Source: an uncultured delta proteobacterium
Lineage (GTDB): Bacteria; Desulfobacterota; Binatia; UBA9968
Assembly (NCBI GenBank): GCA_963737905.1
Contig: CAVTUQ010000002.1
Coordinates: 480,001-544,000 of the forward strand
Direction of reading: 5' to 3'
Length of the DNA stretch: 64,000 nucleotides
Of this stretch, positions 1 through 64,000 are shown piece by piece (the first letter of the stretch is position 1; each line of letters opens with the position of its first letter). A program made the translations under genes and the position numbers. The notes beneath the pieces are model-generated. The model was not told the DNA's origin. It ran no database searches and saw only the letters and a program-made list of their open reading frames with translations.

Positions 1-311
1 AGAACGCCGTCCCAAGTCAGCACGTCGGGATGAATTTGCAAGAAAATTGTGTCTCCGATCCGCCCTTCCTGACGAGCCAGGTATTCCATGGGATGGTTGT
101 TGCGGAAGCAGAGGTGCACATACCTGTCCATGCCTTTCATACCATCGGCGTCCTGACGCCATTCATTGCCACCTGGCCCAACTATATCGATGCTCTTCTT
201 CTTGAGTCTTACCATCGGATACAAACCGCCGTGGTCCCTGATCGAGGGTAGATTACGACGATCCGTGAAATGGAAGAGCAACGGAATGCAATCTGAAGAC
301 GGCCAAGGCAC
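1..311 (-). CDS. DarT-like (DUF4433) ssDNA ADP-ribosyltransferase toxin, 5' part; runs off the window
   Basis: Manual translation from GTG 311: MPWPSSDCIPLLFHFTDRRNLPSIRDHGGL...MDRYVHLCFRNNHPMEYLAR. Open to base 1, GAGGGA upstream. HFT..NL.SI and YV.L.F...PM motifs are typical of DUF4433. Confidence 0.7.
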   Translation of the reverse strand, partial: MPWPSSDCIPLLFHFTDRRNLPSIRDHGGLYPMVRLKKKSIDIVGPGGNEWRQDADGMKGMDRYVHLCFRNNHPMEYLARQEGRIGDTIFLQIHPDVLTWDGV

Positions 312-363
312 TCAACCTAACGATCCCTCAGTCGGTCCTGTTCCGGGCGGACAAGGTAATCAG

Positions 364-910
364 ATGACAGAAATCAGCGGTCAGAGGTCAGTGGTTCAGA
401 AATCAGAGGGCAGTACTATGAGCGGAGATGCTAGGCGCACGGAGCGTTTTCAGTGCGTGCCGTTTGCCACGGTAGTGAAACCGATCTCTGATCGCCGACT
501 TCTGATCTTTGGTTTATGCGCTATGCTCTTGGCGCTTTGCTCAGTCGTTCAGGCGCAGCAGCCGAAGAAAGTCCCACGCATAGGTTTCGTGTCATCAAGT
601 GGCGCCCCTAACAATTTCGGACCCTTGGTTGAAGCATTCCGGCGAGGGTTGCAAGACCTCGGATATGTCGAGGGAAAAAACATCCTGGTTGAGTATCGCT
701 ACATTGAGGGAAACCCGGATCGTATCCCAGGCTTAGTGGCCGAACTCATGCAACTCAAGGTGGATGTTCTTGTCGCCACCGCTCCACCTGCGATCCGCGA
801 AGCTAAGCAGGCGAGCAAGACGATGCCCATCGTCATGGTGACAACTCAGGATCCAGTTGCCACTGGTGTAGTCGATAGCTTAGCGCGCCCGGGCGGAAAC
901 ATCACCGGGC
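364..910 (+). pseudogene. ABC transporter substrate-binding protein (ABC_sub_bind family), N-terminal half, IS-interrupted; start codon uncertain
   Basis: AQQPKKVPRIGF...DPVATGVVDSLARPGGNITG; stops at the IS boundary. Confidence 0.85.
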
Positions 911-934
911 CCCTAATGTCAGGATAGATGTCGC

Positions 935-1477
935 GTGAAGCAAGAGCGGAAAAGTGGGGCGAGAGAGAAGAAGAAGCAAGTGAGTCAACAAAGGAGCGAG
1001 GAGTTTAGAAGAGCGGCAGTGGAAAAGTTTCAGAATCGAGGATCGCGGTCGGTGGAAGAAGTGGGGCGAGTGCTGGGAGTATCGAGCTGGTCGCTTTATC
1101 AATGGAGCAAGCGCTATGGTAAGACGGAGGTGATGAAAGCCCATCGCAGACCGGGAGATCGAAGCGTGCAAGAGAAACTGAGAGCAGTGATCGAGTTCGA
1201 AGGACTGGAGGTAGAAGAGCAGGGTGAGTACTTGCGGCGGGAAGGGCTCCATAGCGAACATATCGCGGGATGGAAGAAGAGCATGGAGGTGGGGCTGGAA
1301 TCGGGGGGCGGTGGATTAACGGCGGCCAATCGCAGCGAATGGGCGGCGGACAAGAAAAAGATCAAGGAGTTGGAGAGAGATCTTTCTCGCAAGGAAAAGG
1401 CGTTGGCGGAGACGACGGCGTTGTTGGTGCTGAAAAAAAAAGCAGACTTGATCTGGGGCAGCGGAGAGGAGCAGTGA
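935..1477 (+). CDS. IS3-family transposase OrfA (HTH + leucine zipper)
   Basis: KIKELERDLSRKEKALAETTALLVLKKK; A9G slippery run at 1433-1442. Confidence 0.88.
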   Translation: MKQERKSGAREKKKQVSQQRSEEFRRAAVEKFQNRGSRSVEEVGRVLGVSSWSLYQWSKRYGKTEVMKAHRRPGDRSVQEKLRAVIEFEGLEVEEQGEYLRREGLHSEHIAGWKKSMEVGLESGGGGLTAANRSEWAADKKKIKELERDLSRKEKALAETTALLVLKKKADLIWGSGEEQ

Positions 1478-2757
1478 GCGTGGAAGATCGCGGTCGCTGT
1501 ATAGAGCTGATCGAGCAAGCCAGGGCCAGTGGCGCGGGGCGGGTGGCTTCTTGCGAAGTGCTGGAGGTGAGTCTACGGACGGTGGAGCGCTGGGAGAAAG
1601 ATCCTGACCCGGGCGATCAGCGACGGGGGCCGAAGAGCGTGTGTGGGCATGCGCTGAGCGAGAAAGAGAAACAAGCCATTGTGGAAGTGTCCAATAGCCC
1701 AGCGTATCGCGATCTGTCGCCGTGGCAGATGGTGGCGCGGTTAGCCGACGCTGGGCAGTATCTGGGATCGGAGAGCAGTTTTTACCGGGTGTTAAAACAA
1801 AACCAGTTGCTGTCGCACCGTCAAAACAGTAAGCCGCGCGTTTGGCGCCGGCCCAAGGATTTGCTAGCGCGCCATCCCAACGAGGTGTGGAGCTGGGACA
1901 TCACGTATCTGAACAGCCCGGTGCGCGGGGCCTATTATTATTTGTACTTGGTCGAAGACATTTTCAGCCGGATGATCGTGGGCTGGACCGTTGAAGAACT
2001 GGAGAGCGCCGAACATGGAGCACGGTTGATCGATCGGATCTGTCAAGAGCAAGGGATTGCCAGAGGGCAGCTGACGTTACATTCGGACAATGGCGCCCCG
2101 ATGAAAGGGGCCACCTTGTTGGCGACTCTGGAGCGGCTGGGAGTGGCGGCGTCTTTTAGTCGTCCCGCGGTGAGCGATGACAACCCATATTCTGAATCGC
2201 TGTTCAAAACCCTGAAGTACCGTCCCTCCTATCCCGACAGCGCCTTTAGCGGGATCGATCAAGCCCGACAGTGGGTGGGTGGTTTTGTGCAGTGGTACAA
2301 CACTGAGCATCTTCATAGCGCGATTCGTTTTGTCACGCCCAGCTCTCGACACCTGGGATTGGACAAAGCGATTCTAGCCAAGCGTGTGGCGGTGTATGAA
2401 AAGGCCAAGCAGTTAAACCCGCTGCGCTGGTCGGGGCAGACGCGCAACTGGGTGCCGATCATCGAAGTGTGTCTCAATCCTAAAAAGCACAACAGCGAAA
2501 CCGACGAGGAACTATCCCTCGATCCTGCCTCGCCAACAATCTCGGTCATGAGTGAGGCCCTCAAGCAATTTTCCGATATCGACTGGGTCGGCCCGAAAAA
2601 CGACTTCCATAAATGCCCTATAACGAACGCTGGCGATGTGGGTGAGGGTGTACCTAGGGTCAAAAATCAGCCGAGCGATGATACACCATCGCTCTTGGAC
2701 TCCGGGCTTCGTTTCACAGTGAACAGTCATTGTCCAACGTCAGAGAATCTCAATTGA
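1474..2757 (+). CDS. IS3-family transposase OrfB (DDE integrase core), -1 frame relative to OrfA
   Basis: WSWDITYL, LHSDNG, SDDNPYSESLFKTLKY, WYNTEHLHS motifs. Confidence 0.92.
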   Translation: MSVEDRGRCIELIEQARASGAGRVASCEVLEVSLRTVERWEKDPDPGDQRRGPKSVCGHALSEKEKQAIVEVSNSPAYRDLSPWQMVARLADAGQYLGSESSFYRVLKQNQLLSHRQNSKPRVWRRPKDLLARHPNEVWSWDITYLNSPVRGAYYYLYLVEDIFSRMIVGWTVEELESAEHGARLIDRICQEQGIARGQLTLHSDNGAPMKGATLLATLERLGVAASFSRPAVSDDNPYSESLFKTLKYRPSYPDSAFSGIDQARQWVGGFVQWYNTEHLHSAIRFVTPSSRHLGLDKAILAKRVAVYEKAKQLNPLRWSGQTRNWVPIIEVCLNPKKHNSETDEELSLDPASPTISVMSEALKQFSDIDWVGPKNDFHKCPITNAGDVGEGVPRVKNQPSDDTPSLLDSGLRFTVNSHCPTSENLN

Positions 2758-2797
2758 ACAATCAATGCGACATCTATCTTGAAATTTTTCGCCGGGC

Positions 2798-3366
2798 TAA
2801 CTCAACTCACGCAAGACTTAAGTGGAAAACGTCTCGAGTTGCTCAAGGAAGTGATCCCGAGTATATCACGCGTTGGAGTTCTCACAGTGGCGGCCCCTAC
2901 AGGCCTGGGAGGTGCGCAAAAAGAGTATGAGGTTGCAGCAAACGCACTAAAAATACCGATACAAACCCTACAGGTAATACGAGATCCGAACCCTGATTTG
3001 GAAGGCGCATTTCGAGAGGCGCGCAAGGGACGCGTGAGCGCGCTCATAGTGACCAGAAACGCCGTGCTCACACCCCACACAAAAAAGATTGTGGACCTTG
3101 CCATAAAGAACCGATTGCCTTCAATGCACGAGGTAAGTGATCGCGTAGAAGCCGGCGGTCTCATGTCCTATGGAGCCAACGATGGTGAAATTTACCGCCG
3201 TGCGGCTGTGTACGTCGACAAAATTCTTAAAGGCGCCAAGCCCGCTGATCTACCCGTCGAACAGCCGACGAAGTTCGAACTTGTTTTCAATCTCAAGACC
3301 GCCAAGCAAATCGGCCTGACGATTCCACCAAATGTGTTGGCGAGAGCAGATAAGGTAATCAGATAG
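2798..3366 (+). pseudogene. ABC substrate-binding protein, C-terminal half of the IS-split gene
   Basis: LSGKRLELLKE...YVDKILKGAKPADLPVEQPTKFELVFNLKTAKQIGLTIPPNVLARADKVIR. Confidence 0.88.
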
Positions 3367-3369
3367 CCG

Positions 3370-3469
3370 CGAGGGGTGAAACGTCAGGAGTGAGGCGTAA
3401 GACGAAAACAATGAGAAAAAACATTTTTGGTGTAGCTCTTTACGTTCTACTCTTGCCGCTTTGCTTTTC
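3370..3469 (+). repeat. Heptamer-period imperfect inverted repeat (hairpin) enclosing the SBP start codon
   Basis: CGAGGGG TGAAACG TCAGGAG TGAGGCG TAAGACG pairs with CTTTACG TTCTACT CTTGCCG CTTTGCT TTTC; most non-Watson-Crick positions are G-U. Confidence 0.7.
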
Positions 3470-4400
3470 CGCTGAGGCGCAGCAGCCAACGAAACTCCCT
3501 CGCATCGGATACCTTTCCGGCACCGGCGACAGCACGAACCCAGGACCTTACATTGAAGCGCTGCGGCAAGGGCTGAAGGCTCTCGGTTACGTCGATGGCA
3601 AAAACGTTACTATCGAATATCGCGGCGCTGGAGGTGAGTTGGGGCGAACGAGGGAATTCATTGCCGAGTTGATTGGCCTCAAGGTTGACGTGCTTATCCT
3701 GCCAACGCCGGAAGCAATCCGTGCCGCCAAGCAGGCTACTAAGACTATTCCAATCGTCATCGTGACTGGTGGTGACCCGGTCGCTAATGGATTCATCGAC
3801 AGTTTGGCGCATCCCGGCGGCAATATAACCGGCCTTTACACGCAGAGCGTCGAGTTAAATGGCAAACGACTCGAGCTGCTCAAGGAAGTGGTGCCGCAGT
3901 TGACCCGCGTCGGCCTGCTGCGCAATCCCAATACGGCGCCCGCCGCGACTGTATTCAAAGAATATGAAACCGCGGCGCATGCGTTGAAGTTGCAGATTCA
4001 CTCACTGGACGTCGGTGGCGACAAGCCGGATCTGCCTAGAGCGTTCCAGGCTGCGGTAAAGGCGCGTGTTCAAGCTATCGTTACGGTGACCAATGCGCAG
4101 CTCCTGCTCCGACAAGCGCGCATCGTTGAACTGGCGCTCAAACATCGTCTGCCGTCGCTTTTTCAATCCAGCAGTTGGGTCGAGGCTGGCGGATTCATGT
4201 CCTACTCGACCAATGAGATCGACGTCTTTCGCCGCGCTGCTAGCTACGTGCATAAGATACTAAACGGTACCAAGCCTGCCGATCTCCCGGTAGAGCAACC
4301 GACGAAGTTTGAATTTGTCATCAATCTGAAGACCGCCAAGCAAATCGGCCTGACGATTCCGCAGTGGGTTCTAACGCGGGCGGACAGGGTGATTCGGTGA
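3411..4400 (+). CDS. ABC transporter substrate-binding protein (ABC_sub_bind family)
   Basis: Signal peptide, AQQPTKLPRIGYL, PGGNITG, PADLPVEQPTKFEF; full length. Confidence 0.92.
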   Translation: MRKNIFGVALYVLLLPLCFSAEAQQPTKLPRIGYLSGTGDSTNPGPYIEALRQGLKALGYVDGKNVTIEYRGAGGELGRTREFIAELIGLKVDVLILPTPEAIRAAKQATKTIPIVIVTGGDPVANGFIDSLAHPGGNITGLYTQSVELNGKRLELLKEVVPQLTRVGLLRNPNTAPAATVFKEYETAAHALKLQIHSLDVGGDKPDLPRAFQAAVKARVQAIVTVTNAQLLLRQARIVELALKHRLPSLFQSSSWVEAGGFMSYSTNEIDVFRRAASYVHKILNGTKPADLPVEQPTKFEFVINLKTAKQIGLTIPQWVLTRADRVIR

Positions 4401-4401
4401 A

Positions 4402-4503
4402 AGAGCGCAAAGTGCTTGGAGCAAAGGGCAAAACGGGAGGGAACTCATGCGAAAGGGACTCTTTGGGTTTACGTTTAGCGCTATGCTCTTGGCGCTTTGC
4501 TCG
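4402..4503 (+). repeat. Heptamer-period inverted repeat enclosing the RBS and ATG of the third SBP gene
   Basis: GCAAAGTGCTTGGAGCAAAGGGCAAAACG pairs with CGTTTAGCGCTATGCTCTTGGCGCTTTGC; the loop holds GGAGG and ATG 4447. Confidence 0.75.
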
Positions 4504-5424
4504 TTCGCTGAGGCGCAGCAGCCGAAGAAAATGCCTCGGATCGGATATGTGTCCGTGAGCGGCAATGCCAAAAACCCTGGAAGGTTCGTCGAGGCATTTC
4601 GCCAAGGGCTTCGGGACATCGGGTACATAGAAGGGAAAAACATCGCGGTCGAATACCGCTATCCCGGATCACAGCCAGAACTCGTGCCTGGTTTCGTGGC
4701 CGAGTTGGTGCAACTCAAGGTGGACATCCTGGTCAGCTCGAGCACAGGGGCGCTTAAGGCAGCCAAGGAAGCGACAAAAACTATCCCGATTGTCATGATT
4801 ACTTCGCAAGACCCGGTCGCCACCGGAATGGTCGAGAGCTTGGCGCAGCCGGGTGCAAATATCACTGGGGTCACGAGACTTACCCACGAGCTAAGTGGGA
4901 AACGGCTGGAACTGTTCAAGGAAGTCGTCCCCCAGATCTCACGCGTCGGAATCCTCGCGGGAACAGGATCGAACAGTTTGCCGGCATACGAGCCCGTGGC
5001 GAACGCCCTTAAGATCTCCCTTGACTTGTTCGAGGTAGGCGATCCGAGCGTGGATTTGGCAGGCGCTTTTCAAACCATACTCAAAAAGCGTGTGAATGGG
5101 CTGATCACGGTCGGCAGTCGCCGGATCAATCCTGGCAGAAAGCAAATCCTGGAGTTTGTCGCGAAGAACCGCTTGCCTTCGATGTTTGAAGTCAGCAGCT
5201 GGGTAGATTCCGGTGGACTCGTGTCTTATTCAGCTGACGATCTAGCCGCGTTTAGCCGTGCCGCCGTTTTCGTCGACAAGATATTGAAAGGAACGAAGCC
5301 CGCCGACTTACCCGTAGAACAGGCGCAAAAATTTGAGTTTGTGATCAATCTGAAAACCGCGAAAGCACTCAATCTAACAATCCCGCAGTCAGTGCTGTTC
5401 CGGGCGGATAGGGTGATCAAGTAG
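4447..5424 (+). CDS. ABC transporter substrate-binding protein (ABC_sub_bind family)
   Basis: Same family motifs; GGAGG RBS; full length. Confidence 0.93.
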   Translation: MRKGLFGFTFSAMLLALCSFAEAQQPKKMPRIGYVSVSGNAKNPGRFVEAFRQGLRDIGYIEGKNIAVEYRYPGSQPELVPGFVAELVQLKVDILVSSSTGALKAAKEATKTIPIVMITSQDPVATGMVESLAQPGANITGVTRLTHELSGKRLELFKEVVPQISRVGILAGTGSNSLPAYEPVANALKISLDLFEVGDPSVDLAGAFQTILKKRVNGLITVGSRRINPGRKQILEFVAKNRLPSMFEVSSWVDSGGLVSYSADDLAAFSRAAVFVDKILKGTKPADLPVEQAQKFEFVINLKTAKALNLTIPQSVLFRADRVIK

Positions 5425-5462
5425 GCGTGAGCCGTGAGGCGGCAGGAGCAGGAGTGAAATTC

Positions 5463-6445
5463 ATGAAGAAACTTCTTGTCTGGTTACTGGCACCTTTCTT
5501 TGTGGCAACTATTTCTTCGACTGAAGCTCAGGAGGCGGTAAAAATGCCACGGATAGGATTTATGACTGCGACTGGCGATGCCAAGACGCCTGGGCCTCAG
5601 GTCGAGGGATTCCGGCAAGGGCTGAAGGAGCTCGGTTATATCGAGGGGAAAAACTGCGTGGTTGAGTATCGCTACGAGTCATACGGGAGGGGCCACCGGG
5701 AACTCGTGGCCGAACTCCTGCAACTCAAGGTCGGCGTGCTTGTCGTTGGATCTCTACCAGCAATTCGTGCAGCCAAGGCGGCGACCAAAACGGTTCCCAT
5801 TGTCATAGTGACAGTTCAAGATCCCGTTGCGTCTGGGTATATCGACAGCTTGGCGCATCCCGGCGGGAATATTCGGGGCTCACCAGACTCACTCGAGAAT
5901 TGAGCGGAAAACGGCTGGAATTGCTTGCGGAGGTGGTGCCAAGGATATCGCGCGTCGGGGTCCTTTGGGATGCGGGCGGTCAAAGCGCGGCTATTGGTTT
6001 TAAAGAGTATGAGGCCGCGGCGCGCGCTCTAAAGATACCGCTTCAATCGCTAGGAGTGCGCAAGCCGAACCCCGATTTTGAAGGCGTATTTCGAGCCGCG
6101 GTGAAGGGGCGCACGAACGCGCTCATCATGATTAGAAATCCCTTGCTCACTAGTAACCAAAAGCAGATCGCCAATCTTGCCATAGAGAACCGTTTACCTT
6201 CAATGAACGAGACAAGTGACTTTGTTGAGGCCGGTGGCTTAGCGTCCTATTCAGCAAACGATGCCGATCAGTTCAGGCGCGCCGCATACTACGTCGACAA
6301 AATTCTCAAAGGAACCAAGCCTGCTGACTTGCCCGTAGAGCAGCCGACGAAGTTTGAGTTTGTCGTCAACTTGAAAACTGCCAAGCAGATCGGATTAATC
6401 GTTCCACCCAATGTTTTGGCTAGAGCAGATCGAGTTATCCGATGA
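5463..6445 (+). pseudogene. ABC substrate-binding protein with a 1-bp frameshift near 5874 (possibly a sequencing error)
   Basis: ORFs 5427-5903 and 5900-6445 are the two halves; AATATTCGGGGCTC lacks one base of the expected N-I-T-G-L codons. Confidence 0.85.
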
Positions 6446-6477
6446 TCCGCCAATCTAAAATTACAGATTGTGAGGCG

Positions 6478-6522
6478 ATCCCGCCGAAAGGCCTGGCGCA
6501 AGCGGACAGGGTGATTCGGTGA
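6478..6522 (+). pseudogene. Orphan 3'-terminal stub of another SBP paralog
   Basis: Translates IPPKGLAQADRVIR*; GCGGACAGGGTGATTCGGTGA is identical to the end of the gene at 4380-4400. Confidence 0.7.
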
Positions 6523-6533
6523 GCGGTGAGGAC

Positions 6534-7103
6534 TCAAGCCCAGAGATCCGAGAGCTGAATAGAAAGACCGGGAAAAAGCGATGGAACAAACGCCTCAGCG
6601 TCTCGGGCGCCAGCGGCCAAGTCATAGTGGTCTATGGCTAACTCATAAGCCTCGATGGTCCGTTGATCAGGATCTAGAAGCCAGTAGTGGGGAACCTGAT
6701 GCTTGGCGTATAGCTGGGCCTTGGTCAGGCGGTCGGTGCGGTGAGTACTTGGTGAAAGAATCTCGATGAGGAGAGTTGGAGACCCTTCGATGGCCCTCTC
6801 CGTAATAATATGACGGCGATCGTTACCAACGAAGATGAGATCCGGTTGCACGACTGTCGTGGGAGCAAGAATCAGGTCAGTAGGCGCCGCATAGATGTCG
6901 CCAAGCCGGTTGGCCACAATATGGTTGGCAAGAATCCGGTGAAGGTGGCTAGAAATACTCTGATGTTTTGTACGCGGCGCCGGCGTCACGGAAAGCTCTC
7001 CATCGAGGATCTCGTAACGGTTGCGGTCATTGGGCAAGAGACAATAGTCGTCATACGTGAGGACGATCTTACCCTGAGGGATACTTTGAGTAAAAGTAGA
7101 CAC
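6534..7103 (-). CDS. Uma2/DUF820 family endonuclease
   Basis: LTYDDY..LP...RYEILDGEL, VVQPDL, LLIEILSPST...D...K..LY, YWLLDP; likely GTG start at 7103. Confidence 0.9.
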   Translation of the reverse strand: MSTFTQSIPQGKIVLTYDDYCLLPNDRNRYEILDGELSVTPAPRTKHQSISSHLHRILANHIVANRLGDIYAAPTDLILAPTTVVQPDLIFVGNDRRHIITERAIEGSPTLLIEILSPSTHRTDRLTKAQLYAKHQVPHYWLLDPDQRTIEAYELAIDHYDLAAGARDAEAFVPSLFPGLSIQLSDLWA

Positions 7104-7282
7104 AGCGGAAGCTCTTTGAAAGTGTCCTTTCGACTTCTCACTAAGCAGGTTGTAGCAACTCGATTTGCTTGTCAAGCACGGGTGATCTGACCTGCGTGTG
7201 GTGCTTATGATGAACATCCGAGCAGTCTTGCTCTGCGGTGCGACTCTTCAAGTCTTCCTCCAGGTAAAGGTTTATCCCATAT

Positions 7283-8607
7283 CACTACTGTCCCAACGTT
7301 AATTGAACAAAATCAGTTGTTTGCTGTTATCGAGCATTTTTTCCGACTCATCGAACTGCGAAAGTACTTGTATGAGCGGAGTTTTCTCCATGGTTGTCAC
7401 GCTCAGGATCTGTAGAATCGAGTATAAGCTGTGATCGAGATTCAAGCGCTTTTTGATGATCGCCACCAACACGTAGATCGAGATGGCAATCCAGATCTGT
7501 GTCTTCACGGCATTGTCGCTGGTGCCATAGAAGGCTTTGATACGAAGGTGTTGCTTGATCCACTTGAAGAACAATTCCACCTGCCAGCGGCATCGATACA
7601 ATTGGGCGATGATTAAAGCCGGTAAGGTAAAATTGTTGGTCAGAAAAACCAGAGCTTTGTTGGTTTGCTGATCGAAATAACGGATGCGACGCAGCTTTTC
7701 GGGATAATCTTTTTGAGCGTAGAAACCGCAAAGCACCACGGTTTGATCGCAGCGAAGGCCGGTGGCTTTGTTGACTCGGTGAGAGTAAAGGCGTTGGAAG
7801 CGAAAGTTCTTCTTGGCTCTGGTGACAAAGAAGGCCGAATCTTGCTGGATGCGGTAAAGCCGAGCGAAGTCCACGTAGCCCCGGTCCATCACGTAGATCG
7901 ACCCTGGCTCCCAAAAAAGCTCGTCCATGATGTTCACATCGTGGACCGCTCCCGTAGTAACAATCACGGTGGTGGGGATGCTGGCACGTAAATCCAAAAG
8001 GGTATGAAGCTTCACGGCGGCCTTGCGCTTTCGAAACTTCGCCCAAGGGAATAGCGTCAGACACAGATCGACGACGGTCGAATCTAAGGCATAGGCGGTT
8101 TGATCGAGCTGAACTTGGAGAGGATCTCCCACATAAAGTTCTCTGGCGTTTTGAATCAGGGCTTGGGCAAAGTCTTGGTAGATTCTCCAGTCGCGCACCT
8201 CGTTGGCGTGAGCTAGGGTGTTGCGAGAGACCTTGCCGCGAATGCCCATGTGATAAAGCTTTTCGCCCGCAGCTCTCAAACAGGTCTCGATGTCTCTGAG
8301 ACTTTCGCGATAGGTAAGCTGAGCAAAGGCCATCGATAGAAACTGGTCCCAGCATGAAAAGCTTTTCACTTTGTGGTTGCCGTGATAGCGATCCACACAG
8401 AGGCGGAATTCGTATGAGGGCACAAAGTCCATCAGTTGAGAGAACACCGTCTTTCCTGAATTCATTAGCCATCTCCTTGCGCGGGGATACGCAAGTGTGG
8501 CTTTGGAGCGTTTTTGATTTCAAATCGATAAATTGCATTTTCAACAAAAAGTTAAGTCTTTTTAATAGCTTTTACCGGTTCACGATTTCAACGTTGGGAC
8601 AGTAGTG
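7283..8607 (-). mobile_element. IS4-family insertion sequence (1325 bp)
   Basis: Perfect 18-bp IR CACTACTGTCCCAACGTT (7283-7300 / 8590-8607); 9-bp target duplication ATCCCATAT (7274-7282 / 8608-8616). Confidence 0.96.
7299..8465 (-). CDS. IS4-family transposase (DUF4372 + DDE_Tnp_1)
   Basis: LDST, MDRGY, YRCRWQVELFFKWIKQHL motifs. Confidence 0.95.
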   Translation of the reverse strand: MNSGKTVFSQLMDFVPSYEFRLCVDRYHGNHKVKSFSCWDQFLSMAFAQLTYRESLRDIETCLRAAGEKLYHMGIRGKVSRNTLAHANEVRDWRIYQDFAQALIQNARELYVGDPLQVQLDQTAYALDSTVVDLCLTLFPWAKFRKRKAAVKLHTLLDLRASIPTTVIVTTGAVHDVNIMDELFWEPGSIYVMDRGYVDFARLYRIQQDSAFFVTRAKKNFRFQRLYSHRVNKATGLRCDQTVVLCGFYAQKDYPEKLRRIRYFDQQTNKALVFLTNNFTLPALIIAQLYRCRWQVELFFKWIKQHLRIKAFYGTSDNAVKTQIWIAISIYVLVAIIKKRLNLDHSLYSILQILSVTTMEKTPLIQVLSQFDESEKMLDNSKQLILFN

Positions 8608-9031
8608 ATCCCATATCTACTTTGATGCCGTTCTTGGCGCACTCTTCTTCATACATTCTGCGCATCGAGTCATCTTCGTCTTCGAACTCGATCTGCTCGA
8701 TGCCCTTTTCTTCTTTCTGCACCGCGGTATTGGCGTGCAGGGCGACGAATTTACAGGGCTCGTTGCCGGTGTTGTAGTGCTGGTGCCAGGTGCCCGCCGG
8801 CGGCGAGATGCAGGTTCCCTCGTGCCAGTCGTACCGTTCCGGTTTTTCCCCTTCGTTCCACATCAGGGTATAGCCGGTGGAGTCTAGCAGAAAGACATGA
8901 GCGCCGGGACCGTGGCGGTGGGCCTTTTTGTAGCGGCCCACGGGAAACTGCGACACGTGCGCGAGCATGGCGCTGCCGGACATGTGGATATACATGTTGC
9001 GCGTGCCCTTGCCGCGCTTCTCGCGCGGCAC
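8608..9031 (-). pseudogene. 5'-truncated paralog of the cupin gene at 14172-15227
   Basis: PREKRGKGTRNMYIHMSGSAML...KVDMG nearly matches the C-terminal part of 14172-15227; IS4 sits in its stop codon. Confidence 0.85.
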
Positions 9032-9059
9032 AATTCAGGAAATGGGGTCAAGTCAGCTT

Positions 9060-9446
9060 TTAGCTCGTAACGCGAATCTTTGCGCGTGCTTTATGTCCTA
9101 CTGTACCGATCACCCATCCGTCCGAAAGTATAAGTTGACTGCCACCGTCCGGTGTGAACGATTGGGCGACGACTCGCGGACCGCGACCTTTCAGAGCATC
9201 GCAGATGCGCGTGTGCAATTCATCGAACCTGATGTCTGCGTATTCCCGACCCGTCAGAACCAGCAACGGATCTTGATATTCCTGTCCTGCGCGACTCGTG
9301 CCTTTCTTAGTTTCCTCGGTCACGAACAGCACAGTGCGCATAAATTCGCTCTGGCCGTCCGCATCAATCGCCACCGGCGGCGATAGAAAATCCGCGTAGG
9401 GGTCGCCGTCCTCGTAACCATCTCGCAGCCACTGGAGAGCGCCTAT
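9060..9446 (-). CDS. Hypothetical protein, 5' end unclear (possibly degraded)
   Basis: ORF 9060-9374 directly downstream of hicB; no motif recognised. Confidence 0.4.
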   Translation of the reverse strand: MGALQWLRDGYEDGDPYADFLSPPVAIDADGQSEFMRTVLFVTEETKKGTSRAGQEYQDPLLVLTGREYADIRFDELHTRICDALKGRGPRVVAQSFTPDGGSQLILSDGWVIGTVGHKARAKIRVTS

Positions 9447-9668
9447 TCACGCGACATCCTGCATTGGGCGCACCTTCGGCTGCGGTAACGGACGACCTTC
9501 GGATTCGAAGTGCCGTATAACGTCGTCGACGACCTCGCAAAGCTCGGCATACAACTTCAATGGGTCGTCACCGTGAATTCCCGTCATAAGATCTGGGCAT
9601 TTTCCAAGATAGGTATGGTCTTCGTCGCTCCACTCGATCCATTTATGATACTTATCGCTCGTCTTCAT
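9447..9668 (-). CDS. hicB: HicB-like antitoxin
   Basis: IEWSDEDHTYLGKCPDL..GIHGDD...GRPLPQP; overlaps the hicA stop. Confidence 0.82.
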   Translation of the reverse strand: MKTSDKYHKWIEWSDEDHTYLGKCPDLMTGIHGDDPLKLYAELCEVVDDVIRHFESEGRPLPQPKVRPMQDVA

Positions 9669-9868
9669 TTGAGCACCTCTTCGACTGCCCGTTTGACCTG
9701 TCGTTCTTGGTATGGCTTAGCATCTTCACCAGATTGACCGCTGAGGGTTACTGCGCCGCGATATCGCGCGTGTGTAAATTTTCGGTGTGAGCCTTTGCCG
9801 CCGCCTTGTATTTCGTAAAAACCAGCATCCATCAAATCTTTTACAAGCTCTCTGATTTTTCTCGGCAT
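9665..9868 (-). CDS. hicA: HicA family toxin
   Basis: KIRELVKDL..AGF....GKGSHRKFTH...AKPYQ. Confidence 0.88.
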   Translation of the reverse strand: MPRKIRELVKDLMDAGFYEIQGGGKGSHRKFTHARYRGAVTLSGQSGEDAKPYQERQVKRAVEEVLK

Positions 9869-10097
9869 GGTTGTAGCCTATTACAACCTGACCCGGCGAT
9901 CAGTGCAAGAGTCCGTGGAGTAGCCCGGCAGTGAAGTTCGGTGTCTACCATCCCCCACAGAGACGGACGGTGGGTTTCTCGTCAAGCAGAAAAGCAAATT
10001 GACATCTCTTCCGGTCCTGCGCTATGTCTGCGCTGACTGGCGCGGCCGCTGCCCGATGCAGCGGCGGCGCCCTCTTTTCGCGATGCAAGGAGAATCG

Positions 10098-10610
10098 ATG
10101 GATGCCGAACCCGCACGATTGATCATTGAAGCGCTGAAGGAGGAGAAGATCGACCTCTACGTCACGCTTCCGGAGGAACCCACGGTCTCACTCACGCAAG
10201 CGGTGCAAGCCGATCCCTACTTTCAATGCGTGACGGTCGCCTCCGAGGATGGCGGTGTGGCGCTCACCGCCGGCGCGGCGATCGCGGGGCGTCGCGCGGT
10301 GTTCGTCACCGGCATCGCGGGCTTGTTGAAAGGCGGACTCGCGTTGATGCACATGGGGCCGCAGTACGGTATTCCGGTGTTCATCCTCGCCTCGTACCGC
10401 GGCGACTTCGGCGATCGCTCGGGAATCTCGGGCTCGAAGCTCCAGGTATTCCGCCAAGTGGGCGAGCCCTTCCTACAAGCGTTGCGCATTCCGTATCAGA
10501 TCGTCGGAGAGCGGCGCACGCTCAAACGAACGATACGCGATGCGCACTTCATGTGCCGCACCTCGGACATGCCCGCGGCGCTGCTGCTGACCGGCGAGGT
10601 GCTCTGGTGA
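10098..10610 (+). CDS. TPP-dependent decarboxylase alpha subunit (sulfopyruvate/phosphonopyruvate decarboxylase ComD-like)
   Basis: SEDGGVALTAGA, IPVFILASYRGD motifs; AGGAG RBS. Confidence 0.75.
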   Translation: MDAEPARLIIEALKEEKIDLYVTLPEEPTVSLTQAVQADPYFQCVTVASEDGGVALTAGAAIAGRRAVFVTGIAGLLKGGLALMHMGPQYGIPVFILASYRGDFGDRSGISGSKLQVFRQVGEPFLQALRIPYQIVGERRTLKRTIRDAHFMCRTSDMPAALLLTGEVLW

Positions 10611-11194
10611 AACACTCGGCTTGCATGAAATTGCTCGCCGATCTCATCGACGGCGAGACCCTCACGATCACCAATTTGACCACGAACGCGCGCATGTGGT
10701 CGGCATTGCGCGGCGAGCGGCCGAGTTTCTACGGCCTCAACATGGGGCTGTGCCTGCCTTTTGCCGTCGGTGTCGCGCTCGGGTTTCCCAAACGCCGCGT
10801 GGTCGCGATCGACGGCGATGGCAGTCTCATCATAGAGACCAGCAGCCTCATCACCGCAGCCGACGTTCGCCCGGCGAATTTAACCGCCGTGGTGTTTGAC
10901 AACGGCGTCTACGCCGGCATGGGCGAAACGGCAACGGCGCGACGCACGGATCTCGCCAAGATGGCCGAAGGCGCCGGCATCGCGCACACCGCCACGCTGC
11001 GCACCATGGAGGAGTATGAAAAGGCCTTGCGCGCGGCGCTTGCAGCGAAGGAATTTCGCTTCCTCGTCGCCAAGGTTGAGCGCGACGATACCCTGCCCTT
11101 CACCGGCAACTACATCAAGCGTTCCGAGCGCGGAATGAAAGAGTCCTTCGTCGACGCGTTGAAGCGCCTGCCCGACTATCCGGGCGAACGCTAG
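10607..11194 (+). CDS. TPP-dependent decarboxylase beta subunit (ComE-like)
   Basis: TPP-binding motif DGDGS...FDNG; GTGA overlap with the alpha subunit. Confidence 0.78.
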   Translation: MKHSACMKLLADLIDGETLTITNLTTNARMWSALRGERPSFYGLNMGLCLPFAVGVALGFPKRRVVAIDGDGSLIIETSSLITAADVRPANLTAVVFDNGVYAGMGETATARRTDLAKMAEGAGIAHTATLRTMEEYEKALRAALAAKEFRFLVAKVERDDTLPFTGNYIKRSERGMKESFVDALKRLPDYPGER

Positions 11195-11256
11195 GCTCTA
11201 CAACTCAGGAAGGTCACGCATGGAACTGCCGGTCGATCATCTCAACCACGTCATGG

Positions 11257-11425
11257 CCTTCGTATAGTCGTATAAAGAAATCTTATAGGGAGAAAACAAT
11301 GGCGGAAATGGACCTGCCCGACATCGATCTTGAGGGCCGCGTCTTCATCATGACCGGCGCCGACCGCGGCCTTGGTCGCGCAATGAGCCTCGGCCTCGCA
11401 AAAAAGGCGCGCGCCTGGCTGGCCC
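11257..11425 (+). pseudogene. Degenerate copy of the upstream region and 5' end of the SDR gene at 12866
   Basis: CTTCGTATAGTCGTAT...ATGGCGGAAATGGAC...GGCGCCGACCGCGGCCTTGG nearly identical to 12825-12995, then breaks off. Confidence 0.85.
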
Positions 11426-11604
11426 GCACGGGCAGGTCGGCAGGGAAAGAGGGGACATTTTCTGATCGGGCCTGAGCTCTGCTTTCAATGAGCGTCAAAC
11501 CGTCCGAGGTGCAACACCATCCACCAGCTCGTAAATGGTGTTTTGCACGCAGGCTTCCAGCTCGCTATTGAATTATCAGATCATTCCTAGGACAATACGC
11601 GGTA

Positions 11605-11820
11605 ATGCAGCCGGAGGATCCGAACATTGATTGGACGGGGGTACAATCCGACCGATCCCCGATCGGGCCTTTGGACAGCGATTCGTTTGTTCTCCGTTTG
11701 CGTCTTCTCAGCGAACGCGCTCACAGTTTGACGATCTTGCGCAACGCGTTTGCGCAACAACAGTTTCATGGCGAGCAACTTTCTCGAAGTTCTAAGCCAG
11801 TTTCACGACCGTCACGTTGA
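11605..11820 (+). CDS. Small hypothetical protein, probable partner of the nucleotidyltransferase
   Basis: Overlaps the downstream NTase gene in a TA-like arrangement. Confidence 0.45.
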   Translation: MQPEDPNIDWTGVQSDRSPIGPLDSDSFVLRLRLLSERAHSLTILRNAFAQQQFHGEQLSRSSKPVSRPSR

Positions 11821-12262
11821 CTTTGTAATTGTCGGCGGTGTCGCTGCGGCCCTCCACGGGGGCTCACGGGTCACGTTTGACCTCGACGTTGTGCCCAGTC
11901 TGGCGCCGGATTCCTGGATGGCTGCGGTGGATATGTTGTGGGCGCTGGGCGCTCGTCCGCGTATACCCGAATCGCTGGAACGGATCCGCGATGTGGAAAA
12001 CGTCCGACGTTGGCAGCGCGAAAAGGGTATGCTGGCGCTGAACTTTCGTACGCCGGATGGTAGTACCGAAGTGGACTTGTTGGTCAGTGAAAGCCACCAA
12101 TTTGACGGGCTTCGCCGACGCGCCGTCAAGATCACGATAGATCATCGGACGTTTTTTGTCGCCTCTATTGATGACCTAATCGTCATGAAGCAACAGGCCG
12201 GCCGACCGCAGGACCTGTTGGATATAGCTCAGTTGCAAGATATCAAGAGTCGGCTTGGCTAG
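11768..12262 (+). CDS. Nucleotidyltransferase (DUF6036/AbiEii-like)
   Basis: FVIVGGVAAALHG..RVTFDLD...DLIVMKQQAGRPQDLLD. Confidence 0.82.
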   Translation: MASNFLEVLSQFHDRHVDFVIVGGVAAALHGGSRVTFDLDVVPSLAPDSWMAAVDMLWALGARPRIPESLERIRDVENVRRWQREKGMLALNFRTPDGSTEVDLLVSESHQFDGLRRRAVKITIDHRTFFVASIDDLIVMKQQAGRPQDLLDIAQLQDIKSRLG

Positions 12263-12368
12263 GACCGTGCCTCATCATTATCGACTTTCCAGTAGGACAA
12301 CCTCAAATTCCACCGACGAGCAAACGTGAATTTGTATGCCCTGGCTGCGGAGTGGACTAATCCAGGGC

Positions 12369-12812
12369 GTCTATTGGGGTCGTCTTTTAAACCCAAATTC
12401 CGCAGTTGGGACCGACAGAAGCGCGAGTCACAATCTTTCCGCAGCGCAGTCGACAGGTTCCTGCTTCTCCGCATTCATCGACGCGCACTACGTTGAGAAA
12501 ATGCTTGAGCTTTGTCGCGACGGCGTGCGGGAGCGCAAAATCATTTTGAAATTCCCCAGTCGGACGCCTTCGCTGCTCCAAGATTGCGCCTCGCTTTCCG
12601 GCGCGTTTGGGTTTAACTGCGGAATCCGGGTTAAATTTTGACTAACTTTGCCGGTTGCCGGGACCCGTCCTGTGGCCACCCTACACCTTGGCGAGCAAAC
12701 TGCTGCTGTGGCGATCACCGCGTCGAAGTTGTCGAGCGGCGTGTTCACGTCCATGGCGCACACGCGATAGATGTCGCTGTTCGACGTGGGGAACGGCTCG
12801 ATGCGTTGCTGC
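12369..12812. repeat. Copy 1 of a diverged duplicated segment (copy 2 at ~13786-14000) carrying a minus-strand gene 3' remnant
   Basis: Shared GTCTA.TGGGGTCGT(T)CTTTTAAA, CCCTACACCTTGGCG and CGTCGAAGTTGTCGA.CGGCGTGTTCACGTCCATGG; minus strand reads ...MDVNTP(L/V)DNFDAVIA...AKV*. Confidence 0.75.
12392..12630. mobile_element. 239-bp non-autonomous MITE
   Basis: TIR CCCAAATTCCGCAGTT / AACTGCGGAATCCGGG (14/16); TSD TTAAA at 12387-12391 and 12631-12635; empty site visible in the paralogous sequence at ~13786-13832. Confidence 0.8.
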
Positions 12813-12865
12813 ACGGGCTGGCGGCTTCGTATAGTCGTATCAAGAAATCTTATAGGGGGATAACA

Positions 12866-13702
12866 ATGGCGGAAATGGACTTGCCCGACATCGATCTTGA
12901 GGGCCGCGTCGTCATCATGACCGGCGCCGACCGCGGCCTTGGCCGCGCAATGAGCCTCGGCCTGGCAGAAAAGGGCGCGCGCCTGGTGCTGGCCTCGCCG
13001 GTCTTGGACGGTCTCAACGCGGTGGCGGAGGAGATCGTCGCCATCGCCGGGCCTGGCCGGGCGCTCGCCGTCGAGACCGATATCACCGATTTGGAATCCT
13101 GCGCAAACTGTCTGAGGGCCGCCGTCGATGCCTTCGGAGTGCTCCATGTGCTGGTCAACAACGCCCGCCGCCTGCGCCGCGACCCCGGTAAGCCGGAGGC
13201 TGCCGGGCATCTCCCCTTTTGGGCCGTCGATCCGGTTCTGTACCGCGAGACGGTGGAGGTCAACGTCGCCGGCACCTTTTTCATGTCGCGCACCGTCACG
13301 CCCTACTTCATCGAGATGGGTTACGGCAAGATCATCAACCTCACCACCTCGCTGCGAAATTTCTACTCGGTGGGCCAGAGCCCCTACGGCGTCACCAAGG
13401 CGGCCATCGATTCGTCCACCTATATTTGGGCGCGCGACCTCGAAGGCAAAGGCGTCACGGTCAATGCGCTGCTGCCCGGCGGCGCCTGCGACAACGGCGA
13501 TGTCAATCGCCCGCCGGAACCCGGGCGCACGCTGCTCCCCGCCGATATCATGAACCCGCTTCTCGTGTGGATGTGCTCGGCCCGCTCGGACGGCGCGACC
13601 GGCACTCGTTTCGCCGGCGCGCTGTGGGACAATTCTCTCGACCCGGACCAAGCCGCCGCCGGCTGCCTGGAGGACGCCTCGATCCGCGGCGCCGGCGCGT
13701 GA
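12866..13702 (+). CDS. SDR family NAD(P)-dependent oxidoreductase
   Basis: TGADRGLG, LVNNA, YGVTK (YxxxK), VNALLPG. Confidence 0.92.
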   Translation: MAEMDLPDIDLEGRVVIMTGADRGLGRAMSLGLAEKGARLVLASPVLDGLNAVAEEIVAIAGPGRALAVETDITDLESCANCLRAAVDAFGVLHVLVNNARRLRRDPGKPEAAGHLPFWAVDPVLYRETVEVNVAGTFFMSRTVTPYFIEMGYGKIINLTTSLRNFYSVGQSPYGVTKAAIDSSTYIWARDLEGKGVTVNALLPGGACDNGDVNRPPEPGRTLLPADIMNPLLVWMCSARSDGATGTRFAGALWDNSLDPDQAAAGCLEDASIRGAGA

Positions 13703-13785
13703 GCGCCTAGCTGGCGCCGGTCCGCTGGTCAGTGGAAGCTCTGGGGTCAGAGCTGAGTATCGATTTATTTAGTCAACGGGTGCGA

Positions 13786-14000
13786 GTCTACTGGGGTCGT
13801 TCTTTTAAATCTTGATAACTATCCCGGTTGCCGCGCCCCGACTGGCTGCCCACCCTGCGCTAACCCTACACCTTGGCGGGCAAGCTATTCCGTGGCCGGC
13901 GATCACGGCGTCGAAGTTGTCGACCGGCGTGTTCACGTCCATGGTGCGCATGCGATACACGTCACCGTCGGACACGGGGAATGGCTCAATCCTCTACTGG
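13786..14000. repeat. Copy 2 of the duplicated segment (MITE-free)
   Basis: Collinear with 12369-12812 once the MITE is removed. Confidence 0.75.
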
Positions 14001-14171
14001 AGTTCGCGGGCCAGATTCACCAGCCGGCGGCGAGGCGTTGAGCTACGTGGGCCGACTGAAACGCTCCGAGATGCGCCCGGCCATGGCGCGCTAGCGCGGT
14101 TACGGGTTTCGAGCTTCCGATAAGAATTCTCGGGACTAAAACTCCAAACCCGAAACTCGGGACTCTTCAGA

Positions 14172-15227
14172 TTAATCCATATCGACCTTCACGCCGTTCT
14201 TGGCGCATTCCTCGGCGTACATCCTCTTCATCGACTCGTCGACCTCCTCGAACTCGATCTGCTCGACGCCCTTCTCTTCTCTTTGCACGGCAGTGTTGGC
14301 GTGCAGCGCAACGAACTTACAAGGCTGATTGCCGGTATTATAGTGTTGATGCCAGGTGTCCGCCGGCGGCGAGATGCAGGTTCCCTCGTGCCAGTCGTAC
14401 CGTTCCGGTTTTTCCCCTTCGTTCCACATCAGGGTATATCCGGTGGAGTCGAGCAGAAAAACATGGGCGCCGGGACCGTGGCGGTGCGCCTTTTTGTAGC
14501 GGCCTACGGGAAATTGTGAGACATGGGCGAGCATGGCGCTGCCGGACATGTGGATATACATGTTGCGGGTTCCCTTGCCCCGCTTCTCCCGCGGCACGAG
14601 GTTGATCTTCCGGATATCAGGGATGAAGTTCGAGTGCAGAATACCGCCGTAATATTCCGTAAAATATTTTCCCTCTTTAGAGAAAAATTCCGTGTCGCCG
14701 GGATCGAAGCGGTCTTTGAACATATAATTCGTGTTGTAAATGAACTCCGGATCGCGGAAAAGCTCAAATGAAACCGGCTGGCTGGTCAGAGCGAAATAGC
14801 GGCAAGGCTCCGTACCGCTGGCGTTGAAGTGCTGGTGCCACGCATTGAGCGGGATCGCAAACGTTGAACCTCTTTCCCATTCAAAGGTCCGCTTCGGCGT
14901 TCCCTCATACCAGATAGTCGTCGCGCCGCGTCCGGCCGCCACGGTGATGATCTCTTCGTACAGCTGGCGTTGCGGCTTAGTGCTCTTGCCCGGATCGATC
15001 TCGGCGATATAAGCGTCAGCCACCATCTGATCGGAAAACGTGCAAATGGCTCCTTTGCATTCCTTGCGCTTCCAATATTCGAGCTTCTCCGTGCGGACAT
15101 CTCGCACGAAAGCGCCGCCGATGACTGGTACGCCTTCGGACTCGATCCATTTCCTGTAAGGACTGTATTTGTCCATCATGAACTGAACGTAGGGATGAAC
15201 CTCAAATTCCTTTACCGGTCCTGCCAT
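14172..15227 (-). CDS. Bicupin protein (gentisate-dioxygenase-like cupin family)
   Basis: Two cupin repeats: FAIPLNAWHQHFN and KAHRHGPGAH...SPPADTWHQHYN; GGAGG RBS. Confidence 0.85.
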   Translation of the reverse strand: MAGPVKEFEVHPYVQFMMDKYSPYRKWIESEGVPVIGGAFVRDVRTEKLEYWKRKECKGAICTFSDQMVADAYIAEIDPGKSTKPQRQLYEEIITVAAGRGATTIWYEGTPKRTFEWERGSTFAIPLNAWHQHFNASGTEPCRYFALTSQPVSFELFRDPEFIYNTNYMFKDRFDPGDTEFFSKEGKYFTEYYGGILHSNFIPDIRKINLVPREKRGKGTRNMYIHMSGSAMLAHVSQFPVGRYKKAHRHGPGAHVFLLDSTGYTLMWNEGEKPERYDWHEGTCISPPADTWHQHYNTGNQPCKFVALHANTAVQREEKGVEQIEFEEVDESMKRMYAEECAKNGVKVDMD

Positions 15228-15293
15228 GTGACCTCCGTTTGCACGTCGATGCTACTGGCAAATTATCGCGGGTGAAAAAACCTGTCAACTGTC

Positions 15294-15336
15294 TTGACAA
15301 GAAAGTTTCCCTGCGATAGGTGAAACAAAAGTTTCA
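15294..15336 (+). promoter_or_regulatory. Putative -35 (TTGACA 15294) and palindromic operator TGAAACAAAAGTTTCA (15321-15336), probable RpiR site
   Basis: Perfect 6-bp-arm palindrome overlapping the regulator ATG in the divergent cupin/rpiR gap. Confidence 0.55.
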
Positions 15337-16178
15337 TGCCCGCCATTCGACAGATTTTGACCAAGGTGAACTCGCTCAACGGAGCGCAAAAGAGGCTTGG
15401 CCACTATCTACAAAACGACAGCTCCGCGCTTCTGCTCTCCAACGTGAGCGACCTCGCCCAAGCCGTAGGAGTCAGTAACGCGACCGTGGTGCGCTTCGCC
15501 AAGAGCTTGGGCTACAAAGGTTTCCCGGAGTTCAGGAGAGAGATTCAGCAGGAGATGCGCCGCAAACTGCGCGCCGCGGACCGAATGGAAGAGACCTTCG
15601 CCGAGCTAGATAACGGCGAAAACATATTCGCCAAGCTGATAAAACGAGACATCCAACTCCTCGAAGAAACGCTCCAAGCGGCTTCGTTTCCGGATTTCCA
15701 GAAGGCCGTGGAAATCATCTGGCGCGCCCGAAAAGTGTTTCTTATAGGTCTCAACGCTTCCATGGCGCTTGCCTATCTTCTCCATTTTCGGCTCGTGCGC
15801 GTCAAAAAGGAAACCCACTGGATCTTTCTCACCGGCGGGACTTCACTCCTGGAGCAGCTCGCCTTTATGGACGGGGCGGACGTGCTGATCGCTATCGACT
15901 TCCTGCAAGTGCCGAGGGAAGTTCAGACTGCGTTGCAACACGCGAAGAAATTGGGCGCGTCGATTTTAGGTATTACGGACTTTCCCACTTCGCCGATCGC
16001 TCGGGCTGCAGACGTTTGCCTCTACGCCAAACGCGGGCTCCATACCACGGTCAATTCGCTGACCCCGGCCTTTTCGCTGGTCAATGCATTGGCGATTGCC
16101 GTCAGTTGGGCGAAGAAGGCCGACTCGATCAAAGCATTAACCGATCTCGACAAACTATTGGAGGGACAGGGGCCATAA
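15336..16178 (+). CDS. MurR/RpiR family transcriptional regulator (HTH + SIS)
   Basis: LAQAVGVSNATVVRFAKSLGYKGFPEF; ITDFPTSPIARAAD. Confidence 0.93.
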   Translation: MPAIRQILTKVNSLNGAQKRLGHYLQNDSSALLLSNVSDLAQAVGVSNATVVRFAKSLGYKGFPEFRREIQQEMRRKLRAADRMEETFAELDNGENIFAKLIKRDIQLLEETLQAASFPDFQKAVEIIWRARKVFLIGLNASMALAYLLHFRLVRVKKETHWIFLTGGTSLLEQLAFMDGADVLIAIDFLQVPREVQTALQHAKKLGASILGITDFPTSPIARAADVCLYAKRGLHTTVNSLTPAFSLVNALAIAVSWAKKADSIKALTDLDKLLEGQGP

Positions 16179-16214
16179 TAATCGTAGGTCATTTCCCCGA
16201 AAGGAGTTTTACCC

Positions 16215-17210
16215 ATGGCGACAAAGCTTAAATTTGGATTACTGCTACCCCACTTTTGTGAGCATGCCTCGGCCGAAAGATGTATCGAGGGATCGAAAAA
16301 GGCGGAGGCCTATGGTTTTGACTCGGTGTGGGTCAGAGACCACCTGGTCTTTGAACCGCATGGGATGGAGGGCGAAGATAATACCCACATCGAAGGGCTA
16401 TTGATACTTGCAGCAGTCGCAGCGGTCTGTAAGAAACTAATTCTTGGCACCGGGACGGTGATCGCGCATCGCCACCCGATTCATTTGGCACAAGCGATGG
16501 CCGGGCTAAGCACGATGTGCGACAACCTCATCATGGGTCTCGGACTCGGTACTTTTCCCCATGAATTCGAGGCGGCGGGATATAAAAGGGTAACTTTGCA
16601 GGATCGGGCCAACATAGCGAAGATCAATGCCGAGCTCTGCCGCCGGTTTTGGGCTGGTGAAAAGATTACCTACAAGGACGATTATTACGATTTCAAGGAC
16701 GTGGAGTTAAAGCCGACACCGAAGAACAAAATTCCGATCTGGTACGGCGGCGGCACACCCGCCTCCGTACGGCGGGCAGCGGATTACTGCGACGGCTGGA
16801 TGCCGGGGCGTATTCCCACGGCTACTTTCAACAAGATGGTCAAGTACCTCGAAGAGCAATGCAAGCTAGCGGGACGACCCATGGTCACCACCGGCGCGAT
16901 CCCCATTACCAGTATCGATAAGAACAGAGACGTCGCGCTCAGCAAAGTTAACGTCAAGGGTCTGATCAACGAAGGGAATGCGCCCGCCAAGAAAACTTGG
17001 GTGAGACCGAAATCCGGCACCTTCTCCACGGTCGAGGATATCGAAGGGCTGCTGATGGCGGGAACTCCGGCGGATATCGCTCGCGATACCAAACGATACG
17101 AAGAAGCCGGTCTCAATCATATCGTTTTCGACCTCCGCTTCCGGTACGCCGATTGGTATCAGCAAGTCGACTTGTTGGGTCAAGAAGTTCTGCCGGCGGT
17201 CAGGGCGTAA
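16215..17210 (+). CDS. LLM-class flavin-dependent oxidoreductase
   Basis: AEAYGFDSVWVRDH, IPIWYGG, DGWMP. Confidence 0.9.
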   Translation: MATKLKFGLLLPHFCEHASAERCIEGSKKAEAYGFDSVWVRDHLVFEPHGMEGEDNTHIEGLLILAAVAAVCKKLILGTGTVIAHRHPIHLAQAMAGLSTMCDNLIMGLGLGTFPHEFEAAGYKRVTLQDRANIAKINAELCRRFWAGEKITYKDDYYDFKDVELKPTPKNKIPIWYGGGTPASVRRAADYCDGWMPGRIPTATFNKMVKYLEEQCKLAGRPMVTTGAIPITSIDKNRDVALSKVNVKGLINEGNAPAKKTWVRPKSGTFSTVEDIEGLLMAGTPADIARDTKRYEEAGLNHIVFDLRFRYADWYQQVDLLGQEVLPAVRA

Positions 17211-17216
17211 AAGATA

Positions 17217-17321
17217 GTTCAAACCGTTCAAGACGTTCAAACAGTTCAAATCGTCCGATCCGATTCTTCAATACTTTTTGAACGGCTTGAACGATTTGAA
17301 CGGAGCGAAGCGATTGAACAG
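17217..17321. repeat. Intergenic hairpin of 9-bp-period GTTCAA / TTGAAC repeats
   Basis: GTTCAA at 17217, 17226, 17235, 17244; TTGAAC at 17278, 17287, 17296, 17314. Confidence 0.85.
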
Positions 17322-17335
17322 TCTTAGGAGTTGTT

Positions 17336-18256
17336 ATGCGGACTGAGAAAGTAAACTTCTACAGCGAAAATATTAAGCTCGCCGGCGTGCTCTACTTGCC
17401 GCACTCCGATCAGGGCAAACCTTATCCCGGAATCGTTCAGGGACCCGGCTTTCTCGGACTAAAGGACGCTAAACATTACATCATGATGTTCGAGAAGCTC
17501 TGTGCAGCCGGCTATGCCTGCCTTTGTTTCGATTATCGCGGTTGGGGCGATAGCGAGGGGCAGGAACGCGGCTGGGTCATGCCCAAGTGGCAGGCGGAAG
17601 ACATCCGCAACGCCATCACGTTCATGCAGACCCGCCCGGAGATCGATGCCGACCGCATCGCCACCTATGGCTCGGGCGGCACCGGCGGCGGCAATGCCGT
17701 CTACGTTGCTGCCACTGATTCTCGCGTTAAGTGCTGTGTTAGCTATCTCGGCGTCAGCAGCGGCCGCGATTGGCTGCATTCGATGCGCCGTGAGTATGAA
17801 TGGGTCGACTATTTGAAGAGCATCGAGGAAGACCGAAAGAAACGGGTTCTCACCGGCTCCGGCGCCATTGTCAGCGCACGCGAGGGTGGCATCATGGTGC
17901 AAACCCCGGAGCGCCAGACGACGACGATAAAAAAAGATGTTGCGGATAAAATCCCCGATGCCATGCCTCTGGCATGTGCCGAGGCGATTTTGGAATACAG
18001 CCCCATCGATGTCGTCCATAAGATTTCTCCGCGTGGCGCGTTGTTCATCGCCGTGGAAGGCGATGCGGTCACACCGGAACAGCAATCGTTTGATTTATAT
18101 GAAAAGGCGGGAGAACCCAAAAAATTAATTCTTTACAAAAAAACCACTCACTACGGTATTTATAATGATTACTTTGACGATGTCGCGGCCAATGTCATCG
18201 ACTGGTACAACCGCCATCTCAAGTACCACAAGGTCGAAATCACCGAAAAGAAATAG
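17336..18256 (+). CDS. Alpha/beta hydrolase fold protein
   Basis: FDYRGWGDSEG, atypical nucleophile elbow GSGGTGGG, D...H at the C-terminus. Confidence 0.85.
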   Translation: MRTEKVNFYSENIKLAGVLYLPHSDQGKPYPGIVQGPGFLGLKDAKHYIMMFEKLCAAGYACLCFDYRGWGDSEGQERGWVMPKWQAEDIRNAITFMQTRPEIDADRIATYGSGGTGGGNAVYVAATDSRVKCCVSYLGVSSGRDWLHSMRREYEWVDYLKSIEEDRKKRVLTGSGAIVSAREGGIMVQTPERQTTTIKKDVADKIPDAMPLACAEAILEYSPIDVVHKISPRGALFIAVEGDAVTPEQQSFDLYEKAGEPKKLILYKKTTHYGIYNDYFDDVAANVIDWYNRHLKYHKVEITEKK

Positions 18257-18265
18257 GAGCTTCTC

Positions 18266-19288
18266 ATGAATAAGATTTCGTTTGGTGTAAGAGTGCCGAA
18301 CTCCGGTCCGCTCTCCAGCATTGAAAACATCGTCAACGCCGCCAAGTCCGCCGAAGAATTGGGATTCGATGCCATCTGGGTTCACGACCACGTGGTCTGG
18401 AGCACCGAGATGCACCGCCATCATATCTCTTCCGGTGCCTTCGAAGCGATCAGCGATTCACAGGAGGCTAATTTCTTCGAAGCCACCACGATCCTCTCAT
18501 ACCTGGCAGCGGAAACGAAAAAAATTGTCCTCGGCGTGGCTTGTTTGGTTATGCCCTGCCGCAATCCGATTTATGCTGCAAAACAGTACTCGACGTTAGA
18601 TCATTTGGCCAACGGCCGGTTGCTGGTCGGCGTCGGCCTCGGCTCCAAGGCGACACGCGAGTCGGATGAATTCGGCGTGTTCGGCGTGCCCTATGAAAGA
18701 CGCGGTGACCGCGCCGATGAATATATTGAGGCGATGAAGGCCGTTTGGACCCAACCCTTGGCATCCTATAAAGGGGAGTTCATCGAGTTTAAAAACGCGG
18801 AAGTTTATCCAAAGCCGGTTCAGAAACCTCATCCACCGGTTTGGGTGGGCGGTTGGATGAAGCTCGCCGCCAAACGCGCCGGCAAATACGGCGAAGGCTG
18901 GATCCCCGGCTGGCTTTCCCCGAAAGAAATGAAAGTCGGCTGCGACATCTTGGCCCAGACTGCCCGGGACAATGGGCGCGATCCTTCGAAGATTACCATT
19001 GCAGTGGAAAAACTCGCGACGATTGCGAAAACGCGCGAGGAGGGGCTCAAACTCGCCATGCCGACCTTGAAGACCAGCAGCGAGAGCTACGAGCGCGACA
19101 TCGACAGCATGCAGTTCGCTCTCGACCGCCACATTTTCGGGTCGGTGGACGATGTGCGCCGGCGGATCGATGAATTTATCGAGAACGGCGTGCAGCACTT
19201 CGAGCTCAAGATTATCTATCCCACGATGGACAGCTTGCAACAGCAAATGGAGCTCTGGGCAGAGAACATTCTGCCGCGGTACAATTGA
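18266..19288 (+). CDS. LLM-class flavin-dependent oxidoreductase (F420-dependent-like)
   Basis: AEELGFDAIWVHDH, TLDHLANGRL, PKPVQKPHPPVWVGG. Confidence 0.9.
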   Translation: MNKISFGVRVPNSGPLSSIENIVNAAKSAEELGFDAIWVHDHVVWSTEMHRHHISSGAFEAISDSQEANFFEATTILSYLAAETKKIVLGVACLVMPCRNPIYAAKQYSTLDHLANGRLLVGVGLGSKATRESDEFGVFGVPYERRGDRADEYIEAMKAVWTQPLASYKGEFIEFKNAEVYPKPVQKPHPPVWVGGWMKLAAKRAGKYGEGWIPGWLSPKEMKVGCDILAQTARDNGRDPSKITIAVEKLATIAKTREEGLKLAMPTLKTSSESYERDIDSMQFALDRHIFGSVDDVRRRIDEFIENGVQHFELKIIYPTMDSLQQQMELWAENILPRYN

Positions 19289-19292
19289 ACAG

Positions 19293-19368
19293 CCGTTCAA
19301 GGTTCAATAGTTCAAGGGTTCAAGGTGAGCGAGCGAGAACATTGAACCCTGAACTCTGGAACTATTGA
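19293..19368. repeat. Intergenic GTTCAA / TTGAAC repeat hairpin (7-8-bp period)
   Basis: GTTCAAG GTTCAATA GTTCAAGG GTTCAAG ... TTGAACC CTGAAC. Confidence 0.75.
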
Positions 19369-19387
19369 GACGGCGCGAAGCACATTT

Positions 19388-19864
19388 ATGCAAATTTCAC
19401 TTACAACTGAACGGCAACCGATGGAGGTCGAGTGCGAGCCGCAGGAAACTCTCGCTGAAGTTCTGCGCAACACGCTCAATCTAAACGGTACGAAGGTTTC
19501 CTGCGAAGTCCAGGTTTGCGGCGCCTGCACGGTATTGGTGGATGGTCTGCCCGTCAGCGCGTGCACCTATTTGGCCTACGAAGCGCGCGACAAAAGTGTT
19601 ACGACCATCGAAGGATTGGAAAAACCCGACGGCACGCTCCATCCACTGCAGCAAGCGTTCATCGATGAGTTTGCCTTTCAATGCGGCTATTGCACGCCCG
19701 GCATGATCATGTCGGCAAAGGCCTTATTGGATGAAAACCCCAAGCCCACGCGCGATGAGATCATCCATCACATGGACGGCAACATCTGCCGTTGCACCGG
19801 CTATGTGCCTATCGTCGCCGCGATTCAGCGCGCGGCCGAAGTGATGGCTAAGGAGAAACGATAG
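19388..19864 (+). CDS. (2Fe-2S)-binding small subunit, xanthine dehydrogenase/CoxS family
   Basis: CEVQVCGAC, QCGYCTPG, CRCTGY. Confidence 0.93.
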   Translation: MQISLTTERQPMEVECEPQETLAEVLRNTLNLNGTKVSCEVQVCGACTVLVDGLPVSACTYLAYEARDKSVTTIEGLEKPDGTLHPLQQAFIDEFAFQCGYCTPGMIMSAKALLDENPKPTRDEIIHHMDGNICRCTGYVPIVAAIQRAAEVMAKEKR

Positions 19865-22192
19865 TGAGCGACGAGAAAAAGATCGACTTTCAGGTCGTCA
19901 ACCACTCCGTGCCCCGCCGCGACGGCCGGGTCAAAGTCACCGGCAAGGCCCAATACGTCGCTGACCTGAAGCTCATCGGCATGGCTTACGCCAAAGTACT
20001 GCGCAGCCCTTATGCCCACGCGAAAATTATTTCCATCGATAAGTCGCGGGCGGAATCACATCCCGGTGTTTATTGCGTCGTCACGGGTTACGACCTCGAA
20101 GGGATCAATCCCTATTATGGTCACGCCGTGAAAGATCACCCGCTCCTCGCCATCGAGAAGGTCCGTTATGCCGGAGAACCGGTGGCCGCCGTCGTGGCGG
20201 TCGACGAACGGACCGCGTTCGAAGCGCTGGAATTCATCGACGTCAAGTACGAAGAACTGAATGCCGTCTTTACGCCACAAGAAGCTCTAGCCCAAGACGC
20301 GCCGCTATTGCACGAACGGAAATTCGAGGCCGGCGCCCTACGCGGTTTCGAAGGCGATGTCACCGCCGGTAAAGGGACGAATATCTGCCAAACCCATAAA
20401 ATCCAGTGGGGCGACGTCGAAAAAGCTTTCAAAGAAGCCGCGGCCATGGTCGAGGGCAACTATTATTTTCCCATGGCCTATGCGTACGCCATGGAACCCT
20501 ACGTCGCCATCGCCGAAGTTAACGATCAGGGCGTAACTATTTACTCCTCGGCGCAGCATCCCTTCATGGTGCGCCACGATTTAAAGTCGGTCTTCAATCT
20601 GCCCGTCAGCTCGGTCCGCTTGATCGTCCCGTTTGTCGGCGGCGGATACGGCAGTAAGTCCTATACCAAGATCGAACCGTTGGTCGCCGCTTGTTCGTGG
20701 AAAGCGAAACGGCCGGTCAAACTGCAGCTTACCGTCGAAGAGGCGATGCTGACGACCCGCAGCGACGATGCGTACACCTGGATGCGTACCGCCGTGGATG
20801 CCAATGGCAAGATCATCGCGTCGTCAAGCGAAGATTGTAATGAACACCGGGGCCTATGCGGAGAATAGCCCGCTGGTCGTGGAGAAATCGACCAACCGAT
20901 GCGTCGGCCCCTATGCGATCCCCAATGTCCTGATCGAGAACGCCTCGCTCTATACCAATACCGTTCCCGCCAGTTCTTATCGCGGCTTCGGTTGCGCCCA
21001 GGTAACCTTGCCCGGCGAATCGCAGATCGATGAACTGGCCGCAAAGATCGGGAAAGATCCCTACGAGTTTCGCTTGGCGAATGCAGCGAAGCCGGGCGAG
21101 GAATTTTTCCCCGGCATGCGCCCATTTGACGGCACGCTCAGGGAAGATTTAGAAACCGCCGCGAAGGCGATCGGTTGGGGAGAACCGCTTCCCAAAGGCC
21201 ATGGCCGTACCGTCGCTTGCTCTGGTAGCGACGCCGGCGCCTATCCGCTAACGTCCACCGCTATCCGCGTCCATGCCGACGGTTCAGCGACGATCATGAC
21301 CGGCAGCACAGAGTTGGGTCAGGGAAGCCACACGGTTCTGCCGCAGATCGCCGCCGAGGAATTGGGCATACCCTTCGAGAAAGTCCGCGTGGTCTCTTCC
21401 GATACCGCCATCACGCCCTACGATCGTTCCACCGGCGCGAGCCGCACGACCACCCTAATGGGTAGCGCCGTTCTCGAAGCGAGCCGCGAAGCGATTCAGC
21501 AGATGGTCGTCATGGCCGCCGACGTGCTTAAAGTCAATACCGAACAGATCCAAGTCGTTCGCGGCGGCGTGCGCTGCGGAGAAACGCAATTAACCTGGTC
21601 GGAAGTCATCAGCAAGTTCTACGCTTTGCCGGATGGCGAAGTGATCGGCCGGGCCTATATTCGAAAATCCGGCAGATTTTCCGCCCTGCCGGTTTTCTGG
21701 GAAACGGCGGCCACGGGTGTCGAGATCTCCGTCGACGAAGAGACCGGTAAGATCACCATGGAGAAACTCGCCACCGTCGGCGATGTAGGACTCGCCATCA
21801 ATCCGGCGCTGGCCGAAGGCCAAGACATCGGCGCCGCGACCATGGGTATGGGGATCGGTCTTTTTGAAGAGCTCGTCTACGAGGGATCGCAATTGGTCAA
21901 CGGATCGATCTTAGATTATCGCCTCCCGCGCTTTTCCGATTTGCCGAAGGAAGTAGAGCTTCATCTGGTGCAAAACCAGGACGGGGTCGGTCCCTACGGA
22001 GCCAAGGGCGGCGGCGAAGCCTCTTTGAACTCCATGGCCGCCAACATCGCCAACGCCGTCGACCGCGCCGTTGGCGTGCGCATCCGCCAAGCACCGCTCA
22101 CACCCGAGAGAGTCTGGCGGGCGATGAAAGATAAGAAGCAGTTCAAGTTCAAGGATTCAAAGTTCAAGGAAGAAGATTCCGGAACTCGTTGA
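19864..22192 (+). CDS. Molybdopterin-binding large subunit, xanthine dehydrogenase family; 1-bp frameshift near 20821
   Basis: KVTGKAQY, VGGGYGSK, then SYRGFG and GPYGAKGGGE in the next frame; halves join at KIIA/RQAKIV. Confidence 0.88.
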
Positions 22193-22215
22193 ACCTTGAA
22201 CATTGAACCTGGAAC
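22141..22215. repeat. GTTCAA / TTGAAC repeat hairpin overlapping the large-subunit stop
   Basis: GTTCAAGTTCAAGGATTCAAAGTTCAAG ... TTGAACCTTGAACATTGAACCTGGAAC. Confidence 0.75.
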
Positions 22216-22226
22216 GAGCAATATTT

Positions 22227-23081
22227 ATGATGCCCTTAAGACGTTTCACGATTCATCAACCGAAGACCATCGCTGAGGCGTCCCAGATGCTCGGCGAGTT
22301 TGGCGAGAAGGGCCGGCTCTATGCCGGCGGTACCGAGCTCTTGCTCGCGATGAAGCATGACCTGCTGCGTTATGAGCATTTGGTCGACGTAAAGGCAATT
22401 CCCGATCTGAATAAAATCGAATTGAAAAATGGCGCGCTCACCATCGGCAGCACCGCAACTCACCGCTCCATCGAACGTTCGGCGGTTGTAAAGGAAACCT
22501 TGCCGGTGCTTGCTCAAACGGCAACCCAGGTCGCCAACGTGCGCGTGCGCGCAAGCGGGACTTTGGGCGGTAATCTGTGTTTTGCCGAACCGCACTCTGA
22601 TCCGGCGACCTTGTTATTGGCTCTGGGCGGCAGAGGGCGAGTGCAAGGAAAAGCTGGAACAAAGACCGTAGGGATCGACAAGCTCATTACAGGCGCCTAT
22701 GAAACTTCGCTAGCCACTGATGAACTCTTGACTGGAGTTGAGATTCCGATACCCGCAAAATCCCAACGAGCCGCCTATCTGAAATTTCAACTGCACGAAC
22801 GACCAACGTTGGGATTGGCCCTGGTGCTAGATCTTGATGGAGATAACATCAAGGCAGCTACCGCGGTCGTCGGAAGCGTCAGCGCGGTCCCAACCCAATC
22901 CGCCAAGGCCAATGCGCTCTTGATTGGTTCCAAAGCGCAAGTCGAAAAGCAACTACTGGACGCAGCAGAAGCTCTGGCCCAAGCTGCCGATCCGGTAGAT
23001 GATCTCGAAGGCAGCGCCGAATACAAACGCCATCTGATCGGGGTATTTTTGAGGCGAGCGTTTGCTCAGGCATTGTCCTAA
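22227..23081 (+). CDS. FAD-binding medium subunit, xanthine dehydrogenase/CoxM family
   Basis: AGGTELL, RASGTLGGNLC, GSAEYKRHL. Confidence 0.92.
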   Translation: MMPLRRFTIHQPKTIAEASQMLGEFGEKGRLYAGGTELLLAMKHDLLRYEHLVDVKAIPDLNKIELKNGALTIGSTATHRSIERSAVVKETLPVLAQTATQVANVRVRASGTLGGNLCFAEPHSDPATLLLALGGRGRVQGKAGTKTVGIDKLITGAYETSLATDELLTGVEIPIPAKSQRAAYLKFQLHERPTLGLALVLDLDGDNIKAATAVVGSVSAVPTQSAKANALLIGSKAQVEKQLLDAAEALAQAADPVDDLEGSAEYKRHLIGVFLRRAFAQALS

Positions 23082-23704
23082 TTTCCCACCATGCATGTGA
23101 GTGATTTTAGTTCTCTTAGCTGAAGCAACCAGCTTAAGGGAGAGAAACCTTGCATTAGCGCTTGCGCCAAAAATCAACTTGAAACGACAATTTTTCCTTC
23201 AATCTGACCTGGACGGTGACCGATTTAACAACAGCGATAACGAATTTGTCCGCCTGAATGGAAATGGCAACGCGTCAGACTTGCTTTTTCAGCTAGATTC
23301 ACCTCCTTTTGTTTCTTGCACGATTCTTGCTGCGAAGTCCTTCATTGACTACGCCATAGCTGATCCCAACAGAGACCTTTCCCGCGGGAGGTGTTATGGA
23401 TCTTTTTAGGGAATTTCTCCGGCGATTATCAACTGAGCTTAATCCATTTTGGAAATGGACCATCAGACATTGGCCCGTGGTCGTAGTCTCCCTCATCGCC
23501 GCATTCTTGCTGGCAAAATATTGGAACAAACGGAAATCGTAAGAACTGTCGCACCCCACGACCGGGGAACAAATACCTGCACAACGTTTGGCTCCAGTCC
23601 TTCACCGATCCGCTTTTCGCGCACCTCAGATTCTTGACCCTTGGCCATATCCTGAGATAAGTTTTCCGCAGATAACGGTGATTGAATAATTTAAGGGGGA
23701 TCAG

Positions 23705-24157
23705 ATGACCGGCGAGAAAACCGTAGACACTATCACCTTTCGGATTCGGCACACGATGATCCTGGTCAGCGATCTCGACCAGAGCATCGACTTTTACACT
23801 CGCCTTCTTGGCATGGATATCCAGCGCATAAGGCCCAATCCGGAGAAGCACGAGCGCGTCGGTTACCTTGGCTACGGCAGTGAGGACGAGAATCCGGGAC
23901 TGGAATTGATCGAGACGGGTGGCCCTGGTCACGTCAAAGAAATGCGCCCATGGTACGGCCATGTCGCCTTGTATGTTTCCGATCTCTACAAGTTATCCGA
24001 AAAGTTAAAAGCGGCGGGAGTAAGATTTACCCTCGCTCCCCAACCTAACCGGCCTGGCAGCCAAGACCACGTGGCATTCATCCTCGACCCCGACGGTTAC
24101 ACCCTGGAACTCACCGAGCGTCACTCCAAGAGCGGACTACCGTTGCAGCGTCCGTGA
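23705..24157 (+). CDS. VOC family protein (lactoylglutathione lyase-like)
   Basis: HTMILVSDLDQSIDFYT, GHVALYVSD, DPDGYTLEL. Confidence 0.88.
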   Translation: MTGEKTVDTITFRIRHTMILVSDLDQSIDFYTRLLGMDIQRIRPNPEKHERVGYLGYGSEDENPGLELIETGGPGHVKEMRPWYGHVALYVSDLYKLSEKLKAAGVRFTLAPQPNRPGSQDHVAFILDPDGYTLELTERHSKSGLPLQRP

Positions 24158-24174
24158 TCCCGTATTTGTTTATC

Positions 24175-25272
24175 TCAACGAACGAAAAGCTCTCGATATC
24201 GACGGCTATACTCTTCTAGCTTTTCGGCGAGCTGAACGCGGCTCGGAAAAACCTTGAGATGCGCGGGATAGCCTTCCGGCTTTAGACCCGGCCTTGCCGA
24301 CTCCCTGCCTCTCTGGATAAATATCCTTTGTCCTTCGTCGGAGATGGCAAAGTCAATGAACAGCTTCGCCGCGTTCAAATGCGGTGCGTGATTAACCACA
24401 CTGATGGGGTGAGTCGCCACGATGCACGGTTCAAAAGCGATCCAGTCGACGGGCGCGCCTTGCTTCTTCATCAAGTGTGGCCGGTACCAGTAGGCGACGA
24501 TCTGCAAGTCATATTCTCCTGCTCCTAGGAGCTGGGTAGCCAGCGAGCGCCCGTTGCGGATTGCGATTTCTTGCTTGGCGAGCGCTTGCATAAACTCCAG
24601 ACCCTTTTTCTCGCCGACGAGGTAAAGCATATTGGCGAACCAGCGATCTTCGTTCTGGTCCAGCACCATGCGACCCTTCCAGCGCGGATGAAGCAAGTCC
24701 TCGTAGCGCCTCGGCAGTTCATCCCGCTTTACCTTCTCGGTGTTGTAAGCGGTGACGATCAAGTTGTCGTAAAGATCCGTCCAATAACCCTCGGGATCTT
24801 TGAATCCTTCGGGATAAGCGACGGCAAACGGCGACTTGTAGGGCGTGACGAACCCCATCTTTTGCATATGATACGTTTCGAATTCTCCCACGCTCACGGT
24901 GTCGGCCGTATACGTTCCGGTCTTTCGCTCCACATTCATACGGCTAAGGATTTTCTCATGGGTGGAGCGGAAAATGTCGGTTTTAAGGAACGGGTATTTT
25001 CTCTCGAATGCAGCGGTTAAAGACCGCGCAAACTCAGTTTCCACGGACGTGTAGAAGACCAGTTGGCCTTCTCTCTTCGCGCCCTCGATCAACTGACGCT
25101 GTTGTCCATCACCCTCGGCACCATGGAGCGGAGTGCCGAGCAAAGACCAAGAAAGCAACGCCATCCAAAAAATGAATTGGCTCACGATTCTCACCTCCCT
25201 TACGCGCATCTTACTTACGGCGACCCCTTTGAGATGAACGCGCCTGGCTTCTTCGCGTCGCGGCCTGTTCAC
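24175..25272 (-). CDS. Extracellular solute-binding protein (Fe3+/AfuA-like); true start probably downstream of 25272
   Basis: GAKREGQLVFY, AYNT, DLLHPRWKG, APHLNAAKLFIDF. Confidence 0.85.
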   Translation of the reverse strand: MNRPRREEARRVHLKGVAVSKMRVREVRIVSQFIFWMALLSWSLLGTPLHGAEGDGQQRQLIEGAKREGQLVFYTSVETEFARSLTAAFERKYPFLKTDIFRSTHEKILSRMNVERKTGTYTADTVSVGEFETYHMQKMGFVTPYKSPFAVAYPEGFKDPEGYWTDLYDNLIVTAYNTEKVKRDELPRRYEDLLHPRWKGRMVLDQNEDRWFANMLYLVGEKKGLEFMQALAKQEIAIRNGRSLATQLLGAGEYDLQIVAYWYRPHLMKKQGAPVDWIAFEPCIVATHPISVVNHAPHLNAAKLFIDFAISDEGQRIFIQRGRESARPGLKPEGYPAHLKVFPSRVQLAEKLEEYSRRYRELFVR

Positions 25273-25850
25273 AATTTAGAAACAAATCCGCTGCCCTTGA
25301 TGAGAAAGCGCCAAGGCTTGTGCTTCCACTTGCCGGCATAATCGACGCCGATGCGCGGTCTTGCTACGATGCCTGGTGTCGAATCACCGTCATCGCGCAA
25401 ATACAGGACACTGCCACAGAGATCGCTGCCGTTTAAAGCACGGTCAATGGCAAAAGCCTCACAGAGCTTTCCCGGACCACTCGCGAACTGGCGCGGCTCT
25501 TCGATGCCCCTTCGTTTCTTCATCAAGGCGATTCCTTTAACGGGCTCCACCGCGCGGATTAATACCGCCGCAGGAAAATCCTTTTTGTCCGTGACGATGT
25601 TGAGCATGTGATGGAAACCGTACACGAGGTAGACATAAGCATGCCCCGCCGAGCCGAACATGATTTCCGTCCGTGCGGTGCGCCCGCGTGACGCATGGCA
25701 TGCTTTGTCTTCAGGTCCGACATAAGCTTCGGTTTCAACAATCCGGCCAATGGTTGTACCGTCCGGATGCTTTCTTACCAAGTACTTGCCAAGCAGCTGC
25801 CGGGCAACATCAAGGGTGGATTGCTCGTAGAACGAACGGGAGATTTTCAC
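25269..25850 (-). CDS. mpg: DNA-3-methyladenine glycosylase (Mpg/AAG family)
   Basis: GRIVETEAY, YVYLVYG, AVLIRA, GPGKLC, RIGV motifs. Confidence 0.92.
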   Translation of the reverse strand: MKISRSFYEQSTLDVARQLLGKYLVRKHPDGTTIGRIVETEAYVGPEDKACHASRGRTARTEIMFGSAGHAYVYLVYGFHHMLNIVTDKKDFPAAVLIRAVEPVKGIALMKKRRGIEEPRQFASGPGKLCEAFAIDRALNGSDLCGSVLYLRDDGDSTPGIVARPRIGVDYAGKWKHKPWRFLIKGSGFVSKL

Positions 25851-25853
25851 GGC

Positions 25854-26612
25854 CTAATCGAGTGCTTCCTCCAGCCGCTGGGCAAGCTCTTTGCCAAGCT
25901 TGTGGGTCTGGCCTGGATTGTATTTGGTGGTTTTCCATTGCAAGACATCGAACGGCAGTTTCTCGATGGGCGTTGAGCAGATGTGAATACATGGCTTTTT
26001 CAGCGCGTGGGCGTAACCTGTTTCATACAGGACGTTCGGCTTAGCTTCGGAGAGATCGACGAAGACGGCGACCGACTTGCGGATCAGGCTTTGAATCTCA
26101 TCCACAACACTGCCCTGGAACTCGCGCCGGTCGACTCTTGTGCATACCGCACCCACTTGCTCTGCCGCATATCTCATGGCAATGAAAAACACGTCCTCAT
26201 ACTGCGGCGCAAACGGCATGGCCGCAAAGACGAGCTTGCCGACGTTCGTCGCCGTTGGCGGGTTTGAACGCGTCTTTGTCGTTTCAAGCTCAGCCAGAAG
26301 AGCAGGCACCAAACCATCAAGAGTAACGACTCCTTTAGAAGGTAAACTCCTCTTGAGCCCCGGGATCACGACAAAGGCACCGTCTGCCTTCATAGCGTCC
26401 TGATAATTCTGCGCCTGGCGGCTGGCCTCCGTCGTCAATCCAGGAAAATCCCAATCTTTCACCTCCACGATAAACTGCCGCCCATCCGGCGCATAGACGA
26501 TAAAATCAGGCGCAAGGCCGGCGAGGGCTTTTTGTGTGTCGAACTTCAAACCGGCCTCGCGAAGCTGATCCGCGATGATCTTTTCAAAGTCCTTTTCGTT
26601 TTGATCCGCCAT
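25854..26612 (-). CDS. PD-(D/E)XK nuclease-like domain fused to a nucleoside 2-deoxyribosyltransferase-like domain
   Basis: N-terminal PDFIV...FIVEVK; C-terminal FAAMPF...VDLSEAKPNVLYETGYAHALKKP...LPFDV. Confidence 0.7.
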   Translation of the reverse strand: MADQNEKDFEKIIADQLREAGLKFDTQKALAGLAPDFIVYAPDGRQFIVEVKDWDFPGLTTEASRQAQNYQDAMKADGAFVVIPGLKRSLPSKGVVTLDGLVPALLAELETTKTRSNPPTATNVGKLVFAAMPFAPQYEDVFFIAMRYAAEQVGAVCTRVDRREFQGSVVDEIQSLIRKSVAVFVDLSEAKPNVLYETGYAHALKKPCIHICSTPIEKLPFDVLQWKTTKYNPGQTHKLGKELAQRLEEALD

Positions 26613-26825
26613 TTGATCTTTTGCTACTAATTACACCATCGCGGCGCCGCGGCTCAACTCCCCACCGCTCAGCTCAGGCATGCCGTGAAGGTCATCACTA
26701 AGTCCGGCCACCCCGATTTTATGGAAAAGAAGGCGAGAGGAAGGATCGCGTCCCGCAGGGTTGGTTCACATCTTATGGATTCCGCGCCTAGCTCGGAAGC
26801 GTGTTTCAAACACGGACAAATTCAC

Positions 26826-27212
26826 TCACTTCGACTGAGGCAACCCGTCCGTGATTTCAACCCAAGGCGCCTTTGAGCCAACCCAGATATGCTTAGACGG
26901 CTTAACTCCAGGATCGGTATCCAGAGTCCCAAGACGAAGACGGATCGTTTCCTGATGGTCGTCATTTCTCTTTAGGATTGGTGAACCGCACCGGCTGCAA
27001 AAGCATCGCCGCTTCCCCGGAGAGGATTCCCACTCTTTAAGCAACTCAGCCCCGGCGACGAAGCGAAATGACATCGCAGGCACAGAAGCATTGCTGGCGA
27101 ATGCCGCGCCTGCCGCCTTACGACATTGGCTGCAGTGGCAGTTGGTCACCGCCCCGAGGTCCGCGTCGATCTCATATTGGATACCACCACAAAGACATGA
27201 ACCTTTTAGCAT
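26826..27212 (-). CDS. GFA/CENP-V family protein
   Basis: GSCLCG, CHCSQCRK, FCSRCGS. Confidence 0.92.
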   Translation of the reverse strand: MLKGSCLCGGIQYEIDADLGAVTNCHCSQCRKAAGAAFASNASVPAMSFRFVAGAELLKEWESSPGKRRCFCSRCGSPILKRNDDHQETIRLRLGTLDTDPGVKPSKHIWVGSKAPWVEITDGLPQSK

Positions 27213-27249
27213 TCATCCTCCTTTTGATTTTCGTAACCTCCCCAGGAAC

Positions 27250-28215
27250 CTATTTGTTGACTTCTTTAACCAGACTCCAGTCCACCAACTGACTCAATGG
27301 GATTTCTTTGGTCATCTTGAGCCGTTCCTTGGTGAGCTGCACGTCGAGATTGACACCTTTATCGGAAATCATGCCGTCGTCGGTGAAGGAATTGATGGAG
27401 GTGTCGTACGCCTTGGCTGCCTGAGACGGGGTAATGTGGAGATAATCAGACAGCATCTGAATGGTTTCAGCGCGGTTTTGCTTCATAAATCGTGAGCCTC
27501 TAAGGGAGGCCCGTACAACTTTTTTGACTTGTTCGCGTTGGCTCTGGAGCTTTTTGTCCATCACGGCGATGCCCGAGAGCGGCAGCTCAATGATGTCGCC
27601 CAGGTAAAGGAGGCGCCGGAAACCCTCGTCTTCCGCTTTCATCGCGAAAGCCACGTCGATAGGTGTGGCGTCGATGGAGCCCGCGCGCAGCGCCGCCAGA
27701 CGCATAGGACTCTCGCCAGTGACGATAATTTTTATGTCTTTCTCCGGCTCGAAACCGAAGTGCCGCGCCGCCACGCGGGAGAGATAGTCCACGGTACCGG
27801 CGACGGAATCGACGCCGATGATTTTGCCCTTGAGATCCCTGGGAGTTTTGATGTCCGGCCGCGCTATCAAAACGTGCAGCGGCCGGGAGGCCATGCCGAC
27901 CACCGCTTTGAGAGGAACGCCGGTCACCGCGGCCCGTATCGCCGACCCCCATGCCAGCAGATAATCGATATCCCCGGAGATGAGCGCCTTGACGGCGATT
28001 GCCGGCTGCATCTGAACTTTATCAACATCGAGACCCTCATCTCTATAGTATCCTTTGCGCATGGCGACAACGGCAGGAAATTCAAACAGACCGCGACTCG
28101 GCGTGCCCATCACGATTCGTTCCGCACTGACCGCAGGCTCGCCTGACAAGATGAAAACGAGCAAAGCCAGGACGCCTGCGAACTTGACTATTATGTTTGT
28201 CGCAATCATAACCAT
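27250..28215 (-). CDS. ABC substrate-binding protein (NMT1/SsuA-like)
   Basis: KGYYRDEGLDV, DLKGKIIGV, signal peptide. Confidence 0.88.
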   Translation of the reverse strand: MVMIATNIIVKFAGVLALLVFILSGEPAVSAERIVMGTPSRGLFEFPAVVAMRKGYYRDEGLDVDKVQMQPAIAVKALISGDIDYLLAWGSAIRAAVTGVPLKAVVGMASRPLHVLIARPDIKTPRDLKGKIIGVDSVAGTVDYLSRVAARHFGFEPEKDIKIIVTGESPMRLAALRAGSIDATPIDVAFAMKAEDEGFRRLLYLGDIIELPLSGIAVMDKKLQSQREQVKKVVRASLRGSRFMKQNRAETIQMLSDYLHITPSQAAKAYDTSINSFTDDGMISDKGVNLDVQLTKERLKMTKEIPLSQLVDWSLVKEVNK

Positions 28216-28227
28216 AGCTCTCCAGCA

Positions 28228-29052
28228 CTATTCGAGCCGAACGTTCTTGGTGAAATCATATTGGTTCGAGTAGTCGCTTTCAAAAGTGGAAGAAATTCTC
28301 TGTTGGTCCCAACCGTCAGCGAAGCATTTTTTCAAAAACGACATCATCAAACTCCAGGCGTCCTTGGCAGGCTCCTTGCGGTAGCGTCCCGGCATGGTGT
28401 CGTTGAGCCAGCCATGCGGCGCGTCCCGGTACAGCCGCACATGATAACTCTTCCTCGCCCATTCCAAGCAACCGCGGAACCGGATCACGTCGTCCACGGA
28501 TATGATATGATCCGCCTCGCCGAAGATTCCCAATACCGGGCAAGATACTCCCGCCACCAGTTTCTCGATAGGGGTGGGCCGGAGCTCATTGCCATCCCAT
28601 TCCTTGCCGCCGATGGCGCCATAAAGTATCACAGCTCCGGCAATGTCATCTCTATTGGCGGCGAGCAGTAAAGATTGCCGTCCGGTCTGGCACACGCCGA
28701 TGATACCGATACGCGCAGCATCGACATGGTTCGACTTCTTCAAGTAATCAACCGCCGCATTCAAATCTTCTAACGCTTCATCGTCGCGCAGATCCACTCT
28801 CACTTGCCCCTTTTGCAGAGCCTTCGGATCTCCGGTGAAGCGGTGAAAAAGATCCGGCGCCAGACCGACGAAGCCGGTTTGAGCGAGCCTCACCGTCAGG
28901 TCCTTGGTATGTTGATCGATGCCGTAGCGCTCGTGAAGAATAATCACCGCCGGCCGTTTGCCTTTGGCCGATGGCAACGAGCGCACTGCATTGATGCCGG
29001 GGCCGAACCGCACAGCAGAGCGTGTGATTCCCGTTGTTTTCTTGGCGGCCAT
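28228..29052 (-). CDS. Dienelactone hydrolase family protein
   Basis: HERYG, GVCQTG nucleophile, GEAD, HGW. Confidence 0.9.
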   Translation of the reverse strand: MAAKKTTGITRSAVRFGPGINAVRSLPSAKGKRPAVIILHERYGIDQHTKDLTVRLAQTGFVGLAPDLFHRFTGDPKALQKGQVRVDLRDDEALEDLNAAVDYLKKSNHVDAARIGIIGVCQTGRQSLLLAANRDDIAGAVILYGAIGGKEWDGNELRPTPIEKLVAGVSCPVLGIFGEADHIISVDDVIRFRGCLEWARKSYHVRLYRDAPHGWLNDTMPGRYRKEPAKDAWSLMMSFLKKCFADGWDQQRISSTFESDYSNQYDFTKNVRLE

Positions 29053-29229
29053 GAATCCTCCGAATGCTTTCGCTGATCGCGCGATATGAATCTGGTTTAG
29101 ACGGCGCCAAGCTTATCCCCGCCTCAGCGAAGTAGTCAAGGCATTGTAACTAACGGGTCACAGCGTCCGCTATTTTTTTAAAACGGAACCGGGTGTTTAA
29201 GTTTTCAGGCCGATGGCTTTTATTGTTGC

Positions 29230-29951
29230 TCAACCCAAACGAAAGGCCGCACAAAGATTTTCCCATGACCCATGTTCAGCCAGAGTACGCAGGGTGATGA
29301 TCGTAGGCGGCATCATGGGGAATTTGCCGGACGGCCGATTCTTCCAACGCGATTTGAGGCGCGAGCCAAAGACTTTCCGATACTTCTTCGGATGAGGTCA
29401 GTGGGGTCTGGTTGTTGGGAAGCGCAGCCAAGTAAAAACGGGTATCAAACCGAACCGGGTACTTTTCGGGCGTAATGCGGTGGAATAGATACGTAAAGCG
29501 CCCCAAATCGCAGAAGAGTTGTTCGGATTCCAACAGAGCGTGGTAGGTCAAGGGTGCCATTCGATAGAGCCTGGCGCTTCTCGCTCAATCTTTCTACGAG
29601 ATCACCCGGCGTGCCGTCGGGCGCGATGCCATTTTCATCAACGAAAAAATGGATTCCGGTTTCTTCAAAAAGTTCTCTAACCGCCGCGACCCAATGGCCC
29701 AGACTCATCTCCGGACCGAGGCCGGCACCGAGGATTTCCTGGGCTTCCGACCGGGTTAGGCCGCGGCAAAGGGACAACATCTTCTCGGAGCAATCCTCAT
29801 TTTCCACTCCACCCCCCGGAAAGACCAAAAAGCCCCCCAGGAATTGCATCTCCGGGCGGCGCCTCGTCATGAGAACTTCGATGCCACCATTGGGACCAGG
29901 CCGAACAAGGACGATCGTCGACGCTTTAATCGGATTGACAACTTCACTCAT
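29230..29951 (-). pseudogene. NUDIX hydrolase (NUDT19-like) with apparent frameshifts near 29550 and 29335
   Basis: VFPGGGVE...AAVRELFEETG, then ITP...RFDTRFY and FPMMPPT in other frames. Confidence 0.78.
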
Positions 29952-30000
29952 GGATGCTCCGCGCCGGGTTCCAACCGCTGCTTATAAAACACCGGCTCTA

Positions 30001-30810
30001 TCACTTACAACACTCCTTCAGGGAATCTCTGCTGACGACGGTTCTCACGGATGGCTGTCCTATATGAATATGGGCCCCGGTGGCGGCTCCCGGCACTGCA
30101 CCCCTGAAGGCGATGAAAGGAATCCCCAACTGTCGTAGGTATGAGAGCAGCGACCGTCCCTCGTTGCTGTCGGGGTGAAGCGCCACGTCCATAGCATTTC
30201 GATGATCGAATCTGAGGCGGTCGTGGGTTGCTGTTTGACCAAAGGCGGTGACCGGCAACCCACGCCCAAAGGTTTGCAAGAAAAACTTCTCGATCTTTGG
30301 CGCATCTGCTAGAGACCATCGGGTGCCACCATTAAAGCGGACCAAAGTCCCGGTCTCGCTATAGCCGCCCGCTGCCAAATCCGGCAGCCGGAGCAGCTCA
30401 TCACGCATGGTTGCTTCTGTGATTGCGATATCAGACTCCGTGAGCCACCGCTTGTCTTCTTCTACCCGGACAATCGCCTCCGCCAGAGCTCGTTCCATCT
30501 GGTTCAGCTCGGAGCGAGAAATCAGCCCTTGGCCGTAGAACTCCTGCCGACGCTGATATTCAATCGTGAGCTTCGTCTTTTCCTCATCGTGAATCGCCAG
30601 CAACTTTTCGGCGCTGGCGCGTGATTCCTTCATCTTCTCGATGACTTCAGCGCGCAACCTGGCAAGTTCGGCGTCCACCGGAGCCGTTCTTCGGGACGCA
30701 GCCGACCGCGTTATCGGTTGTTTTTGTTTCTCTTGGCCATTTCCATTCGGCGTCAAAAACAAAAGAAAACAAACCGTGATAGCGGCCCCGATGTTCTTTA
30801 GATCTATCAT
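30001..30810 (-). CDS. Secreted coiled-coil protein with a C-terminal metallopeptidase-like (H..D..HxH) domain
   Basis: Signal peptide, long heptad region, DHRNAMDV...GAHIHIG. Confidence 0.6.
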   Translation of the reverse strand: MIDLKNIGAAITVCFLLFLTPNGNGQEKQKQPITRSAASRRTAPVDAELARLRAEVIEKMKESRASAEKLLAIHDEEKTKLTIEYQRRQEFYGQGLISRSELNQMERALAEAIVRVEEDKRWLTESDIAITEATMRDELLRLPDLAAGGYSETGTLVRFNGGTRWSLADAPKIEKFFLQTFGRGLPVTAFGQTATHDRLRFDHRNAMDVALHPDSNEGRSLLSYLRQLGIPFIAFRGAVPGAATGAHIHIGQPSVRTVVSRDSLKECCK

Positions 30811-30968
30811 TCAACCTGTCTGCATGGAACACACCGTCGGCGAAAGTCTAAGGGGTAAAGCACAGACGGTCAAGCGCCGCCCGGAAGCAAAAAAAGCGCG
30901 CACGGCTCCGGCTATGACTCTTCCGTCCTTCGGTTGGTTCGACTATGTTGAGCTTATCTTCGAAATCA

Positions 30969-31358
30969 ATGAATGCAGCGCAAAAATCCTATCAGCTGCT
31001 TGCCGATCTGATTGTATTGGTTCACGTCGCTTTCGTTGTATTCGCGGTCTTGGGCGGGCTCTTGGCGGCGAGATGGCGCCGACTTGTCTGGATTCATCCA
31101 CTAGCTGTTTTTTGGGCGACGATCGTCGAATTTTTCGGCTGGGTGTGCCCTTTGACGCCGCTTGAGAATTGGTTCCGGCGAAGAGCAGGAGAAGCTGGTT
31201 ACCCCTCCGACTTTATCGCACACTACATCCTCCCGGTTCTTTACCCGGACGAGCTAACTCGTGAAGCGCAGATCGTGCTGGGAGCCTTCGTTTTGTTGAT
31301 CAATCTAATAATCTACGGCTGGGTTTTCCGAGCCAAAGTAAGAACTGGAGATTTTTGA
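30969..31358 (+). CDS. DUF2784 membrane protein
   Basis: LADLIVLVH, WVCPLTPLENW, FIAHYILPVLYP. Confidence 0.88.
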   Translation: MNAAQKSYQLLADLIVLVHVAFVVFAVLGGLLAARWRRLVWIHPLAVFWATIVEFFGWVCPLTPLENWFRRRAGEAGYPSDFIAHYILPVLYPDELTREAQIVLGAFVLLINLIIYGWVFRAKVRTGDF

Positions 31359-31551
31359 TGTCCGGCATTAGCGTAACACGCGCGGACGGCGCTCCCAGCA
31401 GTCGTCTAGAAAAATTTTCCAAGACGATTTGCCCGCACCAAGCTGAGATTGGGTCATTTGGAATAATACCGATTTGCGCGGCCACTCTTTCGCTCCGGCA
31501 GATTTTCGTGATATTTTGCCGGCAATTCAAAGAGCAGCCAAGGAGGGTGGA

Positions 31552-32559
31552 ATGCTTGCACAAATTATTGGTTCGTCCAAGATCTTACCGTACGCCTTCC
31601 GAGCAACTTATTTGGCCCGCCTCGTTCAACGGACGATCTTCTATCTTGCCTTGTTATCGCTTCTGGCAGCTAAAGACGCTGCGGCGGAGAGGTTTTTTAT
31701 CAGCATTCCCGGACCGACCTTGAGCTACGTTCCCCTCTATTACGCTCAGGAAAAAGGTTTCTTTTCTCAGGAAGGTCTGGATCTGCACGTGCTCGTCGTT
31801 CGAGGCATCATCGGCGTCAGCAGCCTTATGGCCGGCGAGATCGATGTGACCTGCCACGCCGGCAGCGGTTTCTCCGCAGCCCTCAGAGGGATTCCCGTCA
31901 AAATCATTTCGGTTACCCGCGATCGTCCCATCCACGAGCTTATCGTCGGCCCCTCGATCACCTCCCCCGCAGACCTCAAAGGAAAGGCGGTCGCCGTAGG
32001 TTCTTTGGACGGCACCGCTGCGGTCATGACCCGCCGCATCATTCAAGCCAAGGGCCTCGATCCGCAGAAAGATGTCACGCTGTTGAGCATGGATACCTCA
32101 GCCAGACTTCAGTCGCTGATGAGCGGCAAGGTCGCAGGCGCCATGATCACCCCGCCCTCGACGTATTCAGCGATGGATCAGGGTTACAAGGTTTTTGGAC
32201 GCGGCCGCGACTATATGCGCTTCCTGCAAACCGGCGTCGTTGCGACCGACGCCTACATCAAACAAAAGCGCGAATTACTCGTGCGCTTTCTGCGCGCCTG
32301 GAACCGGGCGTTGACATTCTACCAGGACAACCCGGAAGTCATGCTGCCCTATCTTCAAAAGAAACTCGCGGTGAAAGACGCGCAGCTTGCGCGCAAGATG
32401 TATGACGATGATGCGGCTGAAATTTTACCCGGCGGCCGCTTGAGCCCAGACGCAATGAAAGAGATCATCGAGATCGGGAGGGAGGCCTTGAAAATCAAGG
32501 AACCGATATCACCGGATCGAGTTTTCGACTTTTCATTAGCCACGGAAGCCATCAAGTGA
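31552..32559 (+). CDS. ABC substrate-binding protein (NMT1/SsuA-like)
   Basis: AQEKGFFSQEGLD, DLKGKAVAV, GLDPQKDV. Confidence 0.88.
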   Translation: MLAQIIGSSKILPYAFRATYLARLVQRTIFYLALLSLLAAKDAAAERFFISIPGPTLSYVPLYYAQEKGFFSQEGLDLHVLVVRGIIGVSSLMAGEIDVTCHAGSGFSAALRGIPVKIISVTRDRPIHELIVGPSITSPADLKGKAVAVGSLDGTAAVMTRRIIQAKGLDPQKDVTLLSMDTSARLQSLMSGKVAGAMITPPSTYSAMDQGYKVFGRGRDYMRFLQTGVVATDAYIKQKRELLVRFLRAWNRALTFYQDNPEVMLPYLQKKLAVKDAQLARKMYDDDAAEILPGGRLSPDAMKEIIEIGREALKIKEPISPDRVFDFSLATEAIK

Positions 32560-32578
32560 TGGCCCAGCATCCAGCGAC

Positions 32579-35246
32579 TCAAGCGTGCGCTTCGGCCCAA
32601 TTCGTTCCCATATGCACCTCAATAGCTAGGCCGCACTGTAGTTCTACAGCTTGGGTCATCTTTTCTTCGATGAGCCCCCGAGCTTGATCGAGCTTGCCGG
32701 TCGGCACCTCGAACACGAGTTCGTCGTGCACGGTCAGGAGCATCTTGGCCACCGGCTCCGCCTGCAGGGCGGCATCGACACTGATCATCGCCTTCTTGAT
32801 GATGTCGGCGGCGCTTCCTTGAATCGGCGCATTGAGCGCCATGCGTTCGCCCAGCGCCCGCAACCGATAATTGGAGGAGTGGAGCTCCGGCAGGTAGCGG
32901 CGCCGACCGAACATCGTCGTTGTGAAACCGTCGATCTTCGCTTTTTCTACCTGAGAGGCGAGAAACGCTTTCACCTTCGGGAACTGAGCATAGTACGTTT
33001 CGATAAAATTCGCCGCCTCATCCATCTCGACGCCAAGCCGTTGCGAAACTCCAAAAGCAGACATGCCGTAAGCGATCCCGTAGGAGAACTGTTTGACATG
33101 GTTTCGCATCTCGGGTGTGACGTCGGCCAATCCAACGCCATAAACTCCGGCGGCGATGGTCGCATGGAAGTCGTGTCCCTCGGCGAAAGCCCGGAGAAAA
33201 GCCTCATCCTGGGAAAGATGCGCCAGCACTCGGAGTTCGATCTGCGAGTAGTCCGCCGAGAGCAGCACATGATCGGGGAGTGCGATAAACGCGCGCCGGA
33301 TCTGGCGGCCCATCTCACCGCGAATCGGGATGTTTTGCAGGTTAGGCGCCGTCGACGACAAGCGTCCGGTGACGGCGGTCGTCTGCTCATAAGTCGTGTG
33401 GATTCGATTCGTCTTGGGATCGATGAGCTCCAGCAGCATCTCGGTAAAGCCGGTCTTCAGCTTTGAAACCTCCCGATATTCGAGCAGTGATGCAATGATC
33501 GGATGGGCCCCGGTAATCTTCTCCAACTCCGCAGCGTCCGTGGAATAGCCGGTCTTGATTCTCCTGGTTTTTGGCAGGCCCAGTTTCTCAAAGAGAATAG
33601 TCTGGAGCTGGGGCTGGGATTTGACGTTGAAATTCTCGCCCGCAAGCTGCTGAATCGTGCCCTCGAGGGTTACCATCTTCTGCCCAAACTCGCTGTTCAA
33701 TTTATCAAGATAGCCGCGGTCGACGAGAATTCCGTTGTGCTCCATGCGCGCGAGCACCTTGACCAGGGGAAACTCCAAGGTGGTCGCCAACTCCCAAATA
33801 CCTTGGTTGCGGAGCTGTTCCTCGAGAGCGGGGGCGACGGCCCGGACCGCCACGGCTTCCCGGCAAACACGACGTTTGTCATCCGCACCTAAAGCGAGAC
33901 TGGCCTGTTCACCCGCTTCGAGCTCGGGCGGCTCCTCATCAATCGAGATCCTGAGATAACGGCTTACCGTATCTCTTAGCGCGTAGCCCGGTGCGGAGCC
34001 CGGTTCGAGCAAATAGGCAGCGATCTTTGTGTCACAATAAAGCCCCTGAATTTCCGTGACGGCCGCAAGGGCAGAGCGATAAAGCAGCTTGGCATCGTGG
34101 GCGATCTTTTCGTCTCTTGGCGTCCTTAAGAAAGCCATTGAGCCGCTGCATCCCGGAGAAGAACGGCAAAATGCGCGCTTCACCCGGTCCGTCACAAAGG
34201 GCAAGCCAATCCTCACTCCAAGCAAGCGCAACGGTCTCACCTTGATGAAGATCTTCCTCCGAGCGGAGCTCCGAGACCGTTTTGAGCTCGAGGGCGGGCG
34301 GCGCGGTGGCGGCGTGGAGCTTGAGCTCTTTCAACCGCTCGTGCAGAGTGCGGAACTCAAGAGAAGTGAAGAGCTTTCGTACTTCCTCATCATCCCAAGG
34401 CTCGAGGCGAATATCTCCGGGATTGATATCCAGCGGAACATCATCGAGCAAGCGCCCGAGCTCCTTATTGATGCGCACCTGGTTTGCACGCTCTTTGATG
34501 GCTTCGCGGAGTTTCGGGGTAAGCTCGTCGGCGTGGGCGATGACCTGATCGACGTCGCCGTATTTGTTCACCAGCTGAGCGGCGGTCTTGTCGCCGACAC
34601 CAGGGACACCGGGCAAATTATCCGAACTCTCGCCTTTGAGCGCCACGAAGTCCGTCCATTGCTTCGGCGTAACACCGTAGCGCTCCAGCACCGTCGCATT
34701 GTCGTAACGGATAACATCGGAGATGCCCCGGCGCGTCATGATCACAGAAACGCCGTCGCCGACGAGCTGGAGGATATCCCGGTCGCCGGTGACAATGACG
34801 ACCTCGTTCCCTTCTTGTCTGAAGCATTTCGTCAGAGTCGCCAGCAAGTCGTCGGCTTCGTAGCCCTCCAGCTCGGCCATGGGGATCCGTAAGCTCTTGA
34901 GCACCTCGCGGATCAATGGAAGTTGTTGCCTAAAAACGTCAGGTGTTTCAGCTCGGCCGGCCTTGTATTCTGCGTAGCGATCGAGCCGGAACTGCGGCGC
35001 TCCTTTGTCAAAGCAGACAACCACCTTATGCGGACGCTCGTCTGCCAGGAGTTTGATGAGCATAGCGGTAAAGCCATAGACGGCATTCGTGATCTGCCCC
35101 GATGAAGTGACAAGTGTATCGGGCAAGGCGAAAAAGGCACGAAACGCGAGCGAGTGGCCATCAAGCAATACCACTTTGCGTGCTTCGCTTTTGGCGGCTG
35201 CCGCTATGCTACGGCTGGGTTTAGTAACAGGTTTTTTCGTGCTCAC
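32579..35246 (-). CDS. polA: DNA polymerase I (actinobacterial type), 1-bp frameshift near 34108
   Basis: 5'-3' exonuclease LDGHSLAFRAFFALP, EADD, DNLPGVPGVG; polymerase TGRLSS, ADYSQIELR, VHDEL. Frames join at KRR/KIAHDAK in an A-run. Confidence 0.93.
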
Positions 35247-35365
35247 ATCTCTCAGTCTACCCGTTGGCCACGTCTGCGGCAACCCGCCGCGTGGTGACAT
35301 CGCGTTGAATTTCGTCTTCGAAATGAGAGAGCAGAAAAAAAGAGTGGCGTCAGTCGCGAGCGATT

Positions 35366-35402
35366 GGCGGGGGACAGATGAACTTTCAAATTTTGTCCCG
35401 CC
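35366..35402. repeat. GGGGACAG-type hairpin (REP-like or terminator)
   Basis: GGCGGGGGACAGA ... TTTGTCCCGCC. Confidence 0.45.
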
Positions 35403-35405
35403 GTC

Positions 35406-35912
35406 CTAGCGCGGGGAGCGGTGATGGGTAAGCGCGAGACTATCCGTAATGAGCTGAAGCGGTATGTCGCCTGGATACCAAGCCTCCACGAAAGGAATGA
35501 AAAACTCCTTTCCTTTGCCCTCTCGGCTGGCGCGCTTCCAGGAAATCAACAACGGCCATGCACTCTCGTCGATGATTAAAACCACATGCGTTCCCTCGTT
35601 CCGGAGGGTCTTGAGCAACCAATAGCGTATCAGGGCCTCCTTAATATCTGCATCGGTTGGATCGCTCAAGTCGCATAGGCTGACCCAACCACGCTTGTAG
35701 CCGTAGCTCTGCTCGGGTTGCCTCGAAGCGAATGCGCGCTGCGTTTGCTGCTGGCCACTTATCCACCCCCGGCGACAAATTTCTTCAAAAGTTTGCTCCT
35801 CTGCCACATGAAACACCCGCCCGCGGAGAATCGGAAGCATGATTTGTTCTATTTCGGAATGCTCGCAGTCGATTTTTTTTGGTATTACGTTCTCGTTCAA
35901 GGCCGGACCCAA
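35406..35912 (-). CDS. Hypothetical protein
   Basis: 168-aa ORF of plausible composition; no family recognised. Confidence 0.55.
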   Translation of the reverse strand: MGPALNENVIPKKIDCEHSEIEQIMLPILRGRVFHVAEEQTFEEICRRGWISGQQQTQRAFASRQPEQSYGYKRGWVSLCDLSDPTDADIKEALIRYWLLKTLRNEGTHVVLIIDESAWPLLISWKRASREGKGKEFFIPFVEAWYPGDIPLQLITDSLALTHHRSPR

Positions 35913-36314
35913 ACCTTATCGAAAGTTCCGCCGAAACTTCCGCAAAGTGCATGCCATCGCGAAAATGGCTGAATTGTCTGGCTTTCTGGTCAAGTAACAT
36001 GACAAAAATTCTCATCCGCAGTAAAAAATAACTTACGGGTCGCAGGGTAAGTCCTCCACTGACGTTCCGAGGAAATATTTTCTTCGACACACATGTATCG
36101 TTTGAGACGATTTCGTTTTCGATTTCCGGGCGAAAGGTTTCATTTTTCTGCGACAATCACAGGGATTCCCTGAGAGGGTTTCAGGAGTTCGCGCGTGGCC
36201 GACTAAGGTCAAAACCTCGCAAAAGTGATCCGAACTGATGCAGCCAGTCGCTTCCGCCCTGTAGGTTTGCGCAGCAATAAGCCTCTCCGTCTTGATTAGC
36301 GCCTTGTGGCGAAT

Positions 36315-37020
36315 CTATACCGATGCGAGCAGTGCGCGCTGGATCAACGCCTTAGCCATACCGACTTTGTAGACGTTATCTTTTAGTGGTTTGGCATCTT
36401 CGAGAGTAATCTCGCTGGCCTTTTGAGTAGTCTCCTCGTCGATCTTCTTGCCACGCAAGAACTGTTCGGCTCTCGGCGCGCGCCACGGAATGGGTGCCAC
36501 GCCGCCGAGAACCACACGTGCCTCCCTCGCGACTCCGCCGCTGCTCTGCACAACAGTAGCAACGCTCACGATGGCGTGATCCCAGGCCAACCGCTCACGC
36601 ACTTTATGGTAATAGCCCTTGCTCCCGGACTTGGGATAAGGAATAAACACTTCGGTTACGATTTCGCCGGGCTTCAGGATATTTTCACGTTTGAAGTCCA
36701 CTGAAGGCAGAACGAAAAACTTCTCCAAGGAGATGCTCCTCTCACCCACCGGACCAGCGATCTTAATTTGCGCATCTAGTGCGACGAGCGCCGGCGCGGT
36801 GTCCGACGGATGAACGATGTAGCTCGGCCCGCCGCCCAAGATGGCGTGAAAGCGGTTATCACCGGTGACTGTGTAGCAGATCTGTCCGCCTTTACGCAGA
36901 CAGTTAAAATTCGAGGAGCGGAAATACCAGCAGAAGGGCCGCTGGCAAATGTTGCCGGCGATAGTGCCGGCGTTGCGGATTTGTGGCGAAGCCGCTTCTC
37001 CGGCGGCGTCCGATAGGATG
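36315..37020 (-). pseudogene. 5'-truncated FAD subunit of a PaoB/YagS-type aldehyde oxidoreductase
   Basis: Frame open from 37019: ASPQIRNAGTIAGNICQRPFCWYFR...CLRKGGQIC...HPSD; N-terminus absent. Confidence 0.82.
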
Positions 37021-37753
37021 AGCAGCCTCTCAAGACCTCATTTGCCAAACAGCTTCTGGATCAAATAGCAAGGCACAACGCTCTGCCAGAAGTTTTTTCC
37101 AGTTTCGCCGAGAGCAAGAAGGAACTGAGAATCAGGACACTGGCTCGTTTGAGCGGAATGGAGAACAGAGAGATATGACGCGGCAGCGCGTATCTCCTCC
37201 ACTGGTAGGTATGCCGAAAGCCCAACACACGGACCTCGAGCGTCTGCCGCCCGGTTGGGACAAGGTCAAGAAATCAGCAGAAGAAGCGAAGACTTGGTTG
37301 GATTTGATTTATCTCATTGAGTGCGGCCGGAACAGCGATCTGCGACGGATCGAAGATCAGATTCGGGAGGTCGAAAGCATCAACGGCACGGATCGCGCGA
37401 TGGTTGTTATCGACGATTGCCAGCGCCTGGGAAACAGTGAACAGAGACTTACCGATCGCGTCGCGATCCTTGCCGACGAGCTGCAAAAAGCTGCTCTGAA
37501 TTTCGAGATTCCGATTCTGGCCGTTTTCCCCGATTTACGAGAGGATCGCAGCAGTTCGCCTCAGATCTGGAGCGACAGAGCGCCAAGCGCCGACGTGATC
37601 TTAGTCATGGAGATCGATTTAGAACGGACCAAAAAACTCACCGAACCCAATCAAGCGCTTGCACTACACGTTGTAAAGAACCGTGGTGGGGAAAAATGCA
37701 AACTGGCCTTCGAATTCGTCCCGGCTTTTTCAAAGTTTGCCGAGATTGCCTAG
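37021..37753 (+). pseudogene. DnaB-like helicase C-terminal domain, truncated and degraded
   Basis: KTSFAKQLLDQIA, RTLARLSG, VVIDDCQRL, LHVVKNRGG; internal stops near 37175-37210. Confidence 0.7.
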
Positions 37754-37775
37754 CCATCGCGTGACGTTCGTCCGG

Positions 37776-37900
37776 TTATTTGCTCCGCCATTCCCATGCA
37801 TAGGATGTGAGCCGGGGTTCACGGCCCTCCACGACCAACGCCGCCACATAGTCCCCATCGACAGAAAGCTGACAAGACTCCTGTGGCACTTGTCGCTCAC
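37776..37900 (-). pseudogene. 3' remnant of a second 4'-phosphopantetheinyl transferase
   Basis: Translates SLVSF/VDGDYVAALVVEGREPRLTSYAWEWRSK*, similar to the C-terminus of 42250-42979. Confidence 0.55.
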
Positions 37901-37913
37901 GGGATATCTATCT

Positions 37914-38354
37914 TCAGTTCGACGATTTTTTTTTGCTATCCAAGGTAACTGACTCAAAGAGACTGAAAAAACCATGATGGCCCAATAATCCCATACCGAA
38001 CTGGTCCATTTCATCCATAAATCCTGCGAAGCAATCAAAGTGGTACCAGTTACCCTGAATACTTATCCACACTTTGATCGAGTGGTAATAAGTTGTCCCT
38101 GATCCAGCAACTCCCATCGTTCATTCGGACAAGCCAGTTTTAATATCGATACCAATTCGCTTACCCACCAGCGATGGAAAGACGCAGCTATCCGCACCAG
38201 AGTCAATGATAGAGAAGAAGGAAAGCGGGAATATCGCACCCTGATATTCTATGCGTGTCTCAAGCGCTGGCCGGTCAACAAAATTTCTGGCCGAAAATGC
38301 GGGAGTTAGAACTGCGGGAAAGCGAATGTATGGTAAAGAGAAAGAATGAATCAC
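37914..38354 (-). pseudogene. Retropepsin-like aspartyl protease with in-frame TGA at 38121-38123
   Basis: IIDSGAD catalytic motif and, in the same frame after the stop, GLLGHHGFF. Confidence 0.72.
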
Positions 38355-38560
38355 AGAAGATGCGCGGTATTTTCATCTGGAACGCGCACCAAGATGGGAT
38401 GATTTCCAAATTTCTCGGATGCTCGGATTGCGTCCTCCATCGTGTCCGCCGAGTAAAGAACGTGGGATTTGTCTTCAGACAAGATTACCCACTTACCTTT
38501 ATAAGGCTTTAGGAGCGTCGACAGGTCAATGACATTTGCGGATTCAGCTTCTCGAGTCAT
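38351..38560 (-). CDS. DUF5678-like small protein
   Basis: KPYKGKWVIL...ADTMEDAI; overlaps the protease start. Confidence 0.65.
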   Translation of the reverse strand: MTREAESANVIDLSTLLKPYKGKWVILSEDKSHVLYSADTMEDAIRASEKFGNHPILVRVPDENTAHLL

Positions 38561-38595
38561 CGCGGTTCCCCCTTTTATTGCTGCTAGGACCCGAT

Positions 38596-38878
38596 TCAAA
38601 GGCGCTCTGTATATTCATCGCGGATACAGGGGTTCATATACTTCTCGTCTGTAATGTCAAGCAGAACAAAAGAGCAGCAATTGGTGTACCGCTCGGGTGA
38701 TTTCCGTAAGTTGCTGAACTTGTTTGATTGCCGGAGTTGCTCGAGTGGGCCTTCCGCAAGCAGGGCAAAATTGCGTGGATTCTTTGCCAGAATCTCGTTG
38801 CGGTAGGATTCAAGGATTCGTTGCATCCGTCCCATTTGCTCGATGGCTTGGTAAACTTGTATCGGATGTTTCAATCAT
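38596..38878 (-). pseudogene. Degraded small hypothetical gene
   Basis: MIETSD start out of frame with QVYQAIEQMGRMQRILES. Confidence 0.4.
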
Positions 38879-39046
38879 AATCCTATCCCTCAAGATGCCT
38901 TTCTTCACGCTGGGCCGCTGCTTGACCTGCTGAAAGAACGCAACGGCGAGTTCAAGGTTCTCGCTGCCATTTTTCACCACTACTATATCAAACCCAAACC
39001 TTAGTGGATTTGAGTTGCTTGGGATCAAACCTTTCGGTTAGGCCGG

Positions 39047-39399
39047 TTACGCAAACACTTCCATTTTCTCCAAGGTAATCGAAATAAGTCTACATCCGGA
39101 TACAAGAGCCTGCTCGATGTCATTCCACTCAGAGGCCAACACACTGAAAAGCCGAGTATTGCTACAGTTGCCCCGGCGACGTGAACGACCTGCGGCGGAG
39201 CACCGTACAGCAACGCTCGATCGTAGAAGTCCGTGTCTTTACTGAAGATAACGAGACTCTCTACTCTGCCTCGCTCCCAAATCTGCGTGTCGGTGGCCGT
39301 CAACAGATTTCGATCAAAAAGATGTTCGGCTTCGTGACGCTGCGATCTCAACCAAACACACAGGCGTGGCGGAAGATTCGCGTCGACAAGAAACTTCAC
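39047..39399 (-). pseudogene. DUF5615 PIN-like toxin, frameshift near 39172
   Basis: MKFLVDANLP, TDTQIW, SKDTDF, PPQVV motifs. Confidence 0.8.
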
Positions 39400-39620
39400 T
39401 TGGTCAGCGGGATTTCGCGATGGGCCACGTGACGCGCCGCATATTCGAGACACGCATCAATGTCGGCTTTTTCAAGGTAGGGAAAGTCTTGCAGCATTTG
39501 CTCCGGCGTCATCCCGCCGGCAAGCATTTCAAGCACATGGCTCACCGTAATTCGCATGCCGCGAATTGTCGGCTCACCACCGCACACATCCGGTTTGATT
39601 GTGATACGATCAATAGGCAT
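39396..39620 (-). CDS. DUF433 antitoxin
   Basis: RITIKPDVCGGEPTIRGMRITV...DIDACLEYA. Confidence 0.92.
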   Translation of the reverse strand: MPIDRITIKPDVCGGEPTIRGMRITVSHVLEMLAGGMTPEQMLQDFPYLEKADIDACLEYAARHVAHREIPLTK

Positions 39621-39790
39621 GCAACTATTTTATAAGAACCTCGGAAGAACGCAATCTGATTTTAAATACGCGCCTGGGTTACGAAATGGTCTCAGCAGCG
39701 CTTCCAACTTCTCGTTTCCACAGCCGAGGTCTTTGACGTTTGCTTATTTTTGGGTTTCGAACTGGCATGGTTTTTATTCTCAGTAATTGA

Positions 39791-39972
39791 GCGATTGGAA
39801 CAACTGGAACTTTGGAACGCTTGGAACCTGCGTCAGCCCGAAACGTTTTGCATGAAGCAAAGCGGTTGAACGATTGGAACGCCTGGAACGGACTGATCCC
39901 CGTGATGAACGGAGCAAAGCGGTGGAACCCTTCGATAGAACTGAGGGCAGGCGTTTGGAACGGCTGGAACGG
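39791..39972. repeat. Array of 9-bp-period (T/C)TGGAAC / TTGAAC repeats
   Basis: About ten GAAC units; GAACGGAGCAAAGCGG resembles 17298-17319. Confidence 0.78.
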
Positions 39973-40054
39973 GCTTTCTGTTTGCCTTAGAGCGTCGGTT
40001 TCAATACAAAAAAGCTGCTCCTAAGCTCTTAAATCGCGCCATTTATACAATGTT

Positions 40055-40545
40055 CTATCGCTGAATCAATGGGTTGCTCTGGGCGACCCGGTGCCGCGCT
40101 CGCTCACATGCTTGGGCTAAGTCCTGTTGTAGGCGCTCAGCTAGTGCAGCCGGTGTGTGGAATTGAGAGACGCGACGCGAGCGGCTCAACGGATGGCGGA
40201 TATCGTGATGCCAGATAACCTCCCCGTTGGTCGAATACAAAAACGGGACCCGGTAACCCCGGAAGTTCAGCGGATTGCTTGTCGCCCCTTTTGAGTAGCG
40301 CTCGGCTTGGGTCAGGACATTTTGCGGACCAAGCGTGACTCTCGTCGCTTCGACGATGCCGAGAATCTGGCCGGAAACACACAGTGCATAGTCTGCTGGT
40401 CCATTCTCTGTCGGGTACTCTCGAACGGCGCATTTATCGTAAGCTGCAAGTGGCCTACGCGGATCGAAATCAACGATCGTCCACCCAGCCCAGGTAAGCT
40501 CTGGATCAATCCTCTCCCTCCGGGTTCTTCGTTCGCTCTCTTCGG
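40055..40545 (-). pseudogene. hsdR: N-terminal fragment of type I restriction enzyme HsdR
   Basis: Manual translation ESERRTRRERIDPEL..AGW...VREYPTENGPADYAL...GIVEA...QAERYS...PFLYSTNG; ends before the helicase domains. Confidence 0.8.
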
Positions 40546-40833
40546 AGATAAGACAAATTCAAGCTCAGCGGATTTTAAGCGATTGCGCGAGTTATATTCA
40601 ATGGTGGTGAAATCAAGGGGTTTTGTGTGGCGCCGGAGATACCAAATTTGCCAGAACCTGAGATGGCGCGGCGCGTTAAGACAAGGATGAATGATCAAAG
40701 CTGCAAGAGGGAAGAAACCACCGTGATCGTGAACCGGAGAACTGTCGTGTTCGTGACTCGGACAAAACACGTGCTCGTGATCAGGGATGGTCCCCAGCCA
40801 AACCGTAATTGCCCCGACTATAAAATTTGAGGC

Positions 40834-40862
40834 ATTCTAGCCGTATGGCCCGGATCTGACAA
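40834..40862 (-). promoter_or_regulatory. Sigma70-like promoter TTGTCA-N17-TAGAAT
   Basis: Direct reading; related copy at 42164-42192. Confidence 0.5.
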
Positions 40863-41127
40863 GGATTTTGTCCGTCCTTCAGCGTGAGCGAGAGAACCGT
40901 CTCTATGGATTCGGATTCCTTTTAGAGAATTAACGTAGGCGGACTCGGGAGGGGATTGCTGTCTTAATAGTGAACAGTTTTGAAAAAAAATTATCCTTGA
41001 GGAAAAGACCGTGCGGCTTGGTCTTATCCATAAACCCGGTATCCCGGATCTGACAAGGGAATTCTTAAAGGGCTAGCGGATAAAGTAGGAACCTTCAGGG
41101 ACGACCATACCTCAGAACCTTGCGATC

Positions 41128-41616
41128 CTAGGCTGCTCTCTTCTTCTTGAGGGAAAACTCGATCTGATAGCCAGCGAGTTCTGCCAGCCGAATGAGCTGG
41201 AGGATCTGTTTGGAGGCCTTGTTTTCTTGGAGCAAGCGCACCACCTGGGACGGAGAAGTATCAAGAGCGTCCGCAATCACACGAACGGATAGCCGGGAAG
41301 TCGAGAGCTTGTCCTTCAGTGCGCTCTTTAGCTGATTCAACGGCGACCAATGGTAGGTGGGATCACAATAGTACAAGACGAAGTCAGCCGGGAAATCCCC
41401 CTTTGATCCATCTTCGAGAAGAAAGGACACCGCTTGGTCACCCAGCTCGCGATCTATCGTGATCGACGTAAATCGATTCCTACTGCTAATCTTCACATCC
41501 CTGAAAACCGCGAAGGGTAAACTGTAGCTCTTTATCTTCTTTCCATCCCGCAGAGTGACCTCCAGTACGTTCTTTCGGTAGTTCGGTTTGATTTCCTTGA
41601 ATTTCGGGTTTCTCAT
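41128..41616 (-). CDS. Antitoxin-like protein with C-terminal HTH
   Basis: SVRVIADALDTSPSQVVRLL; lies behind a DUF4160-like gene. Confidence 0.65.
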   Translation of the reverse strand: MRNPKFKEIKPNYRKNVLEVTLRDGKKIKSYSLPFAVFRDVKISSRNRFTSITIDRELGDQAVSFLLEDGSKGDFPADFVLYYCDPTYHWSPLNQLKSALKDKLSTSRLSVRVIADALDTSPSQVVRLLQENKASKQILQLIRLAELAGYQIEFSLKKKRAA

Positions 41617-41806
41617 AGAATCCCCCTCTTTCCGTAAAGTCTCCAAAGCCTTCTTTCGCCTCCGGCGTCATCTTTCCCTCCATCACCGTCCACGTTTCGT
41701 TATTGAACTTGAGAAGGCGCTTCTTGTCCTCAAACACATGAACGTGCTTTGGATCGTGGTCCGTGGAAAACAGCACGACTATGACGCCATGACGCTTCCA
41801 CCGACC
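41613..41806 (-). pseudogene. DUF4160-like small toxin, frameshifted or start lost
   Basis: GRWKRHGVIVVLFSTDHDPKHVHV motif. Confidence 0.6.
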
Positions 41807-42163
41807 CCTAGATACGTGTACCCAAAAAATGTGACAGTTGTCAAGGAAGCCGTGGAGGCTGGTGCGGGCTTCTACACCCTGTGTAATATTTGGGTTCGGC
41901 TTGAATAGTGAAGGTCGGTCGAAACTTGGGTCAGGAGCTTTGAAGGTCGAGCCGGAGTAATTAGCAACAAATTACCGCGGAAAACTTATCGTGAAACTTC
42001 GACGTTTCGAGAATTCTCGAAACACCGAAATGTCAGGTGACACCCTTACGGGATCGCAGACCTGAATGGGATTACCGAAATCTGCGGACACCGGAACACC
42101 ACCGTGATCGTACTCGTGATCCGTGGTCGCCCCGTCTAAAACTGCCACCTCTAAAATAGCGGC

Positions 42164-42192
42164 ATTCTAGCGATCTGACCGTTTGCTGGCAA
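42164..42192 (-). promoter_or_regulatory. Sigma70-like promoter TTGCCA-N17-TAGAAT
   Basis: Direct reading; related copy at 40834-40862. Confidence 0.5.
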
Positions 42193-42249
42193 GGGAATTT
42201 TTAAAGGGAAAATTACGGCTTGCTGAGGTTTGCCGAAGCCTAAATCAAA

Positions 42250-42979
42250 CTAGGGCTCCCATCGATACAGATGTACCGGGACCGGCTCACCTTCACTAAC
42301 GAGCGCAGCCTCGTAACCGTCGCATACATTCAGTTCGGCCAATGACCAGCCGGGCACGTTTGCGTTGATCCGCACGTGCTTCTCGCCAGCGAGGGTAATT
42401 TCCACTTCGTCCAATTGCCCCGAAAGACCCGTGCCTTTGGCTTTTAGGAAAGCTTCTTTGCTTGTCCAACACTTGTAGAACGCCTCCCTCTGGAGATGGA
42501 GGTGGAAGAGCATGAAGCGCTGCCACTTCTCTGGGTGTAAAGAATCGTTGGGCCACCTCGTCGAATGCGAAATCTTCTCTAACCCGCTCCACATCAACGC
42601 CGATTTCTCGGCCTCGGGTCACAGCGATAAGCACCCTCTCGTGGGAGTGGGATAGATTAAACTCAAACTTCTTCTTGGCATGAATGGGCGCCAGTTTCGG
42701 CTTGTTGTAGGGACCCGAGTCAAACTGCAACTCCCGAGCAGCGCTGTTTACATAATTGGACAAGATCGATCTCAGCGCAGCATGAGCGACAACGTACCGT
42801 CGTCGGTCTGTTTCAAATTTGAATCTCGAGGCTCGCTCTTGCTCTGCCGAAGATAAAAGCCCTTCGAAATCTAGCGAAATCTTTTCACCGTTGGCTTGGA
42901 CCAGCCAAATATGAACTTCATTTTCGCTTATAGCGAGACTTGAGGAGGAGCCCGGTCGAACCAAAAACGGATTGAGCAT
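42250..42979 (-). CDS. Sfp-type 4'-phosphopantetheinyl transferase, 1-bp frameshift near 42500
   Basis: FNLSHS, IGVDVE, then WTSKEAFLKAKGTG in the next frame. Confidence 0.88.
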
Positions 42980-43056
42980 GCTAAGGTGCTTTTACCTGAT
43001 TCGCCCGCCCTAATCCACGGTTAATCGTGCCCGAATTATGATGCGATTCTGGCCAC

Positions 43057-43257
43057 TCAGGTCGCTTTGTGGGGAATTTCTTCTACGTAGATATCGAAGA
43101 CGGAGCCGGTGGGAAGATCGACGGTCTTGGTGTGCATCAGGTCGCCTTCGAAGAAAAACTCGATCCAGCTGCGGTTTTCGGAGACTCCGAGTATGATGCC
43201 GGCGACGCTTTTGATCGAGTCAATGATCTCGTCTCCGTTGGGGAGAGCTTCACCCAT
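43057..43257 (-). CDS. Small hypothetical protein (possibly truncated)
   Basis: GAGG RBS, 11 bp after the ligase stop. Confidence 0.55.
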   Translation of the reverse strand: MGEALPNGDEIIDSIKSVAGIILGVSENRSWIEFFFEGDLMHTKTVDLPTGSVFDIYVEEIPHKAT

Positions 43258-43268
43258 GCAATCGACCT

Positions 43269-44798
43269 CTAGTTCGAGAGCAGCGTGTCGGCCTCTCGTA
43301 TTAGTTTTCCCGACGAAGTACGAGGCAGCGACTCACGGATAACGATCTTTTGCGGAACTTTGAAGTTTGCCAGATTACCACGCAGAAAGGTCAACAGCTC
43401 TTTCTCGACGATGTTATCTCCCGGCCGCGCCACTATGGCGGCGCCGATCACATGGCCACGCTTTGGATCCGGCATGGCGAAGACAACCGTCTCCTGTACA
43501 CCCGGATAGGTATAGATCAGATTTTCCACCTCGGCGGGATAAACGTTTAGTCCGCCGGTGATGATCATGTCGTCACGCCGCCCCAGATGATAGTAATAGC
43601 CGTCCGCTTCAACCTTGCCAACGTCGCCGGTGTAGAGCCAGCCATCGCGAACACGCGCTGCCGTTGCCTCCGGTTTTCGAAAATAGCCTTTCATCACATG
43701 CGGGCCGCGGGTGATAATTTCGCCCGGCTCGCCGATGGGCACTTCTTTGCCCGCCTCATCGACGATTTTGACCTCGACGCCGGGGACGGCCCGGCCAATG
43801 CTGCCCATCTTGGTTTCTGCCTTTTCCGGCTCGACCAATGTGATCATGGGCGACGTTTCGGTGAGTCCGTAGCCTTGGATGACTTTGATGTGGGGTTGAG
43901 CCGATTGGAACGCGCGTAGCAACGGCAACGGAATACTGGTCCCCATCATAGCGGCAATTTTAACGCTGCTAGTATCATAGCGGGCGAGGTCCCGCACTCC
44001 CAGGAGGAGCTGAAAGACAATGGGCACGCTTTCGAAGACCGTAACCCGATGTCTCTGAATGCCTTCTAAAAGCGTCACCGGATTGAGCTGGTCAAAAATC
44101 ACCAAAGTAAAACCTTTGTCCGCCACCTCATTGCAGACGATGGGTCCGACGATATGCGACATCGGCAGGACACAGCCCCTGATCGTAGAGCCATCAGTGA
44201 TGCCGATTTCACCCATCACACGGGGATACTGGGCAAGGTTTCGGTAGCTCAGCACTACGCCCTTGGGCTCCCCGGTGGTTCCGGAAGTGTAGAGAATCAA
44301 CGCGTCATCATCGGCGTGGAACTGGGGCGCACTGGCTGGCGCTGACGGCACGGAGAATCTCTTCTCGAAACTCTCATCGCCTTCCCCGTTGACCACCCAG
44401 AGGGGTATTCGCCCCAGCTCTTTGAAAGCTTCCTCCGCCTCGGCGCGCAGCTGCTGGTGCACGATGAGCAATTTGACAGCCGCATCCTTTAGAACACCTT
44501 GCAGCTCTTTTCCCTTTAGTCGTGCGTCGAGGATGACGGTCACCGCAGCGATCCTTTGGGTGGCGAAGTAGGTGAGAGGGATCGCAGCGCAATTCGGCAA
44601 CAGCACTCCGACGCGATCGCCTTGGCGAATGCCCGCCTGCTGCAGATGTGCCGCCAGTCCTTGCACCCGCTGGTTCAGATCCGCGAAAGTCAGTTTCTCA
44701 TCCTTGGTGATGATCGCGGTTTTGTGCGGCTGACGCTGTGCGGTCTTTTCCAGAACTTGCGCCGCGAAAAAGCCTACTGAGCCGGAATCGTTTGCCAT
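43269..44798 (-). CDS. Long-chain acyl-CoA ligase (class I adenylate-forming enzyme)
   Basis: YTSGTTGEPKG, GYGLTE, TGD, LPRTSSGK. Confidence 0.92.
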   Translation of the reverse strand: MANDSGSVGFFAAQVLEKTAQRQPHKTAIITKDEKLTFADLNQRVQGLAAHLQQAGIRQGDRVGVLLPNCAAIPLTYFATQRIAAVTVILDARLKGKELQGVLKDAAVKLLIVHQQLRAEAEEAFKELGRIPLWVVNGEGDESFEKRFSVPSAPASAPQFHADDDALILYTSGTTGEPKGVVLSYRNLAQYPRVMGEIGITDGSTIRGCVLPMSHIVGPIVCNEVADKGFTLVIFDQLNPVTLLEGIQRHRVTVFESVPIVFQLLLGVRDLARYDTSSVKIAAMMGTSIPLPLLRAFQSAQPHIKVIQGYGLTETSPMITLVEPEKAETKMGSIGRAVPGVEVKIVDEAGKEVPIGEPGEIITRGPHVMKGYFRKPEATAARVRDGWLYTGDVGKVEADGYYYHLGRRDDMIITGGLNVYPAEVENLIYTYPGVQETVVFAMPDPKRGHVIGAAIVARPGDNIVEKELLTFLRGNLANFKVPQKIVIRESLPRTSSGKLIREADTLLSN

Positions 44799-45778
44799 AT
44801 GGAAAACGCCCTTTGAAAAGGTTTATACCAGCGCGACAGTTGCGCCAGCTCGCCGCGTTTAAGCTTTAACTTTCCTTGCTGCGTGGCGAGAAAAGGATCG
44901 ATGCGGTTACTGAATACCGCTCTCCACCACTCCTCTTTGCCGCTGATCATGAACTCGCCATCTGTCCCCTGATTCAATTCAGTGATCTCACCGGCAACGA
45001 ATTTCACGGTCCAAGATATATCTGTTTCCTCCAGATGGAGCGTCAGGGACGTGGAAAGACTGGTCTCGCTGCCGTGATTGCGAAATGTCGGATCTTCATT
45101 GGCGTGTTCCACCAGCGCCGCCATGTGTTCCTGGGAAAACAAAACGTAGTTTTTGCCGTCAGCGAGCGATGCGGTTTTCCCGTTTTGCGCTTGACTCGGC
45201 TGCGAGCTTGCCCCGCGCGTCGCCGCGGCACCCTCCTTGAAAAACTGGCAGTGAACCGCCTCCTCAAGCAAATCTGTCAACAGAAAGGCTTCTTGAAGAT
45301 TCTTGCCGATCGCCACCGTGCCGTGACCCTTGATGATTACCACCGGATGATATTTAAGCCCTTCTACGACCGGCTCCGGTTTTGTCACCGTCGGCGTGTC
45401 CTGCGGGATGATGGCTACCTCGCCGATCGTGTATTTCTCTTCAAAACTGACCGGCACAAAACTCTCGTGGGTCAATGAAAAGGCCAGCACCATGGGCGGG
45501 TGGACATGGACGACGGCTTGGGCATCGGTGCCCTCATACACAGCTAGATGCAGCGGTGTTTCACTGGAGGGCCGCTGCTTTTCTCTCTGCGGCTTACCCT
45601 CCTGATTGATCCGTACGAGATCCTTCGGTGTCAAAAAGCCTAGGGCCGCCTGCCGTCCGGTGATAAGAAACTCTTTTTTGCCGACCCGGCAGCTCAGGTT
45701 ACCACCCCAGCCGCTGATGAGCCGCCGCTCGAAAAGCAGCTTGCCCCACCGAATCATTTCGCGTTCGGTCTTCGTCAT
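44774..45778 (-). CDS. Class II aldolase/adducin domain fused to a C-terminal SCP2 sterol/lipid-binding domain
   Basis: GGNLS, PSSETPLH, HVH, GHG zinc ligands; C-terminal W..VFSNRIDPFLATQQGKLKLKRG is SCP2-like; TGATG coupling to the MtnA-like gene. Confidence 0.82.
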   Translation of the reverse strand: MTKTEREMIRWGKLLFERRLISGWGGNLSCRVGKKEFLITGRQAALGFLTPKDLVRINQEGKPQREKQRPSSETPLHLAVYEGTDAQAVVHVHPPMVLAFSLTHESFVPVSFEEKYTIGEVAIIPQDTPTVTKPEPVVEGLKYHPVVIIKGHGTVAIGKNLQEAFLLTDLLEEAVHCQFFKEGAAATRGASSQPSQAQNGKTASLADGKNYVLFSQEHMAALVEHANEDPTFRNHGSETSLSTSLTLHLEETDISWTVKFVAGEITELNQGTDGEFMISGKEEWWRAVFSNRIDPFLATQQGKLKLKRGELAQLSRWYKPFQRAFSIWQTIPAQ

Positions 45779-47313
45779 CAGGCAGCTCCGCTGGCATCTT
45801 TGAATATCGTCCAAGGCAGAACTTCGCTCTCGAGGGGATACACGGAAACTCCTGCCGGGCAAATCTTCTGACCCAAGAAAGTCGACACATCAAGGTCCGC
45901 TCCGGAACCCTCTGGCATTTCCGACGCAAGCAACTCGATCGGTATCTTATGATGGCGTGCCAAGCGAACCGCCAGCAGCGAGCCACAAATCCCGCGTGGT
46001 CCTTGTTCGCTCAAGCCATCGTAAAATAAGCAGAGCTTGCGAATCTCGCCATGAGCAAACAGAAAACCCATCATGTTGTCGGAGATCAAAGTCGTCGGTG
46101 TATTGCGAGCAAGTAGTTCGCGAGCCACGACTCGAGGGCCCCATAGCTGGGGTCGCATTTCGGGAACTAAGACACTGTGCGCCTGCTCAGCCTTAAGCGC
46201 ATGGGCCAAGAATGGATAGTTCTGTTTATTCGGCACACCGTAAACTAATAGATACTGCGCCGGCGGCTGGCTGCCGTTTTGTGCGGCTGCCGATGGCATT
46301 TTCAGATATCTCTTCCGAAAGCTTTCCGGCGTGAAGAGGTCATCAAAACCCACTAAGGAACTTATCAAGAACGAAGGGGTTATGTCGAAGGCCGGATAAC
46401 GACAGGCGAGCTTTTCCGCGCCTTCCGCGACCAGCGGCCGTCCTTGAAATACGAGGATCTCAGCGGCTGGCCGCTCTTCAATCGTGACGTCATCGCCTTG
46501 GACCAAGCTACCGGGGTCCTGCACCAAGACGTGGAAAGGGATCCCGTACTCCTTCGCCATCAAGGCCAAAGGATACGTTCCGACCTTGTTGATCACGTCG
46601 CCATTCTGCGCGCAACGATCGGAACCCACGATAACTGCGTTGACTTCTCCCTTTTCCATAACCTGAGCAGCCGCGCAGTCCGGAATCAAGGATACCGAAA
46701 CGCCTGCCTGTGCCAGTTCCCACGCCGTGAGGCGTGATCCTTGTAGATAGGGTCGCGTTTCCGTGGCAATGACGGAGATCTCTTTGCCCGCCTCTCTACA
46801 CGACTGAGCCACCGCCACGAGCTCGCCACTGATGTTGCAGTGCGTCAGCACCCGTGCAGAAGCCGGTAGAATGGAGGCCGTGCGCTTGGCCCGGGAAAGC
46901 CGTGCTTGGACAATCTGTCCCACGAATCCATGCGCCTGTTCTACCACCCACTCGCCAACACTGCTGCCGGCCGGCAGTTCGGCGAGCCACCTGGAGAAAA
47001 AACCGAAGAGACCATTGAAATCGAAGGTCGGGCGCGCGGCGGAGAATTGCCGGGTCATTTGTACGAGCTGACTCTCTAGAGGGGCAGGGTCGTCACCTCG
47101 ATATTCCTGGGCTAGCAACGCACCACTGTAGAGAAAAGCGAGCACCTGTCCGAAAGCTCGGGTCTTCATCTCCCTAACGGCATCGACGGCGTGGGAAATT
47201 CCATCAATCCGAATGTATTCGATCCGCTCCGGGATCAAAGTTTCATCAAGGATTTTGAAGCCGCGCCCCTCCCACAAAACCGGTTCGAACAGCGGACTGT
47301 GCACGAGTTTCAT
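45778..47313 (-). CDS. MtnA-like (methylthioribose-1-phosphate) isomerase with a second degenerate eIF2B-like domain
   Basis: LTHCN, ETRPYLQGSRLTAWEL, GSDR...NKVGTY, PAFDITP; repeat unit EMRPQLWG...LISDNM. Confidence 0.85.
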   Translation of the reverse strand: MKLVHSPLFEPVLWEGRGFKILDETLIPERIEYIRIDGISHAVDAVREMKTRAFGQVLAFLYSGALLAQEYRGDDPAPLESQLVQMTRQFSAARPTFDFNGLFGFFSRWLAELPAGSSVGEWVVEQAHGFVGQIVQARLSRAKRTASILPASARVLTHCNISGELVAVAQSCREAGKEISVIATETRPYLQGSRLTAWELAQAGVSVSLIPDCAAAQVMEKGEVNAVIVGSDRCAQNGDVINKVGTYPLALMAKEYGIPFHVLVQDPGSLVQGDDVTIEERPAAEILVFQGRPLVAEGAEKLACRYPAFDITPSFLISSLVGFDDLFTPESFRKRYLKMPSAAAQNGSQPPAQYLLVYGVPNKQNYPFLAHALKAEQAHSVLVPEMRPQLWGPRVVARELLARNTPTTLISDNMMGFLFAHGEIRKLCLFYDGLSEQGPRGICGSLLAVRLARHHKIPIELLASEMPEGSGADLDVSTFLGQKICPAGVSVYPLESEVLPWTIFKDASGAA

Positions 47314-47340
47314 GTTTCTATCGCGACGCGAGCAACGGAT

Positions 47341-48075
47341 TCATAGAAAGCGTAGCGCTTGCTGCGCGACCTCAACCATCTTTTCTTCAGCGGCAAGAAA
47401 CAGCGGGTCGCGAAAACCAAACCTACCATAGAGACACTCGTCCGAAACCGCCAGAATGGCGCCGGCCTTCTTTTTTCTGAGTTGGGCAATCGTGAGGAAC
47501 GTGGACGTCACCATATCGATGCTCGTGACCCTCTGCTCGTTCAACTCCTGAATGAGCTCCGGCGTCTCCTGAAACAGAGCATCGGTGGTGAAAATCCAGC
47601 CCAGATGATGGCGAACGTTTAAGCTTTCGGCCGCCGCTTTCAGAGCCGCAACAATATCAGGGCTGGCAACCGTGGAAAAACTCTTGGGCACGTAGTAGCT
47701 CGTCGTTCCCTCGCCGCGGACCGCGCCGGTGACGATCACGAGATCACCGATCTTCACTTGATCCTGCAACGAACCGCAGCTGCCGATGCGAATCAACAAT
47801 TCCGCCCCTGCGGCGCAGAGGATTTCCGTAGTCATCGCCGTGTCCGGCGCAAAGCGCCCGCCGTTGCCGACGGTCACTCTTTTCCCCCCGAGGGTCCCCG
47901 TGTGCATCTCATAATCCAAAAACGTGAAATTCTTTGTCGGATGATCCAGCAGGCCGAGCACCATTTGACTCCGCTCTTTCGGTCCGGGGATCAGCGCATA
48001 GGGTCCGAGGGTATCGGATTTGAGACCCAACATCGCAAGCATTTTCTGCGGCGTGAAATGTGGCTCTTTGACCAT
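47341..48075 (-). CDS. Nucleoside phosphorylase (PNP_UDP_1, uridine phosphorylase-like)
   Basis: LIPGPKER, IRIGSCGSL, AVRGEGTT, TTDALF, DM, AVSD. Confidence 0.88.
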   Translation of the reverse strand: MVKEPHFTPQKMLAMLGLKSDTLGPYALIPGPKERSQMVLGLLDHPTKNFTFLDYEMHTGTLGGKRVTVGNGGRFAPDTAMTTEILCAAGAELLIRIGSCGSLQDQVKIGDLVIVTGAVRGEGTTSYYVPKSFSTVASPDIVAALKAAAESLNVRHHLGWIFTTDALFQETPELIQELNEQRVTSIDMVTSTFLTIAQLRKKKAGAILAVSDECLYGRFGFRDPLFLAAEEKMVEVAQQALRFL

Positions 48076-48079
48076 GGAT

Positions 48080-49318
48080 TCAGAGCGCCTGGGAAACAAA
48101 CTCCAGCAGATCCTGCGTTGGCAGAGCGTCATGGGAGCAGTTAGCGAAGCTCCGCTGGCATAAGGCGCTTGAGGTTAAAACTAGTTCCGCACCGGTGTCA
48201 TTGGCTTCGCGCATCCGGTCCTCGGCGTTCCACTGCGCCAGCTCCGGGTACGCCTCCGGCACACCACCACCACCGCCACAACACCAAGCCCAACGCTGAT
48301 TACGTTCCATCTCCACCAACTCAATTCCTGGAATGGAGCGCAAAATAGTCCTCGGCGCTTGGTAGACGCCACAGCCACGGCCAAGATGGCACGAGTCATG
48401 ATACGTGACTTTTTTCCGCATGGTCTTGCTGAATTGCAGCCGGTTAGTTTTCACCAGATCTTCGACGTATTCGACACCATGAAGAACCGAGATTTTGAAC
48501 TCCGCTTTCTTGGCATACTGCTGCCAAATGCGCCGGCAACTCCCGCAGGCAACCACAACTTTGCCGATCCCGGCTTCCTTGATCCTGCTCAGGTTCTCGT
48601 TCTCCAACCGGTCGTACTCCCGCCGGAACCCCAGATCAAAAGCGTAGAGGCCACAACATTTTTCCTCGTCGCCCAGAATAACAAAATCTTCATCGGCTTT
48701 TTTCATTAGCTTCGCGAGAGCGATGGCACCCGCTCTTCCACTGTTGCCATCCGCCGAACAGCCGGCGAAGAGCAGTGTGGTGGCACCGCCGCTGCCGAGC
48801 TTTTTCAATCCCAGTTCGTTTGCCCAAAGCCCCCGCTCGGCTTGGGGCCGCGACCATGGATGGTCATATTGTTGCAGACCCTCGAAGAGCGGGCGATGGG
48901 CTTCGATGGGTCCGTCCTTTTCGGTCATTTCCTCACGCATCGCGACCGTGATGTCCCAGGGCCCATATCCGTCGTCACGCACCCCACAGAGCTCCTGACA
49001 CATCAGACAGTTTGTGCATGTATACATGACTTCCTTGAGTTCGGGTGTGATGGTATCCAGCCCATGAAACACGCGCTGCGCCATGAGCCAGCGCGACTTC
49101 GGCGTAAATCTTTGAAAGCGATAGAACTCGTAGGGCGGACACTTGCTCTTCGGCCCCGGAACATCCTCCATCGGATTGGCAGGGCCATGACCGTAACAGG
49201 AGCCGCACAGGACACAGCCCGCGCTGCGCTCTTCGAGCCCCTTGGCATAGAGCCACTTTTTGACTCGTTCGAGGCCGTGCGGTTTGTTGGTGTCGCTTTT
49301 CACAGGAATTAGGTCCAC
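48080..49318 (-). CDS. Fe-S oxidoreductase (4Fe-4S + two CCG domains; GlcF/HdrD-like)
   Basis: CVLCGSC, CTNCLMCQELC, EKCCG, YHDSCHLGR, CCGGGGG. Confidence 0.88.
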   Translation of the reverse strand: MDLIPVKSDTNKPHGLERVKKWLYAKGLEERSAGCVLCGSCYGHGPANPMEDVPGPKSKCPPYEFYRFQRFTPKSRWLMAQRVFHGLDTITPELKEVMYTCTNCLMCQELCGVRDDGYGPWDITVAMREEMTEKDGPIEAHRPLFEGLQQYDHPWSRPQAERGLWANELGLKKLGSGGATTLLFAGCSADGNSGRAGAIALAKLMKKADEDFVILGDEEKCCGLYAFDLGFRREYDRLENENLSRIKEAGIGKVVVACGSCRRIWQQYAKKAEFKISVLHGVEYVEDLVKTNRLQFSKTMRKKVTYHDSCHLGRGCGVYQAPRTILRSIPGIELVEMERNQRWAWCCGGGGGVPEAYPELAQWNAEDRMREANDTGAELVLTSSALCQRSFANCSHDALPTQDLLEFVSQAL

Positions 49319-49379
49319 GTGAGAATACTTTAAGCGTTAACTTTATAACCTGTAAATAACTCCTGTCAACAAACCCGAG

Positions 49380-49838
49380 CTACTTTGCCAAGGCAACGCG
49401 ATTGAGTTTGCGCAGGAGAGCGGAAAGTTCCTTTTGTTGCGGCTTGTCGAGTGAAGAGAAAATTCGTGAGATACTTTTCTCATATAGCGGAATTGTAGTT
49501 TTATATAGCTTGGCGCCTTTTTCCGTCAGTACCACATGAACCACGCGACGATCATTCTCGTCTCGCTTACGAGAGACCAGTTTTTTCTCTTCCAAACGGT
49601 CAACGATGCCTGTGAGGTTGCTCACCGTCACCATCATCTTCGCCCCGATTTCCCCAAAGGGAAGCCCGCCAGCGTAGCCGATGGTCGCGAGCACGTAAAA
49701 CTGAGGCGGCGTGAGACCCAACTTCTCGAGATCCTCCTCGAGTTTCTTGTGCGAGAGGAGGCTAAAGCGGAGAAATCTGACCCATAAGCCCGTGGTATAG
49801 GATGAAAAAAAAGGACGTTTAAAAACGACCACGTGCAT
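49380..49838 (-). CDS. MarR family transcriptional regulator (start uncertain)
   Basis: GLTPPQFYVL, VDRLEEKKLV.R..D..DRR...V.LT. Confidence 0.9.
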   Translation of the reverse strand: MHVVVFKRPFFSSYTTGLWVRFLRFSLLSHKKLEEDLEKLGLTPPQFYVLATIGYAGGLPFGEIGAKMMVTVSNLTGIVDRLEEKKLVSRKRDENDRRVVHVVLTEKGAKLYKTTIPLYEKSISRIFSSLDKPQQKELSALLRKLNRVALAK

Positions 49839-49981
49839 CACTCTATTCGCAGAACCAGTAAAAAGCAATCGGGTTTTGTTGCTTCCACTTCCAAACAGCG
49901 GTGTCGATGCTGGAATATTAGAAAAGGGCGAAGTATAAGTTTCACGGACAAGCAAGGCTTAATCGAACGCTAGATCAAATC

Positions 49982-50701
49982 ATGAAAGTTCATATTCTCG
50001 GCTGTGGAGATGCTTTTGGCAACGGTGGGCGCAACCAGAGCGGCTACCTCATCGAAGCCGCCGACCGGCTCTTCCTCCTAGATTGCGGGCCGACAACTTT
50101 GCTGGCGATGAAAAAGGCAGGTTTTGATCCGCGACGCTTGGATGTCATTTTTCTGAGCCATCTCCACGGCGATCACTTTGGCGGTCTCCCGTTCTTCTTC
50201 ATCAGCTATCTATACGAGAATCCTCGGGACAAACCCTTGGACATCGCCGGACCACCCGGGTCCGAAGAGAGGGTTAGTGAGCTATTCCAGCTCATGTACG
50301 GCGGTGATCTGCCGACCACTCGCTTTCACATCCTCCAACCCGATAGAGCTGAATTCATCGCGGGAATCCATGTCCTCCCCTTTCGTGTTCCCCACCAGCT
50401 TCACGCGATTTCCCTCGGGCTAAAAGTCAGCTACGAGGGAAAACAGATTCTTTTCTCCGGCGACTCCGCTTGGACCGATCTTTTTCTATCCCATGCCACC
50501 GGCGTAGACCTGTTCCTCTGCGAGTGTTCGTTCTACGATCAGGACAGTTCCAATCACTTGAACTACAAGACACTGCGGGAAAATTTCACGCGGTTAAATT
50601 GTCGCAAGTTGATGCTCACTCATCTGGGTGAGGAAATGCTCAAGCGGCGAGACGAACTTGAAGTGACTTGCGTGGAAGACGGAATGGTGATCGAACTCTG
50701 A
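49982..50701 (+). CDS. MBL-fold metallo-hydrolase (RNase Z-like)
   Basis: SHLHGDHFGG, FSGD, THL. Confidence 0.9.
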   Translation: MKVHILGCGDAFGNGGRNQSGYLIEAADRLFLLDCGPTTLLAMKKAGFDPRRLDVIFLSHLHGDHFGGLPFFFISYLYENPRDKPLDIAGPPGSEERVSELFQLMYGGDLPTTRFHILQPDRAEFIAGIHVLPFRVPHQLHAISLGLKVSYEGKQILFSGDSAWTDLFLSHATGVDLFLCECSFYDQDSSNHLNYKTLRENFTRLNCRKLMLTHLGEEMLKRRDELEVTCVEDGMVIEL

Positions 50702-50726
50702 ACAGCAAATCAAAGCAGAGTGGGAG

Positions 50727-51923
50727 TCAACTCGGATCGTCCTGGGTTTCTTGCCGAGCGGGCGCCGGCACGATGAGAACGCGAAGACCACTTTTTTCCT
50801 GGATTTCCTTGGCTATTTCCTGCGCTTCCAGCAACTCCGCGTAGGGGCCAACCCGCACTCGATAAGCTGTTTGGCCTCCCGTCAATGAAGTTTGCTCGAC
50901 AAACGCCTCAAAGCCGTTGGCGGAAAATTGTTTGATCAGAGACTCGGCGCGGCCACGCTCGCGAAACGCCCCTACCTGAAGAAGATAGCCATCGGATGAT
51001 TCCGACTTGCTATCCTCTTGTGGCCCAACGAACGCCGACATGCGCTCCGGGCGAACGCTGACCTGCTCGCTCATTGAGGTCTTGCCCGCGTGCTGGGCCT
51101 CCAAGGTTTGAAAATTATCGAACCCATATTCCAACAGTTTTTTGGTATCTCCCCACTGATCGCGAGCGCCAAGGATCGACACGATCAACGTCACGCCGTT
51201 GCGCGCCACGGCTCCGACAAAACACTTTTGTGCAGCGTAAGTATAGCCGGTCTTGCCACCGATAGCGCCATCAAAGTTCCACAGCAGACGATTGTGATTT
51301 CTAACCGAGATGCGCCGGGCGACGGTTTTCTTCCTGACGACGGAGTTGGACTTCACCGAGCTCATCTTGGTCTGGACGATCTCGCGAAAGGTAGCATTCT
51401 TCATCGCATATCGAAAAAGAATCGCGAGATCTTGAGCAGTGGAATAATGATCCGGAGCCGTAAGTCCATGGGGATTGGTGAAATGACTGTTCAGAGCACC
51501 GATATCATGGGCTTTTTTGGTCATAAGCTCGGCATAACGTTCGACCGAACCTGCTAAGCCCTCGGCCAACACCATGCTCGCATCGTTGGCGGAGGATAGC
51601 AGGATACCGTAGAGCAAATCGTCGATGGTGAGGGTTTGACCGGGTCGAAGATAGAGCTTGGATGCCGGCACGCGAGTCGCCGCTTTGGACACGGTGATTG
51701 ATTCGGTAAGCTTCCGCCCGCTTTCCAAAGCCACAATCGCGGTAACGATTTTGGTCGTGCTCGCCGGCGGTAGACGAAGATCCGAATCCTTTTGATAGAG
51801 AATTTTCCCCGTAGCCGCATCCATAAGAACAGCCGCGCGCGCAGTTAAATCCGCGTCAGGAGAAAAGGACCAAACCGAATAAGCGGGTAAAACTATCAGT
51901 AAAAAGGTTAGAATTGGACCCAT
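50727..51923 (-). CDS. D-alanyl-D-alanine carboxypeptidase (peptidase S11) with C-terminal SPOR domain
   Basis: PASTTK (SxxK), SAN, KTG; LQVGAF...YRVRVGPY. Confidence 0.92.
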   Translation of the reverse strand: MGPILTFLLIVLPAYSVWSFSPDADLTARAAVLMDAATGKILYQKDSDLRLPPASTTKIVTAIVALESGRKLTESITVSKAATRVPASKLYLRPGQTLTIDDLLYGILLSSANDASMVLAEGLAGSVERYAELMTKKAHDIGALNSHFTNPHGLTAPDHYSTAQDLAILFRYAMKNATFREIVQTKMSSVKSNSVVRKKTVARRISVRNHNRLLWNFDGAIGGKTGYTYAAQKCFVGAVARNGVTLIVSILGARDQWGDTKKLLEYGFDNFQTLEAQHAGKTSMSEQVSVRPERMSAFVGPQEDSKSESSDGYLLQVGAFRERGRAESLIKQFSANGFEAFVEQTSLTGGQTAYRVRVGPYAELLEAQEIAKEIQEKSGLRVLIVPAPARQETQDDPS

Positions 51924-52142
51924 GAAAAGGGGTTTACGAAGGTTCAGCTTTCCAGACCTCCTTGTTGCATGTTGCCCGCTGAAGCTTCACCCGCCTCAGA
52001 ACAGAGCCAGAATAAAACTGGTTTATATCATATTTCAGAATTATTGAATAGTCTGGAGCAGATGACCACGTGCTTTTTGATGGTGTTGCTAATAGTTAGA
52101 CGCCGTGAGGTCCGAAACCCGGGGTTGGTAATTTTGGCGGTT

Positions 52143-52322
52143 TTATTTCTTAGTTGGCCTGACCCCGTGCCTGGTTAATTCGCGATCGGCCTGGTCGCTG
52201 ATGCCGGCTTGCTCCCCCATGGCCTCCCTGCGAATACGATCCTGACAGGGTTCACAGATGCCGCCTTTGAGGACCGCCATCGCTTTTCCACAAATCATAC
52301 ATTTTTTCTTTTCTTCGTTCAT
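52143..52322 (-). CDS. 59-aa zinc-ribbon protein (not in the ORF track)
   Basis: MNEEKKKCMICGK..LKGGICEPCQDRIRRE...; GGAG RBS. Confidence 0.65.
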   Translation of the reverse strand: MNEEKKKCMICGKAMAVLKGGICEPCQDRIRREAMGEQAGISDQADRELTRHGVRPTKK

Positions 52323-52351
52323 GGTCTGTTCTGCTCCAGTGCTTCACAGGT

Positions 52352-52885
52352 TTAATCCAGCATTTTGATTTGTGCGGGATTCTCCAGGATCAGCTCCAGT
52401 CCGTACTGCGGATGATCTTTAATTTCTCCTTGCAATTCAACCTCTTTGCCTTCGAAGGCCTTCGGTTGAAGTTTGTTTTTTTCAAACTGCTCCGTCGCCG
52501 ACGCAAAGATAACTGCGGTGAGAGCCTCACGAGAAGGACCAAAATTCAAGAAATAAGTGTTACTTTTGGCGGAATGGCCCACTCGGAAAACTCTGCCCCG
52601 GATACGCGCTTGATTTCCCGCCAGCCGACGAATTTTTTCCACCTCACGCGCCTGCACCAATGGAATATCCGCCTGGGTTTGAGAGGGTGGCGGCGTGGGC
52701 AGAAAGGTCACGCGAAAGCTCTGCGTCTCACCGTCAAGGCGGGACTCGGAACTTTTCCCATTCGTAGGATCCCTCTCAGTTTCCGAAAACGAGGGATTCC
52801 ACCGTTGATAGAGTCCACGTGCGACAAAACCGCTTAGAAATGCGACCAAGATACCGAACGCTATCGCGGGCGAGAAATGTTTCAC
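52352..52885 (-). CDS. Membrane-anchored OB-fold protein
   Basis: N-terminal TM segment; IRGRV...YFLNFG...VIF...GKEVELQGEI. Confidence 0.7.
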   Translation of the reverse strand: MKHFSPAIAFGILVAFLSGFVARGLYQRWNPSFSETERDPTNGKSSESRLDGETQSFRVTFLPTPPPSQTQADIPLVQAREVEKIRRLAGNQARIRGRVFRVGHSAKSNTYFLNFGPSREALTAVIFASATEQFEKNKLQPKAFEGKEVELQGEIKDHPQYGLELILENPAQIKMLD

Positions 52886-53424
52886 CCTTTTCTCTCCCAG
52901 AGCTGGAAAAAAACTTTGCGATATTCCTCTGCCAGTGGGCCGGCGTCGCGAAACAAAAGAAGGTTCTCATCATTCGAGTTGTCCGCGGAACGGGTCCAAT
53001 TGTAGGAACCCGTGAAGACTGTCTTTCGATCGATCACCGAAAACTTTTGGTGCATCAGCCCGGGTTCTCTCTCCGGCGCCGCCGGTTTCATTCCGGAGAT
53101 GCGCTTTAGGGGAATCTTTTGCCCCTCCAAAAATCTTGCCTGGGATTTTTCGTTCGCCGCGTCGAATTCTCGGTCTAACACGATCTGAACCGACACGCCG
53201 CGATTTTTCGCTTGCACCACCGCGCGCGCGATCTCGTCGCTGGTGAATGCGTACACCGCGATCAACAGTTCTTTTTGCGCTTTCTCTATCTCCCGAAGGA
53301 TATACGTAGAACATCTTCCTTGCGGGCTGAAACAAGTTTGCACCGCCATCTCGGCCCAGGAGGTAACAGCAAACCAGAGGAGGAGACAGCAACAGATCAC
53401 GAGTTCCCACTTCCTGCTGTTCAT
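52882..53424 (-). CDS. Secreted phospholipase D-family nuclease (Nuc-like)
   Basis: Single HKD: HQKFSVID...TGSYNWT...NDEN; signal peptide. Confidence 0.85.
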   Translation of the reverse strand: MNSRKWELVICCCLLLWFAVTSWAEMAVQTCFSPQGRCSTYILREIEKAQKELLIAVYAFTSDEIARAVVQAKNRGVSVQIVLDREFDAANEKSQARFLEGQKIPLKRISGMKPAAPEREPGLMHQKFSVIDRKTVFTGSYNWTRSADNSNDENLLLFRDAGPLAEEYRKVFFQLWERKG

Positions 53425-54791
53425 ATCTCAACCCCGCGTTTGGCAAGCCTCTGGTCCTGTCGCGAGCTCAGACATATGCTGAGGACTAACTTTTCCATTA
53501 CGAGCCGGGGGTTGTTACCGGTGGATTTCAAACGGAGATCCGCATCGTGGATGCTGGCCAGACAAGCGCGCAATTCCATGGGAGAAAACTGATCCGCTCG
53601 CTGGAAGCACATATAATCCGCGTAGGGGTTTCGCGTCAGGAGTGGAGCTCCCTCCTTGAGGACGTGCTGCTGAAACTGTTGATAGCTCAACCCTCGCTTC
53701 CATTGCCCGCGCAGTTCCCCATCCAGCAACTGGCGCGCGGCCAACAGCCTTCGTACCTCGGCTGCGATGGTCCCCAGCAATTTCAGCGGATGTTCTCCCT
53801 GCGCCAAAAGACGCGCCAAATGGGCAAGCGCCGCCACGGCATTTTGCTCGGCAAGGGATCGCGTCAAATCGAAAACCCAACCCTCGCCTTGATCCGCAAA
53901 AATCGCATCCACATCCTGGGCCCGGATCGTGGGGTGGTCGTCCACGTAAAGAAACAGCTTTTCCAGCTCTTGTTGCAAGCCCCGCAGCTCATCCCCAGCG
54001 CGCAACAAGATCATTTCCCTGGCTTGAGGTTCGATTGTCTTTCCGGCTTGTCGGAGCTGCCGGTTGACAAACTCCGCAAGACTTTCCCGGCTCATTCTTC
54101 CGCTACGATCGCGCTCCATGACGAGCTGCAACACCGCGCCCATCTCTTCGAGACGTTTATAGAGACGGGTTCGACGATCAACCTGCACCGCTGTCATCAA
54201 GAGGAAATCCCACGGCGGCAATCCACGTTCGAGCATCTCTGCAAGCCTGTGTTCCTCCGAGCCCCGGCGCTGGCTTAGATCCATTCCCTGACTACGGGAA
54301 TAGGCCAAAAGGGCTTGGGTATCTTCCCGCGCCTCGGTTCCGTCGACTTCCAGAAGTTCATTGAGCGGTCCCGAAGCAGATGCAGATTGTGCCTGCTCCC
54401 ATTGCTCCCGCGTCCACCCCTCTACAACCAACAAATCCAGCAACAACCTAACGGCTTCGTCTTTCTTGCCTTCGCTCCAAGCCTGAAGAACCTTCTCCCC
54501 CAACTCTCCCTTTTGCTCGCGCGAAATGAAATAAGCGACGTTTTCAACCCATACCACCTTTTTGCCGGGGAAAAAGGGTGGCGTGTTCAATGAGGCTTCG
54601 ATTTGGTCCCAGGGCGCCGACCGACCGTCGAAGCGTTCGAGATTAAATCCCCGCTGATTTTCCGGAACCAGATTGTCGAGGAGAGTTTTTGAAGCCCCTT
54701 GCACTTGGAGATCGTCGCCAAAAAGGAGAAGCAACTGTGGACCCCTGTTGTTTTTAATATCGGCGACGATCTTTTCCAAATCTCGTTTCAT
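53421..54791 (-). CDS. holA: DNA polymerase III subunit delta (with internal insertion)
   Basis: LLLFGDD, FNLERFDG, TPPFFPGKKVVWV, ELEKL, D.RLKS. Confidence 0.85.
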   Translation of the reverse strand: MKRDLEKIVADIKNNRGPQLLLLFGDDLQVQGASKTLLDNLVPENQRGFNLERFDGRSAPWDQIEASLNTPPFFPGKKVVWVENVAYFISREQKGELGEKVLQAWSEGKKDEAVRLLLDLLVVEGWTREQWEQAQSASASGPLNELLEVDGTEAREDTQALLAYSRSQGMDLSQRRGSEEHRLAEMLERGLPPWDFLLMTAVQVDRRTRLYKRLEEMGAVLQLVMERDRSGRMSRESLAEFVNRQLRQAGKTIEPQAREMILLRAGDELRGLQQELEKLFLYVDDHPTIRAQDVDAIFADQGEGWVFDLTRSLAEQNAVAALAHLARLLAQGEHPLKLLGTIAAEVRRLLAARQLLDGELRGQWKRGLSYQQFQQHVLKEGAPLLTRNPYADYMCFQRADQFSPMELRACLASIHDADLRLKSTGNNPRLVMEKLVLSICLSSRQDQRLAKRGVEI

Positions 54792-55105
54792 GCTAAGCAG
54801 CGCCAATTTTGCGGCTGTAAGCTACCGATTCTTGCTCGAAAGGCTTTTTCTCGCACGCTGCTAGCCCGGGATATTCATGCTCCGAAGAAAAATCACTACG
54901 GAATGTCGCCCGAGGAGCGAGCCTCGAAGAGCGCGGGCACAGAAGCGTAAAGCTGCGCCGACTTCTAAGGTGCTTGGCCATAAGTTGGCGTCTCGTTCTT
55001 GTCGTATGCTCCACTGCGTACGTTTGTAGGCCGCTTCCAGGTAGAGGCCCATTGCCCGCAACCGGAGAGGCTCTCGCCTCGGGTGTTGCCTGTGAGTAAA
55101 CCCTG

Positions 55106-55339
55106 CTAGTGTTTCGGCACCCACATCTGGTTTTTCTCACTCCAGGCATAATCCGATTTCCAGACTTTAAGACCGATAGTGTACTTCCCGCCAGACTTGG
55201 AAACAAAGACCCTCTCGCTGGAGTGCGGCACATCGACCCGTGCAACGACAAAGACTTTTTTTGAAATCCCTTTGTTGATCAGGATGCGATCTCCCTCCCG
55301 CATTGAAACCCGGGGTTCCCTGTTACCCTTGCCCTTCAT
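55106..55339 (-). CDS. Small basic hypothetical protein
   Basis: 77-aa ORF; no motif recognised. Confidence 0.45.
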   Translation of the reverse strand: MKGKGNREPRVSMREGDRILINKGISKKVFVVARVDVPHSSERVFVSKSGGKYTIGLKVWKSDYAWSEKNQMWVPKH

Positions 55340-55425
55340 GAGGAAAAGTTATCATTGCCCAATTTAGCAGGCAAATGCACGATGACTATCCAAACCAGCT
55401 CCACGGTATCTGCCTCATCGTTCTC

Positions 55426-55496
55426 CTATGGCGGATAGCTTATGGCCTATAGTTGAACGATACGAACCATACGCCATAAGCCATACGCCATAAGCA
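55426..55496. repeat. Heptamer-period inverted repeat
   Basis: CTATGGC GGATAGC TTATGGC CTATAG ... CCATACG CCATAAG CCATACG CCATAAG. Confidence 0.72.
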
Positions 55497-55679
55497 AGCT
55501 GCAAGCTTGACAATCAACCGACCCTCTCCTATAGCTGTCGCAGGAGAACAGTCATTTCCCAAAACTGGGGTCATTGATATTCACGCTCACCAAGTTCCCG
55601 TCGAGAGCTCAGCACCTGCAGACCGTCAGGGAGCGGTAGGTAGAGCATTCACGAAAACCTTTTCACCTCGGAGGAAAGA

Positions 55680-56624
55680 ATGCGGTTTATCACTTTCGGC
55701 CGGAAGAATCAGCAACGAATCGGCCTCATGGGCCCTCAAGATCAGATCATTGACGTGGCAGAGATAACCCGTCGCTACTTGAGGGGTGGCAATCCGCCTT
55801 ATCTGGGGAGTATGCAAGCCTTTATTGAGGCGGGCAGCAAAGCGCTCCAAGCTGCCAAAAAGGCAGAGAAATATGTAACGGAGAAAACTCCTGAGGAGCA
55901 AAGAAAACTCGCGCGCGCTACTGCGCTGCTGAAATCGAGCCAAGCAAAACTACTCGCTCCCATTCCCTGGCCGAGAAAAAACGTCGTGATGCTCGGCATT
56001 AATTACCGCGAGCATGTCGATGAAGGGGCAAGGGCGCGTTCGCTCGACATCAAGTACCCTGAATGGCCGGTCTACTTCACCAAACCAGCCACGTCGGTGA
56101 TCGGTCACATGGGCAAGGTTGTCCATCACAAGGTCACCGATAAACTGGACTGGGAAATCGAATTGGCCATCGTTGTGGGAAAAAAAGGTCGGGACATTTC
56201 CAAAGACAAAGCCTACGACTACGTGTTTGGTTACACGATATGCCTCGATATGACCGCTCGCGAGCTCCAACGTCAACACGGACAGTGGTTCAAAGGAAAA
56301 TCGCTGGATACTTTCTGTCCGTTAGGCCCATGGATCGTCCATAAGAGCGCCTTGTCGGATCCCCAGCAGGTGCGACTTGTCTGCCGGGTTAACGGTGAAG
56401 TCATGCAGGACGGCAACACCCGCGACATGATCTTTGATATCCCGACGATCATTGAAAGCTTATCGAGCGGTCTCACATTGGAGCCCGGCGATATCATCAG
56501 CACCGGCACTCCTTCCGGCGTTGGTTTTGCTCGCGTGCCACCCGTATATCTAAAGCCCGGCGACAGAGTAGAAGGTGAAGTGGAAGGCATTGGCATTCTC
56601 CAGGTGGAGATCGTCGAGCCGTAG
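55680..56624 (+). CDS. Fumarylacetoacetate hydrolase family protein
   Basis: GINYREH, DWEIEL, KGKSLDTFCPLGP, TGTPSGVG; TTGACA-N17-TATAGC promoter at 55507. Confidence 0.93.
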   Translation: MRFITFGRKNQQRIGLMGPQDQIIDVAEITRRYLRGGNPPYLGSMQAFIEAGSKALQAAKKAEKYVTEKTPEEQRKLARATALLKSSQAKLLAPIPWPRKNVVMLGINYREHVDEGARARSLDIKYPEWPVYFTKPATSVIGHMGKVVHHKVTDKLDWEIELAIVVGKKGRDISKDKAYDYVFGYTICLDMTARELQRQHGQWFKGKSLDTFCPLGPWIVHKSALSDPQQVRLVCRVNGEVMQDGNTRDMIFDIPTIIESLSSGLTLEPGDIISTGTPSGVGFARVPPVYLKPGDRVEGEVEGIGILQVEIVEP

Positions 56625-56642
56625 CGCAAACATTCGAGGGTC

Positions 56643-57488
56643 ATGGACCGAATCAGATCTGCTGGGGTCGCCGGTTCATTCTATCCTTCAGAAGCAGAAG
56701 AACTTGGCAGACTCATCGACGAATGCTTCGAGTCGAGCCCGTTGGGACCTCAAGGTGCCAAGTCCCCCTCATCCTCTCTAATAGGAGGATTGGTTCCCCA
56801 CGCAGGCTACGTCTATTCTGGCCCTTGCGCGGCGCATTTCTATACGCTTCTCGACACCTCCATTCGCCGCGTCATTTTGTTTGGCGTCAACCATCAGGCC
56901 AGAGGCCATCGGGCGGCGCTGAGCCCAGCGGACTTTTGGCAGACGCCGCTGGGTACGGTTAGGATCGATCAAGATTTAAACTATCTGCTGCAAGACGCAG
57001 TCCGTTTTCTGAAGCAGGATGAAGCCGCTCACGCCCGCGAGCATAGCATCGAGGTCCAGCTGCCTTTTTTGCAACGTAGCCTGGGCGACTTCTCCTTGGT
57101 TCCGATTTCACTCGCCCATATCTCCCTAGAAGAATGCATCGAGCTCGGAACGGCCGTCGCAGATCTTTTGCGAAACAATAAACAGCCGGGAAGCAGGACC
57201 GTCGTGATGGCAAGCAGCGATCTCAGCCACTATCTCTCACCCAAAGAGACCGATGAATTGGACGGCATTGCTCTCGAGCAAGTACGGGCATTGAACGCTC
57301 GTGCATTGATCGAGGCCGCCGAGCGGGAAAATATCACCATGTGTGGCTTGCTTCCGACGGCTGTATTGCTTTTTGCCGCCAACCTCCTCGACGTGAGACA
57401 AGCACGCCTACTCAAGCATTGCCATTCCGGTGACGTAACTCCCATGCGTAAGGTCGTCGGCTACGCCAGCGTAGCACTCGAGTTGTAA
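56643..57488 (+). CDS. amrB: MEMO1 family protein (AmmeMemoRadiSam protein B)
   Basis: VAGSFYP, PHAGYVYSG, EHSIEVQLPFLQ, SSDLSHY, VGYAS. Confidence 0.92.
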   Translation: MDRIRSAGVAGSFYPSEAEELGRLIDECFESSPLGPQGAKSPSSSLIGGLVPHAGYVYSGPCAAHFYTLLDTSIRRVILFGVNHQARGHRAALSPADFWQTPLGTVRIDQDLNYLLQDAVRFLKQDEAAHAREHSIEVQLPFLQRSLGDFSLVPISLAHISLEECIELGTAVADLLRNNKQPGSRTVVMASSDLSHYLSPKETDELDGIALEQVRALNARALIEAAERENITMCGLLPTAVLLFAANLLDVRQARLLKHCHSGDVTPMRKVVGYASVALEL

Positions 57489-57533
57489 CGGCTAATTTGA
57501 CTTGACTCCGCCCCTTTGTTAAGAATCTTTAAA

Positions 57534-57627
57534 TGCTAGGGGTGTCTGCCTGAGGCGGACTGAGAGCCTGATGAATAATCAGGTAACCCTTCGAACCTGA
57601 TCCGGATAGCACCGGCGTAGGGAAGCG
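57534..57627 (+). ncRNA. TPP riboswitch
   Basis: GGGGTG...CTGAGA...ACCCTTCGAACCTGATCCGGATAGCACCGGCGTAGGGAA consensus upstream of thiSGE. Confidence 0.95.
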
Positions 57628-57677
57628 TGAAAGTCACAGTCCCGCTAGCGCTCGGCAGCGCGATCGGGACGAGCTTG

Positions 57678-57734
57678 AAACCGTATTCCCTGGCCACCGT
57701 TAGGTGGTTACTGTGGAGACGGTTTTTTTTGTTT
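57678..57734 (+). terminator. Riboswitch expression-platform terminator
   Basis: AAACCGT...ACGG stem followed by T8GTTT just before the thiS ATG. Confidence 0.6.
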
Positions 57735-57736
57735 AC

Positions 57737-57937
57737 ATGAAAATTCGCGTCAACGGAGAAGATAAGGAGATCGCGGACGGGTTGAGCTTAGCTCGGCTAC
57801 TTGAAGAATGGCAGATCCGCCCCGGTCGGGTCGTGGTCGAACTCAATCGCGATATCGTTTCCCGTGACGCGCACGGTTCGACCCTCTTGAAGGAGGGAGA
57901 TGCCCTCGAGATCGTTCATTTTGTCGGCGGAGGATAA
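57737..57937 (+). CDS. thiS: Sulfur carrier protein ThiS
   Basis: MKIRVNGE...EIVHFVGGG. Confidence 0.95.
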
Positions 57938-57947
57938 AGAATCCAAC

Positions 57948-58721
57948 ATGGAAGACGTACTAAGTTTAGCTGGTAGTAACTATCGTTCGCGGCTTATCGT
58001 CGGGACAGGGAAGTACAAAGATTTTCAGGAGACGAAAAAGGCCATCGAAGTCTCGGGCGCGGAGATCGTAACGGTGGCGGTGCGCCGCGTCAATATCACC
58101 GACCCCAACAAAGAGAATCTCCTCGACTACCTGGACCCCAAAAAACACACGATCCTCCCGAACACCGCGGGTTGCTACACGGCGGATGATGCGGTTCGGA
58201 CCTGTCGGCTGGCCCGCGAGGCGGGTGTCGGCAAAATGATCAAGTTGGAAGTCATCGGCGACGATAAGACTTTGTTCCCGGACATTCCGGCGACCCTGGA
58301 TGCTGCAAGAATACTCGTCAAGGAAGGATTCGTTGTTCTGCCCTACATTACCGACGACCCCATCACCGCAAAGAAGCTTCAGGACATTGGCTGTGCCGCC
58401 GTCATGCCGCTGGCAGCGCCTATCGGTTCCGGCCTTGGTATTCGCAACCCATTCAACATTCGTATCATCCTGGAACAGGCAACCGTGCCGGTTATTGTCG
58501 ATGCCGGCGTCGGGACCGCATCGGACGCTGCGATTGCCATGGAAATGGGTTGCGACGGTGTTTTGATGAATACCGCTATTGCCAGCGCGAAAAATCCGAT
58601 CCTGATGGCCGAAGCCATGCGCCTGGGCGTGGAATCCGGCCGAAAGGCTTTTTTGGCTGGACGCATACCAAAGAAACTTTACGCTACCGCTTCTAGCCCC
58701 TTGGAAGGGATATTGGGCTAA
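57948..58721 (+). CDS. thiG: Thiazole synthase
   Basis: [37 protein letters not shown]. Confidence 0.97.
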
Positions 58722-58731
58722 AGCTTCACGC

Positions 58732-59358
58732 GTGGGCCCAATTGATTTCGATCTCTACCTCGTAACCGACCGCAACCAAACAGGCGGCCGGGATCTTCTT
58801 TGGGTTCTGGAGCAGGCCCTCGACGGCGGCGTCAAAGCCATCCAGCTGAGAGAGAAAGACTTATCCGGCAGAGACTTGTTCCGGCTCGCGGAAAAGATTT
58901 GTAAACTCTGTCAGGCCTCCCATGCGGCTCTTTTCATTAACGACCGAGTCGACGTTGCTCTCGCCGTTGATGCCGCCGGCGTCCAGCTCAATAAGGCATC
59001 TCTTCCGGCGGCAACCGCGCGAACGTTACTAGGACCGCAAAAGATCATCGGTGTATCGACGCATTCGCTTCAAGAAGCCCAGGAAGCGGAACACGACGGG
59101 GCGGATTTTGTTTTGTTCGGTCCGGTTTATTTTACCGCTTCAAAGGCAGCCTACGGATCTCCTCAAGGCTTACCCGCTCTCAAAACAATAGTGGATAATA
59201 TTTCTTTACCCGTTTATGCTATAGGAGGCATCAAGTTGGAGAACATCGAGGCCACCAAGAAACTCGGTGTTCGGGGTGTGGCATTGATCTCCGCCATCGT
59301 GAGCGCGGAGAATCCAAAAAAGGCCGCTGAACAGATCCGGCGGCAACTACGAAACTGA
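58732..59358 (+). CDS. thiE: Thiamine-phosphate synthase
   Basis: LYLVTD, QLREK, INDRVD, GVSTH, AIGGI. Confidence 0.92.
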   Translation: MGPIDFDLYLVTDRNQTGGRDLLWVLEQALDGGVKAIQLREKDLSGRDLFRLAEKICKLCQASHAALFINDRVDVALAVDAAGVQLNKASLPAATARTLLGPQKIIGVSTHSLQEAQEAEHDGADFVLFGPVYFTASKAAYGSPQGLPALKTIVDNISLPVYAIGGIKLENIEATKKLGVRGVALISAIVSAENPKKAAEQIRRQLRN

Positions 59359-59362
59359 GCGT

Positions 59363-59668
59363 ATGCGTGAAACGGCACAGGTGGTTTTTTATTATCTGCT
59401 GGGCAATCCGGTTGTCTACCTTGGGGTTGCTTTTATCGCCGGCCTCGCCGCGAATAAAACCGTCGCCTACGAAGGGAGAGCCGGATTTATTCTCTACTTG
59501 CTGGTCGGGCTGTTTGGTTTATTCTTGAGTCAGTTCGTGATACTTTTCTTTGGACTGCAGGAATACCTGCACCAGCTGCCCGAGTTTCGCATCCTTTTCG
59601 ACTTCATCGCCGCTTACGTCGGCTCATTCCTCGTGGCGGCGATTATTCATTTCATCAAACCCATGTGA
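59363..59668 (+). CDS. Small membrane protein (GlsB/YeaQ-like)
   Basis: Three hydrophobic helices. Confidence 0.65.
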   Translation: MRETAQVVFYYLLGNPVVYLGVAFIAGLAANKTVAYEGRAGFILYLLVGLFGLFLSQFVILFFGLQEYLHQLPEFRILFDFIAAYVGSFLVAAIIHFIKPM

Positions 59669-59744
<76 letters not shown>

Positions 59745-59800
59745 AATTTTTCTAGACCTCTAGCCATTGGGGGTCAATGTATGGCTACGGCGTGGTCGTG

Positions 59801-60790
59801 TTAGGGGCGCAATTTTCCCACGGTTCTCAATTCTTGCTGTGCTAATTTCAATATGCGTTCATCAACTACTTTGTTGACCGTCATCTTTTTGTCGACAATG
59901 CCGCTGCGAATATCCTCTTCGAGCATAATTTGGATTCCCTCTTCGGCAACGGACAAATCAGCAGTGAAGCCCCGGGAGTATAGGTCGTAGGCTCTGCTCA
60001 CGATATCCGGATCTCCCCGAAGGCCTGCGTCATATCCGGCTTTGATGGCCTCTTGCTTATTGTTTCTCGCCAGTTGCATCCCCAGAATCTGAGCGGCGAG
60101 AAACCTTTTGGTCGTTTCGGGATATTTTTGCATCAATTCATCCCGGGCAACGATCACCGCTTGGGGAATACTGAGCGAATCACTCAAGTTAGCTATCAGG
60201 GGAAATCCCTTCTTCAGGAGATAGACAGCATCTTCGGGAGAAAAAGGCGCCGCAGCGATAATGCCCTTCTCCAATGCGGCAGCGCGCAAAGGAGTCGCTC
60301 CGATGGCACGGAGCACGACATCCTTGTCCGGATCGATCTTATTATTCTTTAAAAAAATTCTGGTTGCAAAATCGGAAAAAGCGCCAGCTCCGGTAACGCC
60401 GATTATTTTTCCTCTTAGATCCTCGACGTTTTTGCTCGCGCTGTTGCCAATGATTGTATAGTTCACTCGATTCGATATCGAGCCGATGATCGAAATATCC
60501 AACCCTCGGGCTCGTGTACGGAATACCGCCTGCGCACCCCCAATACTGCCGAAATCGGCATCGCCGGATATCAAAGCGGCCATGGCTGCCGGTCCGCCGC
60601 GAATGAAGACCGGCTCCACCGTCAGCCCCTGGGCTCTAAAATACCCCTTTGCCAAGGCCACTCGGAATGGCAGAGAGCTAGTCCATGTCTGACTGGTGAA
60701 TATGACGCGTATTTGCTTTTTTTCTTGCGCCTGAGCGCTGAGTGAACTAAAGACAGAAATAGCTAAGAGCAAGATATAAAGAAAGGTCAT
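59801..60790 (-). CDS. ABC substrate-binding protein (NMT1/SsuA-like)
   Basis: AKGYFRAQGL, DLRGKIIGV, IDPDKDV. Confidence 0.88.
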   Translation of the reverse strand: MTFLYILLLAISVFSSLSAQAQEKKQIRVIFTSQTWTSSLPFRVALAKGYFRAQGLTVEPVFIRGGPAAMAALISGDADFGSIGGAQAVFRTRARGLDISIIGSISNRVNYTIIGNSASKNVEDLRGKIIGVTGAGAFSDFATRIFLKNNKIDPDKDVVLRAIGATPLRAAALEKGIIAAAPFSPEDAVYLLKKGFPLIANLSDSLSIPQAVIVARDELMQKYPETTKRFLAAQILGMQLARNNKQEAIKAGYDAGLRGDPDIVSRAYDLYSRGFTADLSVAEEGIQIMLEEDIRSGIVDKKMTVNKVVDERILKLAQQELRTVGKLRP

Positions 60791-60850
60791 TATTCGCAGG
60801 CCTCCTGGTCTCTATTTCTTCAACAGCCTCATCCAAGGGAGCGGTCAGGT

Positions 60851-61930
60851 TCAATTTCTAATGGTTTGAATAAACCAATCTAGAGGAAGTTCCTGTCCCA
60901 GCTTTTTCTCTTTGCAGAGGAGATACGCTAAATGACTCACTGCTGCGAACTGTACGCCGGTGCCTTCGCTTTTAAAAAAGGTGATCTCTTTTTCCGATTC
61001 TCGGCCGGAGACTTTTTTCACGAGAAGGTCCGTCAGATGAAATCGCTTGATTTTAGGAGATGCGGCTATAAGTCTCTCCTGTTCAGGCCCGCTGCCTCCT
61101 AAAGACGGAGGCCGCCAATCCTCAGGTGTAGTAAAATAGTTGAGACACAGGCCGCTTTGGTAACCTACGTATCGGTCTAGGCGACGGTAAACCTCTTCAT
61201 CTGGCTCCCGGTGATTAACAATCGATACATGCATCCCTTCTTCCAGCCACGCTCCATGGAGAATCGGACTACCGGCATCGCTGCACGCGGCTACAATGTC
61301 CGATTTCTCAACGGCTTCTTTCGGAGTGTTCATAGGAAGAACCTCAAAACCCAATTCCTCACTCATCTTTTTGCCGAACTGTTCTCGATGCAGCTTGTTG
61401 GGGCTGTAGACTTTGGCGAGCTGAATCCGTCTTATCGCCGCGTAGGCTCGCAGATGGGACTCGGCCATTCCCCCCGAGCCAAGAATACCGACTACCGTTG
61501 CATTTTCTCGAGCCATGAGCTTGCCCGCAACCGCCGTGGTGGCACCCACACGAATGTGCTGGATGATACCGTCATTGAGGATCGCCAGCGGCTCGCCATT
61601 CTGCGCCTTAAAAAGCAGAATGAGGCCGCAAAAACGTTCAGGTTCCATGCAATAATAATAGTTTCGTGTTTTTCCGTTGAGCGTGGGCCAGCAGAGAATG
61701 TCCGATTTAATCCGGATCGCGGCAACTCCGGCTCGCCTCAACCCACCTTCCATCGAGCTAAACCGATACCATCGCTCCGCACTCTCCGTGGGCAGATGCA
61801 TTTGCGACTTTGTGCGGTTTGCCCCACTGCCCAAGCCTTCTTCCTTGAATGCATCCTCCAGGACTTCAACGCACTGTTTCATGTTCAGGACTTGGCTGGC
61901 TGCCTCGTTGTTGATCAAAAGCATAGACAT
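60851..61930 (-). CDS. Ornithine cyclodeaminase/mu-crystallin family protein
   Basis: IRVGA, GILGSGGMA, GTGVQFAAV. Confidence 0.88.
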   Translation of the reverse strand: MSMLLINNEAASQVLNMKQCVEVLEDAFKEEGLGSGANRTKSQMHLPTESAERWYRFSSMEGGLRRAGVAAIRIKSDILCWPTLNGKTRNYYYCMEPERFCGLILLFKAQNGEPLAILNDGIIQHIRVGATTAVAGKLMARENATVVGILGSGGMAESHLRAYAAIRRIQLAKVYSPNKLHREQFGKKMSEELGFEVLPMNTPKEAVEKSDIVAACSDAGSPILHGAWLEEGMHVSIVNHREPDEEVYRRLDRYVGYQSGLCLNYFTTPEDWRPPSLGGSGPEQERLIAASPKIKRFHLTDLLVKKVSGRESEKEITFFKSEGTGVQFAAVSHLAYLLCKEKKLGQELPLDWFIQTIRN

Positions 61931-62071
61931 GTCCTCTTTTCTGCTAGCCTGATCGAAACTTTCAGGAGTGTGTCTGCGATTCGAACGACCTCGATGGGAT
62001 TTTTCGGCAAGAGCATTACGTCCGATCGATCGGGGAGTGTTGGAATGAGAAAGAAAATCTCCGCTAGGTTC

Positions 62072-62563
62072 TTAGCGAGACACGACTTCCTGAATCGACG
62101 CGATAATTGCGGGATAGGCACCACAGCGGCAGATATTCCCGGAAAGCCATTCAGCGATTTCTTCTCTCGTCGGCGACGGATTCTGCAGCAGCAGGGCCTT
62201 GGCTGACATGATCTGCCCCGGCGTGCAAAAGCCGCACTGAGCGCCGACATTTCGCATAAACGCTTCTTGGAGAGGATCCAGTTGTCCTCCCTTGGCCAAT
62301 CCTTCAATGGTAAGCACGGATTTGTTGTGCGCCTCGAATGCCAGATAATTACAGGAACTGACGGGCTGGTCTTCAACCAAAACGGTACAGGCCCCGCACA
62401 CCTGCGACTCACAAGAACGTTTCGTTCCGGTAAGGCCCAACCGTATTCTGATAAACTCAAGCAAGGTTTCCTCGGCGGGCACAGACCCATCCCAACGGTT
62501 CCCATTTACGTGGACGTATAATTGAAGAGAATGGCTATCGGTTGGACTCTGGGGAGGTTCCAT
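62072..62563 (-). CDS. (2Fe-2S)-binding small subunit, xanthine dehydrogenase family
   Basis: CESQVCGAC, QCGFCTPG, CRCGAY. Confidence 0.92.
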   Translation of the reverse strand: MEPPQSPTDSHSLQLYVHVNGNRWDGSVPAEETLLEFIRIRLGLTGTKRSCESQVCGACTVLVEDQPVSSCNYLAFEAHNKSVLTIEGLAKGGQLDPLQEAFMRNVGAQCGFCTPGQIMSAKALLLQNPSPTREEIAEWLSGNICRCGAYPAIIASIQEVVSR

Positions 62564-63431
62564 TCGTATTCCTTTCAATGTCATTGACCGCGTCGTCCAA
62601 GGCGCGCTCCAATAGAATGACCGTGAGGTAAAGTTTATATTCCGCCGAACCCAACAGATCATCGATGGGTTCCAGCGTGCGGCGTAAATATGGCTTGGTC
62701 TCTTTGATGATCTTTTTGCTGTCGTTTAAAGTCGCGCCCCGGATTTTTGACTCAAGTTCGGCAAGCCGAACAGCCTTCGGCCCGATGCACCCTACGGCAA
62801 ACCGAACCTCTTCAATTTGCCCATTCTGACAACGTGCCGCGGCGGCCACTCCCAATGTGGGCCGCTGCAGTCGATGAATCCTCAAGTAAGAGCTACCAAA
62901 CCCCGCCGGTAATCGCGGGACATGGATCGCTACTAGCAGCTCGTCGGATTCTAGCGCGGTCGTGTACATACCGACGAGAAATTCCTGGAGTGGAATTTGT
63001 CTCTCCCCGCTCGGACCGTGAATCCTGACTTCTGCATCGTAAACCAACAGCGCCGTGGCGGGATCGGAATGCGGATCATTGAAACAAAGATTTCCCCCGA
63101 TTGTTCCCTGGCCTCGCACTCTTATGTTGGCGACTTGTGACTCGGCATGGGCAAGCATCGGCAACGCCTCACGAACGGTCGTATCCGTCTCCAACCGCCG
63201 GTGCGTCACAGCTGCTCCGATGACCACGCGATCGCTTTCCGATCCAATCCTGCTCAGTTCACCGATGGTTTTGATGTTGAGCAGATATTCGGTCCTGACC
63301 AAATTATGACGCAGGAGAATCAGTAACTCGGTTCCGCCGCCATACACCCTTACCTGGTCGCCTAAACGTGCTAGCTCATGCACGGCATCTGCGATTGAAT
63401 TCGTATTTAGGACTTTGAAGGCCGGAAGCAT
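62535..63431 (-). CDS. FAD-binding medium subunit, xanthine dehydrogenase family
   Basis: GGGTELL, GTIGGNLC, GSAEYK. Confidence 0.92.
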   Translation of the reverse strand: MLPAFKVLNTNSIADAVHELARLGDQVRVYGGGTELLILLRHNLVRTEYLLNIKTIGELSRIGSESDRVVIGAAVTHRRLETDTTVREALPMLAHAESQVANIRVRGQGTIGGNLCFNDPHSDPATALLVYDAEVRIHGPSGERQIPLQEFLVGMYTTALESDELLVAIHVPRLPAGFGSSYLRIHRLQRPTLGVAAAARCQNGQIEEVRFAVGCIGPKAVRLAELESKIRGATLNDSKKIIKETKPYLRRTLEPIDDLLGSAEYKLYLTVILLERALDDAVNDIERNTNGTSPESNR

Positions 63432-63444
63432 TGTCCACTCACAT

Positions 63445-64000
63445 TCACTGGAGTTTGCCCAAAGCAGCGAGAATCTTCTCAGGAGTGATGGGTAAAGATT
63501 TCACCCTGGCTCCGATGGCGTCGTAAATGGCGTTGCCGACAGCAGGGGCCACCGTGACGATAGATGTTTGGGACATGCCTTTGGAGCCAAAAGGACCGGG
63601 GCCGTCGCCGGCTTCTAAGATTGACGTGCTCATGGAGGCCGGTAAGTCCTTTAAAACCGGCAGACGGTATTGGAAAGGGTCCGCGTTCAAGATCTGGCCA
63701 TCAGAATAAACAACCTCCTCGAAGAGAGCATGTCCAAAACCCATGACAGCTCCACCAAGAAGCTGCGCAATTGCCGACCTATAATGCAGCACCTCGCCGG
63801 CATCCACCGCGACTGCATACTGAAGAACCCGAAATTCTCCGATGTCCGGATCGACTTCAACTTCGGCGATTGCTGCGCTGGGGGCCCAATGATCCATTCC
63901 TGCGAACGAAGACGAATCTTTTTGTACCGGCGGTGCTCGGTAAGCGCCTGCGCTTTGAATAGTCGCTTCCGGTCCAATCAGACTGACGATTTCCGCGAAT
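63445..64000 (-). CDS. Molybdopterin-binding large subunit, C-terminal part (runs off the window)
   Basis: AEVEVD, GPFGSKG, AVGNAIYDAIG, LPITPEK; frame open to the window edge. Confidence 0.9.
   Translation of the reverse strand, partial: FAEIVSLIGPEATIQSAGAYRAPPVQKDSSSFAGMDHWAPSAAIAEVEVDPDIGEFRVLQYAVAVDAGEVLHYRSAIAQLLGGAVMGFGHALFEEVVYSDGQILNADPFQYRLPVLKDLPASMSTSILEAGDGPGPFGSKGMSQTSIVTVAPAVGNAIYDAIGARVKSLPITPEKILAALGKLQ

Follow-up and report, generated by a model that had tools for sequence, protein, structure and literature searches.

In Rhodospirillum rubrum and extraintestinal E. coli, methylthioadenosine (MTA) and 5'-deoxyadenosine are processed by the DHAP shunt, which consists of MtnP (or MtnN and MtnK), MtnA, and Ald2. 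Bacillus thuringiensis reportedly has a 5-deoxyribose disposal pathway formed by DrdK, DrdI, and DrdA. The fluoroacetate route of Streptomyces cattleya comprises a fluorinase, the FlB phosphorylase, an isomerase, an aldolase, and a fluoroacetaldehyde dehydrogenase. HpnG, a member of the PNP_UDP_1 superfamily, acts on adenosine with a 5'-lipid substituent. The haloarchaeal non-carboxylating pentose bisphosphate pathway contains a FucA-type ribulose-1-phosphate aldolase that yields DHAP and glycolaldehyde (PMC9700705).

The window (the whole stretch of 64,000 nucleotides that was analyzed) comes from an uncultured soil bacterium and contains a run of eight genes that is a genuine, conserved operon. 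We think it probable that this run encodes a paralogous and extended version of the DHAP shunt in which a nucleoside is converted to DHAP and an aldehyde, and the aldehyde to a thioester. This would make it a previously undescribed variant of an established salvage route. The ORF list together with Pfam and NCBIfam searches placed all eight genes on the minus strand (42250-49955), as a first-pass annotation of this DNA had listed them:

49380-49955, minus strand: MarR-family regulator, which leads the run (PF01047, E 2.9e-17)
48080-49318, minus strand: Fe-S/CCG protein (PF02754, E 2e-27; PF13183, Fer4_8)
47341-48132 (ORF; start taken at 48075), minus strand: DeoD-type nucleoside phosphorylase (PF01048, PNP_UDP_1, E 2.7e-35)
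45778-47313, minus strand: MtnA-paralog, predicted isomerase, 511 aa (PF01008, E 2.2e-55)
44774-45778 (ATG; a longer TTG ORF extends to 45862), minus strand: class II aldolase-SCP2 fusion (PF00596, E 8.7e-39)
43269-44798, minus strand: predicted AMP-forming ligase (PF00501, E 2.8e-89; PF13193)
43057-43257, minus strand: conserved 66-aa ORF with no family match
42250-42979, minus strand: Sfp/HetI-type PPTase in two frames (PF22624 and PF01648)

The genes are as tightly packed as originally described, with enzyme genes overlapping or less than 30 bp apart. There are 4 nt between the stop of the Fe-S/CCG gene and the start of the phosphorylase gene and 27 nt between the phosphorylase and isomerase genes; the aldolase start and isomerase stop share 1 nt, the ligase and aldolase genes overlap by 25 nt, and the small ORF follows the ligase after 11 nt. 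Contigs from two RNA libraries span the aldolase/ligase junction. RNA-library contigs also span the Fe-S/MarR junction and cover parts of the operon. This is weak evidence that the operon is expressed, the libraries being from one study in which DNA carry-over is possible. Separate transcription of the ligase, which had been raised as grounds for doubting the pathway, is at odds with the gene overlap and the spanning contigs. Binatia loci have a MarR gene ahead of the module, and the operon is likely to be a single unit under MarR control, a judgment that we make jointly with the rest of the preferred explanation. The true start of the MarR protein is probably downstream of the TTG since homologues align from about residue 20-40.

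Binatia loci share the gene order MarR-(Fe-S)-phosphorylase-isomerase-aldolase-ligase, and the ligase is directly 3' of the aldolase in 33 of 34 cases; the remaining locus ends 83 nt past the aldolase. At 34-43% identity, the set is also found in 46 non-Binatia loci from Omnitrophota and others, including one Desulfobacterota MAG, so the synteny proposed for the phosphorylase, isomerase, aldolase-SCP2, and ligase genes does exist beyond this genome. The order in these loci is ligase-phosphorylase-isomerase-aldolase, or the ligase is downstream. The four core genes are kept together in two phyla although their order differs. The window's ligase and the module-linked ligases of other phyla are reciprocal best hits, and in four of four complete genomes its best match is the module-linked ligase (about 10.5 kb off in one of them).

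These data bear on whether an ordinary salvage trio has the ligase, small ORF, and PPTase as neighbors only by chance. The PPTase follows the ligase in just 7 of 34 Binatia loci, and the ligase, located inside 30 of the 46 non-Binatia loci, is missing from the fetched DNA of the other 16. However, the overlap of ligase and aldolase genes, their adjacency in Binatia, the persistence of linkage through a change in gene order, and the reciprocal ligase matches all argue against chance, and we disfavor this explanation as highly improbable. By tblastn, 22 of the 34 Binatia loci have the 66-aa ORF 3' of the ligase; it had no match in Pfam or NCBIfam and nothing above 0.80 in the Atlas. Its product does not resemble an acyl carrier protein (ACP). 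The PPTase family assignment of the first-pass annotation held, but the gene is split over frames at 42296-42979 (PF22624 and PF01648) and 42250-42597 (PF01648, E 3.8e-10). DNA contigs from two other studies (runs X1 and X6) have one base fewer at position 42501 and the orthologue in L013 is a single frame. The split is a 1-nt frameshift caused by one extra base near 42501. A PPTase also occurs in 5 of the 46 other loci.

The first enzyme of the core is probably a purine-specific phosphorylase of the DeoD/uridine phosphorylase type (hexameric NP-I). Its conserved start, MVKEPH, is at 48075, and in NCBIfam the protein scores best against uridine phosphorylase and DeoD, each time under cut-off. 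The assignments of a nucleoside phosphorylase and an MtnA-like isomerase were correct at the level of family, but we rejected MtnP as the identity of the phosphorylase because NCBIfam places it with DeoD/uridine phosphorylase, and the isomerase has an additional half IF-2B domain. Across 11 phosphorylase sequences there is no variation in the columns that correspond to His4, Gly20, Arg24, Arg87, Met180, and Asp204 of E. coli DeoD, and the Glu181 column has Val. We take Asp204 to be catalytic and His4 to contact the 5'-OH. The isomerase domain spans residues 1-330, and the length of 511 aa is due to the fusion of a second, partial IF-2B domain at about 355-505 (PF01008, E 5.5e-8). The protein scores 227.8 against the TIGR00512 cut-off of 279, and its THCN and G[AST]DR motifs are present in 44 of 44 Binatia matches. 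A canonical MtnA is encoded elsewhere in the window's genome, and MtnP and MtnA both occur above cut-off, away from the module, in five of five genomes tested. The module protein is an MtnA paralog that is predicted to act on a 1-phosphopentose.

In the third enzyme, residues 1-190 form a Zn class II aldolase that a disordered linker (193-204) connects to an SCP2 fold (about 210-334); the whole-protein model has a pLDDT of 91.8 and a pTM of 0.86. Residues E73, H91, H93, and H152 of the aldolase are invariant in 25 sequences. The aldolase domain structurally matches FucA and DrdA, with a close match to 6btd (the Drd pathway is represented by PDB 6btd/6btg), and DrdA is among its closest sequence matches. 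The SCP2 domain that had been noticed on the aldolase is well founded: the tail of the window's protein scores 19.3 bits against the Pfam cut-off of 21.3, PF02036 is matched by 21 of 25 family members, and the model of the tail (pLDDT 93.3) superposes on the Thermus SCP2 2cx7 with a TM of 0.83. As modeled, the tail is a true SCP2 fold. Among the structures nearest to it are lipid-binding SCP2, UbiJ, and alkylsulfatase domains.

The ligase carries the motif SGTTGEPKG and is predicted to be AMP-forming, making an acyl-CoA or acyl-carrier thioester. Its nearest solved relatives are feruloyl-, fatty-acyl-, oxalyl-, malonyl-, and succinylbenzoyl-CoA ligases. For this ligase, 'long-chain' is only a generic family label.

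Based on these results, we infer the following reactions and direction of flux. The DeoD-type phosphorylase would strip the purine base from a nucleoside to give a ribose-1-phosphate derivative, which the MtnA paralog would convert to the ribulose-1-phosphate form. The Zn aldolase would split this into DHAP and a C2 aldehyde bearing the C5' substituent. The aldehyde would then be oxidized to the acid, and the AMP-forming ligase would convert the acid to a thioester. An aldehyde dehydrogenase is encoded directly 3' of the aldolase in 44 of 46 non-Binatia loci. It is full-length and non-acylating, with best matches to betaine-aldehyde and phenylacetaldehyde dehydrogenases, and its linkage in other phyla supports the path from nucleoside to DHAP and aldehyde, acid, and thioester. 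The same sequence of phosphorolysis, isomerization, aldol cleavage, oxidation, and CoA activation had been suggested at first reading, and the conserved core and linked dehydrogenase agree with it. Against this route, no aldehyde dehydrogenase was found near the Binatia module and the Fe-S/CCG protein is unplaced. This protein has a 2x[4Fe-4S] ferredoxin domain as well as two CCG domains and is HdrD/TfrB/GlpC/GlcF-like; its best NCBIfam match is TfrB (147 bits, well under cut-off) and its sole PDB relative is 9ojn. Of 27 informative Binatia loci, 24 carry the gene, and all 46 non-Binatia loci lack it. It is a Binatia-specific accessory outside the proposed scheme, and nothing connects it to lipids as had been supposed.

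Aldolases, isomerases, and phosphorylases catalyze reversible reactions, and one Omnitrophota arrangement has the ligase as its first gene, as might be expected if the module instead ran from acid to acyl-CoA to aldehyde, which would be joined to DHAP, isomerized, and given a base to make a 5'-extended nucleoside. We regard this synthetic direction as very improbable. The linked dehydrogenase is of the classic hydrolytic type, which is essentially unidirectional from aldehyde to acid, and the Binatia operon has no acyl-CoA reductase.

We tentatively place the SAM by-products 5'-deoxyadenosine, MTA, or both first among substrates of the salvage route. In each of four complete genomes the fusion is the only PF00596 gene, and therefore these genomes have no MtnB; RuBisCO/RLP was found in none of five genomes tested. 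With MtnP and MtnA present and MtnB and RLP absent, the fusion, as the sole class II aldolase, is the only visible outlet for the product of MtnA, and this is why the SAM by-products lead. They would end as acetyl-CoA or (methylthio)acetyl-CoA, avoiding excretion of an aldehyde or alcohol, and the SCP2 domain, instead of carrying lipids, could provide a hydrophobic hand-off for an aldehyde that is volatile and reactive. A B12-radical-SAM gene in 29 of 46 non-Binatia loci and the likeness to 6btd support this reading. On the other hand, a small-molecule route requires neither an SCP2 domain nor an extra phosphorylase and isomerase beside MtnP and MtnA. Conservation of the SCP2 domain is unusually high (58% mean column identity in 24 sequences from two phyla), which is indicative of a specific ligand or partner, and the ligase is not an enzyme of the acetyl-CoA synthetase type. 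Regulators of the MarR and PadR families usually have aromatic or hydrophobic ligands. Acetyl-CoA would also be a pointless primer within the Omnitrophota FabF/ACP/B12-radical-SAM cluster.

The invariant DeoD 5'-OH His would equally fit plain nucleosides. For ordinary purine nucleosides, ribose-1-phosphate would pass through ribulose-1-phosphate to DHAP and glycolaldehyde, then to glycolate and glycolyl-CoA, as a bacterial shortcut of the haloarchaeal pathway. The Asp204 and His4 columns, the lack of a DeoB-type phosphopentomutase in all five genomes tested, and the detection of no NP-I-type phosphorylase other than MtnP and the module enzyme in three complete Omnitrophota genomes fit this reading, as does the resemblance of the Binatia Fe-S/CCG protein to GlcF-type subunits. 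To our knowledge, however, no ribose-1-phosphate isomerase activity has been described for the family of the isomerase, and the operon has no GlcD/E-type flavoprotein. At its end, the haloarchaeal pathway has a ribulose-1-phosphate aldolase of the FucA type (PMC9700705), but the module aldolase scores only 58.9 bits against the haloarchaeal model (cut-off 300). The SCP2 domain, MarR/PadR control, and lipid-cluster setting are left unexplained, and we consider plain nucleosides quite unlikely.

That setting, together with the aldolase-fused SCP2 fold kept across phyla and its lipid-binding structural neighbors, fits adenosine with a large hydrophobic C5' group. This would arise by radical SAM 5'-deoxyadenosyl addition to a lipid or olefin and be trimmed to DHAP and a fatty aldehyde longer by two carbons, then to an acyl thioester. 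FabF-like ketosynthases, an ACP, START-like proteins, and a B12-radical-SAM enzyme surround the module in Omnitrophota and ORM2a. The window's genome encodes an orthologue of the B12-radical-SAM protein, and the PPTase genes noted above also fit. Nonetheless, this substrate is unlikely. No adenosylating radical SAM enzyme was found, the neighboring one being BchE/HpnJ-like, a class for which we know of no adenosylation, and f2 genomes retain the ligase with an aldolase that has no SCP2 tail. Adenosylhopane, the special case proposed by the first-pass annotation, is not supported, and a hopanoid substrate is very unlikely. Squalene-hopene cyclase and HpnH were found above cut-off in none of four complete non-Binatia carrier genomes, and the cyclase is in only 7 of 22 Binatia-order carriers, which are relatives of the window's genome. 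Co-occurrence with shc and hpnH is thus mostly absent. The window's genome has hopanoid genes on another contig, with a separate HpnG-like match next to shc, and against HpnG (cut-off 187) the phosphorylase in the window reaches 21.7 bits.

Comparison with the described systems sets the module apart from each. It shares a superfamily with HpnG through its phosphorylase, but is mostly found in genomes without shc or hpnH. Like the module, the haloarchaeal pathway combines a nucleoside phosphorylase with an isomerase of the IF-2B family and an aldolase of the FucA type to yield DHAP and a C2 aldehyde. Its route, however, leads through ribose-1,5-bisphosphate and RuBP with the help of a kinase and a phosphatase, and its glycolaldehyde is reduced to ethylene glycol (PMC9700705). 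The module operon contains neither that kinase nor that phosphatase. The Streptomyces cattleya route resembles the Omnitrophota version in having a phosphorylase, an isomerase, and a class II aldolase followed by an NAD-dependent aldehyde dehydrogenase; it has no ligase or SCP2 domain, and no SAM halogenase/hydroxide-transferase gene is linked to the module (PF01887 is in three of five carrier genomes and adjacent to the module in none). Drd is likewise a dedicated paralogous set alongside methionine-salvage genes, but begins at free 5-deoxyribose with a kinase and has no SCP2, ligase, or dehydrogenase. The DHAP shunt has three chemical steps and three superfamilies in common with the module, and the products DHAP and an aldehyde. 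In contrast to the shunt, the module has a phosphorylase that is DeoD-type rather than MtnP, an isomerase that is a paralog under the MtnA cut-offs with canonical MtnA elsewhere, an aldolase that bears an SCP2 domain, and a fixed ligase, joined in other phyla by an aldehyde dehydrogenase, that would take the aldehyde to a thioester.

A tight run of eight genes occupies positions 42250-49955 on the minus strand of the window. The run had been read in the first-pass annotation and was borne out by the ORF listing together with Pfam and NCBIfam searches. We use the term module for its phosphorylase, isomerase, aldolase-SCP2 and AMP-forming ligase.

Genes of the run, from the ORF listing, Pfam and NCBIfam (66-aa ORF, ORF listing)
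49380-49955, minus strand: MarR
48080-49318, minus strand: protein with a 2x[4Fe-4S] domain and two CCG domains (Fe-S/CCG protein)
47341-48075 (from the conserved start), minus strand: PNP_UDP_1 phosphorylase
45778-47313, minus strand: IF-2B/MtnA-like isomerase
44774-45778, minus strand: class II aldolase with a C-terminal extension
43269-44798, minus strand: AMP-binding ligase
43057-43257, minus strand: 66-aa ORF
42250-42979, minus strand: PPTase

From the Fe-S/CCG gene through the 66-aa ORF the intergenic gaps are 4, 27, -1, -25 and 11 nt. The content of the run stands as read earlier, with amendments to the phosphorylase (nearest to uridine phosphorylase and DeoD, with no MtnP match), the isomerase (which has a fused partial IF-2B domain) and the PPTase (which is split). 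The PPTase is spread over two frames; one base at 42501 is missing from contigs of two other studies, and the orthologue in another Binatia-type locus (L013) is a single frame. An assembly error is likely in this gene because several other window genes are also split. Genes for ABC substrate-binding proteins, a molybdopterin dehydrogenase large subunit and DNA polymerase I fall into two adjacent or overlapping ORFs (166-6445, 19864-22192 and 32579-35300), and an rve-integrase ORF (1270-2757) interrupts an ABC substrate-binding gene (166-927 and 2779-3366). The split genes suggest assembly frameshift errors and one insertion element. The 66-aa ORF had no match in Pfam or NCBIfam, and its best Atlas score, 0.80, is at chance level. 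Divergent from MarR is a gene for an MBL-fold hydrolase (49982-50701, plus strand), adjoined by a gene for a D-Ala-D-Ala carboxypeptidase with a SPOR domain (50727-51923, minus strand); these two genes flank the module in most Binatia loci. Two xanthine-dehydrogenase/CO-dehydrogenase-type gene sets with 2Fe-2S, molybdopterin and FAD subunits (19388-23081 and 62072-63999) are unrelated to the module.

A promoter scan returned five sites, where chance alone would give 4.5; TTGACA-18-TAAAGT, one of the five, falls in the spacer between the MarR and Fe-S genes. No minus-strand terminator was found between any two genes of the run, the sole minus-strand site lying inside the aldolase gene, and no inverted repeat fit for a MarR operator was found in 49300-50000. 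Two soil RNA libraries, both from one study, have contigs on the genes for the ligase, aldolase, isomerase, phosphorylase and Fe-S protein. Contigs from these libraries bridge the aldolase/ligase junction (44538-44942 and 44689-44849) and the Fe-S/MarR junction (49261-49441). The libraries, X19 and X20, have contigs in only 9 and 8 of 30 bins, so that bare bins are uninformative. The junction-bridging contigs are compatible with a single transcript for the run and are not proof of one.

The best NCBIfam matches of the phosphorylase were uridine phosphorylase and DeoD, all below cut-off, and the MtnP model TIGR01694 was absent from its 14 NCBIfam matches. When ten module phosphorylases were aligned with E. 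coli DeoD, the DeoD columns His4, Gly20, Arg24, Arg87, Met180 and Asp204 were invariant and Glu181 was replaced by Val. We take Asp204 to be a mark of purine-specific hexameric phosphorylases and His4 to be the contact to the 5'-OH. The isomerase is 511 aa long, with a second, partial IF-2B domain fused, and scored 227.8 bits on TIGR00512 (cut-off 279) and 256 on PRK05720 (cut-off 271). Of the equivalogs for non-carboxylating pentose bisphosphate metabolism, the isomerase fell short of the ribose-1,5-bisphosphate isomerase (TIGR00511, 127 bits, cut-off 314) and the aldolase of the ribulose-1-phosphate aldolase (NF053831, 58.9 bits, cut-off 300). The isomerase contains the motifs THCN and GSDR, in which the Cys and Asp are presumably those used in catalysis by MtnA-type enzymes. 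Both motifs occur in all 44 Binatia matches; among 38 non-Binatia ORFs, THCN is present in 30 and G[AST]DR in 23. The half IF-2B domain, part of the isomerase in Binatia, forms a separate ORF of 150-160 aa in 19 of 46 non-Binatia loci (e.g. L084:8508-8996) and is missing in others, such as L109. The ligase matched PF00501 (E 2.8e-89) and PF13193 (E 6.4e-17). With both the core motif (SGTTGEPKG) and the C-terminal domain present, it is predicted to be an AMP-forming acyl-CoA ligase of the ANL superfamily.

The aldolase domain has the His3 Zn site and catalytic Glu of class II aldolases. In an alignment of 25 full-length fusions with 24-64% identity, E73, H91, H93 and H152 were invariant; by reference to E. 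coli FucA, we take these to be the catalytic Glu and the three Zn ligands. Structural matches of this domain were FucA structures and the aldolase of the 5-deoxyribose pathway (DrdA, 6btd), and its fold aligned to FucA and DrdA with TM of about 0.8-0.86 relative to the target. The AlphaFold2 model of the whole fusion had a pLDDT of 91.8 and a pTM of 0.86, with residues 193-204 as a disordered linker. The tail of the window protein scored slightly under the Pfam cut-off for SCP2; PF02036 matched 21 of the 25 members of the fusion family and the alkylsulfatase SCP2-like domain matched two. Modelled alone, the tail had a pLDDT of 93.3 and its best Foldseek match was the Thermus SCP2 protein 2cx7 (E 2e-8, TM 0.83, rmsd 1.9 A); behind it ranked UbiJ-SCP2, alkylsulfatase C-terminal domains and human SCP2. 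The tail has a genuine alpha/beta SCP2 fold. The domain is also unusually conserved, with a mean column identity of 58% over 24 sequences from two phyla.

The closest proteins carried the names of Candidatus Binatia and Deltaproteobacteria MAGs, and going by these names we assign the window to a Binatia-type MAG. Among 41 genomes related to that of the window (G000), a tally that takes in the unpublished genomes G006 and G012, 22 had a match extending into the SCP2 tail and seven more had an orthologue-level match to the aldolase domain only (58-67% identity). The ligase lies immediately after the aldolase in 33 of 34 named Binatia-type loci, and the remaining locus ends 83 nt past the aldolase. 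Of the 27 Binatia-type loci that extend far enough upstream, 24 contain the Fe-S/CCG gene; the 66-aa ORF occurs in 22 of 34 and the PPTase in 7 of 34. Two loci of a sister family (L023 and L024) keep the order MarR-phosphorylase-isomerase-aldolase-ligase without the Fe-S gene and without the SCP2 tail. In a third family only the phosphorylase and a short, SCP2-less aldolase adjoin, without the module isomerase or ligase (loci L025-L027 and L032, from genomes G037, G039, G032 and G040); this pair could be an ancestral core. A search of the Binatia loci L013-L066 found no aldehyde dehydrogenase, ketosynthase or radical SAM gene beside the module at E <= 1e-15, with only weak SDR and amidohydrolase matches in five loci.

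We scanned one genome per species with a pattern from a 7-sequence alignment and confirmed 116 relatives of the fusion, keeping 80 of them. At least 116 genomes at species level, from uncultured lineages, carry the module. The 46 kept loci at 34-43% identity belong to Omnitrophota, the Desulfobacterota MAG ORM2a and a few others, and the carriers include the complete genome of Ca. Velamenicoccus archaeovorus (Omnitrophota). Outside Binatia the genes are ordered either PadR-ligase-phosphorylase-isomerase-(half IF-2B ORF)-aldolase::SCP2 or phosphorylase-isomerase-aldolase::SCP2-...-ligase. Clustering of all ORFs from the 46 loci gave the following counts.

Gene families in the 46 non-Binatia loci
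Protein of about 497 aa directly after the aldolase: 44 of 46
Aldolase-SCP2 fusion: 43 of 46
Isomerase: 38 of 46
Ligase: 30 of 46
Phosphorylase: 30 of 46
B12-binding radical SAM protein: 29 of 46
FabF-like ketosynthases: 25 of 46

This 497-aa protein proved to be a full-length aldehyde dehydrogenase, and its best models, betaine-aldehyde and phenylacetaldehyde dehydrogenases, mark it as the non-acylating type. In each of four complete non-Binatia genomes that carry the module, the best match of the window ligase was the module-linked ligase, in one case 10.5 kb off the module, and the reverse search returned the same pairing. The synteny to be looked for at the outset was found, with phosphorylase, isomerase, aldolase-SCP2 and ligase together in both Binatia and Omnitrophota. 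The linkage withstands reordering of the genes between phyla, which argues strongly for a shared function. Together with the Omnitrophota aldehyde dehydrogenase, which corresponds to the postulated oxidation step, it supports the pathway logic first suggested, in which an aldehyde is oxidised and then CoA-activated. The Fe-S/CCG protein was considered as a universal module member and rejected, having no match in the 46 non-Binatia loci; it is restricted to Binatia, has one distant solved relative, and its operon lacks a partner flavoprotein.

In Omnitrophota and ORM2a (L067-L112; e.g. L078:4617-18176 and L109:42-14245) the nucleoside module lies in the middle of a large conserved cluster. This cluster contains two FabF-like ketosynthases, an ACP, a BchE/HpnJ-like B12 radical SAM protein, a PF04199 cyclase and START-like proteins, as well as a ketopantoate-reductase-like protein, a TIGR04076 protein, an SDR, an MFS transporter and Amidohydro_2. 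An AcpS-type PPTase occurs in five non-Binatia loci. The results of a published survey include 'ladderane'-type BGC calls in Omnitrophota MAGs (PMC9902471). The window's genome has a full-length orthologue of the Omnitrophota B12 radical SAM protein (36-38% identity) 128 kb from the module. There (G000:C2:391264-395889; L113 6264-10890) the gene is followed on the same strand by those for an SDR, an FAD_binding_4 oxidoreductase and a TENA/PQQC/haem-oxygenase-like protein. Among the 41 relatives, this orthologue was present in 20 of 22 fusion carriers versus 6 of 19 non-carriers, two of the six having an SCP2-less module; this co-occurrence is uninformative because the split tracks the family tree (family f3, 0 of 11).

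The first-pass annotation had proposed adenosylhopane as one candidate substrate, with the trimming of hopanoid side chains as the corresponding function. In the window's genome a squalene-hopene cyclase (C25:220666-222540) and HpnH (C25:225711-226667) scored above cut-off, on another contig than the module, and a weak MTAN/HpnG-like match lies beside the cyclase (C25:222900-223061). Nothing positive ties the module to hopanoid synthesis in this genome, the only one of the five module carriers tested with both proteins above cut-off; neither reached it in the four complete non-Binatia genomes. The cyclase was above cut-off in eight of the 41 relatives and the fusion was present in 22, with an overlap of seven, and the 15 fusion carriers without a cyclase are 83-100% complete. 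Since the cyclase and HpnH are missing from most carriers, the module is independent of hopanoid synthesis. These co-occurrence tests rule out adenosylhopane as the general substrate and do not support a hopanoid substrate; we have dropped enzymatic side-chain trimming, an attractive idea, as unsupported.

All five genomes have canonical MtnP (310-329 bits, cut-off 275) and MtnA (408-464 bits, cut-off 279) outside the module, and the module isomerases scored 202-217 bits. In G000 the canonical genes lie among housekeeping genes (mtnP, C14:90710-91426; mtnA, C2:15840-16820, 449.8 bits). The module is a distinct paralogous set beside canonical MtnP and MtnA. The four complete genomes have no PF00596 gene other than the fusion, and therefore no MtnB and no further Ald2 candidate; no RuBisCO-like protein was found in the five genomes. 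The fusion is thus the only visible outlet for the MtnA product, which favours substrates of the 5'-deoxyadenosine or MTA type, and the frequent B12 radical SAM neighbour fits this. We tentatively suggest that the module acts on SAM by-products. An SAM halogenase/hydroxide-transferase was rejected as a nucleoside source, PF01887 being present in three of five carrier genomes and never adjacent.

A nucleoside with a hydrophobic 5' substituent is an option that we consider unlikely but do not dismiss, given how well the SCP2 fold is conserved, the lipid-type context of the cluster and the recurring PPTases. Speculatively, the SCP2 domain could be reconciled with small aldehydes if it formed a hydrophobic hand-off tunnel. 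Such a tunnel would work much like the aldehyde channel of the aldolase-dehydrogenase DmpFG. Plain purine nucleosides, which would yield glycolaldehyde, are in our judgement quite improbable substrates, though two observations allow for them: a search for DeoB came up empty in all five genomes, and three complete Omnitrophota genomes showed no NP-I-type phosphorylase besides MtnP and the module enzyme. A haloarchaeal pathway, as outlined in a published account (PMC9700705), offers a precedent. It is also conceivable, if rather doubtful, that the module is the back half of a two-carbon homologation route in which SAM is the C2 donor for lipid or polyketide building blocks. A radical SAM enzyme would place the 5'-deoxyadenosyl group of SAM on a hydrophobic acceptor, and the phosphorylase, isomerase and SCP2-aldolase would remove the base and three ribose carbons (as DHAP). 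The acceptor would keep ribose C4' and C5' as an aldehyde to be oxidised and thioesterified, and the product would prime FabF-like ketosynthases in Omnitrophota or enter acyl-CoA metabolism in Binatia.

If the module does act on SAM by-products, the carbon, and perhaps sulfur, of radical-SAM waste would be kept as CoA thioesters, a new end to SAM by-product metabolism, and the fusion would be the only aldolase available for SAM by-products in Omnitrophota. Two-carbon homologation, if true, would be a new way of making acyl primers. We found no published description of the module in the literature on the DHAP shunt or deoxyadenosine salvage with SCP2, CoA ligase or aldehyde dehydrogenase, and we regard it as a DHAP-shunt variant not described before. 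In its known form the DHAP shunt serves for disposal: three enzymes act, and the aldehyde is then reduced and excreted. By contrast, the module has its own paralogous enzymes, with a phosphorylase outside the MtnP family where the DHAP shunt uses MtnP, or MtnN plus MtnK. Its aldolase carries a lipid-carrier fold, it includes a fixed acid-activating ligase and, in the other phylum, an aldehyde dehydrogenase is fixed to it.
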